DNA of 43,916 bases from a virus (lineage: Duplodnaviria; Caudoviricetes). The position numbers were made by a program, and so were the translations under genes. A model generated the notes under the pieces. That model was not told the origin of the DNA, made no database searches, and worked only from the letters and a program-made list of their open reading frames with translations. The stretch lies in the IMG/VR virus record IMGVR_UViG_3300014208_000068, positions 1 through 43,916 of that record; one strand, written 5' to 3'. Positions 1 to 43,916 of this stretch are shown here, piece after piece (within the stretch, counting starts at the first letter, position 1; every line of letters starts with the position of its first letter).

Positions 1-252
1 CATTGCTCCCCTTCGTCGTCTCCGTGCTTGCGGGGGCTGAGACGAGCAGAGCTTATCCGCAAGTCGGCCAGATCATGGCGGCGATGGACGCGGCTTAGCC
101 TTCTCGGTCGCCACCCATGCGCGTGCCCTTTCCAGGGCCGCCATGGCCTCTGTGGCGCATTTGGGACACCAGGGGGTGCCTCGGTCCCTCTCACTGAGGA
201 GCCACACTGCGGGGCACCCATGCTCGTGACAGAGCCTCGGCTAGCTCGATGG

Positions 253-2538
253 TCACGCGCTCACCTCGAATAGTGAGCGCTGCTTCAGTGAGCGCGATAC
301 CTCGGAGAGGTTGACCTTCGATTGCTCCCAGTAGGAGCGCTTCAGTTCGCACCCGAGACCTCGGCGACCCATCTTGAGGGCGACGTGCGGCGTCGATCCA
401 ACCCCACAGAATGGGTCAAACACGAGCTCGCCGGGGTTCGAGTAGAGCCACACGAGGCGCTCAATCACGTCGAGTTGCAGCGGGCAAATGTGGCGCTCGT
501 CTGCCTCCTCCCGAGCGCCTGCATACTGGAGGACGTTGGTTTGCCGGATGTCAAACCACACCGGGGAGGCGTACTTCTGCCACAGTTGGATCGACCAATC
601 CCTGTCGGAGTCCCATGACGTGGGAGGGTTGTCGCCGATGTAGTCCCCTGCAATCGGGGGGTGAGTGATGAGGTGGTCTGGCAGGTCCGGCGCCCACTTG
701 CGAAACGTGAGGACGAAGTCCGCCATGCCCATCCGGCACACCTCGCGGCGGGCCATGAAGTTCTTATGCAAGAGCCCGTGATTCTACGTCCGCTGCATCT
801 CAATCACGGGGTCTTTCCAGACGGTCACGCGACTGTGGAATGTCCACCCAGCGGCCTCGAAAGTCTCGACGATGGCGCCAGGAAAATCGTAGAGGCCGGC
901 CGCACCATCGCGGTTTTTGTAGAGGGGAAGGTCCTTGCAATGGACGCAGCACAGACGGCCGGGCTTGGTCACGCGGAGCAACTCCCGAATCAAGTAGGCG
1001 TAGTGCTGGAAAAACTCCGTGTCGTTGGCCGAGTTTCCGAGGTCTGCAATCGCGTCGCTGTAGATGTAGAGGTCGACGAACGGCGGGGAATGTACACACA
1101 GGTCAACGCTCTCATCGGGGAGCTTCGATGTGAATACCATCGAGTCCCCGAGATTCAACTCCCATCCCTCCCCTTTTGCGACCTCCGAGCCGGATTCAGT
1201 GAGTCCGCGGTCAGGTCTCCACACGAGGCCGTGCTTGCGGACGGCGGCGCACATTTGGCGTTTCATCTTGTCGTGGTCCTCTTTCTTGCGCTTGACCGTG
1301 GCGACGATATTGCCCTCGGTCTCAGCGGTGACGATGTGAACGTTGACGGGCTGTTTCTGCCCGAAGCGGTAGCTGCGGCGGATTGCTTGGTAGAGGTCCT
1401 CGAAGGAGTAGGTCAATGACGAAAACACTTGGCGTGCGCAGTGTTGCCAGTTCAACCCAAGCCCCGCAACCCCCGGCTTGGTAATGATGACTCGCGCCAC
1501 ACCAGACGAGAAGGCCAGCAGGCGAGCGGCCTTGGTGGCGCGCGGTTGCGACCCGCGCACTTCGATGGCTTCGTGGATTGCGGCGCAGAGCGCGTCCGCC
1601 TCGTAGTCCGTCGAGCACCACACGATCCACGCCTGGTCAGGCTCGGCGTTGACGAGGCGGGCGACTTCCGCGGTGCGGGTAGAGAGCGTCTCCCGCTTGT
1701 CCCGCCAGAGGTCGGTAGCCGAGAGAGATTGGCCGGGGAATAGGGAGCCCAGTTGGAATGCGGCCTCTGGTGGCGTGTCGACGGTGTGCTGCGTGACGAC
1801 GAGCTCGGGGAGGACGAAGCCCTTGTCCGAATAGCCGAGGTCGGAAGGAGCGCCACACGACGCGGCCCAACTCGTCACCCACTTCCAGAAGTCCCCCTCA
1901 GCGTGCCCCTTCAATCGGTAGTTCCCGGCACACATGGGGTCGTTGACGAACCACCGAGACAGCATTTCGTTGGACGGCATGATGCCCAGGAAGTCGGCGT
2001 GGTTCCCAAGCTCCATGTGGTCATTCGGGGCCGGGGTTGCGGTACAGCACAGGCGGTATTGTGTATCGGAGAAGGCATCACACAGGAGCCGCTTCGTCTT
2101 TCCGGTGAAGCTCTTGAGGATCGATGACTCGTCGAGGACAACGCCGGCAAACTCGCTCGCGTCGAACTTTTCCAGCATTTCGTAGTTGGTGACTGCGATT
2201 TGAGCCCATCGAGCGTCCTTCTGCTCCCGTGCTGAGATTGCATCCACTTCAAACTTCTCGGCCTCTCGCAGTGTTTGTTCGACGACGTTCAGCGGTGCGA
2301 GGATGAGGACGCGCCCGCCGGAGTGCTCGGCTACCAATCGCGCCCACTCGAGCTGCATCGGGGTCTTACCTAAGCCACAATCCGCGAAAATGCAGGCCCG
2401 CCCGCGACGCAATGCCCAGCGCACGATGTCTTTCTGAAAGGGAAACAGCATTGGGTTGATGGCGTCCGCCGGGACTTCGATTCCCGATGGTGCGTCGACG
2501 ATGGCTTTGGATGCCAGGAATTCTTGATAGGTCGTCAC
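253..2538 (-). CDS. SNF2-like helicase fused to N4/N6 DNA methyltransferase, interrupted by one in-frame TAG at 784-786 (readthrough or nonsense allele)
   Basis: Helicase motifs DCGLGKT, DESS, TATPAPND, QAIRRSYRFGQ; MTase catalytic HSPPF before the TAG; SAM-binding DPFCGVGST after it. ORFs 784-2538 and 253-771 are in the same frame: EMQRT*NHGLLHKNF. Confidence 0.88.
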
Positions 2539-2921
2539 GGTCCCTCCTTTTCGTCATCACCAGTGACGCACAGCACCTCCCACGCCACGAGCTGCTCCGG
2601 GAAGGCCGCATCGCAGTACTCGTCTGGGGGCAGCACCAGCTCTGGGTGCCAGGCATCGTGCACGAGCCCGTCGATCAGCGGGGCGCAGTGGTGCCCCCAC
2701 GTGTACCCGCGCAGGCCGCACGCCGGGCGGAGCCCATCGCGGTCGAGCGGGTCTACCCACAGGGCCTCGAGAGTGTGCCCGTGCGTGGGGCAGCAGGCCG
2801 CGACCTCGCCCATCAGCTCCACGCAGTCGGGCGCGGTGTCCGACGAGAGCAGCGACGCGAAGTCGACGCCGGTGTCGGCAATGTACTGAGTGGCGATGTT
2901 CGCAGCTACGTGCCTACCCAT
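2535..2921 (-). CDS. Hypothetical protein (Cys/His-rich)
   Basis: ATG at 2921 behind GAGGAGGT RBS; its stop overlaps the next start (GTGA). Confidence 0.7.
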   Translation of the reverse strand: MGRHVAANIATQYIADTGVDFASLLSSDTAPDCVELMGEVAACCPTHGHTLEALWVDPLDRDGLRPACGLRGYTWGHHCAPLIDGLVHDAWHPELVLPPDEYCDAAFPEQLVAWEVLCVTGDDEKEGP

Positions 2922-3153
2922 GGCCCACCTCCTCGCCTTCGGCGGCGCCAGTGGAGAGCGAATAGGTGGATGGCCTCTCGCCGTGTGGCTTACGCCTGAC
3001 TCGCCCGCTCGCGACGAGGCGCCGGAGCGCCCCGGCGACGCACGACGACGACGGCTCGCCAAGCGCATAGGCGATATCCCACGCCCGAAACTCTATCCCA
3101 GCAGGGAGATTCTCAAGCACCGAAATTACGGCTTCCTCTAAAACTCTACCCAT
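2914..3153 (-). CDS. Small winged-HTH-like protein
   Basis: RBS GGAGGT; pattern AWDIAYAL...VAGALRRLVASGRVRR...TYSL resembles a wHTH. Confidence 0.65.
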   Translation of the reverse strand: MGRVLEEAVISVLENLPAGIEFRAWDIAYALGEPSSSCVAGALRRLVASGRVRRKPHGERPSTYSLSTGAAEGEEVGHG

Positions 3154-3382
3154 GGTCCACCTCCCTGCGCCGGTTCTGTCTCTCCTCCCGCCACTCGCGC
3201 CACCGGGGGGAGATCTCGCGGACTTCTGCTTCTAGCCGCTCGACCTCGGCCTCTAGCGTGGTCACCCGCGCCTCGGCCTTTTCCGCCTTCGCACGCCACT
3301 CCTCGATGATGCGCTTGAGACGGCGCTCCTCGTGGGTGTCGTAGGTGTAGGCGTCCGACATCGACCCGCTATTTCCCCCCAT
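3146..3382 (-). CDS. Small coiled-coil hypothetical protein
   Basis: RBS GAGGAGGT before ATG 3382; heptad-like AEARVTTLEAEVERLEAEV. Confidence 0.65.
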   Translation of the reverse strand: MGGNSGSMSDAYTYDTHEERRLKRIIEEWRAKAEKAEARVTTLEAEVERLEAEVREISPRWREWREERQNRRREVDHG

Positions 3383-3695
3383 GGTCCACCTCCTCACCAA
3401 TGACCGACTTGCGCCCGGCCTCGAATGCCTCCCGAGTCATCGCTTCCCACCATTCCCCGCTTCTCTGTGCTCTCCCATCGTCGAGGCTCTCAACCCATGC
3501 CACGGCCACGGCGGCGACTTGCACAAGCTCATTGCGCAGCGCCGCAATGTCCCCCGTCATCGCCGCCCGAGCTTCTTCCCCGACCTCCTCCATCAGCACG
3601 AGGGACCAGAGGCCGGACCCAGGGTGCTTGTCCGCGCCCCACTTGAGATCCTGCCTCACCCTCTCCTTCTCGATTTCGAGTAGTTGCTTTCTCAC
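3369..3695 (-). CDS. MazG-like nucleotide pyrophosphohydrolase
   Basis: LVLMEEVGEEARA...LRNELVQVAAVAVAWVESLD matches the all-alpha MazG ExxE...ExxQ pattern. Confidence 0.75.
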   Translation of the reverse strand: MRKQLLEIEKERVRQDLKWGADKHPGSGLWSLVLMEEVGEEARAAMTGDIAALRNELVQVAAVAVAWVESLDDGRAQRSGEWWEAMTREAFEAGRKSVIGEEVDHGGK

Positions 3696-4261
3696 GATCT
3701 CTTCCTCCTATCCGAGGCGCCGTAGCTGAATCTCGGCGGCCTTCCTCGTTCGGTTGATTGCGACCCGCCACGGTAGCACGGGAGCAGGGCTTGCTCCGAC
3801 AGTCGAGGGCGGTACTTCGGGGCCGGTCCGCCGGACGGCAATGGCTCCTCCTCCGGCCGCATCGACACCGTGACCTCCCCGCCCGCTTTCAGTAGGGCCC
3901 GCTCCTCGATCTGCCTCACCCTCTCACGGGTGCAGTTCATGGCTTGCCCGGCCGCGTCGAGAGTCACCCCGCCACGGTCGGCCACATCAAGAGCGCAAGT
4001 CTCGCGCATCTGGTCGACAGATAGCAGTGGGAAGTTGTCCTTGAGCGTCCCCCTGTCCTCGTCGTACTTGAGATGGAATCGGCACGAGATCCATCGGCAC
4101 GGGCGTTGCGCGTTGATGCAATCGCCCCTCACCTTCGGGCGCTGCTTGTCGAGCGCGACGAGTAGCTGTGCCATGCTTTCGGACTCATCAAGCTCGGGGT
4201 CGACGGCGCGACTCTTCCCGTATGGTCGTCTGCGTTCTCCGCTCACAGTGGCATGCTCCAT
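3692..4261 (-). CDS. Cys-rich sigma70 region-4-like HTH DNA-binding protein
   Basis: TLDAAGQAMNCTRERVRQIEERAL (region 4 HTH) preceded by RGDC...RPCRWISCRFHL...ETCALDVA. Confidence 0.8.
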   Translation of the reverse strand: MEHATVSGERRRPYGKSRAVDPELDESESMAQLLVALDKQRPKVRGDCINAQRPCRWISCRFHLKYDEDRGTLKDNFPLLSVDQMRETCALDVADRGGVTLDAAGQAMNCTRERVRQIEERALLKAGGEVTVSMRPEEEPLPSGGPAPKYRPRLSEQALLPCYRGGSQSTERGRPPRFSYGASDRRKRS

Positions 4262-6165
4262 GTCACATCATCGCTACTCGGCTCGGTGCGAGAGCGATTG
4301 GTTTCGGGTTGTTGGTTCTGCGACTTGTCGAGGAATCGACCGCGCGGCTTGTCAAAGCTCAACTCCACGAGTCCCTCCCGCCCATATTCCATGCGGGTCT
4401 TGATTACGACAACCGCGGCCGGGTAGAGCCCGGTTGATTGGTCGCGCATGTCCTCTCGGTCGTTGGTCCGGGGTCGGTATACGCTGATGGCGTTGGCCGT
4501 GTCCTGAAAGACTTCCGTGTGTCCCTTGATGTCGCTCAACTGGGTTATCACGTCGTCCTTGTCCTTCGTCTTGGGTTTGTTCGCCGCGCTGTGAGCGAGC
4601 AAGAGCATGTGGGCGCCGGACCGTTGGATCGTCATCTGCGAATCCATCACGATTTGATCCTGTTGGTCCCATCGATCCTTGTCCGCGCGGCGAGTCATGA
4701 AATGGAGATGGTCGACAACCACGAAGTCAATGCCGAGGGACTTGATGCAATACTCCATCGTCGCCGCATACCTGCGACACTCAACAGCCCCAACGTGGTC
4801 AAAGAAAAACACGGAGCTGCGAATCTCCGCCAGGGCTTCCCTGACTCGACCCTCACCGTAGGTCTCGGGGTCTCCACCGAGGAGCTGTCTCACGAATCGA
4901 ATCGCCGCGAAGGTCGGGCCGCCCTCGAATGGGCAGACCAGGACTCGGCGTCCCTGCTGGGCTTGGTATAGCGCGGCCTGATAGGCCAGCGTTGTCTTGC
5001 CCGAGCCTGTTGGGCCTGTAACGATGGTGACCTCTCCCTGTCGCCAGCCCCCAAACAACTCATCGAGTCCGGCCCATCCAGTGGGCCACCCTCTTGGCTG
5101 GGCACCGAAGAGTTGTGAGAGGACGGACGCCTCAAGGTCTTTCGTTGAGACGATCTGCGACCCGGCCGGAGACTTCGCCTCTTCGATGATCCGCCCGACA
5201 GCACCCCAGTCGAGAGCGCCCGCGACGAGGGCGGCGTTCCCGTCCTTGTGCCCCTCTGGCCAGTGGCCAATCCTCACCCGGAAAGCGCCGATGGCTTCCG
5301 CTGCCTTCTTTGCCCCCGCCTCCCCGGCCGTGTCCGAGTCGTAGCAAAGCACGATGTCCTCGACGGCGCCGAGCTGTTCGGTGAAGGACTCCGACCACGA
5401 CCCCTCGCCATCAGGGATGGATACGGGGACGATCTCGAGCCACCTGGGACCGTCCGCCACCTCCAATAGCCTCGCCTCCCTGGCGGCCTCCAGAATCGAG
5501 AGGCAATCCATCTCCCCGCCGCAGACGAGCACCGTGCGCCCCTCCGGGATTCCGACGGGGGCATAGAGCGAGGACTTCCCTCCGGCCACACGGGCATATC
5601 GGATGGGCTTCCCCTTGTCGTCCTCGGGCTCGGGAGGCACCCACCGGAGCTTCACGAGCGTGGCATCGTCGCCCGTGAAGTAGGGGATGGCGACCATCCC
5701 ATTGCCCACCACTTGCCCGGCCCGTGTGTCCCCTGGGTGTCGAGGAGCCCATCCGAGGCAGGCCAGGTCGATGACGAGTCGCGAGAATCCGCGCTCGGCC
5801 AGGTAGTCACGAGTCGCGGCGGCCCCGGCGTGGTTGGACGACCAGAGCACCTCGTTCCACCGCCGGAAGTCCACCGTTTCCTTGGCCTGAAATGGGCGGG
5901 CGGCGTTCCTGGCCTCGTGGGTTGTGGGTTGCGCCGGGGCCTGGACTTGGTATGCGAGCCCAAGCAGGCAGCGGAGTTGATAGAGGTTCCCATGCTTTCC
6001 GCACGAGGCTCGGAGGCACCCCCACAACCCCGTTTTGAGGTTCAGCCCGAAGCCCTCATCATTCGCACAGCACGGGCACGGAAAGCGGGCCTCCTTCCCG
6101 CCGTTGAGGGGTCGCCACGTGATGCCTGCTTCGCGGAGAGTTTCTTGCGGGCTCGAATCCATCAT
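4243..6165 (-). CDS. Primase-helicase (Zn finger + Toprim + DnaB-like SF4 helicase; T7 gp4/Twinkle-like)
   Basis: CPCC...C...C Zn finger; GGEMDCLS and YDSDTAG Toprim motifs; Walker A GPTGSGKTT; VVVDHLH. Start at ATG 6165 overlaps the upstream stop. Confidence 0.92.
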   Translation of the reverse strand: MMDSSPQETLREAGITWRPLNGGKEARFPCPCCANDEGFGLNLKTGLWGCLRASCGKHGNLYQLRCLLGLAYQVQAPAQPTTHEARNAARPFQAKETVDFRRWNEVLWSSNHAGAAATRDYLAERGFSRLVIDLACLGWAPRHPGDTRAGQVVGNGMVAIPYFTGDDATLVKLRWVPPEPEDDKGKPIRYARVAGGKSSLYAPVGIPEGRTVLVCGGEMDCLSILEAAREARLLEVADGPRWLEIVPVSIPDGEGSWSESFTEQLGAVEDIVLCYDSDTAGEAGAKKAAEAIGAFRVRIGHWPEGHKDGNAALVAGALDWGAVGRIIEEAKSPAGSQIVSTKDLEASVLSQLFGAQPRGWPTGWAGLDELFGGWRQGEVTIVTGPTGSGKTTLAYQAALYQAQQGRRVLVCPFEGGPTFAAIRFVRQLLGGDPETYGEGRVREALAEIRSSVFFFDHVGAVECRRYAATMEYCIKSLGIDFVVVDHLHFMTRRADKDRWDQQDQIVMDSQMTIQRSGAHMLLLAHSAANKPKTKDKDDVITQLSDIKGHTEVFQDTANAISVYRPRTNDREDMRDQSTGLYPAAVVVIKTRMEYGREGLVELSFDKPRGRFLDKSQNQQPETNRSRTEPSSDDVTWSMPL

Positions 6166-6725
6166 CCACCCAATCCCTTGATGCGGTCTCTGAGTGTCTG
6201 TCGCCGCACCGTGTCTTGCTCTGCTGCCCTTTCGAGGAACCTTTCCACATGGTCCCTGGTCCGGCACACAAGCTCGATGTCGTTGTATCGCGTGGCCCCC
6301 GGCGTTGGGTCGTTGTAGAACGGGTCGGCCAGCATCGCGTCCGTGGCCGCGCAGAGTTGCTCGACGGTGAATCCCTCTCCGAGTCTGCAACGAATCTTCT
6401 CGATGCGCTTCGGGGAGAGCTTCACGATGCTCGTCTTTCCACAGGCAAAGTGCCAGTGGTCGAATACCGCCCGCACCGAGTCCATGTCGGCCGATGCGGC
6501 GAAAGTCGCAAGCCGCACGTCCAAGCAGGTCGAGGTCACCGTCATCCGCAGCTTCTTCCCGGCCAGGGCGGAGATGCCTTCGACGGTTCTCATCAGACAC
6601 TCCCCGGGCTCGAGTGCTAGCAGCACCTTCGCGGATTCGAGGGGGATGCGAGCCATGCCCCCCTCCGAGGCGGCGAGGTAGTAGAGCAGGCGTCCCCTCA
6701 GTAGGGATAGCGATTCTGGGCGCAC
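6162..6725 (-). CDS. Hypothetical replication-associated protein
   Basis: Translationally coupled to the primase-helicase; helical C-terminal region resembles phage replication-initiator tails (weak). Confidence 0.6.
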   Translation of the reverse strand: MRPESLSLLRGRLLYYLAASEGGMARIPLESAKVLLALEPGECLMRTVEGISALAGKKLRMTVTSTCLDVRLATFAASADMDSVRAVFDHWHFACGKTSIVKLSPKRIEKIRCRLGEGFTVEQLCAATDAMLADPFYNDPTPGATRYNDIELVCRTRDHVERFLERAAEQDTVRRQTLRDRIKGLGG

Positions 6726-6810
6726 AGTGCCTCCTTTGCGCTATCCGAGGCTGTCCCGGCTGTCAGGGCCAGTGGTCAGCCTCGGATGCGTCCACGGGGC
6801 GTCCAGGGCC

Positions 6811-7377
6811 CTAGAATGGGATGTTCGGGTCGGGCTTGTCGGCCTTCTTTGCTTTCGCCCTCGGGGCCGCCTTGGCCTTCGGGGCTTCGTACGTGTCCGG
6901 ACCAATCCGGTTGCCGTCCCAATCCTCAATCGCGTCCTCGGGGAGGGCGGGAGTTTCCGCCCACTCGATGGATTGCTCGGAGTCGAGAGCGGCGAAGGTG
7001 ACGGACCGAACCTGGACGAATGGCCGCCCGTCGTGTCCCTGGGTCGTCTCGTTCGTCGTCTCGACCTGGAGCACCTTGCCGAGCAGATGGGTGGTCACGC
7101 TGGACTGGTCGAAGGGGTCCAACCCGTTCGGGTCATCCGCAGCACCCACTACGCCGATGCTGTCGCAGAGGGTGACGAGGCGCCCGAACCCGAAGCGGGA
7201 AGCCTCGAGCACGATGAAATCCCGCCACGTCAACTTGCCGCCGCAGATCGAGAACCGCAGCGAGAGCATAGGTTTGCCTGTCTTGCTCTCGCCCACGATG
7301 GCGCGGGTGATCTGCGCCGCATGGAGTCCGGGGGCGAGGGTGAAGTTGTAGTCCGCTTTCGTCGAGAAACTTGCCAT
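6811..7377 (-). CDS. SSB-like protein (DUF669-like)
   Basis: LAPGLHAAQIT...SKTGKPMLSLRF OB-fold-like N-terminus; acidic/Pro tail ending DPNIPF; follows an AAA_24 gene. Confidence 0.75.
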   Translation of the reverse strand: MASFSTKADYNFTLAPGLHAAQITRAIVGESKTGKPMLSLRFSICGGKLTWRDFIVLEASRFGFGRLVTLCDSIGVVGAADDPNGLDPFDQSSVTTHLLGKVLQVETTNETTQGHDGRPFVQVRSVTFAALDSEQSIEWAETPALPEDAIEDWDGNRIGPDTYEAPKAKAAPRAKAKKADKPDPNIPF

Positions 7378-7396
7378 TGGGAGTTGCTCCGATGTG

Positions 7397-7416
7397 CGTG
7401 GGCAAATTTGCCCACG
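7397..7416. promoter_or_regulatory. Perfect 20-bp palindrome CGTGGGCAAATTTGCCCACG (operator or RNA hairpin)
   Basis: Read directly; intergenic, just upstream of the SSB-like gene RBS. Confidence 0.5.
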
Positions 7417-7454
7417 TTGGTTGTGCCCGAGTTTGTTGGCCCCGGGCAATGTCT

Positions 7455-8339
7455 CTACTGCTTGCTCTTGACCTTCGCCTTCGGGGCCGGAGGGAGGATC
7501 GCCTTCCCTTCCCCCGCCTCACTCTCGCTGACGAGGGAGCCGCTGTCACCATCCCGAGAGGGGATGCCAGCCATGCCCGCGTTGATGCTCAGGAGGATGC
7601 TTCCCAGGGTCGTCTTGCCCGGCGTCCTCAAGTCCTGCATCACCACGTCGGGGAAGTCCGTGGTCGTCGGCGGGCGCTTCGTTACGAAGCCCGAGCCCGC
7701 GTTGAATGCGATGCCGTATTGGAAAGCCCCGCTGCGCTTGTGCGCGAATCCGACCGCACTGAAGTACTGCCCAACCTTCTCCGCCATCTTCCCGTAGAGG
7801 TCGGGGATGGTGCGCCGCGCTTCGCCCTCCGACCCGCCCAGAGTGGATTGGAGGCAGATGCATACCACGTTGACGGGCAAGCTGCGGAGCCGTTGGAGGA
7901 GCGATGCAAGGAGCTTCTGTGCCTCACCCCATCGCTTCATCACGAGCTTTTCGACCTCGTCGACCTTCACATGCTCGGCAATGCGGGTGTGCATGTCCGA
8001 GAGGGAGTCGATGACGATGGTTTGGCAGGTGTACTCGGTCCCGCTCCTGTCGCAGAACCGAAACGCCATCTGCCCGTTGTCGAGCTTCACCGAAGCGCCC
8101 TTGGACAGTGCGTCCATGATGCGTTCCATGGATTCGTAGTTGTTGATGAGGAAGACCTCGGCGTCAGGCGCCGCGACGGCAATCGAGGGGATTGCCTGGC
8201 GCTCGGTCGCGAGGATGATGGGCATTGGGGACCGGGCGGCCCAGCTTGTCTTTCCCGTCCCACTGTCGCCGTAGACCAGGACCTTCAGCCACGGCTCGGC
8301 TTGCAGTAGTTCACTTGCTTTCACGTTCTCCTCCAACAA
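7455..8339 (-). CDS. AAA_24 / Sak4-like P-loop ATPase (recombination)
   Basis: LVYGDSGTGKTSWA Walker A; TIVIDSLS Walker B; lies between a nuclease and an SSB. Confidence 0.85.
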   Translation of the reverse strand: MLEENVKASELLQAEPWLKVLVYGDSGTGKTSWAARSPMPIILATERQAIPSIAVAAPDAEVFLINNYESMERIMDALSKGASVKLDNGQMAFRFCDRSGTEYTCQTIVIDSLSDMHTRIAEHVKVDEVEKLVMKRWGEAQKLLASLLQRLRSLPVNVVCICLQSTLGGSEGEARRTIPDLYGKMAEKVGQYFSAVGFAHKRSGAFQYGIAFNAGSGFVTKRPPTTTDFPDVVMQDLRTPGKTTLGSILLSINAGMAGIPSRDGDSGSLVSESEAGEGKAILPPAPKAKVKSKQ

Positions 8340-8502
8340 TGTAGATGCCAGGATAGTTGCCGTAGGTGAGTGTCACGAATCCCTTTCTTTCGCTATTGCC
8401 ACATTCCACACTGGGACGTGGCTCGATGCTTATTCTCTCTACAGTCTCCTTGACCCATTCAAGGTCATCTGGGTGGACGGTGATGATCTCAAGGATTCTC
8501 AC
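8311..8502 (-). CDS. Small hypothetical protein
   Basis: GTG at 8502 fills the gap between coupled genes. Confidence 0.5.
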   Translation of the reverse strand: MRILEIITVHPDDLEWVKETVERISIEPRPSVECGNSERKGFVTLTYGNYPGIYIVGGERESK

Positions 8503-9652
8503 GGAGATTCTCCTTGCACGTGAATGCCGATGCCGCCTCCGGGGAGGGGAAGCGGCACAGATCCATGTACTCACACCTTCGCCCGTAGGCATAGCACCCC
8601 GAGGCGTTGCGGGGGAAGATGGCGCCGAGGGAAATGGCGGCTTTGGCGGTCTGTATGTGGTCGCCAGGGTTGACGAGCAACACCTTGCGATAATGGCTCA
8701 CCTTGTCATGGGCCAGACGAAGCTCCGATGCCACGACGTGTAACTCCCGCCCAACCCTCTCCACGTCGTTCCAGGCATCGCCCGAAAACCGAACCCACTC
8801 CCGCCGAAACAGTGTCGGCGTCAGATCGTCGCCGTGCAGTGAGTCGAGGTCGCCCCGGTAGTCCGCGAGATCCTGTCCAAGTCGGATCAACTCAGCCCGT
8901 AGCCAGGGCTCGGAAGCGTGACGAGGAAGACGAGCCGGGAGGCGCATTCGCTTCGTCGTCCGATCCTTGACGAGTTCCAGTGAACCCGGCGCCGGAGGAA
9001 CATCCTTGAGGGCTAGGTCGTAGACCACCCCGGCGGGCTTGATGGGCGGCTTGGCGCGACTGAGGAGATAGGCGTACGTTTCCGCCTGTGGGTTGTAGTG
9101 GGAATCCAACCAGGACGAGAGGGGGCGCGTTCGCCCGCTCGTCTTGTGCTCGATGATCCAGAACTGGCCGTCCTTGTCCTGGCAGAGCTTGTCGATGTGC
9201 CCGGCGAATCGGTTGTCTCTCGATGTGACATCCCGAGGGCTCGTCGTGCGGGCCTCCAGGGCAAGCTCTGTCGCGACGACCTTCAGATCCCCAACCTCGA
9301 CACGCCACTGTTCCTCGTAGCCCTTGCACATGGCGAGCAAGACCGACTCGGAATGCTCGGCGTCGTCCTCGTCGAATGCGGCCGGGGGATTGGTGGTCGA
9401 GAATCCGCCTGCGAGCTTCGCCCGTGCGGCGTCGACGCGGGCCCTTGCTACCCTCTGCACCGCATCCAGTCGATTCGCGGTTCCCTCCGCCATGGCGCCC
9501 CACCATGCATCCATGCACGCATGCCAGGCCCGCCCGAATGCGAGCGGGGCGGCTTCGTAGCTCGACATCAGGCCGAGCCCTTCAGAGAGGAGCCATAGGT
9601 GCCGGCATCGCCCCCACACTGCCCTTTCGCTATTTGTCGTTGCGTACTTCAC
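8489..9652 (-). CDS. PD-(D/E)XK nuclease (RecB/Cas4-like exonuclease)
   Basis: FAGHIDKL...IIEHKTS, QAETY, N-terminal Cys plus C-terminal C..C...C cluster; GTG start with GGAGG RBS. Confidence 0.85.
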   Translation of the reverse strand: MKYATTNSERAVWGRCRHLWLLSEGLGLMSSYEAAPLAFGRAWHACMDAWWGAMAEGTANRLDAVQRVARARVDAARAKLAGGFSTTNPPAAFDEDDAEHSESVLLAMCKGYEEQWRVEVGDLKVVATELALEARTTSPRDVTSRDNRFAGHIDKLCQDKDGQFWIIEHKTSGRTRPLSSWLDSHYNPQAETYAYLLSRAKPPIKPAGVVYDLALKDVPPAPGSLELVKDRTTKRMRLPARLPRHASEPWLRAELIRLGQDLADYRGDLDSLHGDDLTPTLFRREWVRFSGDAWNDVERVGRELHVVASELRLAHDKVSHYRKVLLVNPGDHIQTAKAAISLGAIFPRNASGCYAYGRRCEYMDLCRFPSPEAASAFTCKENLRENP

Positions 9653-9950
9653 TTGCCTCCTCCTTCGGGCTTGCGCCCGTGTCGATCGTCCAGGTCGGGG
9701 CACCGATGCCATCGACGCCAGCGAGGCGCACGAGGGAGGCCGCGAGTTGCAGCATGTTGTGCGCCATGCCCTGCACTTCCTCGGCATTCTCGCTGCCCCG
9801 TTCCGTGAGTCGACACGCGCGAGCCCTTTCGGTCGCGGCCATCGCGACGAGGTGGAATGCGCTTGCCGCAACCACGGCCGTCGCAGTGTCGGCAAACGGG
9901 AGTGTGAGTTCGATCAGCTCGATGAAACTGAGCAGGTCTTTCCTGGTCAT
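9630..9950 (-). CDS. Hypothetical protein
   Basis: ATG 9950 overlaps the upstream stop; RBS GAGGA. Confidence 0.6.
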   Translation of the reverse strand: MTRKDLLSFIELIELTLPFADTATAVVAASAFHLVAMAATERARACRLTERGSENAEEVQGMAHNMLQLAASLVRLAGVDGIGAPTWTIDTGASPKEEASEVRNDK

Positions 9951-10156
9951 CGCTTCCTCTGCTTGGCCGCCATTCTGGCGCCGTAGAGAGTCTCGTAGAT
10001 GCGGATGGTGCCGATGCACGTCTCAGGGCCAGGCACGAGAGCCCACTTGCCCGCGTGCTTGGCGATGTACGCCCCACCCGGGAGGCGCATCCCACGTGCC
10101 ATCAGGCGTTCCCTCCATTTCCTGTCTCGCTTCTGCGACCGAGTCTCACTTGCCAT
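9947..10156 (-). CDS. Small basic hypothetical protein
   Basis: RBS AAGGAG; coupled to its neighbours. Confidence 0.6.
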   Translation of the reverse strand: MASETRSQKRDRKWRERLMARGMRLPGGAYIAKHAGKWALVPGPETCIGTIRIYETLYGARMAAKQRKR

Positions 10157-11852
10157 GCTTCTTCTCCTTCGGTTCCTCGACGATGAAAAACAGACTCTTC
10201 TTTGCCCGCGTCAACGCCACATAGCGCAGGTTCTGCTCTTGCACCACTTGCCACGGTTGGCGCGCGTAGGGAAACGGTAGTAGGTCGGGCCGGAGAATCC
10301 ACACTCGATCCGCCTCGAGCCCTTTGGCTCGATGCACCGTCGAGAGCCACACTCCCGGGCGTTCGTCGGAAAAGAGATCCTCGATCTCGCGACGGAGCGC
10401 CTTGATGTTCGGCCTCGGTGCCTGCATTTCTGTCCCATCCTCGTACACGGCGCCGCGATAGTACGGATCTGGAACATGCCTTGCCATCATCCATTCGTGG
10501 AATGCCTTCAGGCACTCGGCCTGGTCGCCGATGGCTTGGATTGCGGGGTCGTCGTCGTCCCCGCCGTTCTTCTTCAGAATCCGCCGCACCCGCTCACTTT
10601 CCCATGCCTCGACTTGCGCGGGAAAGTCCCTGAATCGGAACCCTCGCTGTTTCTCGATATCGTCCAGGACATCGAGCAATGCTGCCCCAATATCCCGGCC
10701 GCGGACTCGGGCCGATACCCCCTTCGACAGCAGCTCGAAACAGAGGCGAATGAGTGGCGCCGTCGTTCGGCACAGCACCAGATCGCCATCCCCAACGAGG
10801 GTTCCAACCTCCACCCGTGGGATGCTTTCGATCTCTCCCTCCTTCGCCCACGGCGCCGGCTCAATCTCCGGTACGATGGTTCGCGCCATGTCCAGGTGCG
10901 ACGTTGGGCAACGATAGCAGATGTTGAGCGGGAGCCGTGCCGCGTTCGTCGTCTCGATGATTCGAGCGACGGATTCCGAGTCCGCCCCCGCGAATCCGTA
11001 GATGGCCTGCCTCACATCCCCGACGGCCAGGAATCGCCCGTTGCGGTACACACACGAGAGCGCGACGGAGAGTTGCGCCGGGCTTAGGTCTTGGCACTCG
11101 TCGCACAGAACCCACGAATACGAAAATGGCTTGGCCCCCAACACCACGCACGCCCAGAGCATGTCTGTGAAGTCGAGCGCCTCCCCCTTCCGCACCATCT
11201 CTAGCCCCTGTCGGAGGATTCGAGCGCATGCCCACCCGGCGAATCGGGCGAGGCCGATATCGAGGTCGATGCCGTGCCGGTCGACGATGGGGGCGATGCT
11301 TGCCTCGTAGTCGAATCCAGCGGACCCGGCGGGTAGCGGCTCCAGGTCGAGGCGGAGGAGGTCGACGATGCGGCGCAGGGCCTTGGCTGGCCAGTCCTTC
11401 TTGATGCTGGCTCGCTCGGATTCGAGGAGCGCCATTCCGCAGTCGCCATCAACGGCCTCCCGGAGGAGGTCGCGAATCAGCTTCAAGTACTTGCCGGACT
11501 CGACCTTCATGCTCCGGCCGCACTTGGCGCGCAAAGCCCGGAATCCCACGGAGTGAATCGTGCTCACATCGACGTTGAGCCCGATGAGTTTCTGACCAAG
11601 CTCATCGGCGATGTGCTTGTTGAAGGCCAAGAACACCCCGCGGCTCGGAAGCACGCGGGAGATAGCTTTGAGCGTCGAGGTCTTGCCCGAGCCAGCGACG
11701 GCGTTGACCACGCCGTTTCCCGAGCCGTCATAGACCCAATCGAGGATTGCTCGCTGGTAGGTCGAGAGGGGGTTGTCGTGCAAAACCCCTCGGTAACATC
11801 GCGGGTCGCCCGGATCGGCTTCCGGGGCCCGCGCTTGAGCGGTCGAGAACAT
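10146..11852 (-). CDS. UvrD/Rep-like SF1 helicase
   Basis: NAVAGSGKTST, LAFNK, DECQD, VGDVRQAIYGFAGA, STVHRAKGLEAD, YVALTRAK. Confidence 0.93.
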   Translation of the reverse strand: MFSTAQARAPEADPGDPRCYRGVLHDNPLSTYQRAILDWVYDGSGNGVVNAVAGSGKTSTLKAISRVLPSRGVFLAFNKHIADELGQKLIGLNVDVSTIHSVGFRALRAKCGRSMKVESGKYLKLIRDLLREAVDGDCGMALLESERASIKKDWPAKALRRIVDLLRLDLEPLPAGSAGFDYEASIAPIVDRHGIDLDIGLARFAGWACARILRQGLEMVRKGEALDFTDMLWACVVLGAKPFSYSWVLCDECQDLSPAQLSVALSCVYRNGRFLAVGDVRQAIYGFAGADSESVARIIETTNAARLPLNICYRCPTSHLDMARTIVPEIEPAPWAKEGEIESIPRVEVGTLVGDGDLVLCRTTAPLIRLCFELLSKGVSARVRGRDIGAALLDVLDDIEKQRGFRFRDFPAQVEAWESERVRRILKKNGGDDDDPAIQAIGDQAECLKAFHEWMMARHVPDPYYRGAVYEDGTEMQAPRPNIKALRREIEDLFSDERPGVWLSTVHRAKGLEADRVWILRPDLLPFPYARQPWQVVQEQNLRYVALTRAKKSLFFIVEEPKEKKHGK

Positions 11853-11854
11853 GG

Positions 11855-12700
11855 TTATTTGCTCCCCTTGAGTTGCGCGAGGATGGCTTGCGCTTCGGCC
11901 TCGTCGCGGAGGACGAGCATCCGCACACTTCCCTGCGAATTCTTGAAGTAGAATCTCTGTCCGCCGGCCTGGAGAATCCTCCTTTCGTAGCGCACGATTG
12001 CATCGTTCTTCTTCGTGCCACCGAGGAGGAAATCCATCCGCCAATTCCCGCCCCACCTATCATCCGAGAGCGCACCCACGTTGCCTCGATTCTGTCGGCG
12101 CCTCCTACGCCGGTTTCGGGCTTGGCGTTTCTCTCGTGCCTCGGGCGATTCGTCCGGCTCCGTGAGCCACCGATTCCGGGGGTGACGAGCTGCGACGGTG
12201 AGAGCGCGGCGGGCAAAGGCGATGTCGAGTTGCTCTCGACGCTCGGCCCCGATTGCCTCGCAAGCCTCGGTGGCGGCATCCTGGGCGGGCTCGTCAAAGG
12301 CATGCTTGAGCCAAGCCCCGAGGGCCTCGGGAGTCAGGTCGCGAGGGACCATCACGGTCCGCACGAGTTCCCCGTCCTCAACCTTCGTCGCCATCGTCTC
12401 GTCAGGCCCGGTGGCGTGGTCAACGGAGACGAAGCCGCACTCTTCCGGGCACACCTCCTCCCGCATACACCCGCCATGCTCGGGGCAGGGGATGGCGGGG
12501 AGCAGGTCCGCCTTCCCATGCGGGTGCGGGTCGACGGCGGCCCACAACCCGTCAGCCTTCGACACGAGACCATCGGCAAGCAACCGAGCCAGCTCCCGGC
12601 GCACGGAGGCGGGCGGAGCTTCGGTCATCGTGGCGATCTCGGTGGCGCTTGCCTTCACGTAGTTCAAGCAGGTCAGGATTCGTTCTCTGATGGTTCCCAT
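11855..12700 (-). CDS. HTH-containing hypothetical protein
   Basis: N-terminal wHTH-like SATEIATMTEAPPASVRRELARLLADGLV; RBS GAGAGGA before ATG 12700. Confidence 0.65.
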   Translation of the reverse strand: MGTIRERILTCLNYVKASATEIATMTEAPPASVRRELARLLADGLVSKADGLWAAVDPHPHGKADLLPAIPCPEHGGCMREEVCPEECGFVSVDHATGPDETMATKVEDGELVRTVMVPRDLTPEALGAWLKHAFDEPAQDAATEACEAIGAERREQLDIAFARRALTVAARHPRNRWLTEPDESPEAREKRQARNRRRRRRQNRGNVGALSDDRWGGNWRMDFLLGGTKKNDAIVRYERRILQAGGQRFYFKNSQGSVRMLVLRDEAEAQAILAQLKGSK

Positions 12701-12878
12701 CGTTCGTCCTCTCTGAGGAAATGGGCGAGGGGGTTTGGCGGCGCCCCTCGCCGTGTTTGCTGTCCCGCCCGACAGTACCGATTGCAGGGCCGTGGTGGCC
12801 CCTCTGCTGCGTCCGAGCGTCACCCCCGACAGAGAGGGCCGTCCCCTCCTCCTGTCGATTCTGGGGGCATTCTCGGGG

Positions 12879-14339
12879 CTAGGTCTTGATTGCGCTCGTC
12901 TTGATGTCCCACCCGAGATAATCCCGGGCCATCTCCACGAATAGCGCCGTCTGTTTGTGCATCGGGGTTTCGCGAACCGCGGACTGCAATACCTCGCCAG
13001 CCCTATCCCAGAGGGCCGCGCATTCGTCATCGTCCCTTGATTCGTCCACCGGTTCCGACTTGGGAGGGTTCGACTTGGGAGGCTTCGGCGGGGTGGGGAG
13101 CTTGCCCGTCGCCGCCACTTCACGCTGTTGCTCGGGAGGCAGGGCCGTCGCCTTCGCCCCGGTGGAGACCGCGACCTTGCCAGCGTTGACCGCCGCGACG
13201 AGCTCCGGGACGCCGTCCTTGCGGACCTTGTCGGCCGCATCGACCGAGCGACCGCTGACACCCAGGTCACGGGCCGCCAGATCTCGAGCCTGGGGTGCCC
13301 TTTCGGCCGGTTTGACTGCTTGAGGCAAGTTTGCCTCAAGCACTTCTCCCGAGCGATGTCCGGCCGCACTCTGCCTCTCGCGGGCAGCAGTTGCATAGAC
13401 CTCTTTGACGCTTGATGCCACCATCGCGCACTGACTCGGGGTCAGGTGCCGACGATGCAGATTCAGGGAGATGACAATGTGAATCAGGGCGGAGCGGTCA
13501 GCCTCGATCCAGCGGAAATAGATCCCGTCCTCGCCAGGCTTGGCGGCTTGGATTTCCTTGCGGAGGTCGGCGGCCCATCCGAGCATCAGCAGCACCTTCC
13601 ATCGGTTCCGGCCGTCGAGGAGGACGGGGCGGCCGGGGCGCTCGGGGTCGTTCCACAGTTGGAGAGGCTCCCGCATCCCATTGGCCTTGATGTCCATGGC
13701 CAGGCGGTTGAGCCCGGCCGCGTCGATCATGGGAAAGATGCTCGCGGCGGGGTGGACGACCATTGGGAAATACTCGGCCGCAGTCGCCTCGGGGGCGCAG
13801 TCGCCGGGCTCGTCCGCCGGGGGCGCAATCGGAGCAGGGGCGGGAGGCTCGGGAGCCGGGGCGACATCGGCGCAATCGCCGCAGTAGCGCTCGTCCTGTC
13901 GACCGCCGGGAGGGGCGATGAGGTCGCTCTCGGTGCCGTGCTTCCCGCATCCCGCGCACTTCAGGGGCTCGGGGGCGGGCTCGGGTTCGGTGGCTTCGAT
14001 GGGCAGCTCGGGAGCTGCTGCCTTGGCCTTGCGAGCCCGCTTCGGCTTCTCCGTCGGGGCTTCGGTGTGGGCCGTCTCAGTGGGGGGCAGCTCGGTGGCA
14101 GCGGGAGTGTCGAGTCCAAGCACCTCGGAGATGGTCGCGTCGCCGGAGATGGTGATTCGCCCGTCGTCCTTGGCGTTGATGGCCCAGTTGTGTTCTCGGT
14201 CGAGTTTCGACGGTGGCTCGGTGCCCAGAATCTCCAGGGCCTTCTTCCTGGCGCCTTCGATGTTCTCGTATTTGTACGTTTTGCGGTAGTCCTTCTCAGG
14301 GTCTCCAGTCTGGACATGAACGCGCACGGAAATGGTCAT
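12879..14339 (-). CDS. ParB/Srx-domain protein with N-terminal extension and Zn ribbon
   Basis: HPAASIFP...LAMDIKANGMREP...LLDGRNR...SLNLHRRHLT; CAGC...CGDC; HTH AARDLGVSGRSV. Confidence 0.85.
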   Translation of the reverse strand: MTISVRVHVQTGDPEKDYRKTYKYENIEGARKKALEILGTEPPSKLDREHNWAINAKDDGRITISGDATISEVLGLDTPAATELPPTETAHTEAPTEKPKRARKAKAAAPELPIEATEPEPAPEPLKCAGCGKHGTESDLIAPPGGRQDERYCGDCADVAPAPEPPAPAPIAPPADEPGDCAPEATAAEYFPMVVHPAASIFPMIDAAGLNRLAMDIKANGMREPLQLWNDPERPGRPVLLDGRNRWKVLLMLGWAADLRKEIQAAKPGEDGIYFRWIEADRSALIHIVISLNLHRRHLTPSQCAMVASSVKEVYATAARERQSAAGHRSGEVLEANLPQAVKPAERAPQARDLAARDLGVSGRSVDAADKVRKDGVPELVAAVNAGKVAVSTGAKATALPPEQQREVAATGKLPTPPKPPKSNPPKSEPVDESRDDDECAALWDRAGEVLQSAVRETPMHKQTALFVEMARDYLGWDIKTSAIKT

Positions 14340-14387
14340 TTGCGGCCTCGTTGTTGAGCCCGGAATCGTCCGGGCGGGTTGGAGCGA

Positions 14388-14463
14388 TGGGGCATCCGGG
14401 AATCGAACCCGGAGGCGTAGTGAAACCCTGCGGCCCGTATAGGCGCCCGACCGGTCATGCCCC
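14388..14463 (-). tRNA. tRNA-like element with canonical acceptor stem and T-arm but non-canonical D/anticodon region; identity undetermined
   Basis: GGGGCAT...ATGCCCC-A 7-bp acceptor stem plus discriminator; CCGGG-TTCGATT-CCCGG T-arm; 76 nt; no encoded CCA. Confidence 0.6.
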
Positions 14464-14471
14464 TCAAAAAT

Positions 14472-14687
14472 AGCTGTGAGCCAGGACTACTCGCGGGCTT
14501 TCGCCCCTTTCGCCTCCGACCGCGGCCCAGGGTGAGGATTGCCCCTCACTCGTCCGGCACTTTCGAGGCCGGCTCAACCGCTCGCGTCTTTCGCACGCCG
14601 ACATTTCGAGGGGGCCGTGTTCCGTGCGGGTCCCGTCCCCTCGCCGCGTCCTATGTCGCTATCCGAGCTGTCGCAGCGCTCTCAGCC
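14472..14687 (-). ncRNA. Candidate structured non-coding RNA
   Basis: Four GNRA-capped hairpins on the minus strand, nested helices and a closing helix; lies directly downstream of the leftward promoter; no credible ORF. Confidence 0.65.
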
Positions 14688-14701
14688 CCGCGACGAAAGC
14701 C

Positions 14702-14730
14702 ACTCTAGGCGCGACGGAAACTGATTGCAA
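14702..14730 (-). promoter_or_regulatory. Leftward sigma70-like promoter
   Basis: TTGCAA (14730-14725), 17 nt, TAGAGT (14707-14702), with a T-tract upstream. Confidence 0.65.
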
Positions 14731-14771
14731 GAGAAAAAAACACACCAAGCACACTTATTTTTCGTACATTG

Positions 14772-14800
14772 TTGACACTAGCGCAACGCTTCGGTATTTT
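14772..14800 (+). promoter_or_regulatory. Rightward sigma70-like promoter
   Basis: TTGACA (14772-14777), 17 nt, TATTTT (14795-14800) in an AT-rich island. Confidence 0.7.
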
Positions 14801-14917
14801 TGTTTCTGGTCCTACGTCCCGGCGCCAGTCGGGACCACAGGTCGCTCCGGGCATGCCGGGGGGCGGGCGCTCAGTGAGCTGTCAGCCCCCCTCCGGCGCT
14901 CAATCGGGAGATACATC

Positions 14918-15256
14918 GTGCGAATCGACAGGCAGGCGCTCAAATTTCGCCTTCACGAAGTCCGCTATCTCGTCGCCCAAATCAACGCGGCCACGAGGAA
15001 GCTCGAATCCCTGGCTCTGGCCGATTCGAGGCTTACCGTCAAGCGCGACAAGGCCCGACCGGACTCGGCCCGATTCGCGACCGCCGATGCAGCACTTCGG
15101 TCGGCAAGGTCGCTCTGGCACCGTCAGAAGGGGAACATGGCGTTCCTCGTCGAGGAGCAGAACCGAGCGGAGTCGAGACTTTCCGCCGTTCATGATGGGT
15201 GGTTTGCGGCCGTCGAGTCCTACGAGGATTTCCTTACCAGGACGGAGGAGGAGTGA
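14918..15256 (+). CDS. Hypothetical helical protein (first gene of the right arm)
   Basis: GTG at 14918 with GGGAG RBS, downstream of the promoter. Confidence 0.6.
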   Translation: MRIDRQALKFRLHEVRYLVAQINAATRKLESLALADSRLTVKRDKARPDSARFATADAALRSARSLWHRQKGNMAFLVEEQNRAESRLSAVHDGWFAAVESYEDFLTRTEEE

Positions 15257-15439
15257 CCCTCACGCGCACACACGCGCTCTTCTCTTCTCCTGATCTTAAT
15301 TCCCAAGATCCAAAGTCCAGAGATACCCCTCCCCCCTGGGGGGGGGGGACGCATGCGAAGCATGCGAGAGGGGGGACAGGGAAGGTAATTAGGATCTCTT
15401 CTTTCTTGGTTCTTCTTTCTTCTCTGAGACACTAGGATC

Positions 15440-15805
15440 ATGATCTTGAATCTTTTAATCCCAATCCCCTCTCTCTCTCAGAACGTGTATCAGAGAATGC
15501 ATTGGTCTCAGCAGAAGAGACACAAGGACGATCTCTTCCTACTCCTGAAATCCTCCCTTCAGCTCAGAGGAGGAGAGAAGGTACTCCCTCCCCGATTCAC
15601 AGTCGTTGAAATCCAGATCACCCGGTACGGAGCAAAGAAGCTGGATCAGGGGAACCTCGTAGGGGGATGCAAGCCCCTTCTCGATGCCCTCAAGGACCTT
15701 GGAGCCATCACGGACGATAGCCCGAAGTGGCTCAAAGATACCTACGTCAACGAGGTCGACACCAAACACCAGCGGACAGAGATCCGCCTCACATGGAGCG
15801 CATGA
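15440..15805 (+). CDS. RusA-like Holliday junction resolvase
   Basis: LDQGNLVGGCKPLLDALKDLGAITDDS matches the RusA D..N..K...D...DD pattern. Confidence 0.75.
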   Translation: MILNLLIPIPSLSQNVYQRMHWSQQKRHKDDLFLLLKSSLQLRGGEKVLPPRFTVVEIQITRYGAKKLDQGNLVGGCKPLLDALKDLGAITDDSPKWLKDTYVNEVDTKHQRTEIRLTWSA

Positions 15806-15808
15806 GCC

Positions 15809-16267
15809 GTGTTCGTATTCGAGTCCACCGAAGCCGTTGTCTCCCGTCTCGAGATTCGTAGCACAGTCAAGACCGACGGGAAGGATGTATTCAACGCCCG
15901 ACTGCATCTCGAGCTGCCCAAGCTCGATTCCTCGTTGCTCCCCTTCCTCTCGGCCGCCGTGCAAAGCATCTTGGACGACTCCCGAGCCATCGAGGACGGA
16001 CCCAATTCCGTCTCGGTCAGCGTCAAGCGGGAGTTCCCGTTGCTCTCCTACTCCCTGGCGAAGGGAAAGAAACAGATCGCCTCGTTCGTCGGGCAGGTGA
16101 AGAACCGCCCGAAAGTCAGCATCGTTGAAGGCTCCCTGTCCCTGTCCTGGACCGTCGATGTGGACCAACTCTCCGAATCCGACCTGCGAGCCATCGCCAA
16201 GACCATCGCCCAGGATGGCTACGAGCTCCGCACCACCGATCCGCAACTTCCCCTCCCCCTGGAGTAA
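15809..16267 (+). CDS. Hypothetical protein
   Basis: Compact ORF in the operon with phage-like codon usage. Confidence 0.7.
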   Translation: MFVFESTEAVVSRLEIRSTVKTDGKDVFNARLHLELPKLDSSLLPFLSAAVQSILDDSRAIEDGPNSVSVSVKREFPLLSYSLAKGKKQIASFVGQVKNRPKVSIVEGSLSLSWTVDVDQLSESDLRAIAKTIAQDGYELRTTDPQLPLPLE

Positions 16268-16270
16268 CCC

Positions 16271-16669
16271 ATGGGCCGCCATTCCCGCCAAGCCGTCTTG
16301 CAGAAGGACATTCGCACCCTGGCTCTCGTTGAAAGCAGAAAGCTCAGGGTGCGGAGGGCGATGAGCATCGCCGCTCGCTTCGTGGTCGAGATGCAATCCT
16401 CCCTGTGCCCGACCGTCGAGATCGACACCTTCGTTGGCAATCTGGAGATTCTGGCGAAGTTTGCAGCTCTCGGCGCCTTCACGACTTTCAACTTCCCGAC
16501 CGTAGATCCCGCGTGGATTGAGGCTGAGATTGAAAAGGCCGCCAAGGTCGCAGTTCAAACTTCCAAGTCCCTCCAAGCCATCCTCGAATCCCGCAAACTG
16601 GCCTGCCAGGATACCCCCGCCAGCCCCATCCCTCCCACTACCACTCAGGAGGCGCAACCCCATGAGTAG
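16271..16669 (+). CDS. Hypothetical protein
   Basis: GGAG RBS; in operon. Confidence 0.65.
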   Translation: MGRHSRQAVLQKDIRTLALVESRKLRVRRAMSIAARFVVEMQSSLCPTVEIDTFVGNLEILAKFAALGAFTTFNFPTVDPAWIEAEIEKAAKVAVQTSKSLQAILESRKLACQDTPASPIPPTTTQEAQPHE

Positions 16670-17372
16670 CAAGCCCATCAGCCTCGTTGCGGAACCCACC
16701 AAGGATGCCCCGGAGGGTGTGGCTTTGGAGAGTCCACTACACCCCGACCTCCCTCACCCGCCCGCGCGTCCAACAACTGCGGGGAATCCTACCTCGCTGG
16801 ACGACGCACGAGCGCTTGCCGCCTCAGTTCTCTCGGAGGTGGACTTCAAAGTCATAGACGGCGTCGAGGACATCAAGGACCGAAGGATCGTCGTGTCGTT
16901 TGTTCCCGGGGGGAAGAGCCTCCCAGAGTTCGTGATGCTCGCGGTATCTCTGGCCAATCGGGTGCTGAAGATCGAAGCTGCCCCTGTCGAGGCTCCTGTC
17001 GTCGCCTCTCCTGTCCCCTATACCGGAAACGGGAAGCCTCACATCGGAGTCGGCAAGCACCTTGCCAGCCTCCTTGGCCAGTGGGAGGAGAGAGAGAACA
17101 CGGCGCCGGGGGTGATGGATATCGAAGCCGCGAGATTGGCCGTCCTCGCTTGCACGTGGGAAGATTCCGCTGAGACCGGGGCGGTACTGTCGGAGGTGCT
17201 GAAAGAGCGAGCAACGCTTGCCGAGCAGTGCGACATCTGGGCGAACACGGCGGAAGCCCTGCAAGCCCAGATTGCCACCCTGACCGAGGAGAGGGACAGG
17301 GCGCGCTTTCGCTGCCAAGAGCTGATGGCCGTTGCTCCCGACGCCCCCAGAATGGCCGGGTGGAGGCCCTGA
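16662..17372 (+). CDS. Hypothetical protein with C-terminal coiled coil
   Basis: AGGAGG RBS before ATG 16662. Confidence 0.7.
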   Translation: MSSKPISLVAEPTKDAPEGVALESPLHPDLPHPPARPTTAGNPTSLDDARALAASVLSEVDFKVIDGVEDIKDRRIVVSFVPGGKSLPEFVMLAVSLANRVLKIEAAPVEAPVVASPVPYTGNGKPHIGVGKHLASLLGQWEERENTAPGVMDIEAARLAVLACTWEDSAETGAVLSEVLKERATLAEQCDIWANTAEALQAQIATLTEERDRARFRCQELMAVAPDAPRMAGWRP

Positions 17373-17980
17373 TGGCTGGGCACCGACAGGGATACGGGAG
17401 GGGGAAGCAGCGGAGCCCGACGAAGCTCTCCGCGGCCGAAACAGAGCCATTGGAGTCGCCGAAGGCGGCGGGGGAGAGCACCCCGTTGGGTGAGACGAGG
17501 AAGAAACACGGCGGTGGAAGGCCGAGGAAGGCATCGGGGGAGTGGGGGAAGGTCTGGTTGGAGGCGTTCCGTCGCTCGGGGAACGTGAAGTTCGCCTGCG
17601 AGGCATCGGGGGTCAGCCGGAGTTGCTACTACGGGTGGCTGGAGTCCAGCCCGGAGTTTGCCGCCTCCGTCGAGGTTGCCAGGGTTGAAGCCATCGAGTC
17701 TCTCGAGATTGAGGCCTGGCGCCGGGCCAAGCATCCAACCCAGCCCAGTGACCGACTTCTAATGTTCCTGTTGGAAGCCAACGCCCCCGCCAAGTACCAG
17801 CGTCGAGACCGATTGGAAGTCTCGGGGCCCGGAGGAGGGCCAATCCAGACCGCCGGGGTGCAGGTCACGGTGACGGAGGAGAGGTTGCGGGCATTGCAGG
17901 CCGACCCGAAGGGGGCGGAGCTGCTCAAGGCCCTGGCGTTCCGGGATGCTGAGTTGATGTCGAGGGAGGGCGGGGAGTGA
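17372..17980 (+). CDS. terS: Terminase small subunit (HTH type)
   Basis: WLEAFRRSGNVKFACEASGVSRSCYYGW...SDRLLMFLL...RLEVSGPGGGPIQT; upstream of TerL. Confidence 0.8.
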   Translation: MAGHRQGYGRGKQRSPTKLSAAETEPLESPKAAGESTPLGETRKKHGGGRPRKASGEWGKVWLEAFRRSGNVKFACEASGVSRSCYYGWLESSPEFAASVEVARVEAIESLEIEAWRRAKHPTQPSDRLLMFLLEANAPAKYQRRDRLEVSGPGGGPIQTAGVQVTVTEERLRALQADPKGAELLKALAFRDAELMSREGGE

Positions 17981-18462
17981 ATAGGTCGGGCGACATATCC
18001 AGGAAAATCTACGACGGGCTCTGCTCGCAGTACGAGTTGGCGACGGTCGTAATGTGGGCCATGCAATCTTGCGAGGAGGGGCAAGAGGGACCGACCGCAG
18101 TAGCTCTAGCGTCCGAGCTGATGGGTCTGGGCTACGGGCGGGATGTTGTGCGTGAGGCTATTCGGTGTGGCAGCGTCTTGCTTGGTGGCAATCCCGTCGC
18201 CGAGATTGATGGCAACGATTTCGTCCCGAGCCAGGCGAGTCCTGGCATTGCGGACACGAAGAGAACGAAGATGGAAACAGACCCTGTGATCCTGAAGTTC
18301 TTTGCCTACTCTCATCTCCCGCAGCGGTTGCAGGCCGCGTCGGAGCCGTTCGCGGTGTTGGCTCGACACATCGTCGACACGTTGCCCGATGGAGCCGAGC
18401 GGGCCGTCGCGTTGCGGAAGCTGCTCGAGTCGAAGGACGCCGCAGTCCGGGCGGCGCTGTGA
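17977..18462 (+). CDS. Hypothetical protein with a C-terminal conserved phage helical-hairpin domain (possibly separately initiated at 18271)
   Basis: FFAYSHLPQRLQAASEPF...LPDGAERAVALRKLLESKDAAVRA. Confidence 0.7.
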   Translation: MNRSGDISRKIYDGLCSQYELATVVMWAMQSCEEGQEGPTAVALASELMGLGYGRDVVREAIRCGSVLLGGNPVAEIDGNDFVPSQASPGIADTKRTKMETDPVILKFFAYSHLPQRLQAASEPFAVLARHIVDTLPDGAERAVALRKLLESKDAAVRAAL

Positions 18463-18464
18463 TG

Positions 18465-18724
18465 TGTGGGGGTGGCGACAAACCCCAATCCCTGGCGTTC
18501 ACACCTTGCCGCCAGGGGGACCTCAGAGATTCGCCGCCGGTCGAGTCGATTTGTCGCAACCGGCAATCATCGAGACGAGGCAATCAGGAATGCCGATTAC
18601 ACGCACGAGGATAGCCCTAGAATGCATTTGGCAGTGTGTACCCCTAGAGAGGGGTGGGGTATGGCTGGAATGCGGGAAAAGGGCCTTTCCGTGCGTCCAT
18701 TGCGATTTGCCCGCCGTTACTTGA
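18465..18724 (+). CDS. Small Cys-rich hypothetical protein
   Basis: Fills the operon gap; C-terminal C...CVHC; start uncertain. Confidence 0.4.
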
Positions 18725-18754
18725 CGTGCGGGCCTTTGTTCATAGGGGAAGAGG

Positions 18755-19219
18755 ATGGAAGAAGGAATGACTGAGAGGGAAGTGATTCTGGAGTTGGAGG
18801 CCGAGAGGGAAGCGCTGAGGATCAGGGCTGTCCAGGGCGAGGTCAACGCGAGGGAATGGAGACAGCATAACGACCGCCTCGTCATCGAGCTCGACAACGA
18901 GAGGAAGGCGCGAGGGAAGGCCGAAGCGGAAGTGCAGCGCCTGATGCTCCTGCCTCCATCGGTGCGGCCGGCTGTCGACCCGTCTCGGGCGCCGGCATTG
19001 CCATCTTTCCCGGCGATGCCGCCCGGAGCGTCTTCCTCCCAGGTGCTGTCTCTGGGTGAGACAAGGGACCCCAACAAGTGGGCCATTATCTGGGAGCCCG
19101 GCAAGATGACGATCCGCTGCGGCATCGAGACGCTTCCCATTGGCATGATGTACTTCTTCCAGCGCATCAAGCCACTCGTGCAATGCATCGAAGCCGAGTC
19201 GTTCACCGGGGACGAGTAA
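18755..19219 (+). CDS. Hypothetical coiled-coil protein
   Basis: ORF with RBS; start may be a few codons later. Confidence 0.65.
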   Translation: MEEGMTEREVILELEAEREALRIRAVQGEVNAREWRQHNDRLVIELDNERKARGKAEAEVQRLMLLPPSVRPAVDPSRAPALPSFPAMPPGASSSQVLSLGETRDPNKWAIIWEPGKMTIRCGIETLPIGMMYFFQRIKPLVQCIEAESFTGDE

Positions 19220-19225
19220 CAAGAC

Positions 19226-19450
19226 ATGGGCCGCGTTGACGGCCCTTTGATTCGAGGATGGGCGATGACGGACGAGAGGCGGGGGGAGATTATCGTGCGA
19301 GCCAAGCTGGCACTACGGAACTACGGGGAGGATGGGTTGATTCCGATGCTCGCCATCGAGGTGCTTGAACTGCTCGGGATAAGGCCGGTGAAGGATACGA
19401 GCGACAAGAAATATCCGTGGGGATGGCTATTCGAGGAGGATGGGCGATGA
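19226..19450 (+). CDS. Small hypothetical protein
   Basis: Coupled to the next gene by an ATGA overlap. Confidence 0.55.
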   Translation: MGRVDGPLIRGWAMTDERRGEIIVRAKLALRNYGEDGLIPMLAIEVLELLGIRPVKDTSDKKYPWGWLFEEDGR

Positions 19451-19758
19451 TGACGAGGGAGAGATTCGAGGAAATCAAGGACAGGGCGAAGGCCGTTCTT
19501 ATGTCCGGCAAGCCCGGAACCGATGGGCCCGCGTTGGCTGGGGATGTTGCCTCGCTCGTGTTCGAGGTGGAGGCGCTCGTGTCCGCCCTCACATCCGAGC
19601 GAGCCAGGGCCGATGCTCTCGAGACCGCGAGAGATGCGGTACCCCCGACACCAAAGGAGCCGCGCGAGTTCCTGGACCGAGCCATCGGGGCCGCGCAGAC
19701 AACGAGCGATTGGCTTGCGATTATCTATTCCGTCGAGGCGTACAAGGGGAAGCTGTGA
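19447..19758 (+). CDS. Hypothetical protein
   Basis: GAGGAGG RBS; ATGA overlap. Confidence 0.6.
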   Translation: MMTRERFEEIKDRAKAVLMSGKPGTDGPALAGDVASLVFEVEALVSALTSERARADALETARDAVPPTPKEPREFLDRAIGAAQTTSDWLAIIYSVEAYKGKL

Positions 19759-20177
19759 CCGAGAGCATCGAGAGACTGAAGCTGCTTGCGGCCGAGGGTG
19801 ACCTTTTGGCGGAGTGCGAGTTGGATCGTGACATGGTTTGTCATGGGGTGGTGTTGTCGGGATGGTACACGTTCGGATTCGGCAACGTCGCACACATGAT
19901 CCATCTTCCCGTCACGGGGAAGCGTTGCCCTGCGGTGGTGAGGTTGATGCTGGGAAAGGAATCTCGTGATATTCACCCGGCTGGTTTCCCCTCGTCGGCC
20001 GAACTTATCGCGGCGGCGTTGAGTCCTTTGATTCCCTTGCCGGCACCACTATCCCGCGCCCGCCATTGCCGACGATGCGTGCGGGCATTCGTGATTGGGC
20101 CTGATCCGGCCGGAAGAAAAAAACTGCTGGCCAGAATGAAGCGAGAGTGTCCGCCAATTCTTGGGGAGCAATACTGA
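19755..20177 (+). CDS. Hypothetical protein (CxxC near C-terminus)
   Basis: GTGA overlap upstream; TGATG overlap with TerL. Confidence 0.6.
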   Translation: MTESIERLKLLAAEGDLLAECELDRDMVCHGVVLSGWYTFGFGNVAHMIHLPVTGKRCPAVVRLMLGKESRDIHPAGFPSSAELIAAALSPLIPLPAPLSRARHCRRCVRAFVIGPDPAGRKKLLARMKRECPPILGEQY

Positions 20178-21529
20178 TGGGCGGCGCCGGCTATTGGATG
20201 GCTCGCCCGGATACCTTCGCCATGGTCGAGAGCAGGGGCCGATGGCGATCCGCTCGTCACCTGACCTACCTCGTTGACGAGCTTCTCCCGCAGTTGTTGG
20301 CTGGCAACTGCTTCGCCATCGTCAACATGCCACCTCGACACGGCAAGTCCGAGCTGCTCTCGTTCTGGCTCTGTGCTTGGCTTCTCCGCCAAGACCCATC
20401 GAAGCGCATTATGCTCGCCAGCTACGAGGCCGGCCTGGCGATGGATTGGTCAAGGAAGGTCCGGGACACGGTCTACCACCTCAAGGGGGACAGCCAGGCC
20501 GTCCAACACTGGGAGACCCCGCAGGGTGGGGGGATGACCACCAGTGGCATCGGCGGCACCTTCACTGGTCGCGGCGCGGACTTGCTCATCTGCGACGACC
20601 CGCACAAAAACTGGGAGGATGCGGTATCGGAGAGAAAGCAAGAGTCGCTCAAGTACTGGTGGGAGAGCACCTTCTGGACAAGGCGCGAGCCCGGCGCATC
20701 GGTCCTCGTCGTTCAAACCCGCTGGTGCGATGGCGACTTGACCGACTGGCTCTTGAAGGAGGCCAAGGTTCCGTGGCGACACATCGTGCTCCGGGCCGAA
20801 GCCGAGGGTGACGACCCCATCGGGCGCCGTCCAGGTGAGCCCCTCTGGCCGGAGAGGTGGCCCCTGTCCGAGCTCGAGATAATCCGCCGGGGCAAGCACG
20901 GCGGGCGCCTCTATCGGGGCATCTACCAGCAGATCCCGGAGCTCGGGGGAGGGAACATCTGGCGCGAGGGATGGTGGAAATCCTGGCGCGGGTTCGAGAC
21001 CACCGGGGACGAGGCATCCTGGACACCGGAGCTTGTCCCTCACCCCTTCTACGCGGAGTGGATTCAGTCATGGGACATGTCGTTCAAGGACACCAGCGAG
21101 GGAAGTTTCGTCGTTGGTCAGTTGTGGGCCCGCAAGGGCTCGTGTTGCTACCTTGTCGAGCAGGTGCGGGGCCGATGGAGCTTCATCCAGACCATCGAAG
21201 CCGTCCGGGCAATGAGCAACCGTCACCCGCACGCTGTCCTCAAGCTGGTGGAGGACAAGGCCAATGGCCCCGCCATCATGAGCCAGCTTGGGCGCGAGGT
21301 CGCAGGCTTCGTCCCTGTCGAGCCCTACGGGAGCAAGGTCTCCCGGGCGATGGCCGTCTCTCCCACAATCGAGGCGGGGAACGTGTACCTCCCGAGCCAT
21401 GCGGATTGGCTCGATGCCTTCCTGCTCGAAGCCGGCCGCTTCCCGAATGCGAGCAACGACGACCAGGTTGACGCCACAAGCCAAGCCCTGTCACGATTCC
21501 TCGCGTCCTCTGGGGCGCTCTTCTTCTGA
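20177..21529 (+). CDS. terL: Terminase large subunit
   Basis: NMPPRHGKSEL Walker A, LLICDDP Walker B, VQTRW, YQQ.P, QSWDMSFK, VEDKANG, NDDQVDATSQAL. Confidence 0.96.
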   Translation: MGGAGYWMARPDTFAMVESRGRWRSARHLTYLVDELLPQLLAGNCFAIVNMPPRHGKSELLSFWLCAWLLRQDPSKRIMLASYEAGLAMDWSRKVRDTVYHLKGDSQAVQHWETPQGGGMTTSGIGGTFTGRGADLLICDDPHKNWEDAVSERKQESLKYWWESTFWTRREPGASVLVVQTRWCDGDLTDWLLKEAKVPWRHIVLRAEAEGDDPIGRRPGEPLWPERWPLSELEIIRRGKHGGRLYRGIYQQIPELGGGNIWREGWWKSWRGFETTGDEASWTPELVPHPFYAEWIQSWDMSFKDTSEGSFVVGQLWARKGSCCYLVEQVRGRWSFIQTIEAVRAMSNRHPHAVLKLVEDKANGPAIMSQLGREVAGFVPVEPYGSKVSRAMAVSPTIEAGNVYLPSHADWLDAFLLEAGRFPNASNDDQVDATSQALSRFLASSGALFF

Positions 21530-21535
21530 GGCAGC

Positions 21536-22105
21536 ATGAAGATCCATAAGGTACCCATCTCCTCCCTGACATCCGACCCACGGAACGCCCGCCAGCACGG
21601 GCAACGCAACCTCGCCGTGCTGCGCTCATCCCTGACCCGCTTCGGACAACGCCGCCCGGTCGTTGTCGTCAAGTCCACGCGTCGAGTCATCGCAGGCAAC
21701 GGGCTGTTGCGGGCAGCGACGGATCTGGGGTGGGAGAGCATCGAGGCGATCTTCGTCGAGGACAACGAGTCAGAAGCGAAGGCTTTCGCCCTGGTCGACA
21801 ACCGCAGCGCCGAGCTGTCACTATGGGATGACGTGGAGCTTGGGGAGCAATTGGCCGAGTTGCGTGGCGGGGATTGGCCAGTCGAGGATCTGGGATGGTC
21901 CAGGGCCGACTATGACGCGCTGTGCAAGTCCGAGGAAGACCCACTTCCTCCCGAGGATGACATGGACATGCCCGACCGCGACAAGCCGATCATGGTGAAG
22001 CTCGCCATCCCGGCCGAAGTCTGGACGGTGAAGAAAGACGAGATTGACAAGGCCCTGTCCAGGTTCTGCAAGGTGTTCTCGTCAACCAAGACGGTGAAGG
22101 CATGA
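21536..22105 (+). CDS. ParB/Srx N-terminal domain protein
   Basis: DPRNARQH...SLTRFGQRRPVVV...VIAGNGLLRAA...ALVDNRSAELSLWD. Confidence 0.88.
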   Translation: MKIHKVPISSLTSDPRNARQHGQRNLAVLRSSLTRFGQRRPVVVVKSTRRVIAGNGLLRAATDLGWESIEAIFVEDNESEAKAFALVDNRSAELSLWDDVELGEQLAELRGGDWPVEDLGWSRADYDALCKSEEDPLPPEDDMDMPDRDKPIMVKLAIPAEVWTVKKDEIDKALSRFCKVFSSTKTVKA

Positions 22106-23421
22106 AGATCGGCACGACACAGCTCGGCTACGAGGCAACCAACTCCTACGGGATGCACTCTGCGTTGCGAGACTTGCCTGGGCTCGTCAACGTGAGTGAG
22201 AAGACAGCCAAGGCCTGCGACGTGTTGCTCGTCTCTCTGTTCTGGTGGTTGCACGTCTGGGAGTTGCCACAGTGGCTCAGGCGGGCCGGAATCCTGCGCC
22301 CCGATGGCTCGAGAGTGGGGCCGAAAATCTACGTCGGCGGGTTCCAGACCTTCAACCCACTCCCGATCCTGCCCTACGTCGATGGCGTTCTCGTTGGCGA
22401 CGGCGAGGGAATCCGCAGCATCGAGGACCTGCAATCCCTTTGCTACACGGGGGAAGGGTCGGTCGACTATCGCTCGGTGAACCCGGTGCCCTCGTTCTCG
22501 CACCGAGTCCGCACGGGCACCCGCATCGAGATTGCCCGAGGATGCAAGCGCCGCTGTGCATTCTGTGCGGTGTCGCATCTGAAGCCATATCGCGAGGTGG
22601 ACTTTGACGAGGTCAAGCGTCACGTTCGCGAGTCGAGCGGGCCCGTGATGTTGTTCGCCCCAAGCACGTCGCAATACTCCAGGAAGGACGAGCTCGAGGA
22701 CTTGATTGCCAAGCTCGGCATCGTGCGGGCTGACACGGATGTCTGTTTCGAGGAGCTTGGGAAGCGAGAGCGAGGATGGGCGCAGAGGTTCGGGCTCGAT
22801 GGGCTATCAGAGAAGCTGCGCAAGTCGGTCAACAAGCCACTGAAAAACAAGGCCCTCGTTGACCGCGTGGCCGAGATGCTCTCAGCGAAGGGACGACTTG
22901 CTCTGTACTACTACCTGATCGTCGACCTTCCTGGAGAATGGCAAGACGACTGGGATGAATACCGCGAGATGGTACTTGCTCTGTGCCATCTTCCTGGGGC
23001 AGAGGGGTTGCACGTCAACCCGATCTGCTCGGCGTTCATGCCGATCCCGCACACCAAGCTGGAGGGGGCCGGGATCAACCTGGACTTCCCGATTGTCGAG
23101 CGTCTCCGTCTGGCCTACGCCAACACGCCGAACGCCGCAATCGTCCACCGATTGCACCGCGTCTTGGCCTTCCATCCCGTCTCGCGCCTGCTCTCGATGA
23201 TTGCCGTCCGAGCTGGGCCGGAGTTCGTCGAGATAGAGGCCGCTGCGCACGCCGCTAGGCTCGTTTGGTGGGGTACGGAGGGGCTGGAGTATGCTCGGAG
23301 CCTGACGCGCTGGGAGAGGCTCCTACGGCCCTGGGGCGGAGTCGAGCGCTACTGTGGTCCCCGGGAGGTCGGGGACATGCCCTGGAAGTGCGTTCGCGCC
23401 TATTCCGCGGGCTTGCTCTGA
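22102..23421 (+). CDS. Radical SAM enzyme with N-terminal B12-binding-like region
   Basis: IEIARGCKRRCAFC (CxxxCxxC, 22543-22566); upstream IYVGG...NPLP...DGVLVGDGE; SEKLRKSVNK. Confidence 0.88.
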   Translation: MKIGTTQLGYEATNSYGMHSALRDLPGLVNVSEKTAKACDVLLVSLFWWLHVWELPQWLRRAGILRPDGSRVGPKIYVGGFQTFNPLPILPYVDGVLVGDGEGIRSIEDLQSLCYTGEGSVDYRSVNPVPSFSHRVRTGTRIEIARGCKRRCAFCAVSHLKPYREVDFDEVKRHVRESSGPVMLFAPSTSQYSRKDELEDLIAKLGIVRADTDVCFEELGKRERGWAQRFGLDGLSEKLRKSVNKPLKNKALVDRVAEMLSAKGRLALYYYLIVDLPGEWQDDWDEYREMVLALCHLPGAEGLHVNPICSAFMPIPHTKLEGAGINLDFPIVERLRLAYANTPNAAIVHRLHRVLAFHPVSRLLSMIAVRAGPEFVEIEAAAHAARLVWWGTEGLEYARSLTRWERLLRPWGGVERYCGPREVGDMPWKCVRAYSAGLL

Positions 23422-23603
23422 TTCGCGTCGCGGGCCATCGCCTCGTCGACGCAGGCCCGGATGATTCCGGGCAGGCGAGCCATCCCGGCCTTGATGGCGG
23501 CGATCTTGAGCCACTCGGCTTGCTCGTCGGAGAAGCCGCACTGCACGAGGTGGGTGTAGCGGCGCCCGGTGGGGCGGCCCCGTTTGCGGGGTGTGTCAGC
23601 CAT
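23400..23603 (-). CDS. Small ribbon-helix-helix-like DNA-binding protein with RKRGRP motif
   Basis: RKRGRP, a short beta strand, then two helices (FSDEQAEWLKIAA...IIRACVDEAM). Confidence 0.65.
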   Translation of the reverse strand: MADTPRKRGRPTGRRYTHLVQCGFSDEQAEWLKIAAIKAGMARLPGIIRACVDEAMARDANQSKPAE

Positions 23604-23874
23604 TGGTGGTCTCCAGTTCGCACTCAGGGCTGAATACGAGGCGGCGCGACCCGAATCCGTAGGGGAGTCCGTCGACGAGGAAGATGTGCCTCCCGTCGCG
23701 CCACTTGGCCTTGCGGGCTTCCTTGTCGGAAATCCACAGGCAATCGGTCATTCGGCCAGTTCCGTCGAAGATGCGCTGCGCCTCAGAGTCCTGCCACGCC
23801 GAGAGGGCCTTGCGGTCCTTGCCGTGTCGCCACTTGAATTCGCTGCTTCCGGGGAGTCCTACTGTCGCTACCAT
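23596..23874 (-). CDS. Small hypothetical protein (cassette)
   Basis: AGGAGCAC RBS. Confidence 0.65.
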   Translation of the reverse strand: MVATVGLPGSSEFKWRHGKDRKALSAWQDSEAQRIFDGTGRMTDCLWISDKEARKAKWRDGRHIFLVDGLPYGFGSRRLVFSPECELETTNG

Positions 23875-23925
23875 GTTCGTGCTCCTTCTCGTTACGCCCC
23901 CTCGCCGGGGGCGGGGTTGGGTGGG

Positions 23926-24156
23926 CTATTCGTCGTCGCCGCGGCCATCTTCCCAGTCGACCATGGTGCGGGCCTCGGTCGAGAGGCTGTCGAGCGCTGA
24001 CATGATGCTCTTAGGCACCTTCCTGCCAGCCCAGTATCCGAGGTCGATGAGCACGTTGTTCCCTGCGGCCCGGGCGTCGATGATGTCGCAGGTGGGGTCA
24101 GCGACGATGCGGGCGAGGCGGGAGATTCCGGCGAGCGTGATGGTGATGGCGTTCAT
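23926..24156 (-). CDS. Small hypothetical protein (cassette)
   Basis: AGGAGCACACACC-ATG leader. Confidence 0.65.
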   Translation of the reverse strand: MNAITITLAGISRLARIVADPTCDIIDARAAGNNVLIDLGYWAGRKVPKSIMSALDSLSTEARTMVDWEDGRGDDE

Positions 24157-24533
24157 GGTGTGTGCTCCTCGAAGGCCCGGCGGCGAGCCGGGCGTGGTGT
24201 GGTGGTCAGCGTGTGAGCGGGAGGGGGATGGCGTAGGGGCTGAGGTTGGAGCGCTCTCGGGCGGCGGCATCCTTGCGCAGGCGCTTCGTCATCGCCTCGA
24301 GTTCGGCTCGCTGCTGTGCCTCTGCGGCAATCAGGGCAGCGGCGGCGACAGTAGGCAGGGCGGCGCGGGCGGCCACGACCTCTCGACACTGGCATCCGTC
24401 GCAGAGCAGATGCAGGTGGAGGCTGGTTGCGACCTCGGAGGCGAGCTCGGCGATGATGGCGGGCTCGATGGCAGCGGCGAGAGCGACGAGGCTGGCGAGA
24501 GTGGCGCGATAGGCGTTCATGGTGTGTGCTCCT
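24148..24533 (-). repeat. 22-bp direct repeat AGGAGCACACACCATGAACGCC
   Basis: Exact copies at 24148-24169 and 24512-24533; partial copy (AGGAGCAC) at 23879-23886. Confidence 0.9.
24206..24520 (-). CDS. Small Ala-rich hypothetical protein with CxxCxC (cassette)
   Basis: AGGAGCACACACC-ATG leader. Confidence 0.65.
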   Translation of the reverse strand: MNAYRATLASLVALAAAIEPAIIAELASEVATSLHLHLLCDGCQCREVVAARAALPTVAAAALIAAEAQQRAELEAMTKRLRKDAAARERSNLSPYAIPLPLTR

Positions 24534-24567
24534 TTCGGGGTTGGGCCCCACCGAGTGGGGCTGGTGG

Positions 24568-24768
24568 TTAGCGGGTGCGGCTGACGATGAGGTCGAGAGC
24601 ATGCACGGCGCGCTCGACTTCCTGATCCGATGCGTTCGCGGCGTAAAGTGCCTTCAGGGCGGCGGTCGCCCGCTCAATCGCTCGCAGGGTCGAGGGGTCC
24701 GATCCGGTGCGCTGCAGGCGGGTCGCGATCTGATGGGCGGCGATTCGTGTTTCGAGCGTGGTGGCCAT
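24568..24768 (-). CDS. Small hypothetical protein (first gene of cassette operon)
   Basis: GGAG RBS; lies about 50 nt downstream of the promoter. Confidence 0.65.
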   Translation of the reverse strand: MATTLETRIAAHQIATRLQRTGSDPSTLRAIERATAALKALYAANASDQEVERAVHALDLIVSRTR

Positions 24769-24806
24769 GTCCGTCTCCGGGTCGCCAGGTGGCTCTATTG
24801 CCCCCC

Positions 24807-24845
24807 GACGAAAATCAATGTAATCCCCCCTGATATTTTCGTCAA
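24807..24845 (-). promoter_or_regulatory. sigma70-like promoter overlapped by a 9-bp inverted repeat (operator)
   Basis: TTGACG (24845-24840), 17 nt, TACATT (24822-24817); GACGAAAAT (24807-24815) / ATTTTCGTC (24835-24843). Confidence 0.75.
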
Positions 24846-24996
24846 TGAAAAAACGACAGGGGTGCAATCTTTTTTTCTATGCCCAGATTTTCCTCATCGC
24901 TGCCTTGGGTTTGACGCCGCCCCTCTGAGCGGGCAGGATTGTGCCCGGGCCTGCCCCTCTCTCCTCCTCTCGCGGCGGGCCCCATCAGGAGGCCCT

Positions 24997-25344
24997 GTGT
25001 CCGCTCTCCTTCGCTTGTGCCCCGCCTGTGACGCGCCCCTCTACGTCAGGGCCGGGGCCGACCGCTACGAGGTAGCCTGCTCGCGTTGCTCCTGGGCCCG
25101 TAGCGGCTCCGACTACCTCTCGGCCTGTGTGGGCGGGGCAGCTCTCGGAGGGGCCACAGAGGGCACGCCAGGGGCCGCCGTCGAGACCCCCGTGGTAGTC
25201 GACCGTATCGAGGGAGACGAGGGCGAATACACCCTGCTAGAGTACAGGGAGGGCGAGACATTCGACCTCCCCTCCTCGCTCGCTCCGACCGGGACGAGAG
25301 AGGGTGACCGGCTGATGATCCGCGTGTCGAAGGCGGGAGGTTGA
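24997..25344 (+). CDS. Zn-ribbon protein with DUF3006-like C-terminus
   Basis: AGGAGG RBS; CPAC...CSRC; VVDRIEG...LLE...LPSSLAP...REGD. Confidence 0.65.
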   Translation: MSALLRLCPACDAPLYVRAGADRYEVACSRCSWARSGSDYLSACVGGAALGGATEGTPGAAVETPVVVDRIEGDEGEYTLLEYREGETFDLPSSLAPTGTREGDRLMIRVSKAGG

Positions 25345-25345
25345 C

Positions 25346-26827
25346 ATGGGCTGGTTGCGCGACTTGTGGAACGGCGGGGGCGGCGCGAATCGAGAGGCTC
25401 TGGCGCGGGTGACGAAGCAGGCACCCATCCCTCTCGAGGGCCGAACGGCGGTCAACTACTTCCTGCAAGAGGTATCGGCGGAAGAAGGGAAGTCCATCAC
25501 CCCCGGGGACATGATCCCGGGCGGATGGGCTGGCGTGCCTCGCTGGTCAACCTGGTCGGTCGGGAACGCCATTGAGAACGGCTTTGCGGGCTCGACTTGG
25601 TGCTACGTCTGTGCGCAGAAGAACGCCCAAGCCATCGCACAACTCCCCTGGTGCGTTGACCGATGGGACCGCTCGGGCAAGTGGATTGAGGTGGACGACC
25701 ATCCGCTCGAGACCTTGCTCAATCGCCCGAACCAGTTTTGGTCCAGGCAGTCGTTCTTCACCAGGCTAATCCTGGAGCTGCTCATCGCGGGCAATTCCCT
25801 GGTGAGTAAGATCCGGGTGGGCAAGGTGCCGGTCGAGCTCTGGACTGTGCGCCCCAACTCGGTTGCCTACGTCCCGAGCGCCACAGACTACATCAGCCAT
25901 TACGTCGCCCGTGGCATCGACGGGAAGGAATACAAGATCCTGGCGGAGGACGTGGTTCACATCTCCTTGCCCGACCCTGGGAACCAATACTGGGGCATGA
26001 GCCCGATGAAGGCCGCGTCGAAGATAATCGACGTGGAACGGGATGCGGCCGTGTGGCAAAAAGTGAGCATGCAGAACCTCATGGTTCCGCCGGGCATGTT
26101 CATGGTTTCCGGCATCATCGACCAGAACCAGTTCAACGCCGCCAAAGCGAAGATCCTGGAAGAGTATCAGGGCGCCATCAACGCGCGCCGTCCGTTGGTC
26201 CAGGGCAACGCGGGCCGAGAGGCCAAGTGGGTTCCGCTGTCCATGACCCCGGTGGAGCTTGATTTCATCGAGAGTCGCAAGCTGACCCGCGAGGAAATCT
26301 GCGCCATCTTTGGTGTTCCGCCTCCCATCGTCGGCATCTTCGACAACTCGACCTACAACAACATCTCGACGGCCAAAGAGATCTGGTGGGAAGAGACGCT
26401 GATTCCCTTGCTCGCCTTCGTGACCGAGAGCTTCAACCAGGGCTTGACGCCGGAGTTTGGACAGGACATCCGTGTCCGCCCGGACACAAGCAAGGTCCTG
26501 GCGCTCCTCGGGCAGATTGAGCGTAAGATTGGCAACGTGTCGAAGCTCTGGGCGATGGGCGTGAGCTTCAACGACGCCGCCGAATTCTTGAATCTCGGGC
26601 TCACCGTTCCCGGTGGGGATGTTGGGTACGTCGCCTCGAACCTCATCCCTGTTGGCGCAGTCCAGACGGAGACGACGCAGGCTGAAGACGTTGAGGCGCT
26701 CAATCCTCCGGCACTGGAAGCCCCTGCGGAGAAGCGCAACGGAGGGGTTGGTAATCACGCTGCCCTGCTGTTCGATGCCTTCACGCTGCAACTGAAGGCC
26801 AGGGCGAACGGGCACGGGGAAGCTTGA
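25346..26827 (+). CDS. Portal protein (HK97 family)
   Basis: HPLETLLNRPN, LLIAGNS, YWGMSP, EICAIFGVPPPIVG, STYNN. Confidence 0.95.
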   Translation: MGWLRDLWNGGGGANREALARVTKQAPIPLEGRTAVNYFLQEVSAEEGKSITPGDMIPGGWAGVPRWSTWSVGNAIENGFAGSTWCYVCAQKNAQAIAQLPWCVDRWDRSGKWIEVDDHPLETLLNRPNQFWSRQSFFTRLILELLIAGNSLVSKIRVGKVPVELWTVRPNSVAYVPSATDYISHYVARGIDGKEYKILAEDVVHISLPDPGNQYWGMSPMKAASKIIDVERDAAVWQKVSMQNLMVPPGMFMVSGIIDQNQFNAAKAKILEEYQGAINARRPLVQGNAGREAKWVPLSMTPVELDFIESRKLTREEICAIFGVPPPIVGIFDNSTYNNISTAKEIWWEETLIPLLAFVTESFNQGLTPEFGQDIRVRPDTSKVLALLGQIERKIGNVSKLWAMGVSFNDAAEFLNLGLTVPGGDVGYVASNLIPVGAVQTETTQAEDVEALNPPALEAPAEKRNGGVGNHAALLFDAFTLQLKARANGHGEA

Positions 26828-26828
26828 G

Positions 26829-28793
26829 ATGTGCGAGCATTGCGAGGAATGGCCCCCGCTGTTCGTCCTTCGCGCCCTGGCTCTTGAGCGCAAGGCCGAC
26901 CCCTACGGCGCCGACATCCCCACGAAGCTCCCCCGCCCTGACTCGACGAAGCCGGGGGAGCCAACCCCGACCCCTCGCCCCTTCACCAAGCCAATCCCGG
27001 TCAACACCCGCGACGTGGCCGAGGAGATGCAGAAGGTCATCGACGCGGCCGAGCCCCGCTTGACCCGATGGCTCTACTCGACCATCAACGCCCAAGCGAG
27101 CGCGCTCAAGGACCAAGAGATCCGCAACGCCGTCCGGGATGGTGAAGTTCCGAAGGGCTGGGAGGCCGAGTTTCACCAGTCCTATGCCCGCTTCATCAAC
27201 GAGCGCCTCGGGCCCGAGTGGGAGAAGGCGTTGCGGTCTGGTGCTGCGGGAATCCTCCCCGGGCTCGGCAAGATGCCGGGAGGGGCTCCATCCGTCGAGT
27301 TGCTCGGCAAGGGCTTCCGGGAGTGGATTGGGAAGCGCGGGGATTCCCTGGCCGTCGACCTCTCGCGGGCGCAACACGACGCGCTGTCGAAGCTCTTGCG
27401 GCACCACATCGTTGACGACCCTCTCGACTCCGTCCACCTCGCCCAGTACCTCCGCCCCCTCGTTGGTCTCACGGAGCAGGAACAGGGCTACGTTGACCGC
27501 CGGCACGCATCCCTCATCGAGGCCGGAACCCCCCTCGTCCGCGCCGTTGCGATGGCTCAGGACTACTCCGCGTTCCTTCGCCGTCGTCGGGCTACGAGGA
27601 TTGCCCGCACCGAAATGGCGATGGCGTATAACTACGGCGCCCTCATCGCCGTCCAGAACGCCCCCCTCATCCCCGGCGACTCCTATCAGAAGGTGTGGCG
27701 TACACAGCGAGGCGTCAGGACTTGCGCCTTCTGCGATGCGCTCGACGGGCAGGTCGTTGGACTGGCCGAGACCTTCCCGGGGGTGACGGCGAAGCTCCCC
27801 AATGTCCTCGTCCCTCCGGCCCATCCGCACTGTCGTTGTATCATCGACTTTGAGCTCGTCGAGGGGCCCGCGCTACCAGCCACGAAGCCCGAGGAAGCAA
27901 CGAAGCCGAAGCCCGCAGAGAAGCCCATGGAAACGGCCCCCTCTGCCCCTGTTGCGCCTCCGGCGATTGCCCTCCTGCCTGCCCCCACCCCCGCGAAGCC
28001 GAGCTCCCCAGAGCCCACCGCGGCCCCTACGTCGTTCCCCTGGCTCGAACACCAGCCGGGGATGACCAAGGCCGAGACGGACTGCCTCGACGGTACGCGG
28101 GCCGCTCTCGCCCACTCCCCGCAACTGGCCAGGCTTGGACAGTCGCTCGAGATCCACGGCTACCTTGGCGAGGAGAGCTTTCTCCTGGCGCAGACACGCG
28201 GGCTCGTGGCTTCTCTCGCGATGATGCCTCCGGCCGTACTTGATTCGCTGGCCGGAAGGACGAAGATAGTCATTGGAGGGTCGAGCCCGGAGAAGTCTTG
28301 GAAGGCGTCGAAGTCCCGCGCCGACAAGGGTAGCTTCTTCTACCACCCAGATCATGAGGCGCTATCGAACCGCAAGCTCTGGAGCAGCTTCGCCGGGTAC
28401 GGCGCCGGAGGCAAGCGTAGGCTCCGCAACGTTCCCGCTTGGATGGTCGGCGGCGACCCCATGAGGAAGGAGCGCAACGGAACGGCCTTCCTTGGGGCTA
28501 CGTCGAAGCTTTCGAGCATGAATCACGAGGTCGGGCATCTGATTGGGCACGTCAACGGGTGGGATGATTCGCCCGAGCTGCTTGCCTTCCATCGCAAGGG
28601 CTGGCCTGGACTGTCGAGCTACGAACAACAGAGCGGACCTGGTGACCCGGTGGGAGTCAGGGAGTTTCTGGCCGAGGGGGTGACCTCTGTTGTCGAGGAC
28701 AGGGCGGGGGCCGTGAAGCGCTACGGCAAGAAATACGTGGAGTGGATAGAGAATGGCCCCCTGTCGGGCCGAAAGTACGAGGCAAAGCCATGA
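26829..28793 (+). CDS. Phage Mu gpF-like head morphogenesis protein with C-terminal HExxH metallopeptidase-like domain
   Basis: RATRIARTE...KVWRT...TCAFCDALDG...PPAHPHCRC; Pro/Ala linker; NHEVGH (28524-28538) and REFLAE. Confidence 0.88.
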   Translation: MCEHCEEWPPLFVLRALALERKADPYGADIPTKLPRPDSTKPGEPTPTPRPFTKPIPVNTRDVAEEMQKVIDAAEPRLTRWLYSTINAQASALKDQEIRNAVRDGEVPKGWEAEFHQSYARFINERLGPEWEKALRSGAAGILPGLGKMPGGAPSVELLGKGFREWIGKRGDSLAVDLSRAQHDALSKLLRHHIVDDPLDSVHLAQYLRPLVGLTEQEQGYVDRRHASLIEAGTPLVRAVAMAQDYSAFLRRRRATRIARTEMAMAYNYGALIAVQNAPLIPGDSYQKVWRTQRGVRTCAFCDALDGQVVGLAETFPGVTAKLPNVLVPPAHPHCRCIIDFELVEGPALPATKPEEATKPKPAEKPMETAPSAPVAPPAIALLPAPTPAKPSSPEPTAAPTSFPWLEHQPGMTKAETDCLDGTRAALAHSPQLARLGQSLEIHGYLGEESFLLAQTRGLVASLAMMPPAVLDSLAGRTKIVIGGSSPEKSWKASKSRADKGSFFYHPDHEALSNRKLWSSFAGYGAGGKRRLRNVPAWMVGGDPMRKERNGTAFLGATSKLSSMNHEVGHLIGHVNGWDDSPELLAFHRKGWPGLSSYEQQSGPGDPVGVREFLAEGVTSVVEDRAGAVKRYGKKYVEWIENGPLSGRKYEAKP

Positions 28794-28978
28794 GCAGCAT
28801 CGAGAAGGAGGGGGAAACTCTCGCTGTCCCAATGTCCGCCCACGCGGAGGTTGACGGGCGGCTCATCATGGCGGACTTCGTCGAGGACATCGGGCCGGAC
28901 GACCCGCGCTACGAAGCCCTCCTTGCGGAATACAACAACCCCCCGTCTTGCGCCGCTCTTCTCGACGCTGAGGATTGA
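28790..28978 (+). CDS. Small acidic protein, candidate immunity protein
   Basis: ATGA overlap with the MuF stop; 62 aa, D/E-rich. Confidence 0.55.
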   Translation: MSSIEKEGETLAVPMSAHAEVDGRLIMADFVEDIGPDDPRYEALLAEYNNPPSCAALLDAED

Positions 28979-29017
28979 GCGCCAAGACCGACGCGCGACA
29001 TTTTGGCAAACTAGTGT

Positions 29018-29076
29018 TTGACATTTTGTCGCAACCCAGACAGGATTTGTCCCGAGGCCGCACTTACGCCTCGGGA
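29018..29076 (+). promoter_or_regulatory. Possible late promoter and RBS-sequestering hairpin
   Basis: TTGACA, 17 nt, CAGGAT; GACATTTTG occurs twice; hairpin TCCCGAGGC/GCCTCGGGA (29050-29076) overlaps the GGAGG RBS. Confidence 0.45.
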
Positions 29077-29084
29077 GGTTGTCG

Positions 29085-29870
29085 ATGCGCTACTTGGGTG
29101 TCCCTTTCTCGTCGTGCGAATGCAAGGTCGACGGCACCAAGCGCACCATCACGATGTACAGCTCCGTGAGCGGGAACCGCGACCTGGGCGATGACATCGT
29201 GTTGCCGGGCGCCTTCAAGACGACCCTGGAACGCAAGGCCCGGCCCGGGGGAGGTGGACATCGAATCCCCTTGCTCTGGCAGCATGATGTGAGTGAGCCC
29301 ATCGGGAAGCCCATCGCCCTGGAAGAGGATTCGAAGGGCCTGCTTTCGGTCGACCTCATCTCCCGGACGAAGCGCGGCGACGAAGCCCTCGTTCTCGCTG
29401 AGGATGAGGTAATCTGGGGCGGCTCCATCGGCTTCAACACCATCAAGTCGACGCGCGACAAGGCGGGGGTGCGGAGCATCTCCGAGCTTGATCTTTTCGA
29501 GCGGTCGCTCGTCACCTTCCCGATGAATGAACAGGCGCAGATCATGAGCGTGAAATCCAGCCTCCTCCGCCTCTCCCCGAAGATGCAACTCAAGGTCGGC
29601 CGCGTCCTCAAGTCCTCGAACATGGAGAAGCTCTTGGAGGCGATTGAGTTGCTCCAAGAGATCCTCGACTCCGCATCCCCCAAGGACGTGATGGACGACG
29701 GCGGGGGCGACGAGGAAGACGGCGGAAAGGGGCCCGACGAGGGGAAGGCGAAAGAGCCCCCCGATCCGCCGTCGTCAGAGCCTGGGAAGGACCCCGAGGA
29801 AGATGAGGAAGGCACGAAGGCGCTCGACTCCCTGCTTGAGGAAATGAAGTCACTTTTCCGGGCTCGCTGA
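29085..29870 (+). CDS. HK97-family prohead protease
   Basis: DLGDDIVLPGAF, LLWQHD, GSIGF, LFERSLVTFPMN. Confidence 0.93.
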   Translation: MRYLGVPFSSCECKVDGTKRTITMYSSVSGNRDLGDDIVLPGAFKTTLERKARPGGGGHRIPLLWQHDVSEPIGKPIALEEDSKGLLSVDLISRTKRGDEALVLAEDEVIWGGSIGFNTIKSTRDKAGVRSISELDLFERSLVTFPMNEQAQIMSVKSSLLRLSPKMQLKVGRVLKSSNMEKLLEAIELLQEILDSASPKDVMDDGGGDEEDGGKGPDEGKAKEPPDPPSSEPGKDPEEDEEGTKALDSLLEEMKSLFRAR

Positions 29871-29926
29871 AAGGCGCCCGTTCGTTCTCTCTGCTGAGAA
29901 CTACACACCGAAGGAGCAAGACGAAA

Positions 29927-31402
29927 ATGGAGACGAAGGAACTGGGCATTTTGCAGGCGGGCATCGCGTCCCTCGGCACGGAAATCAAGGGCCTGCTCGA
30001 CAAGCAGGAGGCGCAGATCAAGGCCAATGGCACCTTGTCGGCCGAGACCAAGGCCGCGTTCGATGCCGCCAAGGCCAGTTGGGCGACCATCGAAGCGAAG
30101 ATCGTCGAGCTCGACAAGAAAAACCTCGAGCTCGCGACGAAGCTCGCCCGGTTCGAGGCGATGCCTGTCGCGGGGCCGAACGACCTCAAGAGCATCGGTG
30201 GCATTCTGGTGTCCTCGAAGGAGTTCAAGTCGGCTCGTGAGGCCGGCCAGTGGAATTCCAAGCCCGTCGTGTTCGAGACCAAGGGCTTGAACGCTCCGCT
30301 GGAGGTCAAGGCCGGTGAGTTGACGAGCACGGAAATCGGCTCCGTCGTTCGCCCGTACCGCTACGAGCAGATCATCACCCCGCCCTCTCGTCCCCGGAAG
30401 CTCGCCGCCCTGATCCCGTCGATCCCGGTGGCCGGGAACAGCATCGAGTTCCCTCGCGAGAACGTCACGGCGGAGCTGTACGAAGTCCTGAGCGCCCAAG
30501 CCAACGCGGCACAGAAGGACTTCGTTCTCACCCGCACGGCGGAAGGGTTCTACTCCGGGCAGAGCGTCATCCTCTCGCAGGGCTTGGCTCAGGAAGAGAC
30601 AGTCGTGGTCGACACCATCGACTACGAGACCCTCACCATCACGGCGGCATCGAACCTCACCCAGACGCACCCCGCGCTGCGGACGGCCATCTCTCACACC
30701 TTCGTCTTCACGCCCGAGGCGAAGGTCAAGCCGCTCTCTCACATCGAATTCGAGCTGGCCACGGAGACGGTGAAGACCCTCGCGACGATCATGCCCGTCT
30801 CGAAGCAGATGCTCGACGATGCGCCTGCCCTTCAGGCGTACATCGACACGCGGCTCAACGAGTTCCGGGAGATGGCGAAGGAAAGTCAGATCCTCTACGG
30901 CGACAAGAGCACGCGCCAGATCCAGGGCATCTTGACCCATGCGGACATCCAGCAGCTCGACTGGAGCGATGGTTCCGTCGGCGACACGAAGATCGACGCC
31001 ATCCGCCGGGCCGTGACCTTGTGCATGCTGTCCTTCCTGCCCCCGGACGTGTTGGTCATCAACCCGAACGACCTCGAAGATGTCGAGCTCGAGAAGGGCA
31101 TTGACGGCCACTACATGTTCGCCCAGCAGATGGTGAGCGCCGCCGGCGTCACCCAGCTCTGGCGCTTGCAGGTCGTGGAAACGAGCGCCATCGAAGAGGG
31201 GCACGCCCTGGTCGGCTCGTTCCGGCTCGGCGCGATCATCTGGGACCGCCAACAGGCCGAAGTTTCCATCTCGGACCAGAACCGGGACTGGTGGGAGAAG
31301 AACCTGCTCGGCATCCGCGTCGAGGAACGGCTTGCTCTGAGCCTCACGCGGCCGTCGGCGTTCGTCGACCTCCACTTCGACAACACCCCGCCCGCGCCCT
31401 GA
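29927..31402 (+). CDS. Major capsid protein (HK97 fold) with an inserted domain
   Basis: Coiled-coil delta domain; VKTLATIMPVSKQMLDDAPALQAYID; QILYGD; IRVEERLAL...RPSAFV. Confidence 0.95.
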   Translation: METKELGILQAGIASLGTEIKGLLDKQEAQIKANGTLSAETKAAFDAAKASWATIEAKIVELDKKNLELATKLARFEAMPVAGPNDLKSIGGILVSSKEFKSAREAGQWNSKPVVFETKGLNAPLEVKAGELTSTEIGSVVRPYRYEQIITPPSRPRKLAALIPSIPVAGNSIEFPRENVTAELYEVLSAQANAAQKDFVLTRTAEGFYSGQSVILSQGLAQEETVVVDTIDYETLTITAASNLTQTHPALRTAISHTFVFTPEAKVKPLSHIEFELATETVKTLATIMPVSKQMLDDAPALQAYIDTRLNEFREMAKESQILYGDKSTRQIQGILTHADIQQLDWSDGSVGDTKIDAIRRAVTLCMLSFLPPDVLVINPNDLEDVELEKGIDGHYMFAQQMVSAAGVTQLWRLQVVETSAIEEGHALVGSFRLGAIIWDRQQAEVSISDQNRDWWEKNLLGIRVEERLALSLTRPSAFVDLHFDNTPPAP

Positions 31403-31407
31403 CCTCT

Positions 31408-31439
31408 GAGCCCCTGATTCTACGGGGCTTCCTGTTTTT
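31408..31439 (+). terminator. Probable intrinsic terminator after the capsid gene
   Basis: GAGCCCC/GGGGCTT stem followed by CCTGTTTTT. Confidence 0.5.
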
Positions 31440-31475
31440 GCCGGCCGATTGATGCGTGATTGCGGAGGGTTGGAG

Positions 31476-32021
31476 ATGGGCAAGGGCTACGAGATTCGGG
31501 CGTTGCGGGAGATGCGGGCTCCGGGGCGAGGGTTGGCCAATCCCCTGAAGAAGGGGGAGACCATCGTGGTCAGGGAGCTGTTCGCTCGCGGCGCCGTTTC
31601 TCGCGGGGATGCAGAGTACACGCAAGGGAAGCCCCAGGATGGCCCTGGGACGCTCTCCGTGACGATGCGCTCTGTCACGCCCGCCGCTATCTCGACGCAC
31701 GCCACGAGGCCCACAGAGCCACGGGAACGCAAGATCGTCGGGCCCAAGGAAACGAAGGTAGTTGAACCAGAGGAAGAGAAGGAAGCGGAGCCCGTCGAAA
31801 AGCAGATGGCGCCCGCGACCTGCAAGGGAAAGCGACGTGATGGGAGTCCGTGCATGCTGACGATCCTCGATGCACACGGGCTTTGCAGATTCCACCGACA
31901 GCCCAAGGACGAGAAGCAGGGCGGGACAAGCGCTACCCTCGGGGCCATCGTCACCCCGGATCGCGCCCCCGCTGTCTCGCCTCGACCGTGGGTGAAGGAG
32001 CGAACACATGGCATGGGGTGA
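31476..32021 (+). CDS. Hypothetical protein with C-terminal C3H Zn-finger-like motif
   Basis: TCKGKRRDGSPC...GLCRFH. Confidence 0.65.
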   Translation: MGKGYEIRALREMRAPGRGLANPLKKGETIVVRELFARGAVSRGDAEYTQGKPQDGPGTLSVTMRSVTPAAISTHATRPTEPRERKIVGPKETKVVEPEEEKEAEPVEKQMAPATCKGKRRDGSPCMLTILDAHGLCRFHRQPKDEKQGGTSATLGAIVTPDRAPAVSPRPWVKERTHGMG

Positions 32022-32703
32022 TTCGGATGCAGTGAAGACGAAGGCGCAGCTCTTGGCGCAGTGCCCGAGCGCATACGAGAAGGGCAAGAGCGGGAACGCC
32101 TGGTGGCGGATCGGATATGTCGTGCATCAGATGTTGCGCGACCTCATCACCACGATCTGGGCGTACCTCGAATCCTCGCGGGTGGATTCCGGGCTCGTTG
32201 TTGGCGACCCGACGACCCCGAGCAGCATCACGGTGCTGCGGGTCAACATCTCCGCCGGCATCGTCCGCGCGGCTCGTCTCTTCGCTCAGTACGCGGCCGC
32301 CGCGGATACCGTCCTTATCGGCGCGGGAAAGTGGGCTGGGGGCACGTACACCCTGACGGGCGGGAATGCCGTCATCCCGACCCTCGACGGCAAGACCTAC
32401 AACATGGCCCTCGTAGCGGTTCGGGCCACGAGCGGGGTTGTGCTCACGGCGGTTGCGGGGTTGCAAGCCGCCAATGGCGCAGAAGCGGCTGTCACGAAGG
32501 CTCAAGTCTGCGCCGCCCTGAGCGCTGCCCTTCTCGCGACCCCTGGCGGGCCGTTGGCTGGCCTCGATACCTCGTCACTCGTGGTGTTCGGGCGCGTGAA
32601 GGTAAAGCGCGTCGCCATCGACACCATCGAGCTCGTCCACACCAACACCCTCTCCGATTCGGCCCTGCTCAACGAGCGCATGGGCGGCTCCGAGTGGGTC
32701 TGA
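32008..32703 (+). CDS. Putative head decoration/structural protein (paralogue 1)
   Basis: AAGGAG RBS; follows the capsid gene; paralogous to the next gene. Confidence 0.7.
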   Translation: MAWGDSDAVKTKAQLLAQCPSAYEKGKSGNAWWRIGYVVHQMLRDLITTIWAYLESSRVDSGLVVGDPTTPSSITVLRVNISAGIVRAARLFAQYAAAADTVLIGAGKWAGGTYTLTGGNAVIPTLDGKTYNMALVAVRATSGVVLTAVAGLQAANGAEAAVTKAQVCAALSAALLATPGGPLAGLDTSSLVVFGRVKVKRVAIDTIELVHTNTLSDSALLNERMGGSEWV

Positions 32704-32778
32704 CCTTTCCCCTTCCGGCCGCGGCACGAGTGACGGCACAACCCGCGCCCGAGTGGCGCACGATGGAGCAAGACGAAA

Positions 32779-33441
32779 ATGGCAACCCTGAGACCGATTG
32801 GCAGCTTCGATGACCCGGCGGACCTGGTTGGCGGCAATGCGGACGGCGCACACGGGACTGGCCCGATGAGCAAACAGCAGGTCTCGGACCTGGCTGTCTC
32901 CGCCAAGCGCTGGGCCCAGGCGGCCGATTCCGGTGCGTCCGGCGTGGTCGTGAGTGACCCGAGCACCCCGAGCGACAAGGACATCTACCGGGCCAACTTC
33001 TCGGCGGGCTTCATCCGCGTGGCCGGGACGGCCCTCAACTTCGGCGCCGCGGCCGATACCATCCTGCTCGGTGCCGGCAACTGGGCGAAGTCGTTCAAGC
33101 TCGACGGCACCGCCGCTGCCGTGCTCACCGCCGACGGCAAGGAGTACTTCGTTGCCTTCGTGTGCGCCCTCCTGGCCACCGTCCCGACCCTCTACGCGGT
33201 GTTCGGAGACGAAGCCAACACGGGCGCCGGCGTCGACCTCGACGCGGACGACATTCACGATGCCCTCGACGGCATCGCGACCATCGACCACACGGTCATG
33301 CAGGTCATCGGCCGCGCGAAGATCAATCGCAACGCCATCGACACCATCGTGGACGTGTTCACCGACCCCGCCGCCGCGACCGCCGAGGGTTCGGCCCTTC
33401 TGACCGAGCGCCTCCACGCCACGGTTCTCTCCGCGACCTGA
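32779..33441 (+). CDS. Putative head decoration/structural protein (paralogue 2)
   Basis: Shares AADT.L.GAG.WA, DGK.Y, GR.K..R.AIDTI and SALL.ER with the previous gene. Confidence 0.72.
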   Translation: MATLRPIGSFDDPADLVGGNADGAHGTGPMSKQQVSDLAVSAKRWAQAADSGASGVVVSDPSTPSDKDIYRANFSAGFIRVAGTALNFGAAADTILLGAGNWAKSFKLDGTAAAVLTADGKEYFVAFVCALLATVPTLYAVFGDEANTGAGVDLDADDIHDALDGIATIDHTVMQVIGRAKINRNAIDTIVDVFTDPAAATAEGSALLTERLHATVLSAT

Positions 33442-33487
33442 CCCTTGAGCCCTCGGTGGGCATCTTCCCGATGGAGCACTTCCCCGC

Positions 33488-33898
33488 ATGGCTTACCTCG
33501 TCGACACATGGGATTGGACGACTCTCGAGGTCGACCTCCGTGCCCACGTTGGCGTTGCCGTCGGGGAAGACGCTCGGCTGAAAGGGCTCCTGCTCTCCGC
33601 CTTGAGAGCGGGGGACGCCCACATGTGGAATCCGTGGACGGACGACAACACGGAGACCGGGGTTGATGAGACTCCCCCCGATGACGTGCTCCTCGGCGTG
33701 TTCGAGTGGGTTTCCTTGCGGTATTGGTCGATGGTGACCGGAGGCGACGGGGCTCCGGCCGGAATGGTCCTGACATCGCGCAGAACGGGAGACTTGGCGG
33801 AGACCTACTCCGCCGCTTCCGGGTCGGGCGCGAGTGACAGACCCTCCCCGTCAGAACTTTGGGACCCCTATCGGCTTGGAGGCGCGTTGCTACTGTGA
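33488..33898 (+). CDS. Head-tail connector (gp6/gp15-like)
   Basis: Position; pattern LRAHVGV...DARLKGLL...TSRRTGDLAETYS...LWDPYR. Confidence 0.7.
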   Translation: MAYLVDTWDWTTLEVDLRAHVGVAVGEDARLKGLLLSALRAGDAHMWNPWTDDNTETGVDETPPDDVLLGVFEWVSLRYWSMVTGGDGAPAGMVLTSRRTGDLAETYSAASGSGASDRPSPSELWDPYRLGGALLL

Positions 33899-34347
33899 GC
33901 ACCCCTCGACAGACCGACGATGATCCCGGATACGCGAAGCTGCGAGCCAAGTTTTCCATCTTGGCTGGGCGTGAGTTGACCGTGGGCATCTACGAGGGAG
34001 AGATCGCCACGTATGCCGCCGCCAACGAATTTGGGACCGAGCACATCCCCGCGAGGCCGTTCTTCTCGACGGCGATGGACCAGAACGGCCCGGCCCATGC
34101 CGCCCTGTTGGAGCGCCAGCTTGGCCGAGTCATCGCATCCGGGGCCAACCCTGATGCGGCGTTGTTCGCCCTCGGGGTCAAGGTCCGGTCGGATGTGATG
34201 CGATCCATCCGAGACTGGACCACGCCACCAAACGCTCCGAGCACTGTCGAGAGGAAGGGCGAGAACAATCCCCTTGTGGACAAGGGCGCCGCCGGAATGA
34301 TGGGGGCGGTGAACTTCAAGGTGGGAACGCCGGGGAGTGAGGGATGA
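33895..34347 (+). CDS. Neck/virion morphogenesis protein
   Basis: YAAANEFGTEHIPARPF...PPNAPSTVERKGENNPLVD is typical of myophage neck proteins. Confidence 0.8.
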   Translation: MSTPRQTDDDPGYAKLRAKFSILAGRELTVGIYEGEIATYAAANEFGTEHIPARPFFSTAMDQNGPAHAALLERQLGRVIASGANPDAALFALGVKVRSDVMRSIRDWTTPPNAPSTVERKGENNPLVDKGAAGMMGAVNFKVGTPGSEG

Positions 34348-35237
34348 TCCTCCTTGGCGCCACGACGGTAGCAATCACCCATCGCCCCGGCGGATACGTC
34401 GATGGGGAGTGGGTACAGGGCACCCCGTCTGTCACGAGCGGTTCCCTTTCGGTGCAGGTCCTGACGGCGCGGGAGTTGGAGAAGCTCCCCGAGCTGCAAC
34501 GCACGCGAGCCAGCTTCAAGGCGTATTCCGCGACCGAGTTGCAGACCGTCCAGATGTCCGACCCTCACCAGTGCGACCTCGTTGCCTGGCATGGCCGAAA
34601 CTACGAGGTGCATGGGGTCGAGGATTGGACGGCGCACACGGGCGGGCTCGTCCACTACAAGTATCTCCTGGTCGAGGTCGGGGAGGATGAGTCCCAGTAC
34701 CCCCCGGGTCCCGTTCCTCCTGGCCCCACCCCAGACCTATACGCAACCCAGTCCTGGGTCCTGGCCCAAATAGCCATGCTCAGACCCCACTCGGTCTCCC
34801 TGTACCCCGTTCCCGCGTCCGGCCTGCTGAATGGCGACCCTACGACGGGGAGCATCGACGCGGACGGCGAAGCCACTGGGACCGACGAGGTTGTGTTGCA
34901 CGCCTTCGTTGTCGACTCGGTTGACGTGCAGATCCTCGGCATCCGCACCATACTGCTTTGGGGAACGACGGTGGACGGCGGGACGGGGTCTACTCGATGG
35001 CTCATCAGCACGGGCACGGAGGAGGTCGGAGAAGCCCCCTCGGACGACGCCGAGCCAATCTCCGCGTGGTACCCAGCCCCCACGGTGGCGACGCAGCAGC
35101 ACACGTCTGGGCGCGTTGATGACGACGTTCTGCCCCCTGGCTCTTTCACCCTGCTCCTCTCGGGGAAGGTCGATGCGTTGGGTGCAACGCTCTCCGCGAC
35201 CATCTCGAAGGAACTTTTGCTCAAGGTGACCTTCTGA
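34344..35237 (+). CDS. Head-closure-like protein fused to an extra C-terminal beta domain
   Basis: N-terminal ~115 aa GGYVDGEWV...LEKLPE...DLVAWHGRNYEV..VEDW; Pro linker; extra domain. Confidence 0.72.
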   Translation: MILLGATTVAITHRPGGYVDGEWVQGTPSVTSGSLSVQVLTARELEKLPELQRTRASFKAYSATELQTVQMSDPHQCDLVAWHGRNYEVHGVEDWTAHTGGLVHYKYLLVEVGEDESQYPPGPVPPGPTPDLYATQSWVLAQIAMLRPHSVSLYPVPASGLLNGDPTTGSIDADGEATGTDEVVLHAFVVDSVDVQILGIRTILLWGTTVDGGTGSTRWLISTGTEEVGEAPSDDAEPISAWYPAPTVATQQHTSGRVDDDVLPPGSFTLLLSGKVDALGATLSATISKELLLKVTF

Positions 35238-36310
35238 TGGGTAGCTTCTACGACGACCGCCGACTCGCCAACGCCACCCAGATGGACGTGGCCTACCAGA
35301 CCGTGATGAAGCGCCCAGCCGCGGGCGACGACTACTTCCGCGTGGTCGTGGGGCTCGTGAACGGCAAGGGGGAGATGGAAGCCCCAGACGGCGCGACCAT
35401 CTACGCCCGCCTCCTCAACGAGGACGGCACCGTGTTTCCGGCGATGCTCTTCGCCGCCGACGCAGGGGCCGCGCTTGCCGACTCCGCCGAGGGCGTCTAC
35501 TTCGTTCACGCGGTCCAGGACTGGTACCAGCAGACCGTCGCTCTCGGGACCGGGCGCTATGAGTTCTTCATCAAAGTCGCGAACAACGCCGCAGAGCAAC
35601 AGCTCTCGCTCGAGCTCGGATGGATCGAGAATGGGGTCCCTCGCTACACGGCGCGCAAGATCCTCGTCGGGGACCAGGCCGACCTCGACTCGATGGCCAC
35701 CGCCATCGCCAACCTTGCGACCGAGATCGGGGACTTCCCGACCAGCCTCGCGGTCACCCTCGGGAGTCCGGCCGGGGCAAGCATCGCCGCCGACATCGCA
35801 GCAATCACGGGTGGCGCGGGGCAGGTCACGGTCAAGCGCAAGCTCGTCAACGCGAACACGGTGCTCTCCGCTGACCCAACCTCCACTGCTGTCGCCGTTG
35901 CGCAGACGGGCGACGCCGAGACCTACGAGGTGATGAAGGTCATCCCGCTGGCCCTCGCAGACGGCGCGAGCGCGATCCCCGACAGCATCCACGACATCCA
36001 CCTCAAGTGGAGAAGCCAGGGCGCCGCAGTCGCGGGCACTGGAGCCGGCAAGACGAAGTGGGGCATCTCCGACGCCGCGGAGACTCCGGGATCCGCCCCG
36101 AGCGCCAACTGCATCGACATCTCGGCCGAGGTCAGCGAGACGACCGCGCTCACGGTCCACGAGCTCTCCGGCGACTGCCCGAGCGATGCCATTCCGGCCG
36201 TGGGAACGACCATCAACCTCTGCCTCCTGGGGAAGGTCACGACCGCGACCGACACGATGACCTGCGCCATCTTCGACGAGAGTAGCCTCGAGATCACCTA
36301 CCACGTCTGA
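35237..36310 (+). CDS. Putative virion appendage/structural protein
   Basis: Coupled within the neck operon; C-terminal domain shared with its neighbours. Confidence 0.75.
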   Translation: MGSFYDDRRLANATQMDVAYQTVMKRPAAGDDYFRVVVGLVNGKGEMEAPDGATIYARLLNEDGTVFPAMLFAADAGAALADSAEGVYFVHAVQDWYQQTVALGTGRYEFFIKVANNAAEQQLSLELGWIENGVPRYTARKILVGDQADLDSMATAIANLATEIGDFPTSLAVTLGSPAGASIAADIAAITGGAGQVTVKRKLVNANTVLSADPTSTAVAVAQTGDAETYEVMKVIPLALADGASAIPDSIHDIHLKWRSQGAAVAGTGAGKTKWGISDAAETPGSAPSANCIDISAEVSETTALTVHELSGDCPSDAIPAVGTTINLCLLGKVTTATDTMTCAIFDESSLEITYHV

Positions 36311-36318
36311 GCCACCCT

Positions 36319-37215
36319 GTGAGCGACTCCACCACCAGAGAGATCGAGACCGACATCGGCGACCCCACGGACGCCGCCGTCGAGCCCGGCACTGCGGGGG
36401 GCAAGCTCTTCGCGGGCATCCGATGGCTACGCGACAAGCTGATGTCCGCCCTCGGTACCACTGGCGATGCCTCATCTGCTGACACCGTGCTCGGGCTCAT
36501 CGGGCAGCCGGCGGATGCTGGCGTTACGACCCCGACCGAGGGGAGCCTCTACGCCCGCCTCGCCAAGATCCTGACGTGGATCGGTTCCAGCTCTGACGGT
36601 TCCGTCGTGCCCCCGAACGCCTCAGCATCGATCTTCGCCTTCCTTCATGCCGGATATGACCGCGCCGATGCCGCAGTGACGGCCGCTTCCGCCATTCGAG
36701 CCGCATCCGCCGGTACTGTGACCTATCGACTCATCATCCCGACGGCGGTTGTGTCGACTGACGATCCGGGGATGAGTCCCACTTGGGTCGCGTGCCCCTC
36801 GGTCATTACGGGAACGACCTACAAAAATGCCCAGGTGTGGTACCTGGAGGAGATGTTTGCTGTCCCCGCGAATGCATACGTCAAGAGCTTCAAGATCCAC
36901 CTTCACTGGCGTGCCAGCATTGGCGGCACCGGAAGCTCGGCAACGGTGAAGTGGACCTGCACAAACCAGAGCAACACGAACGGCGGAACGACGACGGACG
37001 GCTACGACATCACGGACGAGCAGGTGCAGTGGCCGAAAAAGGGTGCCGTCGAGTTCCCTCATCGCGAAGGTCAGCCCGTGCTCAACGATGCTGGAAGCGG
37101 ATCTTCGCGGATGAGGTTGTGCTGCGCCGTGAAGAGCGACACGGCCGGGGGAACCTGCACTGTCGAAATCTGCGATGACTCCTATGTCGAAATCACCTGG
37201 GCATCGAGGCCATGA
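36319..37215 (+). CDS. Putative neck fibre-like structural protein
   Basis: Repeated IG.P.DA.....GSL.A units; C-terminal domain shared with its neighbours. Confidence 0.72.
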   Translation: MSDSTTREIETDIGDPTDAAVEPGTAGGKLFAGIRWLRDKLMSALGTTGDASSADTVLGLIGQPADAGVTTPTEGSLYARLAKILTWIGSSSDGSVVPPNASASIFAFLHAGYDRADAAVTAASAIRAASAGTVTYRLIIPTAVVSTDDPGMSPTWVACPSVITGTTYKNAQVWYLEEMFAVPANAYVKSFKIHLHWRASIGGTGSSATVKWTCTNQSNTNGGTTTDGYDITDEQVQWPKKGAVEFPHREGQPVLNDAGSGSSRMRLCCAVKSDTAGGTCTVEICDDSYVEITWASRP

Positions 37216-37655
37216 TGATCCGCCCCGCGACAGCATCCGACTACCCCTCCTGCTCGGCAATCTGGGCCGCATGCTGGGCTGATGGGCATCCGTGGTATCC
37301 GGGCTCCCTTGAAGGTGACCGCGTCCTCGTGGCCGAGCTCGACGGCGAGATCGTTGGGTTTGCCGAGTCTCTCCCCCACCCGGCCGAGCGCCTCCATGGG
37401 TGGCTCCGCTGCCTCTACGTTTCCCCCGCCCACCAGCGAGAGGGAGTCGGGAAGGCCCTTTTGAGGGACGCTGAGGCCGATTTGCGGGCGAGGGGCTATT
37501 CCAGGGTGGTTCTATGGTGCCTCGGGTCCGACGCGCGTGCCAGGGCATTCTACGCGGCCCTCGGGTATGCCCCCACGGGGACGAGCCAGCGGGAGATGAT
37601 CCGGGGCAAGGTCGAGTCCTTGCTCTGCCACGCGAGGGACATCGACCGTGGCTAG
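37212..37655 (+). CDS. GNAT-family acetyltransferase
   Basis: IRPATASD...LVAELDGEIVGFA...LYVSPAHQREGVGKALL...ARAFYAALGY. Confidence 0.92.
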   Translation: MMIRPATASDYPSCSAIWAACWADGHPWYPGSLEGDRVLVAELDGEIVGFAESLPHPAERLHGWLRCLYVSPAHQREGVGKALLRDAEADLRARGYSRVVLWCLGSDARARAFYAALGYAPTGTSQREMIRGKVESLLCHARDIDRG

Positions 37656-38148
37656 AACGGCCGTCGAAATCGCCTGTCAGGCATGGGTTGCGGCCGCGGT
37701 GCCCCTCATCCCGGTCATCTTCGCCAATCAGGCAAGCCCGCGTCCCGCCCGTCCCTACATCACCGTTGCGGTCACGACCGACAAGGCCCTCTCCGCGACC
37801 CCGCACATCGTGACGACGACGACCCCGAGCGGGGATGGCAGGCATTTCGACCAAGAGCGCTCCTGGTCCCGTCGCGGAACGGTGCGGCTCGAGTTCTACG
37901 GAACGCCAGCCTCGGCCCGCTCCGTCGAGTACTCGTTTCAGGATGACGCCATCATCGCCCTTCTCGACGCTTCCGGGCTCACGGTCGGAAGGGTGCTCTC
38001 GTCCGTTGATGAGTCCGTGGTTCGGGACACGTCATGGGAAGGGCGCGTCGTCGTTGACTTTCAGATCAGTTACCGAGACACCGTCGTTGCTCCGGTCGAC
38101 ACCATCGACACCTGCGACAACGACCTCACGTTTGAGGATCCAACATGA
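37648..38148 (+). CDS. Tail terminator/neck protein
   Basis: VIFANQASPRPARPYITV; immediately before the sheath gene. Confidence 0.75.
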   Translation: MARTAVEIACQAWVAAAVPLIPVIFANQASPRPARPYITVAVTTDKALSATPHIVTTTTPSGDGRHFDQERSWSRRGTVRLEFYGTPASARSVEYSFQDDAIIALLDASGLTVGRVLSSVDESVVRDTSWEGRVVVDFQISYRDTVVAPVDTIDTCDNDLTFEDPT

Positions 38149-39491
38149 GCTTCGATGGCAACGTCACAGTCAACATCTTCGGTGCCGCCCAGGCCGTGCC
38201 GAAACAGAACTTCGGCCTCATCGGAGCCCTCTCGAGCGATGTTGGCGCGGGCTTCACGGAGCGTTTCCGGCTGTACCTGAACTCCAAGGAGGTCGACGAC
38301 GACAGCGATGTCAACTCCGACCTGGCCACCTACGTGAAGAACATCTTCGCGCAGAACCAGAATCCGGGGCAGGTAGCCATTCTGCGGGCCGATCCGAGCG
38401 AGGCTCAGGTTGAGAAGTGGACCATCGGCGGAGTCATCGCCAACTTGGACACCTTTACGATCACCGTCAACAGCATCCCCGTGACGGATACCGCCACCGT
38501 CCCCGCCGACGATGCGGCCGCCGTCGCCCTCTCCCTGCGCACCCTGCTCACCGCGGCACTTGCCGCCGAGCCGGTTGTCGTGTCAGGGGCTGGAGTTGAG
38601 GTCATCGTCACCGCGACCCATCCCGGGGAGGCGTTCACGTTCTCCTCGTCGAAGGTCTCCGTTGCCGGAACCATCACGGAGAGCACCACGAATGCCAATG
38701 TCACCCTGGCGGATTCGCTCTCGGCCATCAAGGTCGAGAACGATACGTGGTATGGGCTCGTGACCGACAGTCGCGATCCGTGGGAGCTGCTCGCCATCGC
38801 AGCTTGGGTTGAGACCGACGACTCCAAGTTCTTCGCGTGCCAGACCGACGAGGCCGGGATTCTCACGGCGGCCGCCGGAAACATGTTCGCCGCGATGTTC
38901 GCCTTGGCCTACTCCCGCACCATGCCCATCTACCACCCGACCGACACGGAGACGGTTGACCTCGCGTGGCTCGGATTCAAGCTCGCCAAGGACCCGGACA
39001 CGGGCCCGACCCAATGGAGCGGCGCAACCCTCGTGGGATGCACGATTGCGACGTTGACCGCGACGCAGCAGACCAACCTGCTCGCCAAGAGCGGCAATGC
39101 GTACCTCTCCGAGATGAGCCTCGGGAGTGCGGGCCCTGGAACCCTCGTGGACACGCGCTACGCCGATACCCTCGTCACGAAAGATTGGTTCAAGGCCCGC
39201 ATCCGAGAGGGGGCCACGCAGCTCCGTCTCAACCTGAGCAACCTCAACCGCAAGGCGGGGTTCAATGACACCGGCGTGGCGATGTACGCGGCGGTCTTGG
39301 AGGAGTGGATCAAGCGCGGGGAGGATGTCGAGCACTTCGAAAAGGGCGCGTCGACAATCACGGTCCCGAAGGCTTCGTCCTTCTCGGACTCGGATCGGTT
39401 GGCTCGGAAAATCACCATCCCGGCCGATGTCGCCCTGCTCGGTGGTATCGAGAAAGTCACATACAACCTGGCCGTGCTCGACGTTGCGTGA
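38145..39491 (+). CDS. Tail sheath protein (DUF3383-like)
   Basis: QNFG, IFAQNQNP, WYGLV...IAAWVE, DWFKARIRE, DRLARK...GGIEKV. Confidence 0.85.
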   Translation: MSFDGNVTVNIFGAAQAVPKQNFGLIGALSSDVGAGFTERFRLYLNSKEVDDDSDVNSDLATYVKNIFAQNQNPGQVAILRADPSEAQVEKWTIGGVIANLDTFTITVNSIPVTDTATVPADDAAAVALSLRTLLTAALAAEPVVVSGAGVEVIVTATHPGEAFTFSSSKVSVAGTITESTTNANVTLADSLSAIKVENDTWYGLVTDSRDPWELLAIAAWVETDDSKFFACQTDEAGILTAAAGNMFAAMFALAYSRTMPIYHPTDTETVDLAWLGFKLAKDPDTGPTQWSGATLVGCTIATLTATQQTNLLAKSGNAYLSEMSLGSAGPGTLVDTRYADTLVTKDWFKARIREGATQLRLNLSNLNRKAGFNDTGVAMYAAVLEEWIKRGEDVEHFEKGASTITVPKASSFSDSDRLARKITIPADVALLGGIEKVTYNLAVLDVA

Positions 39492-39564
39492 CCTTGACGG
39501 GCCTTCGGGCCCGTAGCCACTTCCCCTCTCTTGCTCCCCTTCTCCAACACGGAGACTCAAGAAA

Positions 39565-39990
39565 ATGCAGCGCGAATACGACATCAACAACGTGGCGGTC
39601 ATCCTCGGTGGCGTTCCCATCACCGAGTTTGTTGACGGCGATTCCATCAAGATCAGCTTCGATGAGGTCGACTGGTCCGTTTCCCAGGGCTCCCACGGGA
39701 GTACCATCAGAACCCGCAAGCACAACAACGTCGGGACTTGCGTGCTCCAGATCGTGCAGGGTTCCCCGACCCTCGACTATCTGAGCCTCAAGGCCCTCTT
39801 CGACAGGTTGACCGGGCTCGGCAAGTTCTCGTTCCTCGCTCGGGACATGCGAGGGCTGTCGAAAGCGTTCGCCCCCGATGCCTTCTTCGAGAAGGTTGCG
39901 GACATGTCCTTCGGCACCGAGGCATCCGGCCGCGAGTGGACGATCAAGCTCGTCGGGCTCGAAATCACCCACGGGCAAAACCTGCCCTGA
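39565..39990 (+). CDS. Tail tube protein (DUF3277-like)
   Basis: YDINNVAVILGGVPITEF...LQIVQGSP...REWTI; follows the sheath gene. Confidence 0.85.
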   Translation: MQREYDINNVAVILGGVPITEFVDGDSIKISFDEVDWSVSQGSHGSTIRTRKHNNVGTCVLQIVQGSPTLDYLSLKALFDRLTGLGKFSFLARDMRGLSKAFAPDAFFEKVADMSFGTEASGREWTIKLVGLEITHGQNLP

Positions 39991-40013
39991 CCCAACAACC
40001 ATCACGAATCCAC

Positions 40014-40038
40014 AAACCCGGCAACTGTCCGGGTTTTT
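40014..40038 (+). terminator. Intrinsic terminator after the tail tube gene
   Basis: AAACCCGG-N7-CCGGGTTT followed by TT. Confidence 0.65.
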
Positions 40039-40053
40039 CGGTAAGTTGAACCC

Positions 40054-40572
40054 ATGAAACACGACGCCATCGAGACGACCATCAACGGCCACCAGTACCG
40101 CAACGAGCCCTTCGGCTTCGACGCCGGGCAAGCCATCATGCTCGAGTTGGCGGACGTGGTTCTTTCCTCGCTGGGCAAGGCCGGGGCGCTCATCGACTTC
40201 GACTTCGACTTGTCGGCGCTGTCGAGCCTGGAGACCCTGGCATCCCTCAACTGGGGCGCGCTCGGGCAGGGCATCGGATCCATCCCGCAGGCGATCATGG
40301 CTCGCGGCGGGCCGGTCCTCGTGGGGCGCTTGCTCGCCAAGACCCGCCGATGCTTCCCGGCCGGGGAGAAGGAATCGTGGGAGCTGCTCTCGACGCCGAT
40401 GGTTCGGGACCAAGCCTTCGACTCCTACCTCGAGGGATTCGATGTCGTCTCGTGGGTTGTGAGGGAGAACTTCGGCCCTTTTTTACTGGAGCTTATCGCT
40501 CGATTGCCCAAGCCTGCGCCGAAGCCCACCGAATCAGCGAATCCGGAAGGGACAAGTCCGCCGAGTCCTTGA
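40054..40572 (+). CDS. Tail assembly chaperone (gpG-like)
   Basis: Lies between tube and TMP; contains ENFGPF at a slippery site. Confidence 0.82.
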   Translation: MKHDAIETTINGHQYRNEPFGFDAGQAIMLELADVVLSSLGKAGALIDFDFDLSALSSLETLASLNWGALGQGIGSIPQAIMARGGPVLVGRLLAKTRRCFPAGEKESWELLSTPMVRDQAFDSYLEGFDVVSWVVRENFGPFLLELIARLPKPAPKPTESANPEGTSPPSP

Positions 40573-40769
40573 AGGCGGAAGCCAAACGAAAGCGCATCAT
40601 TGAGACCCTGGCGAAGGGACTCGCTGTGGACAAGCGGTGGCGCGGATGGGAGTTCTGGAAGGTGACGACCCACGGACATCGCGACCCCATCGACGTTGCC
40701 GAGAACTGGACGATCTGCGACGTGCTCGATGAGTACTACGCGCTGCAGATCAAGGGGCTGGTGCAATAA
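40476..40769 (+). CDS. -1 frameshift extension of the tail chaperone (gpGT-like)
   Basis: C CCT TTT TTA (40476-40485); the -1 frame is open to TAA 40769, which overlaps the TMP ATG. Confidence 0.8.
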   Translation, partial: PFFTGAYRSIAQACAEAHRISESGRDKSAESLKAEAKRKRIIETLAKGLAVDKRWRGWEFWKVTTHGHRDPIDVAENWTICDVLDEYYALQIKGLVQ

Positions 40770-42922
40770 TGGCCGCTGGCGTCACCATCCGAAACATCTT
40801 GACTCGCTTCGGCTTCACGTCTGACGGCGCCGCCCTTGGAAGGATCGCGTCCAACGTCGATGCAGTGAAGGCCAGGGCGGCCGCTGCAAGCACTACGGTC
40901 GGCGGGCTCGGGGCAAGCATCAAGGGGATGCTGGTCTCATACCTAGGGCTCGGGGCAATCCAAGGGGCGCTCGGCGGACTCATCTCCGCCAACAGCCAGT
41001 TCGGCTACCTCAACGCCCGTCTCGAGACGGTGACAGGTTCCAGCGAGAAAGCGAAGAAGGCGATGGATTGGATCGCCAAGTTCGCCGCCGAGACCCCGTT
41101 CGAGTTGCAGCAGGTCGGCAACGCCTTCGCCATCCTGAGCGAAAAGAGCCTCGACACGACCGATGCCACGATGCGGGCGTTGGGTGACCTCGCGGCCGGG
41201 ACCGGAAAGGCTGACGTGTCCCTGGAGACCGTTGCCGAGGGCATCGGCGAAGCTGCCATGGGGCAGACCATGCGCCTCTCCCGCGCGACCGGCATGGATT
41301 GGTCGGCGCTCGGCGGGAAGCTCGTCGTGATGGGGCTCGACAAGCAGAAGGTCTCCATCGAGAAGAACGCGGAGGCGATCCAGAAGTACCTCGTCACGCA
41401 AGGCCAGCTACCCCTCCGGGCGGGGATGATGGCGAAGATGAGTAAGACCCTCGGCGGGTCGCTGTCCAATCTGAAAGACAGCGTGTGGCAAGTCACGGTA
41501 GCGCTTGGAAATGCCGGGCTCACCGGGATAATCCAGAGGATGGCACTGTGGCTCGCGTCGGCGGCGGGGCGAATCAAGGCGTTCGTCGACGATGAAGACA
41601 AGATGCGTAAGGTCTCGAAGGTCGCCCGCAAGGTGGCTCTGGGGCTTGGCGTTGCGGTGTCTCTTATCGCTGGGCGCGCGGCATTGGATGGGCTCGGGTA
41701 GCTCAGGCTCGCCATCAACGGCGTTGGGAAGGCGGGCCTTCTCGCGAATCTGAAGCTCATGCTTCCTGTTGTGGCAATCGGTCTTCTCCTCCTCGGGATT
41801 GAAGACCTGATCGGATTCACGCAGGGGGAGGACAGCATCTTCGGGCGCATGCTCGACGCCAACGGAATCGACCCAGAACCAATCAAAAAGAGCCTGCGGA
41901 AGATTGGAGTCGAGGCCGAGAAACTGTGGGAGAAGATCAAGGAGGGCGGGAAGGTCATCCTTGAAGCCCTCAATATCGAGACCCCGGAAGGGTTTGCGGA
42001 AGCTATCGCGGGAATCGTAGTTGCGGTGTCCGAGACGACAGCCACGATCATCACGAAGTTTCAGGAGGCTGGCGAAGCTATTGGGGTTGCGGCCGCCAAG
42101 ACCTATCTCGCGTGGGAGTCGGCGACGGAAGATGCGGCTGATGCCTCTGGTGAGGCCGGGATGCGGTCCGCGTTGGAGTCGGAGTCATGGTTGGATTACG
42201 TGGTGCGGTCAGCCCGGGCGACGTGGGCCAACATCACCGGGATTTTCTCGGCCGGGTTCTCGTGGATTGCCGCCGGATGGAGCTGGGCCCTCGGTGGGAC
42301 GGTCTGGGAGGATCTGAAGGGTGCCGCGTGGGGCGCTGTTGTTTGGGTTGCGGACATCTTCCTGGCGGCCGGGCAGAAGATCATCGACGCATTCACGTGG
42401 GCATGGGACACGACGGCCTTCGTGTTCTGGAAGGTTGTCGGTGGCTTGTCCGATGCCGTCGTTGGCGTCTTCACGGGGGCGATTGACCTGATTCTGGCTG
42501 GGGTCGAGAAGGGCATCAACGGCATCGCCGAAATCCTGAACGTTCTCCCGGACAACCTCCTTGACAAGATGGGGATTCGCGACTTCGCCAACAACGGAAT
42601 CACCATCGACAGGATTGGAGGCTCGGAGCCATCGGCGTCGAGCAACGCAGTGGCGCCAACGAGGCCGGCGGGATTCGGGGCGATGCCTCAGTTTGTCCCG
42701 AAGGGGCTTGCCACCACTCCCGCGTTCGCTGCGGCTGGTCCAGGAAAGGGCGGAGGAGTGAGGACGCTGAACGCCCAGAGGACGAACAACATCAGCGTCA
42801 CCGTGCCGGGAGTTGTCACGACGGATCCCGTCGAGCTTGCGAACCGCATCGCCGTCGCGGTCAAGGTCGCCCTGGCTGAGGAAATGGCTTCGACGCTCGC
42901 TGACTATGTGGAGCTTGCATGA
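40769..42922 (+). CDS. Tape measure protein, interrupted by one in-frame TAG at 41699-41701
   Basis: LETVTGS..KAKKAMDWIAKFAAETPFEL, SKTLGGSLSNLKD, Trp-periodic repeats; ORFs 40769-41701 and 41759-42922 are in frame (GLG*LRLAINGVGKAGLL). Confidence 0.88.
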
Positions 42923-43485
42923 GCATCTTCCTCCTCCCGTTTGCCAGCTTCGACTTCGCCTCCCCCGCGTTCCAGTTCGATTGCGAGCTATCCGAGGGAA
43001 GGAAGCTCTCGGTCGATTGGACGAAGTACCCCATCGAGCTCGGGGCGAATGTCTCGGACTTCGGGACCTTCAACCCCGTCGAATACACGGTGTCAGGCAA
43101 ATGCACCGCGACCCCGCTTGATGCGCTTGACGAGAGCTTCACCCGCCTCAGTGACATCTCCGCCATGCTGCGCTTGCTCGCGGAGGCGAAGCAACCACTT
43201 ACCCTCGTCACGGCCACGTGGATAGAGGACGCCGTGATTGCTGGCGTTGACGAGAAGCGGGACACGGACACGGGGGAAGCGGTCGCCATTGAAATGAAGC
43301 TACAGACCATCTTCCAGCCCGTCCCCCTCACCGTGGCCATTCCCCCTGAGCTGCTCCGGGTCGACGTGAAGGCCGATGCAGCGAAGGCGGCGGACGCGGG
43401 TGGAGGGGCGGCGGACGTTGCGGCGACAGCGGAGCAGGAATCCACGGCGGCCCTGAAACTGGCGCAGTTGGCGGGGGTGATGTGA
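42919..43485 (+). CDS. Baseplate/tail-tube initiator (Dit-like)
   Basis: WTKYPIELGANVSD...NP; directly after the TMP gene. Confidence 0.75.
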   Translation: MSIFLLPFASFDFASPAFQFDCELSEGRKLSVDWTKYPIELGANVSDFGTFNPVEYTVSGKCTATPLDALDESFTRLSDISAMLRLLAEAKQPLTLVTATWIEDAVIAGVDEKRDTDTGEAVAIEMKLQTIFQPVPLTVAIPPELLRVDVKADAAKAADAGGGAADVAATAEQESTAALKLAQLAGVM

Positions 43486-43853
43486 TGCGATGGCTTCAAC
43501 CCTACGAGCCCGCCGCAACCGTGGCGACCTACGACTACAGTATCCCCCTCGGGTCGCAGACCTTCCGCCTGCGCCTGCGATGGGACGAGCGCTCGGCGGG
43601 CTGGTACCTCTCGATCTCGACGGCGGCTGACGTGCTTCTCCGCGATGGGATTCGCCTCGTTGTCGACTTCCCACTGCTGCTGCAACTCAAGCACGATGAC
43701 CGCCCGGACGGCGAGCTGTTCCTCTTCGACACCGAGGACACGGGGGCAGAGTGCGGGGCCGATGAGTTGGGATGGCGATGCAAGCTCGCCTTCGTCCCGA
43801 GCGACGAGTTCCCTGTCTCGACCGTGGCGGACTACGGGGTGACAATCTCGTGA
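43482..43853 (+). CDS. Small baseplate protein
   Basis: SIPLGSQTFRLRLRWDERSAGWYLSI...GIRLVVDFPLL is typical of myophage baseplate modules. Confidence 0.75.
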   Translation: MMRWLQPYEPAATVATYDYSIPLGSQTFRLRLRWDERSAGWYLSISTAADVLLRDGIRLVVDFPLLLQLKHDDRPDGELFLFDTEDTGAECGADELGWRCKLAFVPSDEFPVSTVADYGVTIS

Positions 43854-43855
43854 CA

Positions 43856-43916
43856 ATGCCCATCCTCCCCAGGATTGTGCAGGTGATGGTTGGCCCGGCG
43901 GGGCTTCCGGGGCTGA
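43856..43916 (+). CDS. Start of the next baseplate gene (truncated by window end)
   Basis: ATG CCC ATC CTC CCC AGG... is open to the end of the window. Confidence 0.5.
   Translation, partial: MPILPRIVQVMVGPAGLPGL

What the first reader, a model, noticed from the sequence alone, without database searches (positions are those of the whole stretch)
14472..14687. Candidate novel structured RNA (four GNRA hairpins, possible double pseudoknot) at the head of the early operon
Seen on the minus strand, starting about 15 nt after the promoter -10 box. A closing helix GGCUGAGAGC/GCUCACAGCU pairs 14687-14678 with 14481-14472 (one mismatch). CGACAU/AUGUCG (14658-14653 with 14604-14599) encloses CGAGGGG/CCCCUCG (14643-14637 with 14613-14607). 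Hairpins are capped by GAAA (14584-14598, 14554-14572, 14495-14506) and GCAA (14532-14549). The internal-loop strand AGGACGCGG (14652-14644) can pair with GUCCU (14487-14483) and CCGC (14525-14522), giving two potential pseudoknots. All four loops read GNRA on the same strand as the promoter, which argues against chance GC pairing. Established: GNRA loops and pseudoknots mark tertiary-folded RNAs, and large phage ncRNAs such as GOLLD and ROOL occur beside tRNAs. Inference: a ribozyme-like or regulatory RNA that I cannot assign to a known class.
Basis: partly seen in the sequence, partly recalled or inferred. Interest (0 to 1): 0.85.

Follow-up and report, generated by a model that had tools for sequence, protein, structure and literature searches.

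The report
Orphan folded RNA heading phage operon
An uncultured groundwater phage carries a roughly 230-base non-coding stretch, matching no catalogued RNA family, between a predicted early promoter and a broken-looking tRNA copy; it likely folds into a multi-hairpin RNA that the host's tRNA-trimming enzyme would cut free, but its fold, its expression and its job are untested.

Summary
The helices are in the sequence, and the stretch is non-coding, confirmed by a second study and absent from Rfam. GNRA-capped hairpins are enriched on this strand only (5 vs 0.64 expected, P 0.0005, 0 opposite). One near-identical variant shows a compensatory pair change (chance 2-3%).

Overall folding is no better than shuffles (z -0.5). 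The closing helix disappears if the RNA starts at the predicted start, 14694, where a strong 5' hairpin forms instead. Only two loops are clean GNRA caps, and one of the four is lost in the variant. The pseudoknot pairings are at chance level.

Downstream lies a tRNA-Glu-like element with intact acceptor and T arms. Best reading (0.40): an orphan structured RNA that RNase P would release from the early transcript. No distant homologue was found, so no family or covariation test was possible. The scan has no earlier look-alike on other DNA.

The parts
14702..14730 (-). Predicted sigma-70-type early promoter TTGCAA-17-TAGAGT, with an A/T-rich stretch upstream; start site predicted at 14695/14694
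   Evidence: Sequence; 8 of 12 consensus letters, below the scan's threshold; start-site distance is general knowledge, recalled
14464..14694 (-). Candidate structured non-coding RNA, about 230 nt (revised bounds)
   Evidence: Non-coding; no Rfam match; GNRA hairpin excess; run X4 variant
14670..14694 (-).
   Evidence: -15.7 kcal/mol, z -3.85 and -4.41; pair probability 0.87-1.0
14599..14658 (-). Central arm: CGAGGGG/CCCCUCG (14643-14637/14613-14607) well predicted; outer helix CGACAU/AUGUCG weak and in competition
   Evidence: Probability 0.87-0.98 for the inner helix, 0.02-0.3 for the outer
14584..14598 (-). Hairpin GCGU/ACGC with 7-nt loop; U-A pair is C-G in the X4 variant, loop letters vary
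14554..14572 (-). Hairpin CCGGC/GCCGG capped by GAAA (GAGA in the X4 variant, still GNRA)
   Evidence: local z -2.6
14532..14549 (-). Hairpin GUGAGGG/UCCUCAC capped by GCAA; closing G-U is A-U in the X4 variant
   Evidence: Probability 0.9-0.99; local z -4.0
14483..14517 (-). 3' arm: GGGC-GAAA-GCCC hairpin under a possible loop-E (GAA/AGUA) element; GUCCU either closes this arm or pairs with AGGAC
   Evidence: Hairpin probability 0.98-1.0, loop-E stem 0.53, AGGAC pairing 0.08; the loop-E label is recalled
14468..14474 (-). 3' strand GCUAUUU of the alternative closing helix with GGAUAGC (14664-14658); overlaps a U5 run
   Evidence: Probability 0.5-0.9
14388..14463 (-). tRNA-Glu-like element: 7-bp acceptor stem, 5-bp T stem with UUCGAUU loop, UUC in the anticodon-loop position, anticodon stem with two mismatches, no encoded CCA
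   Evidence: Sequence; not called by ARAGORN at default; weak mascRNA-menRNA and tRNA-Sec matches, E 0.041 and 0.43; 47 of 89 columns shared with a phage tRNA-Glu in L228, which was picked by a pattern covering 23 positions
14358..14375 (-). 7-bp hairpin between the tRNA-like element and the first gene's ribosome-binding site
   Evidence: -14.1 kcal/mol, z -2.9
12879..14339 (-). First gene of the leftward operon: ParB-like protein; followed by helicase, exonuclease, Sak4-like and primase/helicase genes
   Evidence: PHROGs; best relatives at most 45% identical over half the length
14772..14800 (+). Divergent promoter-like site TTGACA-17-TATTTT
   Evidence: 10 of 12

Best explanation
This is a non-coding stretch at the head of the phage's leftward DNA-replication operon that is likely transcribed from a predicted promoter and likely folds into a roughly 230-nt multi-hairpin RNA, which host RNase P would cut free at the neighbouring tRNA-like element so that it could act on its own, most likely as a protein-binding scaffold or decoy early in infection. 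Shown: non-coding sequence, the hairpins' complementarity, strand-specific GNRA excess, an intact acceptor stem and T arm next door, no Rfam family. Predicted: start at 14694, 5' hairpin, four to five capped arms around a core whose long-range pairing is unresolved (at most one crossing helix is needed). Inferred: RNase P cleavage before G14463 makes the RNA's 3' end; trimming behind the tRNA-like piece leaves the mRNA with the 14375-14358 hairpin at its 5' end; action in trans.
For: Non-coding in all six frames. Five GNRA-capped hairpins vs 0.64 expected and none on the other strand; the locus reaches the window maximum. A z -4 hairpin begins at the predicted start. In the only variant (run X4, 7 changes in 214 nt), both pairs of the well-predicted stems that are touched stay paired, one by a double change; one GNRA loop stays GNRA; a compensatory pair arises in 2-3% of random draws. 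The neighbour keeps the acceptor stem and T arm but not the anticodon stem. RNase P cuts non-tRNA substrates at tRNA-like structures, including phage-induced RNAs, and makes the MALAT1 3' end this way (PMC4919922, passages). ROOL and GOLLD are phage RNAs often near tRNA genes (PMC12286853, passages).
Against: Global folding z -0.48 to +0.2. The GNRA threshold was my choice; at -5 and -6 kcal/mol only 3 hairpins count and a site near 38733 scores higher; about 380 tiles of this size exist on the two strands, which erodes P 0.0005. No change falls in the 5' hairpin or any long-range helix. The promoter is only 8 of 12. No distant homologue was found. Nothing tests trans action.
Confidence: 0.4

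Rival explanations
1. A cis-acting leader that controls read-through into the more than 13-kb early operon, as an RNA antiterminator like HK022 put or as an attenuator switching between the helix that frees the U5 run and the one that buries it (GGAUAGC/GCUAUUU).
For: It sits at the predicted start of a long operon. Mutually exclusive folds exist around a U5 run. put RNA is cited as a protein-free early antitermination route (PMC12315714, passages; the mechanism itself is recalled).
Against: The terminator-like state costs 6.6 kcal/mol and has probability 0.0. Terminator-like sites in 1-15000 are not in excess (9 vs 9.9; 3 on the minus strand). put elements are recalled as about 70 nt with two stems, much smaller. 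It does not explain the tRNA-like neighbour.
Confidence: 0.2
2. A G+C-rich spacer or decayed RNA gene cluster with a few real local hairpins and no defined tertiary fold or function of its own.
For: Folding energy equals shuffles; long-range helices are at chance level or depend on where the RNA is cut; no homologue beyond one near-identical piece; the neighbouring tRNA looks decayed.
Against: Strand-specific GNRA excess, a z -4 hairpin at the predicted start and a compensatory change; 230 non-coding bases kept in a dense genome.
Confidence: 0.22
3. A ribozyme of an undescribed class that cuts or splices the early transcript, for example to make the 5' end of the tRNA-like piece.
For: Size, GNRA caps and a possible loop-E and pseudoknot are typical of catalytic RNAs (general knowledge). 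Theta ribozymes show that phages pair ribozymes with tRNAs (PMC10879173, passages).
Against: No Rfam ribozyme family matches at E up to 10. A loose HDV-like descriptor gives 27 weak hits, within the background of 0-37. Theta ribozymes are proposed for the 3' trailer, while this lies 5' of the tRNA-like piece, where RNase P suffices.
Confidence: 0.08
4. An antisense immunity or regulatory RNA system like P1 C4 or P4 CI, in which the tRNA-like piece is the RNase P-released regulator and the upstream stretch is its target leader (these systems are recalled, not read in detail).
For: RNase P-shaped cloverleaf at the head of an early operon.
Against: No Rfam C4-type match; the longest perfect antisense match of the tRNA-like piece in the window is 11 nt and none lies in the leader.
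Confidence: 0.07

Closest known systems
raiA motif RNA (Rfam RF03072; PMC10861870, PMC12968392)
   Same: About 200 nt, many stems, function unknown; an E-loop arm occurs in raiA and possibly here.
   Different: No match to RF03072 at E up to 10. raiA's PK1 uses the apical loop of P3b, and its closing P1 with GU and GGU bulges is highly conserved; here the candidate crossing strand is an internal-loop strand and the closing helix is uncertain. raiA is chromosomal in Bacillota and Actinomycetota.
GOLLD and ROOL RNAs (PMC12286853)
   Same: Structured phage RNAs of unknown function, often near tRNA genes.
   Different: GOLLD often exceeds 800 nt; no Rfam match here; the neighbour is one degenerate tRNA-like element, not a tRNA island.
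MALAT1/mascRNA and MEN-beta/menRNA processing (PMC4919922)
   Same: A tRNA-like piece behind a longer RNA could let RNase P make that RNA's 3' end; weak mascRNA-menRNA match, E 0.041.
   Different: Eukaryotic long RNAs with a triple-helix end (recalled); score 22.8 bits against a cut-off of 42.5; cleavage here is untested.
Theta (HDV-like) ribozymes (PMC10879173)
   Same: Phage RNA structure next to a tRNA gene.
   Different: Minimal ribozymes proposed to trim the 3' trailer; no HDV-like fold above background here.
HK022 put antiterminator RNA (named in PMC12315714; details recalled)
   Same: Position right behind an early promoter.
   Different: Recalled as two stems in about 70 nt; no sequence test was possible.

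Membership tests
Any Rfam 15 family | Match at the family's gathering score | tested here: not met
   0 matches in the window; at E up to 10 only a mir-1471 fragment (19.5 of 82 bits) touches the element
raiA motif RNA | Match to RF03072 | tested here: not met
   0 of 1 record at E up to 10
raiA motif RNA | PK1 between the P3b apical loop and the P5-P6 linker; conserved bulged P1 | tested here: not met
   Topology from PMC12968392 compared with the helix list; real raiA sequences were not on hand (supplement unreadable)
GOLLD / ROOL | Large size and match to their Rfam models | tested here: not met
   About 230 nt; no match
GOLLD / ROOL | Phage-encoded, near tRNA genes | tested here: inconclusive
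   Phage-encoded; the neighbour is tRNA-like but not called a tRNA
HDV-like / theta ribozymes | Nested double pseudoknot P1-P1.1-P2-P3-P4 with catalytic C | tested here: not met
   Loose descriptor written from recall: 27 weak, G-U-rich hits vs background 0-37
Self-cleaving or self-splicing ribozymes | Catalytic activity | not testable with these tools
   Needs an in vitro assay
tRNA (downstream element) | Acceptor stem and T arm | tested here: met
   7 of 7 and 5 of 5 pairs, UUCGAUU loop
tRNA (downstream element) | Paired D and anticodon arms, full cloverleaf | tested here: not met
   ARAGORN default 0 genes; a call appears only at a lowered threshold, among 22 noise-level calls and with a different fold; no RF00005 match
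tmRNA | ARAGORN or Rfam match, G3-U70 acceptor | tested here: not met
   the acceptor has G3-C70
put-type antiterminator | Promotes read-through by RNA polymerase in cis | not testable with these tools
   Needs transcription assays
Retron or TnpB/IscB guide RNA | Reverse transcriptase or RNA-guided nuclease gene alongside | tested here: inconclusive
   None among 58 ORFs scanned in PHROGs and 18 in Pfam; the record is about 45% complete

The most novel reading that the evidence does not exclude
The first example of a new class of tertiary-folded phage RNA of about 230 nt, with GNRA-capped arms, a loop-E arm and a pseudoknotted core, made first in infection and cut out of the early transcript by a tRNA-derived tag that has given up decoding, a phage counterpart of MALAT1/mascRNA processing; the freed RNA is catalytic or disarms a host protein.
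Probability: 0.2. Interest if true: 0.85.

Novelty: new variant of a known kind. Interest (0 to 1): 0.5.

Why it matters
Few large structured phage RNAs are known, and those near tRNA genes (GOLLD, ROOL) have no known job. A compact, uncatalogued one at the very start of an early operon would be easy to make and probe. If RNase P releases it through a decoding-dead tRNA tag, that offers a testable reason why phages keep broken-looking tRNA genes. For now it rests on one genome and one near-identical fragment.

Tried and rejected
Homologue hunting found nothing beyond the X4 fragment. Viral pattern scans: 119 loci (nhmmer best E 0.44; model R1 on 69 of them), 9 loci, 74 loci (R1 on 57; Rfam on 20 and on 7), 1 locus (a tRNA-Glu), 11 loci. 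The metagenome scan returned only the window's own contig, L144. The genome scan gave one chance match, L229. blastn of GenBank phages and plasmids: no match or only short pieces at E 0.3-9. Protein-led routes: ParB-like protein, 0 of 15 stretches confirmed; 23 terminase loci at 33-44% identity and 80 helicase loci at 32-46%, 44 of the 80 scanned with R1 and R2; 0 of 5 and 0 of 50 whole virus records; 0 of 401 genomes of one phylum chosen without knowing the host. The best weak hits (L137, L237, L240, L242) read as protein-coding or chance. Both models were built from one sequence, so they are weak detectors.

Expression: no RNA holder listed, which says nothing either way. Run X4's contig ends (14479 and 14692) fall near the predicted RNA ends and it is the only long near-identical X4 piece in 20 kb, but the run was found by these words, its kind is guessed as DNA and contigs cannot show RNA ends, so this is not counted as evidence.

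Rejected: protein coding; origin-type or tandem repeats; antisense target in the window; resemblances to raiA, tmRNA, FMN and TPP riboswitches noticed from memory (no Rfam support). My 'revised' pair model left out one pair after I had seen the variant, so its zero broken pairs (P 0.08-0.12) is not an independent test.

Literature: searches showed no description of this RNA. The alignments of the 10,006 viral candidates in PMC10690425 could not be searched (3 of 6 held files searched, no motif found), so presence there is not excluded.

Full report
Setting. The window is an uncultured tailed phage record, about 45% complete, with tail sheath, portal, capsid and terminase genes on the plus strand and ParB-like, helicase, exonuclease, Sak4-like and primase/helicase genes on the minus strand. 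The two runs that hold most of this stretch are groundwater metagenomes. The phage is isolated: best relatives are 45% (ParB-like, half the length), 47% (helicase) and 44% (terminase) identical. The finding lies in the gap between the two gene arms, beside back-to-back promoter-like sites.

What holds. Run X2, from another study, covers the stretch with no differences, so it is no assembly artefact. It does not code: all six frames score -0.14 to -0.22 on a codon model on which 11 training genes score +0.05 to +0.30 and 5 held-out genes +0.09 to +0.25, and the variant's changes are synonymous in only 1-2 of 5 codons in any frame. Rfam 15 has no family for it at gathering score or at E up to 10, apart from a mir-1471 fragment far below its cut-off. 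With a rule that allows bulges, 5 GNRA-capped hairpins reach -4 kcal/mol against 0.64 in 2000 shuffles (P 0.0005), with none on the other strand; the locus reaches the window maximum of 5, and two other places reach 4 or more. At -5 and -6 kcal/mol the count is 3 (P 0.008, 0.003) and a site near 38733 scores higher. The threshold was mine and about 380 such tiles exist, so this is support, not proof.

What fails. Only two of the four loops are GNRA tetraloops closed directly by four or more pairs (P 0.016). The closing helix depends on the cut point. A different closing helix, GGAUAGC/GCUAUUU, then has probability 0.5-0.9. The promoter itself is only 8 of 12 and is not listed by the scan, so the start is a prediction. 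The two 'pseudoknot' helices are nested with each other and with CGAGGGG/CCCCUCG; only CGACAU/AUGUCG crosses them. Such double partners are common here: 33 of 222 9-mers have them. GUCCU can instead close a GAA/AGUA loop-E-type arm (probability 0.53 vs 0.08 for the AGGAC pairing; the program cannot score pseudoknots).

The one variant. Run X4 (lake water, kind guessed as DNA) holds a 214-nt contig over 14479-14692 with 7 differences, at depth 2. On the RNA strand: U14595-A14587 becomes C-G; G14543-U14538 becomes A-U; GAAA at 14564-14561 becomes GAGA; three changes fall in the 7-nt loop of hairpin 14598-14584 and remove its GAAA cap. No change touches the 5' hairpin or a long-range helix, so these are untested. 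The tool warns that a difference in one contig under depth 5 may be an error.

The neighbour. 14463-14388 has a perfect 7-bp acceptor stem and 5-bp T stem with UUCGAUU, no encoded CCA, UUC in the anticodon-loop position and two mismatches in the anticodon stem. ARAGORN does not call it; Rfam gives weak mascRNA-menRNA and tRNA-Sec matches. It shares 47 of 89 columns with a phage tRNA-Glu in L228, which however was picked by a pattern fixing 23 positions. A 7-bp hairpin (z -2.9) follows, then the ParB-like gene.

Homologues. Five viral pattern scans, three protein-led viral scans, one metagenome and one genome scan, three blastn searches, five covariance-model searches of loci and five genome searches of other records gave no distant relative (counts under Tried and rejected). 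A family, and thus a covariation test, is lacking.

Mechanism. Shown: a non-coding, hairpin-rich stretch and a tRNA-like piece that keeps the acceptor and T arm. Inferred: one early transcript carries RNA, tRNA-like piece and mRNA. RNase P processes non-tRNA substrates at tRNA-like structures, among them phage-induced RNAs and the MALAT1 3' end (PMC4919922, passages), so a cut before G14463 would free a 230-nt RNA. I put this, with action in trans as a scaffold or decoy, at 0.40. Rivals: decayed spacer 0.22, cis-acting antiterminator or attenuator 0.20, ribozyme 0.08, antisense immunity system 0.07.

Known systems. It works, if at all, like the tRNA-adjacent orphan RNAs of phages (GOLLD, ROOL; PMC12286853, passages) with MALAT1-like end formation. 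It is not a member of GOLLD, ROOL, raiA (topology from PMC12968392, parts 1-3 of 6 read; PMC10861870, part 1 of 7 and passages), theta ribozymes (PMC10879173, passages) or tmRNA. PMC5499578 and PMC12315714 were seen as passages. PMC10690425 was seen as passages; its candidate alignments could not be searched, so the RNA may be among its 10,006 candidates, though near-absence of relatives in the same viral collection makes that unlikely.

Verdict. Probably a real, uncatalogued structured RNA with a different 5' end and a less ornate proven fold than proposed. Interest 0.5; the boldest reading has probability 0.2 and would merit 0.85.

Noticed in passing
window 14807-14917 (+): The divergent promoter-like site is also followed by a G+C-rich leader of about 110 nt with a hairpin at 14858-14893 (weak Pab160 match, E 0.06), then a likely gene 14918-15256 with a GGGAG ribosome-binding site.
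   Followed up: no
window 15280-15500: Non-coding stretch before the RusA-like gene with long C and G runs, a GCATGCG-AAG-CATGCG palindrome and purine/pyrimidine tracts; could be an origin or packaging site.
   Followed up: no
window near 38500-38733 (-): Another cluster of 4 or more GNRA-capped hairpins, antisense to the tail sheath gene.
   Followed up: no
window 14134-14393, run X3: A second relative (12 differences and a 1-base gap in about 260 nt, depth 2) covers the start of the ParB-like gene and stops inside the 3' end of the tRNA-like piece.
   Followed up: partly
L202 565-655 (+): Behind a tRNA cluster, a short structured stretch shares GGCGAAAG, GGCAAUCCUC and GCGAGUAGUC with this RNA in another order and ends in an A run; no Rfam match, no match to models R1 or R2.
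   Followed up: partly
L178 479-760 (+): Intergenic, strongly paired stretch of about 280 nt with several hairpins and a long helix; no Rfam match at E up to 0.5; possibly another uncatalogued RNA.
   Followed up: partly
L228 1000-1083 (+): Phage tRNA-Glu(UUC) with an unusual acceptor/T arrangement (possible 8-bp acceptor stem) and a long variable region.
   Followed up: partly
window 22102-23421 (+): Radical SAM protein next to a second ParB-like gene behind the terminase, perhaps a DNA-modification module.
   Followed up: no
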